From: Archaeoglobus fulgidus DSM 4304
GTDB lineage: Archaea > Halobacteriota > Archaeoglobi > Archaeoglobales > Archaeoglobaceae
Direction: 5' to 3'
Assembly: GCF_000008665.1 (NCBI RefSeq)
Contig: NC_000917.1
Span: 870,001-902,000, forward strand
Length of the DNA: 32,000 nucleotides
In this document: piece by piece, positions 1 to 32,000 of the stretch
How positions within the stretch are numbered: the first letter of the stretch is position 1
Layout of the letters: each line of letters opens with the position of its first letter
Program-made: the position numbers and the translations under genes
The notes under the pieces: generated by a model
The model's input: the letters and a program-made list of their open reading frames with translations, nothing else
Databases searched by the model: none
Told to the model about the DNA's origin: nothing

Positions 1-560
1 AGGAACGCCTGGAAGGCAGCGTTCCAGCTCGTTGCTATCATTCCGCCCCACACAACGTAGAGCATCACTATAATCGTTCCAACTATCAGTCCAATGATGT
101 AGGGCACTTTTGCGACAGCTAACAGGAAGAGGGCCATACCCACAAGCGAGAGCGTTATGTAGAGCACCGCACCAATCACTGTAACTATACCCACAAGCCA
201 TCTGAGCCTCTGGTCGTTGTACCTGTCAGCGTAGTAGTCAGCAAAGCTTGTTGGTGCGTACTTTCTCAGTGCTGATGCTGTCAGCAGAGTTGCAATGGGC
301 ATTCCAGCAATTATGGCCGACATCGCCCACCAGAAGGGGTAGCCGAGGATGAAGATGTATGCCGGTAGTCCGAGCATCGAAGCAGGGCTCAGGTAAGTAG
401 ATTCCAGTGCAAGACCGTTAACAACAGCGCCAACCTGCCTTCCAGCAACGTAGTAGTCTGTAGCGCTCTTCAGCCTTTGCCTCGAATAGTATCCTATTAT
501 AATTATGGCCAGGAAGTACAGCACTGTAATTCCTATGACCGGTGCCTCCACCTGAGCCAT
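1..560 (-). CDS. Sodium:solute symporter family permease, ActP-like cation/acetate symporter (N-terminal 186 aa only; gene runs off the left edge)
   Basis: Absent from the ORF track because it is open to the window edge. Reverse translation from ATG (560-558) gives MAQVEAPVIGITVLYFLAIIIIGYYSRQRLKSATDYYVAGRQVGAVVNGLALESTYLSPASMLGLPAYIFILGYPFWW... This follows the SSS/ActP N-terminal pattern (compare E. coli ActP ...[41 protein letters not shown]). The ATG overlaps the stop of the upstream small ORF (TAATG). Confidence 0.8.
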   Translation of the reverse strand, partial: MAQVEAPVIGITVLYFLAIIIIGYYSRQRLKSATDYYVAGRQVGAVVNGLALESTYLSPASMLGLPAYIFILGYPFWWAMSAIIAGMPIATLLTASALRKYAPTSFADYYADRYNDQRLRWLVGIVTVIGAVLYITLSLVGMALFLLAVAKVPYIIGLIVGTIIVMLYVVWGGMIATSWNAAFQAF

Positions 561-778
561 TACGAACCACCTCTCGCTTCTTCAGCCTTCTCCGGGAAGT
601 AGAAGTATATTATCGACATGAACAGCGGTATCAAGAACGTCCCTAGGAACGACGCGTACCAGAAAGCTGCCGTCGGTATGTGGTTTATCCCTGCAGTCGC
701 TTCCCCAATCCAGCAAAGTGCCACAAAGCCGTAGTACACTACCAAACCTACCCAAAACACTTTCGGCGGCCAAGGCAT
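560..778 (-). CDS. Small (72 aa) two-TM membrane protein, putative symporter accessory subunit
   Basis: The track ORF is 560..820. The ATG at 820 lies inside the TATA-like ATATTTAAAT (819-828). The internal ATG at 778 is preceded by AGGTGAGAAA (SD), so I prefer 778. The protein is hydrophobic (MPWPPKVFWVGLVVYYGFVALCWIGE...FLIPLFMSIIYFYF). It sits immediately upstream of an SSS permease with a 1-nt stop/start overlap, like the YjcH/DUF4212-type small partners of ActP-like carriers. Confidence 0.55.
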   Translation of the reverse strand: MPWPPKVFWVGLVVYYGFVALCWIGEATAGINHIPTAAFWYASFLGTFLIPLFMSIIYFYFPEKAEEARGGS

Positions 779-921
779 TTTCTCACCTACCTTCTCTATT
801 GTTTGTGATAAATCCAACATATTTAAATTTTTTCATTTATGAACACAACTAATGTTGATTGATATTTAAAATGAGTGTATCTGCAAAAGCTTTATATTGC
901 CAGATTTGTTAATTATAAAAA

Positions 922-2724
922 ATGCTGCCGCCTAAAGAGTTTTTGAGAAAAATAAAACCCTTCAATCTACTGAAAGAGGAAGAGCTTGAGAAAATAGTTG
1001 GCGAGCTGGAAGTGGAGGCTTACGAGGAGGGCGAGGAGATAATAAAGCGCGGGGAGAACAGCAATTACGTTTACTTCGTTTACTCTGGCGTTGTCGGAGT
1101 ATATGAAAATGGAGAGCTAATTGACCGGTTCTCAAGGGGAGAAATATTTGGCCTTACGCATAACCCGCAGAGGGTTGCTGTAGCTGAGGAGGACACGATT
1201 TGCTACCTCATCAAGAAAGACGTCTTCATGGACATCATGGAAAAAAACAAGCTTTTCTCAGACTTTTTCAAATCTTTTGAGGAGAAAAGGTTTAGCAGAA
1301 TTCCTGACCTCTTCAGGGAGGAAGAAATTACTGACAGGTTATTTCTGACAAGAGTTGGAGAGCTTATTTCAAAAAAACCGGTTGTCTGCAGTCCATACAC
1401 GTCAATCAGAGACGCTGCAATTAAGATGGAGCTTAACGGAGTCGGTTCGATTGTGGTGGTGGATGACAATCTCAAACCCCTCGGAATACTAACGAGCAAG
1501 GACTTTAGAACCTTCATTATCTACGGAAAAAGCCACCAGGAAAAAGTTTCCGCGTACATGACTTCTCCAGTAGTTGCTGTTGACTACTCAACACCGGTGT
1601 TCGAGGCCCATCTCGAGCTACTGAAGAGGGGCATAAATCACCTTGTTGTCACAGAGAACGGAAAGGTGAGGGGCGTAATAACGGCCAACGACATCTTAAC
1701 ACTCTTTGAGCCAACAACCTCCCTCATCGTGCTGTACAGAAAACTGAAAAAGGCCAAGAGCCTCGAAGAAATAAAAAACACGTTTAAGAATTTGACAAAA
1801 TCGATTTCTTCCCTTGTAATGCGAGGTATGCACTTCTACGACCTTTCCAACATACTGACGGAAATCTACGACTATCTGGTTGTAAAGGTGATTGAGATGG
1901 AAAAGGAGAGATTTGAGAGGGAGTGGGGAAAGCTGCCCTCTTTCGCATGGGTGCACATGGGAAGCTCAGCCAGGAAGGAGCAGGTAATTGCAACCGACCA
2001 GGACAACGCAATCGTTCATGAGGGTGACGGAGAGGGGCTCAGCCAATTTGCGGAGAGTGTCAACAACGCTCTCGATTACGTTGGAATTCCGAAATGCAGG
2101 GGAGGGTACATGGCGATGAACTGGTGCAAGAGCGTTGAAGAGTGGAAAAGCGTTTTTTCAGAGTGGTTTATCAAGCTGACACCAGACAACCTCAGATTCC
2201 TCTCAGTATTTCTCGACCTGAGGGTCATCTACGGAGACGAAAAACTCTGCAAAGAGTTGATTGAGCACATCAAGAGGGAGCACACTTCTCAATCCCTACG
2301 ATACCTCGCCTACGATGCCACGATAGCGGAACCTCCCCTTGGGCTTTTTGGGTTAAGAATGAAGAAGGAAATTGACCTAAAGATGAACGGAATATACCCT
2401 ATTGTAAACGGTGTGAGGGTTCTTGCTTTAGAGCACGGATTAATCGAAGTAACTAACACGAGGGAAAGGCTGGAAGAGCTTAAGGAGGCTCATGTAATGG
2501 ACGCAGACCTTGCCGAGTCCCTTAAGGAAACTTACGAGTTTCTCCAGGATTTAAGGCTTAGACTCCAGGCGAAAGAGGTTGTTGAGGGCAAAAAAGCTGA
2601 TAACGTCATCAAAGTGTCTGAGATCGACAGAATCGAGGCCTTCGTCCTTAAAGAGGGCTTCAAGGTTATCAAAAAGTTCCAGAACTTTTTAAAGGGGCAT
2701 TACAGCATTGAGAGGGGTCTTTAA
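922..2724 (+). CDS. Signal-transduction protein: cNMP-binding domain + CBS pair + DUF294-type (GlnD-like, Pol-beta fold) nucleotidyltransferase + DUF294_C substrate-binding domain
   Basis: aa 5-115: Crp/cNMP-binding fold (RGEIFGL...PQRVAVAEEDT). aa 140-262: two CBS motifs (PVVCSPYTSIRDAAIKM...GSIVVVDD; VVAVDYSTPVFEAHLELLKRGINHLVVTENGKVRGVITANDIL). aa 345-363: HMGSSARKEQVIATDQDNAIV, which is the G[GS]...DxD nucleotidyltransferase motif (nt 1960-2004). The C-terminal helical domain is typical of DUF294_C. Confidence 0.85.
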   Translation: MLPPKEFLRKIKPFNLLKEEELEKIVGELEVEAYEEGEEIIKRGENSNYVYFVYSGVVGVYENGELIDRFSRGEIFGLTHNPQRVAVAEEDTICYLIKKDVFMDIMEKNKLFSDFFKSFEEKRFSRIPDLFREEEITDRLFLTRVGELISKKPVVCSPYTSIRDAAIKMELNGVGSIVVVDDNLKPLGILTSKDFRTFIIYGKSHQEKVSAYMTSPVVAVDYSTPVFEAHLELLKRGINHLVVTENGKVRGVITANDILTLFEPTTSLIVLYRKLKKAKSLEEIKNTFKNLTKSISSLVMRGMHFYDLSNILTEIYDYLVVKVIEMEKERFEREWGKLPSFAWVHMGSSARKEQVIATDQDNAIVHEGDGEGLSQFAESVNNALDYVGIPKCRGGYMAMNWCKSVEEWKSVFSEWFIKLTPDNLRFLSVFLDLRVIYGDEKLCKELIEHIKREHTSQSLRYLAYDATIAEPPLGLFGLRMKKEIDLKMNGIYPIVNGVRVLALEHGLIEVTNTRERLEELKEAHVMDADLAESLKETYEFLQDLRLRLQAKEVVEGKKADNVIKVSEIDRIEAFVLKEGFKVIKKFQNFLKGHYSIERGL

Positions 2725-3341
2725 TGGAGGGCAGTTTAAGGAAAGTACAGTTTCTGTCGATAGACCTGGAAACCACAGGCTTAAACCAGAAAAAAGATGA
2801 AATCATCGCAATAGGAGCAGTCCCAATAATCGGAACAAGAATTTTGGCCGGAGAAAGCTACTACAGGCTTCTCAGACCGGAAAAATTCAAGCATGAGTCG
2901 ATGAAGTTCCACGGCCTCGACCCCGCAAGACTGAAGACGGCACACGACTTCTCAGAGATTGCTGAAGAAGTTGCGGACCTCTTAAGGGGAAAGGTGCTGG
3001 TGGGTTACGCGATAGAACTCGACTATGGCTTCCTAAAGAGAGCTTTAAAGAGAGAGGGCTACAAAGTGGAGAACAAGAGGATAGATGTTATAGACTTCGA
3101 AAAGGCGGTCTGCTACATTCTCGGAGAGAGACCGGTAGGGGAAATGACTCTGGACAATTTGGCAAAGAAATACAGGGTTGAGGTAAGCTACAGGCACAAC
3201 GCCCTCGCCGATGCCTTCATAACGGCCCAGATTTTTCAGGTTCAGCTTCTTAAAATTCTGAAGTACGGAATAAAAACTATCGATATGCTGTTTGATCTTA
3301 TAAAGAGAGTTGAGAGAGACCGCCAGTATCACATTTTCTAA
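2724..3341 (+). CDS. DEDDh 3'-5' exonuclease (DnaQ / Pol III epsilon-like, stand-alone)
   Basis: ExoI is LSIDLETTGL (D14, E16). ExoII is VGYAIELDYGFL (D100). ExoIII is HNALADA (H158, D163). The start overlaps the upstream stop (TAATG at 2722-2726), indicating translational coupling. Confidence 0.85.
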   Translation: MEGSLRKVQFLSIDLETTGLNQKKDEIIAIGAVPIIGTRILAGESYYRLLRPEKFKHESMKFHGLDPARLKTAHDFSEIAEEVADLLRGKVLVGYAIELDYGFLKRALKREGYKVENKRIDVIDFEKAVCYILGERPVGEMTLDNLAKKYRVEVSYRHNALADAFITAQIFQVQLLKILKYGIKTIDMLFDLIKRVERDRQYHIF

Positions 3342-3360
3342 TATTTCTACAATTTTTTAA
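3342..3360 (+). terminator. Oligo-T tract after the exonuclease gene (possible archaeal terminator)
   Basis: ATATTTCTACAATTTTTTAA: a T6 run at 3353-3358 directly after the stop codon. Archaeal RNAP terminates at oligo-T runs. Confidence 0.3.
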
Positions 3361-3449
3361 AGTTTGAAATCGAAAAACTTATACATTTGAAAATTACCAA
3401 ATTATTAATACTGCATGGAGGGATTGTATTGAGTAGTGTGGAGGAGTAT

Positions 3450-4760
3450 ATGGATTATATGAAAAAATTGCTCGGTGCTGAAGACCTCTTTGACAGGGAT
3501 GAGCCCCTCAAGGGCGTTAGGGTTCTTGAGGTTTGCAGCGTCGTTCTCGGACCTGCAGCAACAGACTATCTGGCTGAGTTTGGGGCAGAGGTGATAAAGT
3601 TCGAAGCCCGCAGGGGAGACCAGATGCGCTACGTCACTCCGTACGCCTACTTCTGGAGAAACCTCTCTCCGGGACTGCTGGAGCAGAACCACAACAAGTA
3701 CTGGGTTGGCATGCACCTCGGCCACCCTAAGGCGAGAGAGCTCTTCTACGAGTTCGTGAAGCGGAGCGATGTGGTCGTGGACAACCTCACTCCCGGAAGG
3801 CTTTCAAAGTGGGGTATTAGCTACGACAGGCTGAGAGAGATTAATCCGAGGATTATACAGCTTCACGTCTCTGGTTTCGGAAGCTGGGGACCATACACTG
3901 GAAGAACTTCCTACGATGCGATTGCTCAGAGCGAGGGTGGCTTGGCTTACATTACTGGCTTTGAGGGGAGAGGCCCGCTCAAGTCGGGTGTGTGGATTGC
4001 TGACTGGACAACTGCTCTGATGTGTGCAGTTGCTATCGTTGCAGCCCTGAACTACAGGGAGAGGACAGGAGAAGGGCAGTACATCGACTATTCTCAGGTT
4101 GAGAACGTCATCAGATTTCTGGACTGGACTTGGACCTACGTGGATATGACAGGAGAGAACAGGGAGAGAGTGGGGAACAGGGATCTGGCAATCTGCCCCT
4201 CTGACCTATTCGACTGCAAGGATGGATGGGTTGCAATCGTTGCTTTCAGCGAAGAGGAGTTCAAAGGCCTGTGCCAGGCTATGGGGAGAATGGATCTCTA
4301 CGAGAAGTTTGCCGACCCGCTTGAGAGGCTGAAGGATGAGAATGCGAGGCTGATTCTGAAGGAAATTGCTGAGTGGGCAAAAACCAAGACGGTTAAGGAT
4401 GTTGAGGAGCTTGCAGACAAATACGGCTTTGCAGCCTCACATGTTATTGAGGTTGACGAGGCCTACTACAGCGAGCATCTGAGGGAGAGGGGGGCAATTA
4501 TGGCCTACGACGACCCACTGTATGGGGAATTTGTTGAACCTTGCTACCCGCCAAGGATGGAAACGCCTTCAAGGCTGAAGTGGGGTGCGAGGCCATTGGG
4601 CTTTGACAATGAGTTTGTACTGACAAAGTACCTCGGCCTGAGCATGGATGAAATCGAGCAGCTTTACGAGGAGGGCGTCATCTACAGGTGGAATCCAGAC
4701 GTGAAGCCGCAGTGCCCTCCGCCGGACTGGGACGGAAAGAAGGGGTTGAAGTTCCCGTGA
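3450..4760 (+). CDS. Family III CoA-transferase (CaiB/BaiF/Frc family), catalytic-type paralog A
   Basis: N-terminal CoA-binding signature [33 protein letters not shown]. Catalytic-Asp context [30 protein letters not shown] (Asp codon at 4002-4004). The track start at 3387 is a TTG within the promoter region. The ATG at 3450 has GTGGAGGAG 5 nt upstream, so I prefer it. Confidence 0.85.
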
Positions 4761-4769
4761 GGTGATAGA

Positions 4770-6122
4770 ATGGAGGAGAAGGCGATTGTTGGAATGGCCC
4801 TCGACCCCCAGTATGCCAGATTCATCTACAACGAAACCAATCCCGACGACGTGATGAGAAAGCCCGAGGCAATAGACGACATGGTCGTCCTTGATATGAG
4901 CTACGGGAACTACGCCGGGCTGTTTGCATCGTCTCTGCTTGCTGAGCTTGGGGCGGAGGTTATCAGGATCGAGCCGCCTGAAGGAGACATTGCCAGAAAA
5001 ATGACGCCTTACGGCATAATGGTCAAGGATGCAGGTTTGGCTTATCTGACTGAGGGAAGAAACAAGTTTCACGTTACGCTCAACATTGAAAAGGAAGAGG
5101 GCAGAGAACTCCTTAAGAGGCTTGTCAAGAAGGCCGATGTTCTTATTGAATCCTTCAAGCCGGGATACATGGATTCTCTGGGCATTGGCTACAGGCATCT
5201 GAAAGAAATCAATCCCGGACTGATTTACTGTGCTGTAAACACCTACGGCCAGTTCGGAGAGGATGCGAAGAAGCATTCAAATCAGCCCGACTATGACATG
5301 ACTGATCAGGCTAGGGGAGTTGTAATGTCGGTGACAGGCGAGCCAGAGCTTGACCCTGAAGTTCCACAGGAGTACAAGAAACCTCTCAAACACGGAAACT
5401 GGATGGGGTGGTATGTTGGCGGTACGTGGGCGGCTTTTGGAATTCTTTTGGCGATGTTCTACAAGAGAAAGACGGGAAAGGGGCAGATGATTGATGCCGC
5501 CCCGCCAGAGGGGATGATGGCAATCTCCAACTACCTGATGCAGTACTTCCACCTCACCAAGAACAAGATGGTAAGGGCTGGCAATTTCGACTACGCTGTC
5601 TTCCCCTACACCTACGTGAGATGCAAGGACGGCTACGCCTTCATGTCGGGCTTCACTGATCCAAACTGGGCTGCCCTCTGCGAGATAATGAACCGCCCCG
5701 ATCTGCAGCAGCAGTTCCCCACAATCAAGGAAAGGCTGACTCCAGAGAACCAGCCCAAGATTCAGCATGAGATTGAGAAGTTCACAATGAACTACACTGC
5801 TGCGGAGCTTCTTGAAATTGTGACTGAGTACTCAAGAAGGCCCGACAAGAAGGGGACGGTTGTTACTGGCAGATTAAACGCTCCAAAGGAGGTTCTGGAC
5901 ATTGAGCACTTCAAGGTCAAGAGGATGTTCGTAAAAATGAAGGACCCGCACTACGGTGAGGTGCTTGTCCCCAACTCAACGCTGAGGTTCATGTCCAAAA
6001 CTCCGGGAAGAGTTAAGTGGGTCTGCAGGCCGATTGGGGCTGATAACGAGTACATTTATGGGAAGTATCTGGGTATTTCGGGTAAGAAGCTTGAGGAGCT
6101 AAAGGAGAAAGGAATTGTTTAA
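4770..6122 (+). CDS. Family III CoA-transferase paralog B (catalytic Asp position occupied by Trp)
   Basis: N-terminal [36 protein letters not shown] and central ...[31 protein letters not shown] align with paralog A with no gaps. SD GAGGTGA lies 5 nt upstream, 9 nt after the stop of paralog A. Confidence 0.8.
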
Positions 6123-6145
6123 TTTTATTTTTTGAGGTGAGAAAA

Positions 6146-8065
6146 ATGGGCTTTATCTGGCATCCGCCAAAAGAATTGGTTGAGGAGTCCAACGTCAAGG
6201 CCTTCATGGATGCTGAGGGCTTTTCCGACTACAAGCAGATGGTTGAGAAGTCCACTGACGACATAGAGTGGTGGTGGAGCAAGGCTGTTGAGTGGCTCAA
6301 TGTGGAGTGGTTCAAGCCCTACGAGAAGGTCTACGACATGTCGAAGGGCATAGAGTGGACTGACTGGTTCGTGAACGGCAGAGTAAACGCCGCTTACAAC
6401 GCCTTGGACAGGCACAGAAAGAAGAGGAACAAGTTAGCGTTCATCTGGCAGGGAGAGGATGGAGAAGTGAGGAGATACACCTACCTCGAGCTTTACAGGG
6501 AAGTGAACAGGCTCGCCAACGCCCTCAAGGCCTTTGGAGTTGGGAAGGGGGACGTTGTGGCCCTCTACCTCCCAATGTTTCCTGAAACTGTCGTTACTCT
6601 CTTTGCTGCCATGAAGATTGGCGCCATTGCGATGCCGATATTCTCGGGCTATAGCTCTGCAGCCATTCAGACGAGGCTTGCTGATTCAGATGCGAAGGTT
6701 GTTGTTACAGCAGATGCAAGCTACAGAAGAGGGAGGGCTGTGCCACTCAAGCCCGAACTCGACAAGGCCCTTGAGGGGACGAAGGTTGAGAAGGTTGTTG
6801 TGGTGAACAGGGCGGACACCGAAGTTGAGATGAAGGAGGATAGGGACGTTTACTGGGATGAGGTTAAGGAGAGCAGCAGGTGTGAGACGGTTGAGATGGA
6901 CCCCAACGATGCTGCTTTGCTGCTCTACACCTCAGGCACAACCGGAAAGCCGAAAGGGGTTGTTTTATCCCATGCGGGAGTGATTTTGCAGAGCAGCAAG
7001 GAGATTTTCTTCAACATGGATTTGAAGCCTGAAGACGTTTTTCTTTGGATCACCGACATTGGCTGGATGATGGGGCCTTGGCAGATTATTGGCTGCCAGC
7101 ATCTCGGCGGGACTCACGTTCTCTTTGAGGGAGCCCCCGACTATCCCAACACCGACAGGATATGGGCGATGATTGAGGAGTTTGAAATTACGCAGCTTGG
7201 TGGTTCAGCGACGGTTTACAGATTGCTGAAGAGATACGGAGATGAGGCGGTAAAGCAGCACGACCTGAGCAGTTTAAAGGCTACGGGCAACACCGGAGAG
7301 CCGATAGACCACGACACGTGGATGTGGCTGCTGAAGGTCGTTGGCGAGGAGAGGTGCCCGATCATAAACCTCTCAGGAGGAACCGAGATCTTCGGCTGCT
7401 TTTTGCTTCCCTCTCCCGCAATGCCCCTCAAGCCGACAACCTTGGGCTATCCCGGATTGGGGATGGACGTGGATGTGTTTGATGACGCTGGAAACTCTGT
7501 GAGGCAGCAGATTGGATATCTGGTTTGCAAGAAGCCAGCCCCATCAATGACAAGAGGCTTCTGGAAAGACCCTGAGAGGTACATCAAGACCTACTGGAGC
7601 AGGTGGAAGGGAGTCTGGTACCACGGAGACTGGGCTTATGTTGACGAGGATGGTTTCTGGTTCCTCTTCGGCAGGGCCGATGACGTCATAAAGGTTGCAG
7701 GAAAGAGAATGGGACCTGCAGAGATTGAGACCATCGTGAACTCCATTCCTGCTGTCCAGGAGTCCGCATGCATTGGAGTTCCGCATGAGCTTAAGGGAGA
7801 GGTTGTTTGGGTTTTTGTGACTCTAAAGCCCGGCTATGAGCCGAGTGAGGAGCTGGAGAAGGAAATCGTTGACAAAATTGTGAAGGAGTTCGGAAAGCCC
7901 TTCAAGCCGGACAGGGTTGTGTTTGTCCCCGATCTGCCGAGAACGAGGAGCGGGAAGATTATGAGGAGGCTGATAAAGGCTGTTGTTGCCAAGCAGGAGC
8001 TTGGCGACACCTCAGCTCTGGAAAATCCGGACTCGCTGGAGAAGATAAAGGAGGTTTTGGGGTGA
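6146..8065 (+). CDS. acs: Acetyl-CoA synthetase (AMP-forming)
   Basis: Acs-typical N-terminus (WHPPKELVEESNVKAFM...WW...W.KP). AMP-binding motif YTSGTTGKPKG. C-terminal PRTRSGKIMRRLI (A10 lysine). GAGGTGA (6134-6140) precedes the ATG at 6146. The track's GTG at 6137 lies inside that SD. Confidence 0.9.
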   Translation: MGFIWHPPKELVEESNVKAFMDAEGFSDYKQMVEKSTDDIEWWWSKAVEWLNVEWFKPYEKVYDMSKGIEWTDWFVNGRVNAAYNALDRHRKKRNKLAFIWQGEDGEVRRYTYLELYREVNRLANALKAFGVGKGDVVALYLPMFPETVVTLFAAMKIGAIAMPIFSGYSSAAIQTRLADSDAKVVVTADASYRRGRAVPLKPELDKALEGTKVEKVVVVNRADTEVEMKEDRDVYWDEVKESSRCETVEMDPNDAALLLYTSGTTGKPKGVVLSHAGVILQSSKEIFFNMDLKPEDVFLWITDIGWMMGPWQIIGCQHLGGTHVLFEGAPDYPNTDRIWAMIEEFEITQLGGSATVYRLLKRYGDEAVKQHDLSSLKATGNTGEPIDHDTWMWLLKVVGEERCPIINLSGGTEIFGCFLLPSPAMPLKPTTLGYPGLGMDVDVFDDAGNSVRQQIGYLVCKKPAPSMTRGFWKDPERYIKTYWSRWKGVWYHGDWAYVDEDGFWFLFGRADDVIKVAGKRMGPAEIETIVNSIPAVQESACIGVPHELKGEVVWVFVTLKPGYEPSEELEKEIVDKIVKEFGKPFKPDRVVFVPDLPRTRSGKIMRRLIKAVVAKQELGDTSALENPDSLEKIKEVLG

Positions 8066-8069
8066 GTTT

Positions 8070-9725
8070 ATGGAGATTGAGAGATATATCGTTCCAAAGG
8101 AGACTTGGCCCGAGATAATAATTCCTGTCGAGGTGCAGGAGTATATTGGAGAGAGGAAGGAGCTGAATCTGGCTGAAGAGTTGCTTGACCGAAATATCAG
8201 GGAAGGGCGAGGCAGAAAGGTGGCTGTTTACTTTGAGGACAGGAGAGTAACTTACAGAGACCTCTACAGGCTGAGCAACAAGATTGCCAACTTCCTTGTT
8301 GGGATAGGCGTCCAACCGTATGATAGAGTCGGTTTCAGAACGAGGAACATGCCGGAAGCAATTGCAGTGAACTTCGGCATAATGAAGGCAGGAGCCATTC
8401 CTGTGCCTCTAAACCCAATGTGGGCGGGCAAGGAGGTGTCATTCGTCTCGAACAACGCTGAAATTAAGGCCTTGTTTGTCAGCGGTGACGAGAGAGTATT
8501 CCCGGCGGTGAATGAGGTCAAGGATGAGATCAAGACTGCAAAGGCCATGGTTGTGATGGATGGGGAGAAGGAGGGCTTCATCCCCTTCTCGGAGGTTACG
8601 GCTGAGAGTGCGAAGTTTGACCCAATACTGCTCAAAATCGGAACCCCAGCACTGATTCTCTACACCTCTGGCACAACAGGCTTGCCAAAGGGCTGTGTGC
8701 ACTTCGTTGAGAATGTGATATCATCAGTCTACCTCGTGGGCAAGCACGTCTGGAAGCTCACACCAGATGACGTTGTTGGAGGGCCCGCTCCGGTAAGCTT
8801 TGCGATGGGCTACGGCAACGGCTGCCTAATTCCCTACTTCCACGGTGCTGCAGCGAGCATCTGGCCGAGATTCAGCGTTGAGAACTTCTTCAAGTACGTG
8901 GAGGAGCACGGCATCACAGTCTTTTCCTCACTTCCAACATCCTACAGAATGATTCTCGCCGACCCCAAGCTGGAGGAGTACATGAACAAGTACGACATCA
9001 GCAGTCTGAGGCTCTTCACGGGCGGTGGAGAAGCTTTGGGTGCTGAGACGGCAAAGAGGTGGAAGGAGGTCTTCGGAATGGACATCTACGAGTCTCTGGG
9101 TGCTACAGAGATGCTGCACATCTGTATCGCCAACGCCTGCGCTCCCAAGCCCGTTGCTGGAAGCATAGGTTTTCCAGTGCCGGGCTATATTGCTAAGATA
9201 GTTGACCCTGAAACTGGAAAGGAGTGCGGGGCAGATGAAGTGGGGAGCTTATACATCAAAGGTCCGACCGGAATAAGATACTGGAATCACCCATCGAGAG
9301 ACCTGAGCGAGAAGCAGGCGAAGAGTGTGAAGAACGGCTGGAACGTGCTCGGAGACTTCGTCAGGAAAGATGAAAACGGCTACATATACTTCGTTTCCAG
9401 AGATGACGACCTAATCAAGTCCAGCGGCTACAGAATCGGGCCAGATGAAATAGAGCAACCCCTCAACACCCATCCGGCAGTTGCCGAGTGTGCTGTCATA
9501 GGCGTTCCTGACCCAGAGGGAATCAGGGGACAGGTAGTGAAGGCCATAATAAGGCTCAAGGAGGGTTATACTCCAGACGAGAAGCTCAAGGAGGACATTT
9601 TAGCCTTCCTTGAAAAGCACATCGCCAAGTACAAGCTACCGAGGATAATTGAGTTTACGGATAAACCTCTGCCAAGAACACCCACAGGAAAGCTGCTGAG
9701 AAGGCTGTTGAAGCAGAGTAGCTGA
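8070..9725 (+). CDS. AMP-dependent acyl-CoA synthetase/ligase (ANL superfamily; substrate unknown)
   Basis: YTSGTTGLPKG, GYGNG, YRIGPDEIE and C-terminal LPRTPTGKLLRRLL motifs. SD GGGGTGA upstream. It lies 4 nt after the acs stop. Confidence 0.85.
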   Translation: MEIERYIVPKETWPEIIIPVEVQEYIGERKELNLAEELLDRNIREGRGRKVAVYFEDRRVTYRDLYRLSNKIANFLVGIGVQPYDRVGFRTRNMPEAIAVNFGIMKAGAIPVPLNPMWAGKEVSFVSNNAEIKALFVSGDERVFPAVNEVKDEIKTAKAMVVMDGEKEGFIPFSEVTAESAKFDPILLKIGTPALILYTSGTTGLPKGCVHFVENVISSVYLVGKHVWKLTPDDVVGGPAPVSFAMGYGNGCLIPYFHGAAASIWPRFSVENFFKYVEEHGITVFSSLPTSYRMILADPKLEEYMNKYDISSLRLFTGGGEALGAETAKRWKEVFGMDIYESLGATEMLHICIANACAPKPVAGSIGFPVPGYIAKIVDPETGKECGADEVGSLYIKGPTGIRYWNHPSRDLSEKQAKSVKNGWNVLGDFVRKDENGYIYFVSRDDDLIKSSGYRIGPDEIEQPLNTHPAVAECAVIGVPDPEGIRGQVVKAIIRLKEGYTPDEKLKEDILAFLEKHIAKYKLPRIIEFTDKPLPRTPTGKLLRRLLKQSS

Positions 9726-9762
9726 TTTTTCTTTTTTTAAAAAGAATATTTTTTATTTTTTG
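9724..9762 (+). terminator. Multiple oligo-T tracts ending the 922-9725 gene block
   Basis: TGATTTTTCTTTTTTTAAAAAGAATATTTTTTATTTTTTG: four T5-T7 runs within 40 nt of the stop codon. Confidence 0.45.
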
Positions 9763-9869
9763 ATGTCGATTTTAACATTTTCTAAATTGGCCGCGTTCTT
9801 GAGAAATCTTCAATTTCTACAAATTTTCTTAAAAATTCTTCAGTAAATTCTCTAATTCATGCAAAAAAC

Positions 9870-9877
9870 TTTTAAAT
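9870..9877 (+). promoter_or_regulatory. TATA box of amt-glnK (probably a leaderless mRNA)
   Basis: TTTTAAAT is preceded by the purine-rich GCAAAAAAC (BRE-like). The amt ATG at 9899 lies 22 nt downstream of the box end, and there is no SD. Confidence 0.45.
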
Positions 9878-9898
9878 CTGGCATGAAATCCTGAGTAC

Positions 9899-12017
<2,119 letters not shown>

Positions 12018-12025
<8 letters not shown>

Positions 12026-12670
12026 ACTCTCCCCTGAATTTTCTGCTCAAAACTCTCTCAACAGCCCCGGCAAAGGCGTCGAGCAATACAGCAAGAATCC
12101 CAACCCATAAACCCGCAACGAGTATGAGGAGCTTGTCGTAGAGATGAATCCCCGTCTGAAGTGGTGCTCCAAGCCCACCTGCAGCAATTAACCCTCCCAG
12201 AGTAACCACACCCATCGTGAAAACCACCGCAATCCTGATTCCTCCCATGATTAGGGGAAGAGCCAAGGGGAATCTCACCTTCAGCAGAATTTCCCTCTCA
12301 GACATCCCTATTGCCCTCGCAATCTCGATGTACTCCTCGCTGACTGTAACAAGGCCTGTGTAAGTGTTCCTTGCTATGGGGAGAATGGAGTAGAGTATAC
12401 ATGCTGCAATTGTTGGAACCATTCCCAAACCGAGAATTGGGAGTAGGAGGACCAGCAGAGCAAGAGTGGGAATCGTTTCGATGACATTCAGAGCGTTGAA
12501 GGTGAGGCTCTCAATCTTGCGGTGCCTGTAAATCAAAACGCCGAGGAGCACTCCCACAATGACTGACACTGCGAGGGAGACTGAAAACATGTAGAGGTGT
12601 TCGAGAGTTCTCTCCGTAAGCCTGTGAAGCTCCCAGATTTCAATAAGGGTGGTTAAAAAGCTGCCGTCGG

Positions 12671-12674
<4 letters not shown>
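12018..12674 (-). CDS. proW: Glycine betaine/proline betaine/choline ABC transporter permease, subunit 1
   Basis: 218 aa. EAA loop TVSEEYIEIARAIGMSEREILLKVRFPLALP. 4-nt overlap with the ATPase gene. Confidence 0.85.
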
Positions 12675-14649
<1,975 letters not shown>

Positions 14650-14832
14650 TTAAATGATAAATCCCTTATAAAAGCTTTTTGAGGTTCGGACTCTAGCGTG
14701 ATATCTCAAATTTTACAATTACATTTTCCTTGTCACCTGAAAGATTTCCGCATGTTTGTTAGCTTTCTCACGTGGCAATCTTGTTGGGGGTACAAAGATA
14801 TTATGGGATGCGCTTTCAATTAGAGAGCAAAA

Positions 14833-14840
14833 TTTTAAAA
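14833..14840 (+). promoter_or_regulatory. TATA box upstream of the PAS/HK remnant
   Basis: TTTTAAAA ends 20 nt upstream of the ATG at 14861, with no SD (leaderless geometry). Confidence 0.35.
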
Positions 14841-14860
14841 GATGAAGAAAAACCCCACTT

Positions 14861-15147
14861 ATGGAGCAATTATACAACATTCTGGACAACTTAAACCTCA
14901 TTACCTTCCTAATAACTCCCGATTTTGAGATAACATACGAGAATAGGAAAGCAAAAGAAATTTTTGGAGATGTTGTTGGAAAGAAGTGTTACGAGGTTAT
15001 GCATGGTCTGACATCATCACCAACCTTCTGCAGAATAATCGCAGCTCAAATAAGCTATTAATGGACAGATATGGGGGTAAAATTACAATAAGGGATAACG
15101 AACCACAAGGAACGATTTTTGAATTAAAACTAAAATGTCCTGAGTGA
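14861..15147 (+). pseudogene. Remnant of a PAS-domain sensor histidine kinase (PAS N-terminus + HATPase_c C-terminal tail; middle deleted, frame broken)
   Basis: ORF1 (14861-15061) is MEQLYNILDNLNLITFLITPDFEITYENRKAKEIFGDVVGKKCYEVMHG..., the first ~60 aa of a PAS fold. The overlapping ORF2 (15061-15147, TAATG junction) is MDRYGGKITIRDNEPQGTIFELKLKCPE, the extreme C-terminus of an HATPase_c domain (..hGG.I.v.s.pg.GT.F.f.L.). The HisKA domain and the N/G1/G2 boxes are absent. Confidence 0.5.
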
Positions 15148-15171
15148 AAATCCCTCAATTCACTCTACAAC

Positions 15172-15804
15172 TCAAATTACCCTGTCAGCGGTAATCATCG
15201 AGAGTGTTGCAATGATTCCGTCATAAGCAACAACGAAAAGGATTCTGAAGAAGTCAAGATATCCTGTTAAAGCATTATCAACGATTACAACGGTGGAGCT
15301 TATCAGCGGGAAGATGACAGGGAAAAGCACAACTGGCAGAAGCATCTCCCTTGCTCTGGAGTGGGAAAGGAGGGGGGAGAGGGATGTGATTGAGACGGAC
15401 AAAGCAGCGTTGCAGACAGCAAATGCTGCAAACGCGGAGATAAAGTTGCCTTCGACGTCGAAGAGGGCGTAACAGATGGGAAAAATTAATGCCTGAACGG
15501 AAAGCATGAGGCAGAGGTTGAAAACTACCTTCCCACCAATTATCTCCTGAGGCGTTAGCGGAGAGGCTTTAAGACCTTCAATCGTCCCAGAATCGTACTC
15601 TTTTAAAAAGGAGGTGGAGTAGCCAAGCATTCCGGTAAGGAAGAAAATGATGAGGAGGAGAGGTGAAAACAGCTCACCCGGCTTCGGAATTGCTGCGCTG
15701 AAAAGAAATGCCGCTGTTAGGCTGAAAAGGAGCATCAAACTGATGTTCGACTTGGCCTTAAGCTCAAGCCTTAAGTCCTTCTTTGCAAGCTCAAGCAACC
15801 TCAT
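15172..15804 (-). CDS. ABC-2 type exporter permease, CcmB-like
   Basis: Six predicted TM segments. The N-terminus MRLLELAKKDLRLELKAKSNISLMLLF resembles the CcmB start (..FRLELRVAFR..). The track start at 15858 would overlap the ATPase gene by 68 nt. The ATG at 15804 has GGAGG 6 nt upstream (14-nt overlap), so I prefer it. Confidence 0.6.
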   Translation of the reverse strand: MRLLELAKKDLRLELKAKSNISLMLLFSLTAAFLFSAAIPKPGELFSPLLLIIFFLTGMLGYSTSFLKEYDSGTIEGLKASPLTPQEIIGGKVVFNLCLMLSVQALIFPICYALFDVEGNFISAFAAFAVCNAALSVSITSLSPLLSHSRAREMLLPVVLFPVIFPLISSTVVIVDNALTGYLDFFRILFVVAYDGIIATLSMITADRVI

Positions 15805-16444
15805 TAATGGCCTCCAAAGCTCTTTCAAAGCTACCTCCATTGTAAACGAGCTGTCCATCCCGCAAAACGATGAAGGCCTCGCAAACTTTGGCCTCGTTAA
15901 GATTGTGAGTTGTAAAGAGCAGTGTCCCTTGGAAAGTACCTACAATTTCGAGAACTTTTTTTCTTACTGTCGCATCAAGTCCAGACGTCACCTCGTCGAG
16001 AATAAGCAAATCCGGGTCGTTTATTAGGGCTTTAGCCATTGAAACCCTCTGCAAGTAACCCCTGGAAAGCTCACTGACCTTAGTGTCAAGATACTCCAAA
16101 AAGTCGAATTTCCGAGCTAACTCTTCCAGTTTGGGTTTACTGTTGTATATTCCCGCGTAGAATTCTAAATTTTCCCTAACCGTAAGCTCTCCGTAGAGCA
16201 TTGGATTGTGAGTGGCAATGCCAATCCTCTCCCTCACATCCGGAGAGGCAGAAGGGTCCTTTCCGAAAACCTTTACCTCACCCTCGGTTGGCCTTAGTAT
16301 TCCTGCAACCATTTTAACCAGAGTTGACTTTCCCGCACCGTTTTGTCCAAGTACAGCTACCCTTCCAGCGTCAACTTCGAAATTGAGGTTCTTTAAGACG
16401 AGTTTCCTTCCGAATCGCTTCGAGAGATTTCTAACCTCTATCAT
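15791..16444 (-). CDS. ABC transporter ATP-binding protein (ABC-2/CcmA-like exporter ATPase)
   Basis: Walker A GQNGAGKST, a degenerate signature LSRGYLQRVSMAKAL, Walker B LLILDEVTSGLD, H-loop TTHN. It starts 8 nt after the hisB stop. Confidence 0.85.
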   Translation of the reverse strand: MIEVRNLSKRFGRKLVLKNLNFEVDAGRVAVLGQNGAGKSTLVKMVAGILRPTEGEVKVFGKDPSASPDVRERIGIATHNPMLYGELTVRENLEFYAGIYNSKPKLEELARKFDFLEYLDTKVSELSRGYLQRVSMAKALINDPDLLILDEVTSGLDATVRKKVLEIVGTFQGTLLFTTHNLNEAKVCEAFIVLRDGQLVYNGGSFERALEAINEVA

Positions 16445-16452
16445 ACTGCATC

Positions 16453-16989
16453 TCAGTCCAGAACTCCCTTCGCGCTTCTGTAATCATTTCCATTTTTTGT
16501 CAAAGCTTTTTTCAGCGATATAGCAACTGCCTTAACCGCAGCCTCCATTTTGTGGTGGGAATTGCTCCCCTTAACGCTAAGGTAAACGTTCAAGCCAGCA
16601 TTTCTGCAGAGGGTGTCGAGGAAGTGGAGAAAGTCCTCTTCCCTCATCTCACCATCCCCAAAAGTCCCCTCCACCACAAGCACGCCTCTCCCGCTGAAGT
16701 CGAGACCGCAGATTGCTACAGCATCATCCATTGGAACGATGGCATCTCCAAACCTCTCCAAACCCTTTTTATCCACCCCGGCAAGAGCCTTTCCGAGCGC
16801 GATGGCAACATCCTCTATAACGTGGTGCTCAAGGTCTCCCTTTGCCTTCACTCTCAGCTTTATCCCGGAGTGCCTTGAAAGCGTTTTCAGCATGTGGTCG
16901 AGAAAAGCGATGCCAGTATCAACTTTCAGCTCTTCTCCAAGAACGACTTCCACCTCTGTCTCCTCCGTTTTCCTGCTAAACTTTTTCAT
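16453..16989 (-). CDS. hisB: Imidazoleglycerol-phosphate dehydratase
   Basis: RKTEETEVEVVL...DTGIAFLDHMLKTLSRHSGIKLRVKAKGDLEHHVIEDVAIALGKAL...HHKMEAAVKAVA: the IGPD Mn-binding His/Glu motifs. Confidence 0.9.
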   Translation of the reverse strand: MKKFSRKTEETEVEVVLGEELKVDTGIAFLDHMLKTLSRHSGIKLRVKAKGDLEHHVIEDVAIALGKALAGVDKKGLERFGDAIVPMDDAVAICGLDFSGRGVLVVEGTFGDGEMREEDFLHFLDTLCRNAGLNVYLSVKGSNSHHKMEAAVKAVAISLKKALTKNGNDYRSAKGVLD

Positions 16990-17692
16990 ACTCCACCTTT
17001 ATTGCTTCCTCAAATTTAAGCTTTTTAGTGTACAAAGCCGAGCCAATCACAACTCCTGCAGCCCCAACCCTCTTTGCGAATCTGATGTCCTCTATGCTGC
17101 TAATCCCTCCCGCGACGTAAACCGGATTTCTGAGGCTTTTCACAACTTCCTCAATTCTTTCCCTCTCTATTCCGGAAACCAGCCCCTCAACATCGATGTT
17201 GGTGTAGAGGAATGAAACGTCGAGGTCATCATAGAGCTCTGCAAGCTGCACGGGTGTAAGCTCCACCACCTCCTTCCAGCCCTTCACAGCAACTCTGCCC
17301 TTCTTCGAGTCTATGGCAACCATGACCCTCCCCTTCCATTTCTTGGCGAACTCTCTGAGCTCCTCAACCCTCTCTACAGCAATCGTCCCGAAAATAACCC
17401 TGTCCACACCAAGCTCAAAAAGTCTCTCAGCAACTCTGAAATCCCTTATTCCCCCACCAACCTGCACCTCTGCCATTTTCGCAATCTCAGCGATAATCTC
17501 CTCGTGCCTCAGCCTTCCCTGAAAGGCGCCGCTCAAATCAATGACGTGCAAAACCTTCGCTCCTATCTCAACCCATTGCTTTGCAACTTCAATGGGGTTG
17601 GTAGCCTCAAAGGTTACCTCATCCTCTTTACCCTGCCTCAACCTTACAACCTTCCCATCCTTGAGGTCTATGGCGGGAATAACTCGAAACAT
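16976..17692 (-). CDS. hisA: ProFAR isomerase (1-(5-phosphoribosyl)-5-[(5-phosphoribosylamino)methylideneamino]imidazole-4-carboxamide isomerase)
   Basis: MFRVIPAIDLKDGKVVRLRQGK...HVIDLSGA...VQVGGGIR...VAIDSKKGRVAVKGW...YTNIDVEGLVSG...AGGISS: HisA-type rather than HisF-type N-terminus. 14-nt overlap with hisB. A TATA-like TAATTTTTTAA lies about 26 nt upstream with no SD. Confidence 0.9.
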   Translation of the reverse strand: MFRVIPAIDLKDGKVVRLRQGKEDEVTFEATNPIEVAKQWVEIGAKVLHVIDLSGAFQGRLRHEEIIAEIAKMAEVQVGGGIRDFRVAERLFELGVDRVIFGTIAVERVEELREFAKKWKGRVMVAIDSKKGRVAVKGWKEVVELTPVQLAELYDDLDVSFLYTNIDVEGLVSGIERERIEEVVKSLRNPVYVAGGISSIEDIRFAKRVGAAGVVIGSALYTKKLKFEEAIKVEYEKV

Positions 17693-17722
17693 CTTAAGGA
17701 GTGGGAAGAAAAGGTTAAAAAA

Positions 17723-18115
17723 TTATTTGATGCAGACAACAGGCTGCTTTGCGTGCAGTATAACCTGCTGAGCAACACTGCCGAAGAGCAATTTACCAGC
17801 AGGCCTCCTTTTTCTCACTCCTATCACAATCATCGAGGCTTCAACTTCATCAGCAAACTCCACTATGTCCTCTTCCGGCTCCTTGCCCCTCACGAGCAGA
17901 TGCTTCTCGGCCTCAACACCCCTGTTCTCAGCAAGACTTACGACGTAGTCCAGCAACCTCTCGCCTGCTTCAATCTCCTTTGCACTCGTTTTATCCCCAC
18001 CGTAGAGGGAGTGAACGAAGAGAAGCTTCTCTCCCCTCAATTTCGCCTCCTCAATGGCAAAATCCACGACCCTTGGTGTTCTGTCTGAGTGGTCCACAGC
18101 GACAACAATTGCCAT
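17723..18115 (-). CDS. Universal stress protein (UspA family)
   Basis: 130 aa. IVVAVDHSD...VVDFA...A...LLFVH...IVIGVRKRRPAGKLLFGSVAQQVILHAKQPVVCIK contains the UspA ATP-binding G-x2-G-x9-G[ST] motif. Confidence 0.85.
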   Translation of the reverse strand: MAIVVAVDHSDRTPRVVDFAIEEAKLRGEKLLFVHSLYGGDKTSAKEIEAGERLLDYVVSLAENRGVEAEKHLLVRGKEPEEDIVEFADEVEASMIVIGVRKRRPAGKLLFGSVAQQVILHAKQPVVCIK

Positions 18116-18120
18116 AAAAC

Positions 18121-18143
18121 TGATAATAAATCACTTATAAATA
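18121..18143 (-). promoter_or_regulatory. usp promoter: TATA (TTTATAA on the - strand, 18135-18141) followed by the inverted repeat TGAT-N5-ATCA (18121-18133)
   Basis: The - strand reads CTATTTATAAGTGATTTATTATCAGTTTATG. The TATA centre is about 23 nt from the ATG (18115), with no SD. Confidence 0.4.
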
Positions 18144-18192
18144 GCTTTGTCCGGAGGTAGGGATTGATGGTTTCAATAACTATTTTGAAAAA

Positions 18193-18212
18193 CTTTTTAT
18201 TGATAAATCAAT
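18193..18212 (+). promoter_or_regulatory. TAXI-TRAP promoter: TATA-like CTTTTTAT overlapping the 14-bp palindrome ATTGAT-AA-ATCAAT (18199-18212)
   Basis: AACTTTTTATTGATAAATCAATCTTCATTAATCTATG. The ATG at 18225 has no SD. The core GATAA(N)ATCA is shared with the usp promoter element. Confidence 0.4.
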
Positions 18213-18224
18213 CTTCATTAATCT

Positions 18225-19268
18225 ATGAAGAGGTTGGCGGTGGTGCTTTGCCTAATCGTGATTGGAGTTTTTTTAGCCGGCTGTGCTGCAGAGGAGAAGC
18301 CTGAGGGAGCAACAACCCCTAAGGTAGAGGTTAAGCCGTGGAGCTGGGCTACCTGTGACCCGTCCTGCTACGCTTACAGAGTAGTAACTGGAATTTTCGA
18401 TGCGGTGAAGGATGACGTCCCAGGCTACGAGTTTTCTGTTAAACCCTATTCCTCAACAACTGCAGCTATTAAAGGATTCTGCAACGGTGAAGCTGAGAGT
18501 GCCTATATTGCTGACCTGGCAGCCAAGAACCTTTATGAGTCAACCGGGTCTTTTGAGGGATTCGTGTGTGAACAAAAGCCCGTTCAGACATTCTGGGCTT
18601 ACACCATGGAGACTTTCCTCGTCACAACAAAGGAGAACGCTGAGAATATCAGGAGCTGGAGTGACCTTGATGGAAAGTCAGTTTACCTCACCCCTGCGGG
18701 ATACATGAACCATCTGAACCTCAGAAGAGCCTTCGCCGTTCTCGGAGTGGAGCCGCAGCACACAGAGGTTGACTCAAAGTTCGTCTGCAAGGCCCTCGAA
18801 GAGGGAACGATTGTGGCAACAGGTCTTTACACCACAGCCGGAGTCTCTCTGCCCACATGGGGGCAGGAGCTGACCATAGCCTGCAAGGACAAGCTTGTTG
18901 TAATCAAAATGAGCGACGAGGAGAAGCAGAAAATCATGGCCAAGTACGGGGTCAAAGAGATTGATGTGAGCAAGTGGGGCATTGAGGGGACTGCAGATGC
19001 GGTTCCGTTCTACTTCGGATTCCACACAAGCCTGAATACACCTGAAGATGCGGTTTACAATCTGTTAAAGGCTCTGGAGAAGAATTCAGACAAACTCGCT
19101 CAGGTTGACCCAGGACTTGAACCTCTCGCCAAGAACGTTGCGGAGTTCCAGGTTGGAGGAATAAAGTCTGCTGACCCAAGCGTTATGCCCATTCATCCTG
19201 GTCTGGCGAAGTATTTGAAGGAAAAGGGGTTGTGGAACAGCGAGTGGGATCAGTACATAGCCAAGTGA
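18225..19268 (+). CDS. TRAP transporter solute-binding lipoprotein, TAXI family
   Basis: Signal peptide plus lipobox MKRLAVVLCLIVIGVFLAGC|AAE. About 320-aa periplasmic-binding fold, immediately followed (SD GGAGGTG) by a fused TRAP membrane component, which is the TAXI-type architecture. Confidence 0.75.
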   Translation: MKRLAVVLCLIVIGVFLAGCAAEEKPEGATTPKVEVKPWSWATCDPSCYAYRVVTGIFDAVKDDVPGYEFSVKPYSSTTAAIKGFCNGEAESAYIADLAAKNLYESTGSFEGFVCEQKPVQTFWAYTMETFLVTTKENAENIRSWSDLDGKSVYLTPAGYMNHLNLRRAFAVLGVEPQHTEVDSKFVCKALEEGTIVATGLYTTAGVSLPTWGQELTIACKDKLVVIKMSDEEKQKIMAKYGVKEIDVSKWGIEGTADAVPFYFGFHTSLNTPEDAVYNLLKALEKNSDKLAQVDPGLEPLAKNVAEFQVGGIKSADPSVMPIHPGLAKYLKEKGLWNSEWDQYIAK

Positions 19269-19282
19269 TCGGAGGTGGCTGA

Positions 19283-21214
19283 ATGGTTAACTCTTCCAAA
19301 TTTTTTTCCTACCTAATTTTTATCGCGTCTCTCATTTACTTTTCCTGCGCCATTTACTACTACACCACTGGCACAATGGGAACGATGTTCTGGGTTCTCG
19401 CCTTGGTGCCGGTGGCGTATATAATCTACACACTTGAAAAGCTGAAGGATGGCAGTCTTTATCCGAAGCTTGGTAAATTTCAGTATGCGGTTGGGTTTTT
19501 CTTCATAGCCATATGCGTTTTTTCGGCCGTTTACCTCCCCATGAACTATCTCGACTTGATTTACACGAGAGTTGGTTCTTTCACGCTAACCGATAAGCTT
19601 GTTGGTGTTTTCCTATTCCTGTTTGTTGTTGAATACGCGAGGAGGGAGCACAAGGTTTTATTCTTTCTGATAATATTTCTTATCATTTACTGCATGTACG
19701 GGGACTTGTTCCCCGGAATTCTGAAAACTTCGAGAATAAGCCTCGAAAGGGTAATCACTTCATCCACAATCGAAATTAAGCTCGGAATGTTCGGCACCTA
19801 CGCTCAGGCCGGTGTGGGAATAATAGGTGCCTTCCTTCTTCTCATGGGAATTGCAAAGGGCTTCGAAATAGACAAAGCCCTGATCAGGACGATAATAAAC
19901 GCCCTGAGCAAAAGGCCCGCGCTGATTCCTCAATCAGCCGTGATAGGTTCAATGAGCGTTGCGATGTGTACGGGATCAGGAGCGGCAGATTCAGCTCTGG
20001 TAGGGCAGTTCACAATTCCGGCAATGCGCAGGGCTGGATTTCCTGCTCTATATGCAGCAGCAACTGAGGGCGCTGCTGCTCTCGGTGGGCTTATAATGCC
20101 ACCAGTTATGGCCATAGCAGCCTTTCTCATGGCTGAGTTTCTGGGTGTAAGTTACTTCGAGGTTGTAATCAGGGGATTCGTTCTGGCTTTCATTTACTAC
20201 TTCTCCATAATACTCACGGTCTACCTCCTCACCATTCAGTACGTGAAGCCGGGCAGGATAAAAATTGACGACGTGCTTTCGCAGCTTGGCAGGGTTGAGA
20301 TAACGGACAAGGTTTATGCCGTAATATTTTTCCTCAGCCTCATCCTTCTCATTGTTTTGATGGGAGTTTTCTGGTGGCCGGAAGTCAGGGCAGCGCTCTT
20401 CACATCGATGCTTTTCCTGATCGCAGCATCGGTGATCAGAGTTTTAACAGCGAAAGACTTAAAGAAGGGTTTGAAAGAGCTGCTTAAAGGATTAAGGGGT
20501 GCAATAGAGGGTTATCCTGCAGTAGTAGTCGATATACTGCTACTTCTGGCTGTACTCGGAATTATAATAAACCTCTTCACCGTTAGCGGGTGGTTGATTA
20601 AAATCAGCATGCTTCTTCTCGACCTCGGAGAGGAAAGTCTGATCATTCTCGTCGCCCTCAGCTTCATGCTCGCCTACTTTCTGGGATTCGGCCTTCCACC
20701 ATCGGCAGTTTACATCATAGCCTCCGTGCTCGTTGTAACTCCCTTCATCTCCTTCGATGTGGACAAGTGGGTTGCGCACTTCTTCGTGTTCCTCGCTGCG
20801 GCAATATCCGAGTTCACACCCCCGGTAGCGCTGATAGCTGCTGTAACCTCAAGAATTGCCGAAACTCCCTTTGTAAAGACAGCATTCTACACCCAGAAGT
20901 GGATTCTGCCAATATACCTGCTGATATTCGCCGTTCTGACGTGGCCGGAGCTCGTTGTTCAGCCCGGATTGGAGATGCTCAAGGCCTTCGCCATTGTACT
21001 CATCGCCTGTTTAACAATAACTGTAGGAAGCTTTGGCAAAGTCAGCAGAAGAAGGGCTTTGGACTACTCAGCGAGATTTGGGATAATAGCGCTTGGATTG
21101 GTGATACTTTATGGGCCGGTTAAGGCATTGGCTCCAATGCTTGCACTGATTTCTGTTGTTGTGGTTTTCCTGGGTTTCAGACAGACCAAGAAAATATCCA
21201 TGATGGAGGAATAA
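19283..21214 (+). CDS. TRAP transporter fused permease (4TM/12TM DctQ-DctM fusion, TAXI-type)
   Basis: 643 aa with more than 16 hydrophobic segments. DctM-like core motifs (GSMSVAMCTGSGAADSALVGQFTIPAMRRAGF; AATEGAAALGGLIMPPVM). Genetically coupled to the TAXI binding protein. Confidence 0.8.
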   Translation: MVNSSKFFSYLIFIASLIYFSCAIYYYTTGTMGTMFWVLALVPVAYIIYTLEKLKDGSLYPKLGKFQYAVGFFFIAICVFSAVYLPMNYLDLIYTRVGSFTLTDKLVGVFLFLFVVEYARREHKVLFFLIIFLIIYCMYGDLFPGILKTSRISLERVITSSTIEIKLGMFGTYAQAGVGIIGAFLLLMGIAKGFEIDKALIRTIINALSKRPALIPQSAVIGSMSVAMCTGSGAADSALVGQFTIPAMRRAGFPALYAAATEGAAALGGLIMPPVMAIAAFLMAEFLGVSYFEVVIRGFVLAFIYYFSIILTVYLLTIQYVKPGRIKIDDVLSQLGRVEITDKVYAVIFFLSLILLIVLMGVFWWPEVRAALFTSMLFLIAASVIRVLTAKDLKKGLKELLKGLRGAIEGYPAVVVDILLLLAVLGIIINLFTVSGWLIKISMLLLDLGEESLIILVALSFMLAYFLGFGLPPSAVYIIASVLVVTPFISFDVDKWVAHFFVFLAAAISEFTPPVALIAAVTSRIAETPFVKTAFYTQKWILPIYLLIFAVLTWPELVVQPGLEMLKAFAIVLIACLTITVGSFGKVSRRRALDYSARFGIIALGLVILYGPVKALAPMLALISVVVVFLGFRQTKKISMMEE

Positions 21215-21232
21215 AAATATTTTAAATTACTT

Positions 21233-22411
21233 TTAAGCCCTCAAATCTGCTATTTCCTCCTCTGAAAGCCCAATAGACTTCAAAATCTCTTCAGTGTGCT
21301 CCCCAAGCTTTGGCGGCCTTCTCACCTCAACCTCAAAGCCTGAGAACTTCACAGGGTTGTTGAAGAGCTTGATTTTTCCAAGTTCAGGGTAATCCACCTC
21401 AACCACAGTTTTGCGGTGCTTTGTCTGCGGGTGCTCTATAACTTCCTGTATTGTGTTCACAGCCCCGCATGGCACTCCAGCTTTGAGCAGTATCTCTATC
21501 CAGTCGTCCCTCGGCTTCTCCCTGAACTTCTCTATGATGATTCTCTCAAGCTGCTCCCTGTGCTTCAGCCTCTGCTGGTTTGTTGCAAACCTTGGGTCGT
21601 CAAGCAGCTCCTCCAGCCCCACAGCCTTGCAGAACTCCTTCCAGTGCCACTCGGTTGCAACAACAACGTTGACCAGCTTTCCGTCTCCAGCCGGATAAGG
21701 CTCGTAGGGTGTGGCGAGGAAGTACTTTGTCCCCATTCTAAGCTCTTCATCCTTCATTCCCTCGACAATGGCCATGTTCATCAGATTGAGCATCATTGTG
21801 ACGGCACAATCAAACAGGGAGATGTCAATCTCCATTCCCTCCCCCGTCTTTTCTCTTCTCAGCAGTGCTGCGAGAACAGCATAGGCACCGTACATTGAAG
21901 CCAGCAAATCAGTGATGGGAACGTTAATCTTGCACGGCGTTTCTCTTGTTCCTGTGTAGCTGATTATCCCCGCCTCGCCCTGAATGAGCTGGTCAAAGGC
22001 CGGGCGGTCTCTGTAAGGCCCGTCCTGCCCAAAGCCCGAAACGTGGCAATAGATGATGTCCGGCTTTACTTTTTTTACAGCCTCATAGTCAACACCGAGC
22101 TTCTTCACAACTCCCGGAACAAAGTTCTCGATTATGACATCAGCCTTCTCTGCAAGCCTGAAAAAAATCTCCCTGCCCTTCTCCTGTTTCAAATCGAGCG
22201 TCATTGACTTTTTGTTTCTGTTGACAACACCAAAGTAAAAGCTCAGGTCAGCCCTTATGGGGATCCAGTGCCTAGCCAGATCCCCAACTCCCGGCCTTTC
22301 AATGTGAATTACCTCAGCCCCCAGATCAGCCAGCAGAGTTCCGATGTAGGGCCCTGCTACAGCCTGCCCCAGTTCGAGAATGAGCAGGTTGTTGAAGGGC
22401 TGGAAGGCCAA
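21233..22411 (-). CDS. Family III CoA-transferase (GcdG/glutarate-CoA-transferase-like)
   Basis: LLILELGQAVAGPYIGTLLADLGAEVIHIERPGVGD. Catalytic Asp context NVPITDLLASMYGAYAVLAALLRREKTGEG (Asp codon 21908-21910). TTG start at 22411 with AAGGTGAT SD 4 nt upstream, overlapping the gcdH stop. There is no in-frame ATG that would preserve the CoA-binding N-terminus. Confidence 0.85.
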   Translation of the reverse strand: MAFQPFNNLLILELGQAVAGPYIGTLLADLGAEVIHIERPGVGDLARHWIPIRADLSFYFGVVNRNKKSMTLDLKQEKGREIFFRLAEKADVIIENFVPGVVKKLGVDYEAVKKVKPDIIYCHVSGFGQDGPYRDRPAFDQLIQGEAGIISYTGTRETPCKINVPITDLLASMYGAYAVLAALLRREKTGEGMEIDISLFDCAVTMMLNLMNMAIVEGMKDEELRMGTKYFLATPYEPYPAGDGKLVNVVVATEWHWKEFCKAVGLEELLDDPRFATNQQRLKHREQLERIIIEKFREKPRDDWIEILLKAGVPCGAVNTIQEVIEHPQTKHRKTVVEVDYPELGKIKLFNNPVKFSGFEVEVRRPPKLGEHTEEILKSIGLSEEEIADLRA

Positions 22412-22415
22412 AATA

Positions 22416-23603
22416 TCACCTTAGCTCCCTTCTGAAGGCCTGATATCCTGTTATAGCCCTGCCCAAAATCAGCGTGTGGATGTCATCCGTGCCCTCGTAA
22501 GTATAGACGGACTCAATGTTGGCCATGTGCCTTATCGGCGAGTAGTCAAGGCTTATGCCATTGGCCCCAAGCAATTCTCTCGCAGTTCTTGCACAGTAGC
22601 GAGCCACTCTAACATTGTTCTTCTTGGCCATTGAAATCTGCTCGGTTGTAGCCTTCCCCTCATCCATCAGCTTTGCCAGCCTCCACGCGAGAAGCTGCCC
22701 CTTGGTTATCTCAATGAGCATGTTAACCAGCTTCTCCTGCACAAGCTGGTAAGATGCTAAAGGAGCTCCAAACTGCTTCCTCTCCTTCGTGTAGTTTAAC
22801 GCAGTCTCGTAGCAGTCCATTGCTGCTCCTATCGCCCCCCATGAGATTCCAAACCTCGCCTGATTCAGGCAGCTGAGCGGTGCCCCCAGCCCTCTTGCCT
22901 CAGGCAACCTGTTCTCCTCGGGCACTCTGCAGTTGACAAGGCCAAGCTCGCCCACACTTCCAGCCCTCATCGAGGCTTTCTTTGTTATTGCCGTCTGCTG
23001 GAATCCCTTCGTGCCTCTCTCTACAATAAAGCCCTTTATCTTTCCATCTTCAACATCCCTCGCCCAGACAACAGCTATGTCAGCCACATCAGCCTCGCTG
23101 ATCCAGGTCTTGGTGCCATTCAGCACCCACTCATCCCCATCTCTCCTTGCAGTTGCCTCCATGCTGCCCGGGTCGCTGCCGTGATTCGGCTCTGTAAGGC
23201 CGAAAGCCCCGATAATTTCTCCCCTTGCAAGTTTTGGCAGGTATTCCCCCTTCTGCTCCTCACTGCCGTATCTCCAGATGGGATACATTACCAAGCCAGA
23301 TGTGACGGCAACAAAGCTTCTCAGAGCGCTGTCAACCCTCTCGACCTCCTGACAGACTACACCAAAAGTTGTGTAGGTCATTCCGGGGCATCCATACTCC
23401 TCTGGCAGGAAGGTGCCGAGCATTCCAAGCTCCCCAAACTTCTTCCCCAGCTCATGGAAGTTTAACGGCTTCTCCTCGTGCCAGGCATCGGCAACAAGCG
23501 GCACAACCTCCTTCTCCAGAAACTCTCTCACCGACTGCCTTACAAGCCTGTCCTCGTCGCTCAAAAGCTCGTCAACATTGTAAAAGTCCACTCCTCTGAA
23601 CAT
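22416..23603 (-). CDS. gcdH: Glutaryl-CoA dehydrogenase-type acyl-CoA dehydrogenase
   Basis: Collinear along its full length with GCDH as I remember the human enzyme: GLTEPNHGSDPGSM, LNGTKTWI, LSCLNQARFGISWGAIGAA, FGAPLASYQLVQEKLVNM, IESVYTYEGTDDIHTLILGRAITGYQAF. The catalytic Glu is in YEGT. Confidence 0.85.
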   Translation of the reverse strand: MFRGVDFYNVDELLSDEDRLVRQSVREFLEKEVVPLVADAWHEEKPLNFHELGKKFGELGMLGTFLPEEYGCPGMTYTTFGVVCQEVERVDSALRSFVAVTSGLVMYPIWRYGSEEQKGEYLPKLARGEIIGAFGLTEPNHGSDPGSMEATARRDGDEWVLNGTKTWISEADVADIAVVWARDVEDGKIKGFIVERGTKGFQQTAITKKASMRAGSVGELGLVNCRVPEENRLPEARGLGAPLSCLNQARFGISWGAIGAAMDCYETALNYTKERKQFGAPLASYQLVQEKLVNMLIEITKGQLLAWRLAKLMDEGKATTEQISMAKKNNVRVARYCARTARELLGANGISLDYSPIRHMANIESVYTYEGTDDIHTLILGRAITGYQAFRRELR

Positions 23604-23782
23604 GCTACCACCTTTTTTCTGTATTTAACATTCTTTTTTTGAGCGTTTAAAAAGATTTCGGAAAAAGTTTGCCAATAAAGATGTAGGATGGTTCAACTGC
23701 AACATAAAATTTACCTTAAAGGTCTTTAAAACAAAAATTGAAGTTTCTCAAAGAAGTATAAACCAAAGTAAATCCTAATAAA

Positions 23783-23804
23783 GCTTTAAATTTGCTTTTA
23801 AAGC
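23783..23804. repeat. Perfect 8-bp-arm inverted repeat GCTTTAAA-N6-TTTAAAGC in the gcdH / secreted-protein intergenic region
   Basis: GCTTTAAA at 23783-23790, spacer TTTGCT, TTTAAAGC at 23797-23804. Each arm contains a TATA-like core. Confidence 0.6.
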
Positions 23805-23863
23805 CTCAAATCCGAAAGTTTCGTTATATTTTTTGAGGTTCAAGGTTTGATCGGTGATGCGAG

Positions 23864-24667
23864 ATGTTGGGGAAGTTCGGTAGAATGTTGGGGGTGCTGG
23901 CTCTGCTGGTGCTTGTCGCACCAGCAATGGCAGCTGGAAATGGAGAAGATTTGAGAAATACAGTGAAAGTGTTTGAGAAGGTGAGGGACTGGCAGAGGTT
24001 TGGAATTGTATTAAACAACGACACACTGGATGAGGCAAGGAACCTCGGCGTTGCGATGGTGGACTTTGGAGTTGCCTCCTTGGAGAGCATAAAGAACAGG
24101 CTTGAGGAGAGCAACCTCAGCATGAAGGATGAAATAATTGCTGAGATAAACGAGCACATCACCGACCTAATCAACGCAAAGGAGGAGATTGAGGCCGCTG
24201 AGACAGTTGAAGAGCTGAAGGAAGCTATGAAGAATGCAAGGGAAGTTTGGAGGGATGCAAAGGTCTCACTGCAGAAGAGTATAATCATTGGAGTCCTCGA
24301 CAGGCTTGAGACCTTCGTCGAGAAGGGGGAGAACCTCGAGAACTTCGTGGAGGGGAAGATTGCAGAGTTTGAAGAGGAAGGCAAGGACACAACGCTCCTT
24401 GAGAACTGGCTTGACAGCTACAGAGAGCACAGGGAGATGGCCCTTGAAAAGATAGGCGAGGCAAAGGAGAAGGTACTTGAAATTGAAACACCTCAGCAGG
24501 GATTTGAGGCAATGAAGGAAGTTAGAGAGGCTGTTAAGACTGCAGTGCAGCACACCAAGGAGTGCGTTAAGGACCTGAGGGAGATAATTCAGCTAATCAA
24601 CCAGTACGGCGATGCAGAGGACAGCGAAGAGCTGATGCAGGTCGTGGAGGAGGTTGTTGAGGAGTAA
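23864..24667 (+). CDS. Secreted, highly acidic, predicted all-helical/coiled-coil protein of unknown function
   Basis: Sec-type signal peptide MLGKFGRMLGVLALLVLVAPAMA|AG. The mature part is rich in E/K/L/A with heptad-like stretches (EEIEAAETVEELKEAMKNAREVWRDAK...). GGTGAT SD 8 nt upstream. I recognise no catalytic motif. Confidence 0.6.
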   Translation: MLGKFGRMLGVLALLVLVAPAMAAGNGEDLRNTVKVFEKVRDWQRFGIVLNNDTLDEARNLGVAMVDFGVASLESIKNRLEESNLSMKDEIIAEINEHITDLINAKEEIEAAETVEELKEAMKNAREVWRDAKVSLQKSIIIGVLDRLETFVEKGENLENFVEGKIAEFEEEGKDTTLLENWLDSYREHREMALEKIGEAKEKVLEIETPQQGFEAMKEVREAVKTAVQHTKECVKDLREIIQLINQYGDAEDSEELMQVVEEVVEE

Positions 24668-24675
24668 AAAATTAT

Positions 24676-25689
24676 TTATTTTTTCCTTTTCTTTTTGTCT
24701 TTCTCTTCAGCATCCTCTATTCCTCTCTCAGTCACCCTGAAAATCGCCTCCCCTTCAGGCAAATGTGGAGAGTCGATCAGCCTGGCAATTCTAAGGTCAT
24801 CCTTGCCCTTCTTGAGGTAAATTCTGAAAGTTGCCGTGTGGGCTACGATGTGTCCCCCCACAGGCTTCGTCGGGTCGCCGAAAAGCACGTCAGGCCTCGC
24901 CATAACCTGATTCGTCACAACAATTGCAGCGTTGTATAGCTCACCGAATTTCATCAGGTCGTGGAGGTGTCTGTTGAGCTTCTGCTGTCTGTCTGCCAGC
25001 GTTCCCCTGCCGACATACTCCGCCCTGAAGTGTGACATGAGAGAATCGACGATTATTAGCCTTACTGGCCTCCCCTCCTTTTTCAGTTTCTCAGCCAGCT
25101 CCTTCGCGTTATCAACAAGAAGCATCTGGTGGTTGGAGTTGTAAGCCTGAGCAACGTAGATGTTCTTCAGAACCTCATTGCCATCAAGCCCCTTCGCCTC
25201 AGCCATCTGGATTATCCTCTCAGGCCTGAATGTGTTCTCTGTGTCGATGATAATCACCGAGCCTTCAAGCCCTCCCTCATCCTCAGGAAGCTGAACGTTT
25301 ACAGCGAGCTGATGGCAGATTTGAGTCTTACCACTACCAAACTCTCCAAAAAACTCGGTTATGGCTTGGGTCTCAACTCCACCACCAAGCAACTCGTCGA
25401 GGTCTTTGCTCCCAGTAGTTATTTTCTTAACAGACCTTCTTCTCTCCAAAACCTTATCTCCGCTCTCAAAACCACCTATGTTGGCCAATTTCCTCGCCGC
25501 CTGAATTATCTTTACCGCGTTACCTTCAGTGATTCCACCCACATTGGCGAGTTCTGAGGGTGATGCTACGGCAACAGCCTCAATTGTTGAATATCCAGCC
25601 TCTCTAAGCTTTCTTGCCGTCTCAGGACCGACTCCGGGAATATCCTCAAGCTCAATAATCTTCGTCTCTTCGTTGCTCTCTTCACTCAT
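24676..25689 (-). CDS. radA: DNA repair and recombination protein RadA
   Basis: N-terminal HhH domain ([27 protein letters not shown]), Walker [10 protein letters not shown], Walker B LIIVDS, and RadA/Rad51 L1/L2 regions. The C-terminal tail is [10 protein letters not shown]. Confidence 0.95.
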
Positions 25690-25710
25690 TACCCTACCTC
25701 ATACACAATC

Positions 25711-25726
25711 CATTAAATTTTTTTGG
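25711..25726. promoter_or_regulatory. Single A/T element (CATTAAATTTTTTTGG) centred between the divergent radA and HD-hydrolase starts; candidate bidirectional TATA
   Basis: Its centre (~25718) is 29 nt from the radA ATG (25689) and 27 nt from the GTG at 25745. The whole intergenic region is only 55 bp. Confidence 0.4.
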
Positions 25727-25744
25727 TCTCGGCAGACGTAAAGG

Positions 25745-26302
25745 GTGTCATCGCACGATGAGGGACACGTGGAGAGGGTTATCAAGCTGGCCCGTTACAT
25801 AGCGGAAAGGGAAGGAGCGAGACTTGACGTTGTTTTAAAGGCAGCAGAGCTGCACGACATTGCCAGAGGCTATCCCAACCACGCCAGAAAGTCCGCAGAA
25901 ATCGCAAGAGAGCTTCTCAAAGACCATGACGCGGAATTTGTTGAGGCTGTCTGCCACGCCATCGAGGCCCACTCCTTCTCAGGAAAGATGAAACCGAAAA
26001 CGCTGGAAGCAAAAATTCTCAGTGATGCCGACAAGCTGGATGCAATTGGTGCTATAGGTGTGGCGAGAGCCTTCCTCTACAGCGGCGAAAAGGGAAGGAG
26101 CATTGAGGAAACCTTGAAGCACTTTGAGGAGAAGCTTCTGAAGCTGAGGGACTTGCTTTACACTGAAACTGCAAGAAAAATCGCAGAAGAAAGGCACAGG
26201 TTTCTCGAAATCTTCTACCGGCAAATAAAAAAGGAGTTAGATGAGTTTGAAGCCGAACAGGACGCTGAAGACTATGTAGGCAATGGTCAGCATTATAAGT
26301 GA
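25745..26302 (+). CDS. HD-domain metal-dependent phosphohydrolase
   Basis: H..GHVERV...AAELHDIARG...HS...ILSDADKLDAIGAIGVARAF is the HD superfamily pattern (H...HD...D). GTG start directly after an in-frame TAA; there is no in-frame ATG nearby. Confidence 0.75.
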   Translation: MSSHDEGHVERVIKLARYIAEREGARLDVVLKAAELHDIARGYPNHARKSAEIARELLKDHDAEFVEAVCHAIEAHSFSGKMKPKTLEAKILSDADKLDAIGAIGVARAFLYSGEKGRSIEETLKHFEEKLLKLRDLLYTETARKIAEERHRFLEIFYRQIKKELDEFEAEQDAEDYVGNGQHYK

Positions 26303-28192
26303 GTGCTTCGCTCCTGCGCTCAGACTGCCTTCTCCCATCACTCCGGCAACCATTCCTGCGAAGATTCCCTGAAACACGGCAGCATGCATGAATACGTTTC
26401 TGTAGAGTGTGACGTCAACACTCTGGAGCATCTGGAAGTTCTGTCCGGTAGCCTGAACCTTTGCAGCGCTCTCAGCGAGGGTCGAGAGGAAGGTTGATGA
26501 GATGATGTAAACTATTCCAATGAAGACGAAGAAGGCTATGTAAACGATAATCACGTACATGAACATGTTCGTCATCCTCTCCCTTCTGAGCAACTCCGCA
26601 CTCGTCGCATCCTTGGCGGAAATCATCAGAACCTCTGTGACATTTCCCGTGGACTTCAGCGCCTCGTTGAGCAGCGTCATCGTCCTCGAAATCTCAAAAA
26701 TCTTCAGCCTGTTTGCAAACCTCACGAGCGCGTCGGAGAGGCTTATTCCCCAGTCGAGGTCCGCCTTTATCTTCGCGATTTCCTTTCTGAGGGGGCTTGT
26801 GTCGGTTTTGGCAATCATCGTAATTGCGCGGTAGATCGGCATGCCGCTTTCGTTAGCCGAGGCAAGCTTGCTGAGGAATATCGGCGTTAGACGCATGTAG
26901 GTCTTAACACCTCTTCTGCCAAGCTCGTAAAACAGAGCAAACGGGCCAAGAACGACCATCAGAGATATGAAAATGTAGTCGTCGTAGGAGAAGAACCAGT
27001 TCTTCAGGTCCATGCCCGGAATGTAGGGGTTTACCACCAGCCCATAGATCAGAATTACAAGGGCCGCGGGGATTGAGAACGCGAAGGTGTAGAGGGGGTT
27101 CTCCACAATAAGCCTGAAAGGATTCTTCAGCTTTTTCATCAGCTTATATCTGCTAACCTTCTTCTCCAACTTTTTTTTCTCCTCGGAGTCGAGCTCCGAA
27201 GAGCGCCTGACGTAAATATACCTTTCCCTCAGCCTTGGAGCGCTGCCCTCCTCTCCGGGAGTTAGGAGCTTGATGAGCATCGCGAACATGAAGGAGCCGA
27301 TGGGGATGACGAAGTAAATGATTGAGAACATCGCCACTTCGTTGGTCTGCCCCATAACCGACATGACTGTCTGGATGATTATGAGGAAGAGCGGGCCTGC
27401 AACGAATGCCGTAATGTAGGTCTCCGCCATGAGCCCGAGGAATTCGAGAAAGCTTTTCTGGTCCTGCCTCGCCCTCTCAAAGTAGAACTCAGCTCTCTCC
27501 TCAAAGTACCTCGTGATGTCACCACCGCTGTCGATTATTGTTATTAGGCCGTGCAGAAACTCCTTGAAGTTGTCCGAGGGTGTGGTGTCAACAGCCTCAG
27601 CCAGCGCCGTTCTCAAATCCTTGCCCAGCCCCTCTACCTCCCAGAGAATTCTCGAAGCCTCCTTTGAAACCTCTCCATAAACCTCGTGGTTGTCTGCAAG
27701 GGCTTTGAGAATCTGAACCAGGCTCATCCCACCCTTGCTGAGGGAGTACATGAAGATAATCGCATGCGGGAGAATCCTGTTTATTTTGCTCTTTCTGTCG
27801 CTGATGACGGTTGAGGGGTAAATGGCGAAGATCAAGTTTCCGAGGTAATAGAGGGCCAGCGTTATGCCGATGGCCAGAATACCTGCGTAAACAAAGGGTC
27901 TGTAGAACAGCCAGTAGGTCGCGATAGGTTCTGGGAGACGGATGTTGAAGAATGGTGGCACACCAACGTACTTAACGAGTATGAAGGCCGCAATCAATCC
28001 GATAACAGCTCCAATTATTCCAAAAAGGAGAGAGAACATTCTTGCCGTTGCGATGTACATTTCAGGCGGCATAGAAATCATGGCCTTTTTCAAGGACCTC
28101 TCAAGCTCGAAGTACTTCGATTCTTTCTTCATGATATCTTCAGCAAAAAGCCTGTATCCTATGTAAGTAAGCCTGTTCGCCTCCTTAAACAT
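26237..28192 (-). CDS. FlaJ/PilC/TadC-like polytopic membrane protein of an archaeal type IV filament assembly system (two T2SS-F-like repeats)
   Basis: 651 aa. Two repeats, each a cytoplasmic helical domain flanked by TM segments (..ILPHAIIFMYSLSKGGMSLVQILKALA.. and ..SKLASANESGMPIYRAITMIAK..). It starts 1 nt after the stop of the FlaI-like ATPase gene, with a GGAGGGG SD. Confidence 0.8.
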   Translation of the reverse strand: MFKEANRLTYIGYRLFAEDIMKKESKYFELERSLKKAMISMPPEMYIATARMFSLLFGIIGAVIGLIAAFILVKYVGVPPFFNIRLPEPIATYWLFYRPFVYAGILAIGITLALYYLGNLIFAIYPSTVISDRKSKINRILPHAIIFMYSLSKGGMSLVQILKALADNHEVYGEVSKEASRILWEVEGLGKDLRTALAEAVDTTPSDNFKEFLHGLITIIDSGGDITRYFEERAEFYFERARQDQKSFLEFLGLMAETYITAFVAGPLFLIIIQTVMSVMGQTNEVAMFSIIYFVIPIGSFMFAMLIKLLTPGEEGSAPRLRERYIYVRRSSELDSEEKKKLEKKVSRYKLMKKLKNPFRLIVENPLYTFAFSIPAALVILIYGLVVNPYIPGMDLKNWFFSYDDYIFISLMVVLGPFALFYELGRRGVKTYMRLTPIFLSKLASANESGMPIYRAITMIAKTDTSPLRKEIAKIKADLDWGISLSDALVRFANRLKIFEISRTMTLLNEALKSTGNVTEVLMISAKDATSAELLRRERMTNMFMYVIIVYIAFFVFIGIVYIISSTFLSTLAESAAKVQATGQNFQMLQSVDVTLYRNVFMHAAVFQGIFAGMVAGVMGEGSLSAGAKHSLIMLTIAYIVFSVLFGFKLI

Positions 28193-28193
28193 A

Positions 28194-29903
28194 TTACCCC
28201 TCCTTTGAAATGGCTTCCATAATTTTATCCGGCTTGGTCTGGTAGGTGTGAATTATGTTGCTCACCCTCTTGAAATCCCTTACGTTGTGCTCGAGCATAA
28301 ACTCCAGCACTCTCCTCCTCCTCTCAAGCTCCTCGTTCAGCTCCCTCACACTCCACCCTCTCTGCCTCCTTATCTCCTCCAGAGCTTTGGAAGTTCCAAC
28401 CATCGCGTGCTCGTCCTTAACGCTGTCCCACTGGAATACGGTTGAGGTTCTCAGCATCTTTGTGTGCGCATCCAAACCGACAATCTCCGCAATCTCCATG
28501 TTCCTCCTAACTCTCCTGTCCCCAACGTAAGTTTGGGCCTGGATGCTTATAATGTCAAGAGCCTCGAGCATCGGCCTCGGCACTCCTATTGGCGGGTTTT
28601 CAAGCCTGTGTATCGCACCGCTTATGCTGTCAGCGTGCAGTGTTGAGTAGGTTGTGTGGCCTGTAGCCATCGCCTGGAAGAGCGTTAAAGCCTCCCTCCC
28701 TCTAACCTCACCGACTATTATGTATTCAGGCCTCTGCCTCAAAGCCGCTCTCAGCAAATCGTACATGTCAACTGCTCCCTTCTCCCCGTGGAAGGCATCC
28801 CTTGTTACAGCAGGAATCCAGTTCTCGTGGGGGAGCATAAGCTCTCTTGTGTCTTCAATTGTCACTATCTTGGAGCGGCGGGGGATGAAGAGCGAGATGG
28901 CGTTCATCGAAGTGGTTTTACCGCTCGCAGTGCCGCCGGCAAAGATAAGGGACTTCTTGTTCTCGATGCAGAGCCATAGATATGCCATCTGCTCGCTGCT
29001 GAAGGTTTTCCATGCTATTAGGTCGATGGGAGTGACGGGCTCTTCGCGGAACTTTCTTATGGTGAAGGTCGAGCCGTGGTCGGTCACCTCCCTCCCCAAA
29101 GTCATCTGGATTCTGCTGCCGTCGGGCATTGTCGCGTCAACCATTGGCTCTGCGATGCTGATGTGCTTTCCGCACTTCTGGGCGAGGTTGACAACGAAGC
29201 TGTCAAGCTCATCCGGATCGTCGAAGATGACGTTGGTGCGGAGGTTTGTGTAGTTTCTGTGGAAGACATACATGTACTTCCGAACACCATTGCATGAGAT
29301 GTCCTCAAGCATCTTGTCCAGCATTAGCGGAGTTATCTTGTCGTAGTAAAGAAAATCTCTCATGATGTAGTACCATATTTTGTAATAGGAGCGGTCTTCC
29401 AAATCGAACCCCACTTCGCTGATCAAATCGTCAAAGGTTTCCTTGAGAACGACTTCCTTGGCAACCTTCCCATCCTCAAAGAAATTTTCCTCAAGCTTAT
29501 CTTTGAGCAGGACAGAGAGGTGACCGTAAACCTCCGTTTCGTATGGGTCTAATCTCGGTTCGACGACCTGATACCTGTACTCCTGCTCCTCCTCGTTGTA
29601 AATAATAAAAGCCTTGCAGTACGGCTCAAGCAGCCAGTACTCCTCGACGATGCTCCACCCAACTGGCGGAGAGTACTCCACAAGCTCCCCATGCTCTTCA
29701 ACACTGTACTCCTTCCTTTTTGGCAATCCGATGATCTTCTTCTTTTCACGCTTAACTTTGAGGATTTCCTCCTTTTGCTTTACCTCCTCTATCGCCTCCA
29801 GAGCTTCTTTTTCGTAGTCGGCAAGCTGCTCAGCCTCTTCTTCCTCCGACTCCTCCTGCTCTTTTCCCCTGAATTTCAGTTGCCTGAAATTGATTTTTGG
29901 CAT
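28194..29903 (-). CDS. FlaI/PilB/GspE-like type II/IV secretion ATPase (archaeal type IV filament assembly ATPase)
   Basis: Walker A GGTASGKTT (nt 28911-28940), Asp box/Walker B IVTIEDTRE, His box, RQRPEYIIVGEVRG, and the archaeal N-terminal domain pattern YWLLEPYCKAFIIYNEEEQEYRYQVVEP.L. It carries an unusual ~60-aa Glu/Lys-rich N-terminal extension. Confidence 0.85.
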   Translation of the reverse strand: MPKINFRQLKFRGKEQEESEEEEAEQLADYEKEALEAIEEVKQKEEILKVKREKKKIIGLPKRKEYSVEEHGELVEYSPPVGWSIVEEYWLLEPYCKAFIIYNEEEQEYRYQVVEPRLDPYETEVYGHLSVLLKDKLEENFFEDGKVAKEVVLKETFDDLISEVGFDLEDRSYYKIWYYIMRDFLYYDKITPLMLDKMLEDISCNGVRKYMYVFHRNYTNLRTNVIFDDPDELDSFVVNLAQKCGKHISIAEPMVDATMPDGSRIQMTLGREVTDHGSTFTIRKFREEPVTPIDLIAWKTFSSEQMAYLWLCIENKKSLIFAGGTASGKTTSMNAISLFIPRRSKIVTIEDTRELMLPHENWIPAVTRDAFHGEKGAVDMYDLLRAALRQRPEYIIVGEVRGREALTLFQAMATGHTTYSTLHADSISGAIHRLENPPIGVPRPMLEALDIISIQAQTYVGDRRVRRNMEIAEIVGLDAHTKMLRTSTVFQWDSVKDEHAMVGTSKALEEIRRQRGWSVRELNEELERRRRVLEFMLEHNVRDFKRVSNIIHTYQTKPDKIMEAISKEG

Positions 29904-29963
29904 TGTTATGATGTTAACATAAGAAATAATTAAAATTTTCTCCTATTTTTGCAAGCATTCTGG

Positions 29964-31214
29964 CTAACCACCTACCAGCTCGAGTGCCGTTTCCTCAGCC
30001 TTTTCGATTACTTTTTCCTCCTCAACGTTCACAAGAATGCCGTCCTCCATGACGAGAACACCATCAACAACAGCATGAAGCGCCTGATTTTCGACGTAAA
30101 GCATCGCTGCTGGATCGTGCATCGGAGCGTTCCTGCACGTTTTGCTGAAAACAACAATGTCGGCAAGGTATCCCTCCTCGATTCTCCCTCCCTTAAGGTT
30201 GTAGGCCCTGTATCCGCCTTCGGTGGCCATCTCAAGCCAGTGCCCAGGTTTCAGAGTCCTGCCTCTCAGGTTCTGAAGCAAAGCACCCACTCTCGCGTCT
30301 GAAAGCACACTGAGCATGTTGTTGCTCGCAGCGCCATCCGTGCCTATGCCCACGTTTACACCCATCTCAAGAAGCTCAGAAACTTTTGCTATGCCTGACG
30401 AGAGCTTCAGGTTGCTTGTGGGACAGTGTGCGACGCTAACGCCCCTCTCTGCAAGAATTTTCATCTCAGCTTCAGACAGCCAAACCGCGTGAGCCAGAAC
30501 GGTGCTGGAGTCGAGAAAGCCTATTGAGTCCAGGAACTCAACGGGCCTTTTTCCGTACCTCTCCCTAACCTCCTTTACCTCCCACAGAGTTTCAGAGACG
30601 TGTATGTGCTTCAAAAATCCCTTATCCTTCGAAGCGTCGCTGACCACTTTCAAAAACTCCGGGGAGCATGTGTAGGGGGCGTGAGGAGCCAGCATGGTGG
30701 TAACTCTTCCCTCAAAGCCGCCGTTCCACTTCTCCGCAAATTCAAGTCCGATTTCAAGCTCCTTCCTTGCTCTCTCCTCATCACCTCTGTCAGCCATGCC
30801 GTAGCCGAGAACTGCCCTCATTCCCGACTCGCCCACAGCCTCAGCGACTGCATCCATGTGTATGTACATGTCCGCAAATGCGGTTACTCCCGATTTCAGC
30901 ATTTCAACGCACGCGAGCATGGTTCCCCAGTAAACCGCATCCTCATCCAGCCTTGCCTCAACCTCCCAGACCTTCTCAAGCCACTCCCTGAGCGGCAAGC
31001 CCTCGGCATAACCCCTCAGCAAGGTCATGGCAGCATGAGTGTGAGCGTTGAAGCAGCCGGGCATGACGAGGCAGCCAGCAGCGTCAATCTCTATTTCTCC
31101 CCTCTCAACCTCCTTGGCTACATGGGTGATTCTGTTGCCGTCCACACCAACGCTGCACTCGACAAACTCCCCGTTAATGAAACAAAGGCCGTTTCTGATG
31201 ACAAGATCGTGCAT
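29964..31214 (-). CDS. mtaD: Amidohydrolase-superfamily nucleoside deaminase (5-methylthioadenosine/S-adenosylhomocysteine/5'-deoxyadenosine deaminase; formerly annotated TrzA-like)
   Basis: LVMPGCFNAHTHAAMTLLRGYAEGLPLREWL (HxH metal site), HVSET, AHCPTSNLKLSSG, GTDGAASNN: the MtaD/DadD/SsnA-clade pattern. Confidence 0.8.
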   Translation of the reverse strand: MHDLVIRNGLCFINGEFVECSVGVDGNRITHVAKEVERGEIEIDAAGCLVMPGCFNAHTHAAMTLLRGYAEGLPLREWLEKVWEVEARLDEDAVYWGTMLACVEMLKSGVTAFADMYIHMDAVAEAVGESGMRAVLGYGMADRGDEERARKELEIGLEFAEKWNGGFEGRVTTMLAPHAPYTCSPEFLKVVSDASKDKGFLKHIHVSETLWEVKEVRERYGKRPVEFLDSIGFLDSSTVLAHAVWLSEAEMKILAERGVSVAHCPTSNLKLSSGIAKVSELLEMGVNVGIGTDGAASNNMLSVLSDARVGALLQNLRGRTLKPGHWLEMATEGGYRAYNLKGGRIEEGYLADIVVFSKTCRNAPMHDPAAMLYVENQALHAVVDGVLVMEDGILVNVEEEKVIEKAEETALELVGG

Positions 31215-31256
31215 GTAAGGTCCTCAATCTTTAAGATTAATACCTTTCGCGGTAAA

Positions 31257-31265
31257 GCTTAAAAT
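31257..31265 (+). promoter_or_regulatory. TATA-like box for the wHTH regulator gene (leaderless geometry)
   Basis: GCTTAAAAT ends about 21 nt upstream of the ATG at 31286, with no SD. Confidence 0.3.
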
Positions 31266-31285
31266 GCTGAAAATAAACATATTTT

Positions 31286-32000
31286 ATGAATGTTCTCCTC
31301 AGCAGAAAGGACACCATCAGATTCCTCATTCTGTCGGAGCTCATGGTGAATCCCGAATGCAACCAAAGAGATATAGCGAAAAAGCTTGGATTGACCCCTC
31401 AGGCGATTTCGGAGCATTTCAAGGAGATGGTTTCAGAGGGGTTCATCAACGTCGTTCACAAAGGCTACTACGAGGTCACGAGGAAGGGAGAGGAGTGGAT
31501 GTCCAGAAACCTCATCGACCTCCACCTTTTTAGCGAGGAGCTGCTCAAAAAAATTTACTCGAAAACAGTTGTTGCAATCGCCAAGGGAAGAATAGCGGAA
31601 AACGATTCGGTGAGATACTGGTTTGGAGACGGGTACATTTTCGCAGAGAGGAGCGCCAAGGGAAACGGCGTGGCCCTGACTTCTGCTGAAGACGGAGAAG
31701 ACGTCCTGATTAAGCCCACCGGCAGCTTCGAACCACCTGAAAAGGGAGAGATAATCATAGTTAAGGTTCCGGGAGTTGCGGAGGGTGGAAGCAGAAAAGT
31801 TGACCTCGATTCGTTCAGGGAGCTTGTGAAGTCGAGGCCCACGAGCATAGTCGTTGCCATCGGAATAGAGGCGCTCGTTACGTGCAGGAAGATCAGAGTT
31901 GAACCAATCTTCTTTGGAGCGAAGGAAGTCTGCATCGAAGCCGCCCATCACGGGAGTGGAGTTATTGTTGCGTGCACCGAGAGCATGCTGAACGACCTGC
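31286..32000 (+). CDS. Winged-helix (MarR/ArsR-like) transcriptional regulator with an uncharacterised C-terminal domain (partial; runs off the right edge)
   Basis: Missing from the ORF track (no stop within the window). My translation from ATG 31286 is MNVLLSRKDTIRFLILSELMVNPECNQRDIAKKLGLTPQAISEHFKEMVSEGFINVVHKGYYEVTRKGEEWMSRNL..., followed by more than 150 aa of open frame (..VRYWFGDGYIFAERSAKGNGVALTSAEDGEDVLIKP..IVVAIGIEALVTCRK..). The listed ORFs at 31264-31533(+), 31433-31951(-) and 31555-31935(-) are shadows of this frame. Confidence 0.65.
   Translation, partial: MNVLLSRKDTIRFLILSELMVNPECNQRDIAKKLGLTPQAISEHFKEMVSEGFINVVHKGYYEVTRKGEEWMSRNLIDLHLFSEELLKKIYSKTVVAIAKGRIAENDSVRYWFGDGYIFAERSAKGNGVALTSAEDGEDVLIKPTGSFEPPEKGEIIIVKVPGVAEGGSRKVDLDSFRELVKSRPTSIVVAIGIEALVTCRKIRVEPIFFGAKEVCIEAAHHGSGVIVACTESMLNDL

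Follow-up and report, generated by a model that had tools for sequence, protein, structure and literature searches.

The gene pair at 922..3341 of the window (the whole stretch of Archaeoglobus fulgidus DSM 4304 DNA analysed here, 32,000 nucleotides) is a further case of an already recognised, uncharacterised pairing of a DUF294 nucleotidyltransferase (NTase) with a DEDDh exonuclease. Tentatively, and with somewhat less than even confidence, we read the pair as a reversible protein nucleotidylylation switch on the uptake, or first-step activation, of a nutrient whose transporter is co-encoded. The sequence-only reading had proposed a writer/eraser pair, and that idea remains the best reading, supported by fold, partner swaps, genomic context, and the genetics of bacterial counterparts.

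The gene pair, its domains and folds

The features discussed below are given by window coordinates or, for domains, by residues of the NTase.

1..561, minus strand: sodium:solute symporter (SSF), N-terminal part, which leaves the window (Pfam SSF, E 2.9e-25)
560..820, minus strand: small two-TM protein, 86 aa as listed (ORF), preceding the symporter
821..921: divergent intergenic region of 101 nt, read from the sequence
within 821..921: TTTAAAT element for the minus-strand operon, read from the sequence
~887-898: BRE/TATA-like archaeal element AAAGCTTTATAT, ~25-35 nt upstream of the NTase ATG
922..2724, plus strand: sensor-NTase, the candidate "writer", 600 aa, ATG start (ORF list, Pfam)
NTase aa 5-120: cNMP-like domain
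NTase aa 140-262: CBS pair, followed by a helical linker
NTase aa 290-445: GlnE/GlnD-type Pol-beta nucleotidyltransferase core (DUF294), with G347-S348, D359-Q-D361, and D432
NTase aa 457-594: helical DUF294_C domain
2724..3341, plus strand: DnaQ-type DEDDh 3'-5' exonuclease or phosphodiesterase, the candidate "eraser", 205 aa, ATG start (Pfam RNase_T, NCBIfam TIGR00573)
3387-4760 and 4770-6122, plus strand: two family-III CoA-transferases (Pfam)
6137-8065, plus strand: Acs-like acyl-CoA synthetase (Pfam)
8070-9725, plus strand: second AMP-binding ligase (Pfam)

The NTase matches a protein of an A. fulgidus MAG (P0001) at 100% identity, and its stop codon overlaps the exonuclease start (TAATG at 2722-2726, read as t-t-TAATG-g). 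Pfam identified cNMP_binding (PF00027) at aa 32-109 (E 1.4e-12, 47.8 bits against a cutoff of 27.5), CBS (PF00571) in two tandem stretches (E 3.8e-26), DUF294 at aa 290-421 (E 2.3e-35, 122 bits against 21), and DUF294_C at aa 457-594 (E 6.3e-41, 140 bits against 22.5), together with a weak GlnD_UR_UTase match. The two models of the COG2905-type DUF294 family (PF03445 and PF10335) were both matched within aa 290-600, the region that the earlier reading had assigned to them. An alignment of 56 NTase relatives shows no variation at G347 (nt 1960-1962), R351, E353, D359, Q360, D361 (nt 2002-2004), D432, and R434, and has S348 in 54 of the sequences. The signature G-S-x-G-R-x-E...D-x-D...D-x-R is invariant among the relatives, and the pattern that defines GlnE/GlnD-type Pol-beta enzymes, G-[GS]-x(9-13)-D-x-D plus a third carboxylate, is present and conserved across them. 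The catalytic motif is also retained in a Bacillaceae variant that carries no sensor.

The AF2 model of the NTase (mean pLDDT 88) allowed a structural comparison. The best Foldseek matches of the NTase half in the PDB were GlnE (1v4a, E 9.8e-10; 3k7d, E 5.7e-9) and DrrA (6yx5, E 4.3e-8), all of them protein-Tyr adenylyltransferases, and the NTase plus its C-terminal helical domain is structurally nearest to both halves of GlnE, and to DrrA. No poly(A)/CCA-type or cGAS-type enzyme was among the top matches. This likeness of the modelled fold to protein-tyrosine AMPylators, GlnE and DrrA foremost, is new here. DUF294_C belongs to the KNTase_C clan, whose domain is also found in small-molecule NTases, and it has no HEPN RNase motif.

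The sensor modules are less constant than the catalytic core. The cNMP-like domain has PDB sequence matches to PKG CNB domains (E 7e-18), and its phosphate-binding-cassette Glu74 is E in 44 and D in 12 of the 56 relatives. Canonical cNMP binding is nonetheless doubtful, because the key cassette Arg (position 84), which the window protein has, occurs in just five of the 56. In fold, the CBS pair matches others that have AMP or SAM bound. Across the family, DUF294 modules occur behind sCache_2, PAS, CBS, or cNMP-like sensors, or with no sensor, and with modules so freely swapped or missing and the Arg so rare, the earlier description of the enzyme as cNMP-gated is doubtful.

The exonuclease carries RNase_T at aa 12-171 (E 5.9e-38) and reaches 250 bits with TIGR00573 "dnaq", whose cutoff is 71.5. 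Its D14, E16, D100, H158, and D163 (Exo I D-x-E, Exo II D, Exo III H-x4-D) are invariant among 59 relatives, and the DEDDh residues are retained in free-standing partners from five phyla, the third acid being Glu in Bacillaceae and Vibrio. Its AF2 model (mean pLDDT 91.5) has DinG-exo, Pol III epsilon, PolC-exo, ExoI, and RNase T as top Foldseek matches. The domain and motif calls made from the letters alone were thus confirmed for both proteins by Pfam and NCBIfam matches, correct coordinates, and invariant catalytic columns.

Given these matches, a housekeeping or conflict role has to be weighed, either as a DNA proofreading or repair nuclease or as an anti-phage or toxin-antitoxin-like module (cf. 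CBASS, MNT/HEPN). The best sequence and fold matches of the exonuclease are indeed PolC/DnaQ proofreading domains, PADLOC matches it to a generic CRISPR-associated DEDDh model and to no other, and the pair's divergence, which outpaces that of its flanks, could also be read in this way. We nevertheless consider such a role very improbable. Among the NCBIfam dnaQ models compared, the exonuclease passes only the broad domain model TIGR00573; it stays below the cutoff of NF004316 (75.3 bits against 196) and does not reach the score of the true epsilon equivalog, TIGR01406 dnaQ_proteo (71.8 bits against 222.7), and to our knowledge Pol III is missing from archaea. PADLOC matches to the NTase cover only aa 22-119, the cNMP-like domain, and leave its core without a match; PADLOC also found no defence-system membership for the pair. 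In addition, the neighbours are metabolic and transport genes rather than mobile or defence genes, and CrbS/R regulation and carbon-source phenotypes in bacteria point to metabolism.

Conserved coupling, partner swaps and genomic setting

The pairing of NTase and exonuclease is far beyond chance. Of 49 non-redundant loci (90% clusters, full-length, with at least 650 nt of downstream DNA), 48 have the exonuclease immediately after the NTase and on its strand, with a median gap of 0 nt and many junctions with 1- or 4-nt overlaps, so that the tight coupling seen in A. fulgidus extends well beyond its genome of origin. Adjacent, co-oriented pairs are also found in P. aeruginosa, Vibrio, Hymenobacter, and Bacillaceae. 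One protein (P0488) is a natural CBS-DUF294-DUF294_C-RNase_T fusion, which points to a connection, functional or physical, between the two proteins. Its exonuclease site is degenerate (E-K-H-N-D), and we therefore dropped it as proof of catalytic coupling and take it as association only.

The phosphoesterase partner of the DUF294 NTase can be the DEDDh enzyme, an N-terminally fused PHP domain, or a neighbouring Metallophos gene, and this swapping with PHP or Metallophos phosphoesterases is new here. Since the three are interchangeable, the conserved element is "a phosphodiesterase", as an eraser would require. However, DEDDh, PHP, and Metallophos families all include nucleic-acid 3'-5' exonucleases, and an RNA or DNA substrate is fitted equally well.

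Partner swaps also bear on a further alternative, in which the product of the NTase is an oligonucleotide, linear or cyclic, or a nucleotidylylated small metabolite, and the partner is the cognate phosphodiesterase, as in GGDEF/EAL or cyclase/PDE systems, with the signal acting on transporters or regulators. On one hand, DUF294 behaves as a modular output domain behind diverse sensors or none, and its partner is interchangeable and generic: for the Metallophos partner the nearest families, by a weak likeness, are YfcE and ApaH, and for the PHP domain the pAp-phosphatase/RNase AM type. In Paracoccus a PAS sensor is carried by the eraser protein, as in regulated PDEs. The DEDDh enzyme Orn degrades pGpG/pApA and so offers a precedent, and the KNTase_C-clan domain is compatible with a small-molecule substrate. 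On the other hand, there is no cGAS/DncV/OAS-type likeness among the top matches and no PADLOC CD-NTase match, no dedicated receptor is conserved beside the pair, and the nearest homologues all modify proteins. We regard a nucleotide-derived signal as quite unlikely.

In the window, the spacing of the BRE/TATA-like element, a putative promoter, implies that the NTase transcript would be leaderless or have a very short leader; the TATA-like element is kept in related Archaeoglobus loci (L001, L015-L018). A scan for sigma-70 promoters and intrinsic terminators returned no more than shuffled controls, these being bacterial signals inapplicable to an archaeon. The divergent symporter is a candidate for the regulated transporter: homologous SSF genes adjoin the pair in nearly all Archaeoglobales loci and lie ~5 kb off in Desulfosoma-like loci. 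Its start and the end of the small-protein gene share a TAATG overlap. The small protein, which probably starts at an internal ATG (Met15), is by analogy with YjcH/DUF485 and DUF4212 a candidate small symporter subunit. It has no match in the Pfam copy used, and none to DUF4212/DUF485 even at E = 10, and is 62% identical to a protein (from locus L013) with the precomputed family PF27382 "AF_0970", an assignment that rests on homology to proteins with precomputed annotation. The downstream block (3387..9725) seems to be served by AT-rich or T-rich intergenic signals of its own, and bacterial loci of the Desulfosoma type have the same two CoA-transferases flanking the cassette. No CrbS/R-type kinase or regulator was noticed among the annotated window ORFs.

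Across lineages, 28 of 54 non-redundant loci have a gene of carboxylate uptake or activation (SSF symporter, CoA-transferases, Acs-like ligase, or acyl-CoA dehydrogenase) no more than 4 kb away. This and the other context statistics were counted from a metagenome scan and exact-protein look-ups biased towards relatives at least 40% identical, a scan of genome contigs with the single protein having given six loci. P. aeruginosa has yjcH-actP-NTase-exo on one strand. In all eight Bacillaceae loci, a bare DUF294 NTase and the exonuclease follow amtB; a 2012 paper footnotes the same amtB-NTase-exonuclease operon, and the recognition that the bare pair sits in the usual place of glnK is new here. 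The cassette lies within polysaccharide loci in Vibrio and Hymenobacter. Because flanking genes vary so widely (carboxylate, ammonium, polysaccharide loci, or none), a single conserved protein target is not evident. The earlier suggestion of acetate/acyl-CoA control stands as a linkage to carboxylate uptake and activation, while acetate and Acs alone are too narrow for the amtB and polysaccharide loci. In the window, amt-glnK genes follow 7 kb downstream of the pair; they were weighed as a clue to a PII target and dropped, not being a conserved feature: among 94 loci (L001-L094), no P-II match occurs within up to 10 kb either side of the pair, and Amt is confined to the Bacillaceae variant plus a single further locus.

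The archaeal copy seems to have arrived by horizontal transfer and not to be ancient: named archaeal matches are all Archaeoglobales, they form one clade with sulfate-reducing Desulfobacterota inside bacterial diversity, and they have synteny in common with Desulfosoma. The argument that presence in an archaeon implies antiquity is thus not supported. Within Archaeoglobus, the pair diverges faster than its flanks.

Genetics and the proposed switch

Bacterial counterparts have been studied genetically. PP_0354 (NTase) and PP_0353 (exonuclease) of Pseudomonas putida are direct targets of CrbS/R (MxtR/ErdR), among the strongest of this acetate-switch regulon. Their deletion gives mild phenotypes on pyruvate and propionate. 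On pyruvate, the PP_0353 mutant is impaired, as are actP-I/yjcH mutants, but the PP_0354 mutant is not. In these published data, mutants without the exonuclease behave like mutants without the transporter and those without the NTase do not, an observation that is new here and matches the prediction that a writer inhibits and an eraser relieves. Price et al. found cofitness with the DUF4212/SSS symporter; in Shewanella and P. stutzeri, the symporter subunit is cofit with an "RNase T domain protein", which we read as the exonuclease from the gene numbering and the authors' label. With these deletion phenotypes, CrbS/R regulation, and cofitness data on record, the earlier statement that no phenotype is known is wrong. 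Its companion statement agrees with the literature searched, in which matches for "DUF294" were mostly DUF2946: we found no report of a biochemical substrate or product, or of NMP transfer to protein tyrosine.

In the switch that we favour, the cNMP-like (CNB) and CBS modules would respond to a ligand inside the cell, probably not canonical cAMP but an adenine nucleotide or metabolite, and would gate the GlnE/GlnD/DrrA-type Pol-beta NTase. Fold, motif, context, and genetics suggest that the NTase moves an NMP from an NTP to a Tyr/Ser/Thr hydroxyl of a target protein and so inhibits it, candidate targets being the symporter, its small subunit, or an acyl-CoA-forming enzyme. The co-translated DEDDh enzyme would then hydrolyse the phosphodiester, giving 5'-NMP and restored activity. 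In A. fulgidus, the nutrient would be one taken up by an SSF monocarboxylate-type symporter with its small subunit, beside CoA-transferases and acyl-CoA synthetases. The amtB linkage of the Bacillaceae variant is the physiological setting of the GlnD/GlnE paradigm.

Against a protein switch, the characterised close relatives of the exonuclease all act on nucleic acid 3' ends, and we know of no DEDDh enzyme that de-nucleotidylylates a protein. RNA 3'-end tailing and trimming is the leading alternative: the NTase would add untemplated nucleotides to the mRNA of the transporter operon, to an sRNA, or to a tRNA, and the exonuclease would trim them, setting RNA stability or function and hence uptake-gene expression. 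A typical DnaQ/RNase T fold suits this role, as does the presence of 3'-5' exonucleases in all three partner families. RNA writer/eraser pairs are familiar, such as the CCA-adding enzyme with RNase T and GLD2 with PARN, and they provide precedents. Price et al. speculated that the protein is needed for symporter expression, and Henriquez et al. speculated on mRNA degradation. We still judge this alternative rather unlikely, since the NTase fold and signature are GlnE/GlnD/DrrA-like and not poly(A)/CCA-like, Pfam and NCBIfam detected no RNA-binding domain in either protein, and Rfam found no RNA family or conserved structured RNA within the window. Moreover, one RNA target is hard to reconcile with such varied loci, and a phenotype seen on loss of the exonuclease but not of the NTase is less to be expected if tails merely destabilise.

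Reversible protein nucleotidylylation, if true here, may extend to the whole family. It is possible, if on balance doubtful, that DUF294 NTases and their DnaQ-type, PHP, or Metallophos partners make up a class of such switches, widespread and so far unrecognised, in which a proofreading-type fold serves as a dedicated protein de-nucleotidylylase, gating SSF monocarboxylate symporters, AmtB, or first assimilating enzymes and replacing GlnK at amtB in Bacillaceae. The NTase core has ~3,300 cluster representatives at 50% identity. A true writer/eraser pair would make DEDDh a new eraser fold in protein AMPylation/UMPylation, would explain post-translational tuning of short-chain carboxylate and ammonium uptake in bacteria and some archaea, and would give a function to a large "DNA polymerase III epsilon-like" gene family, mis-annotated in genomes that do not need such a subunit, archaea without Pol III among them. 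The swappable partners, the amtB-linked bare variant, and the exonuclease-null pattern turn a vague annotation into specific, cheap experiments.

Comparison with known systems

The nearest systems are PP_0354/PP_0353 (P. putida KT2440), PA3233/PA3232 (P. aeruginosa), and the Shewanella and P. stutzeri "COG2905" genes, in which the same cNMP-like/CBS/DUF294 NTase is followed by an RNase_T-family exonuclease, with like neighbours (actP/yjcH or an SSF symporter with small subunit, acs, CoA-transferase). The archaeal NTase core is only ~30-34% identical to them, its pair is divergent to the SSF symporter, with an AF_0970-type small protein instead of DUF485/DUF4212, and CrbS/R control is known in Pseudomonas and not for the archaeal copy.

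Several other systems resemble one partner or the logic of the pair. DnaQ (Pol III epsilon), the PolC exonuclease domain, and RNase T have the DEDDh fold and catalytic residues in common with the exonuclease, which differs from epsilon in falling below equivalog cutoffs, in having an obligate NTase partner instead of a polymerase, and in occurring in archaea, where Pol III is absent. DNA polymerase III epsilon is reported to hydrolyse an aryl-NMP ester. In MNT/HEPN (MntA-HepT), too, a Pol-beta NTase is joined by a helical partner domain of the KNTase_C/HEPN clan, but DUF294_C has no HEPN RNase motif, and toxin behaviour and mobile context are missing here. RNA tailing/trimming pairs (CCA-adding enzyme/RNase T, GLD2/PARN) follow the same opposing logic of nucleotide addition and removal, although the NTase resembles GlnE/DrrA in fold more than it does CCA/PAP enzymes.

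Among protein modifiers, Legionella DrrA(SidM)/SidD joins a GlnE-like AMPylator (6yx5) to a separately encoded, adjoining de-AMPylase gene; SidD, however, has a PP2C-like phosphatase fold, and the two are secreted effectors acting on host Rab1 rather than a metabolic regulator. SelO/RNase Z is a precedent for a nuclease-family metallo-phosphodiesterase erasing protein AMPylation, although its writer is a pseudokinase, its eraser has a metallo-beta-lactamase fold, and the genes are not operonic. Of solved structures, GlnE (1v4a, 3k7d) comes nearest in fold to the NTase with its helical domain, and the GlnD/GlnE consensus G-x-G-R-x-E...D-x-D is common to the NTase, at ~14-15% sequence identity. 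Reversal is by phosphorolysis in a second NTase domain in GlnE and by an HD domain in GlnD, as opposed to the separate candidate DEDDh/PHP/Metallophos eraser here, and the sensors are CBS, CNB, PAS, or Cache instead of ACT or PII binding. What would liken the systems is sensor-gated, reversible modification of a nutrient-assimilation regulator, and a DUF294 variant is operonic with amtB.

The two proteins and the constancy of their pairing

The coordinates and residue numbers of the sequence-only reading (ORFs, overlap and catalytic positions) all proved right on re-reading, and every domain that it had named was matched in Pfam profile searches.

Features of the pair in the window, with Pfam domains
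922–2724, + strand: nucleotidyltransferase (NTase, the proposed "writer"), ORF, 600 aa
NTase aa 32–109: cNMP_binding
NTase: two CBS motifs
NTase aa 290–421: DUF294, E 2e-35
NTase aa 457–594: DUF294_C, E 6e-41
2724–3341, + strand: DEDDh exonuclease (the proposed "eraser"), ORF, 205 aa
Exonuclease aa 12–171: RNase_T, E 6e-38

The NTase stop overlaps the exonuclease start as TAATG at 2722–2726. The NTase is 100% identical to A. fulgidus XD40_1663 (P0001), an A. fulgidus protein also matches the exonuclease at 100% identity, and the exonuclease scores 250 bits against the NCBIfam model TIGR00573 "dnaq". When aligned with 56 relatives, NTase residues G347, R351, E353, D359, Q360, D361, D432, and R434 are invariant, as are exonuclease residues D14, E16, D100, H158, and D163 among 59 relatives. 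The D-E-D/E-H-D catalytic residues are intact in the free-standing exonucleases of all lineages examined.

The pairing is conserved well outside A. fulgidus, as had been proposed. We gathered 94 related loci and reduced redundancy by clustering at 90% identity of the NTase; the exonuclease lies immediately downstream on the same strand in 48 of the 49 full-length clustered loci with enough downstream DNA, with a median gap of 0 nt and 1- or 4-nt overlaps in many of the 49. The sole full-length cNMP/CBS-DUF294 locus among them lacking a downstream exonuclease (L043/L044) carries two AMP-binding ligase genes 3′ of the NTase and an SSF symporter upstream. Distant lineages also have the pair: the gene order is yjcH-actP-NTase-exo in P. 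aeruginosa and NTase-exo in Vibrio pelagius, and in Hymenobacter (Bacteroidota) the order is reversed with the overlap still present. On Paracoccus denitrificans plasmid 1 (L103, 5407–12307), one apparent operon mixes the writer and eraser genes with a transporter-like two-component sensor; its members are a CBS-DUF294 gene, an ORF of 81 aa, a histidine kinase with an SSF domain and CrbS-like architecture, a response regulator, and a PAS-containing RNase_T protein of 706 aa. Separately, in two near-identical contigs (L017/L019, NTase 93% identical), the NTase match extends no further than residue 382; the protein called there (P0023) is 398 aa long and lacks DUF294_C. The break is a frameshift, which reflects either a pseudogene or an assembly error.

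Modular sensors and replaceable partners

The NTase core is represented by 3,296 clusters at 50% identity with E ≤ 1e-3 (2,294 with E ≤ 1e-10), and its sensors are modular.

Sensor forms of DUF294 NTases
cNMP-like + CBS: the common form, ~600–650 aa
CBS only: ~480 aa
Two cNMP + CBS
PAS + CBS
sCache_2 + PAS + CBS: predicted membrane sensors
No sensor: bare DUF294 NTase of Bacillaceae, ~325 aa

The sequence-only reading had described the pair as gated by adenine-nucleotide or cyclic-nucleotide ligands. Gating by cyclic nucleotides is doubtful across the family, because just 5 of the 56 close relatives have the canonical phosphate-binding Arg of cNMP domains. The closest models to the Cache domain of the sCache_2 forms are MctS and CtpM, which we take to be carboxylate sensors. 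This modular sensor/output logic would also suit the synthesis of a nucleotide messenger or small-molecule adduct that a cognate phosphodiesterase degrades, a reading that we consider rather unlikely for the pair.

The phosphoesterase partner is replaceable. Two long sCache_2-PAS-CBS-DUF294 proteins (P0410 and P0491) have no DEDDh partner and carry a PHP domain at the N-terminus, while two other Cache-type genes with no DEDDh partner have a Metallophos gene, weakly YfcE-like, 5–13 nt upstream (L099, 4246–7841; L100–L102, 4226–7523). In L100–L102, a DUF4212-SSF symporter and a SatP/YaaH acetate channel are close by. P0488 (690 aa) is a natural fusion, CBS-DUF294-DUF294_C-RNase_T, and its exonuclease part is probably a pseudo-enzyme domain, since the catalytic residues are degenerate (E-K-H-N-D vs. 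D-E-D-H-D).

In Bacillaceae, the order amtB, DUF294, RNase_T occurs in 8/8 loci (L003–L006 and L095–L098; e.g., L004, 8606–11631), where the RNase_T partner is a 244-aa protein of NCBIfam NF005836 named "hypothetical protein". No glnK was found in this operon in the eight loci; the sensor-less NTase and the exonuclease sit in its place after amtB, and a MerR-type (TnrA/GlnR-like) regulator adjoins the operon in two of them (L096 and L097). A table footnote of a 2012 paper records the amtB-DUF294-RNase_T operon. The window also has an Amt ammonium transporter and P-II (GlnK) gene (9899–11414), ~6.6 kb downstream of the pair; this linkage does not recur within ≤10 kb either side of the pair at the other cNMP/CBS-type loci. 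GlnD-type NTases classically modify P-II, and we know of no GlnD in archaea.

Genomic setting and origin of the archaeal copy

Upstream, a small two-TM ORF, assigned by homology to the AF_0970 family, is oriented divergently from the pair; it is coupled to an SSF symporter, the stop of the one overlapping the start of the other as TAATG, like the NTase/exonuclease junction.

560–820, − strand: small membrane ORF, 86 aa

Translation of this ORF probably starts at an internal ATG (Met15, nt 778): a Shine-Dalgarno-like motif, GGTAGGTGA, precedes this codon, and homologues align only from residue 7–12 onward. An imperfect inverted repeat lies between the two putative divergent promoters (about 838–862) and is also found in L001 and L017, being perfect in L001 (ATCAACA-n7-TGTTGAT). 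It may be an operator, although L015, L016, and L018, which are Archaeoglobus loci at a greater distance, do not keep it.

On the 3′ side of the pair are genes for family-III CoA-transferases and acyl-CoA synthetase-type ligases, two of each. A second carboxylate/acyl-CoA cluster (18225–23603) holds a solute-binding protein with a fused TRAP DctM-type transporter, a family-III CoA-transferase, and an acyl-CoA dehydrogenase, again pointing to a regional metabolism centred on acyl-CoA. Across 54 non-redundant loci, an SSF symporter (13), CoA_transf_3 (11), an Acs-like ligase (7), or an acyl-CoA dehydrogenase (7) occurs within 4 kb of the pair, with at least one of these at 28 loci. The carboxylate/acyl-CoA neighbourhood that had been noted is thus frequent but not universal; many loci have unrelated neighbours, and therefore the constant unit is the pair.

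In comparisons among Archaeoglobus loci (L016, L015, and L001 against window 1–9725), the pair has diverged far more quickly than the genes beside it. In L016, for example, identity to the window is 64% for the NTase and 69% for the exonuclease, and 90–96% for the symporter, CoA-transferases, and ligases. NTase divergence is spread across all its domains, and could reflect allelic replacement, or relaxed or diversifying selection.

Presence in an archaeon had been read as a sign of ancient function. Rather, the named archaeal homologues are all from Archaeoglobales, Desulfosoma has the same block (SSF, small protein, two CoA-transferases, and the pair), and a neighbour-joining tree of the NTase core, without bootstrap support, places Archaeoglobales and their closest bacterial relatives (Syntrophobacterales, Desulfobacterales, and Thermodesulfobacteriota, 42–45% identity) in one clade nested in bacterial diversity, which favours inter-domain transfer over ancient archaeal ancestry.

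Phenotypes, fold, and a possible mechanism

The sequence-only reading knew of no phenotype for the pair, but several are now published. In P. putida KT2440, the NTase (PP_0354) and the exonuclease (PP_0353) are encoded by one operon, which MxtR/ErdR (CrbS/R) targets directly, and they rank among the genes most dependent on this system; deletion of either lowers growth on propionate, and the PP_0353 mutant is impaired on pyruvate (complementable), as are actP-I and yjcH mutants, while the PP_0354 mutant is not (PMC9927547; bioRxiv 10.64898/2026.09.07.749794). Propionate induces PA3232–PA3235 about 16-fold in P. aeruginosa. Price et al. reported cofitness between the small DUF4212 subunit of an SSS symporter and a gene close by that they label "COG2905 (RNAse T domain protein)", and speculated that symporter expression requires this gene; their label and the numbering of the genes lead us to infer that it is the exonuclease. 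No biochemical study of the pair was found in the literature searched.

The AF2 model of the exonuclease (mean pLDDT 91.5) matches the DinG exonuclease domain, Pol III epsilon, PolC-exo, ExoI, and RNase T. The exonuclease scores far under the Pol III epsilon equivalog cutoffs; to our knowledge, archaea have no Pol III. A role in DNA repair or defence is unlikely. The nuclease families of the partners and the earlier "expression" speculations would fit 3′-tailing and trimming of RNA by the pair, which we regard as somewhat unlikely. For NTase aa 290–600, no solved structure was found by sequence among the best 60 matches, all of which cover the cNMP or CBS region. In its AF2 model (mean pLDDT 88, pTM 0.77), the NTase half best matches the N- and C-terminal domains of GlnE and Legionella DrrA; the remaining top-50 matches are CBS and CNB domains, and no CCA/poly(A)-type or cGAS-type NTase is among the 50.

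The core idea of the sequence-only reading is reasonable and its finding real: the locus is a member, archaeal and probably acquired by horizontal transfer, of a gene pair that is already recognised but biochemically orphan. New here is the family-wide anatomy, with modular sensors, an amtB-linked bare form, and a replaceable phosphoesterase partner. The value lies in the family, which is large, conserved, and regulated, with mild but informative phenotypes and specific testable predictions. A 2026 preprint, which calls the function unknown, draws an analogy with PII uridylylation and on that basis already puts forward protein modification (bioRxiv 10.64898/2026.09.07.749794). We tentatively favour a reversible protein-nucleotidylylation switch, in which modification by the writer would inhibit uptake and the eraser would strip the modification and restore it. 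This reading is preferred because mutants lacking the eraser resemble transporter mutants and those lacking the writer do not, because only a phosphodiesterase is required of the partner, because the Bacillaceae variant sits where nitrogen signalling of the GlnD/GlnE class operates, and because the writer groups with GlnE, GlnD, and DrrA by fold and signature. Its fold neighbours, the GlnE domains and DrrA, are all protein-tyrosine adenylyltransferases.
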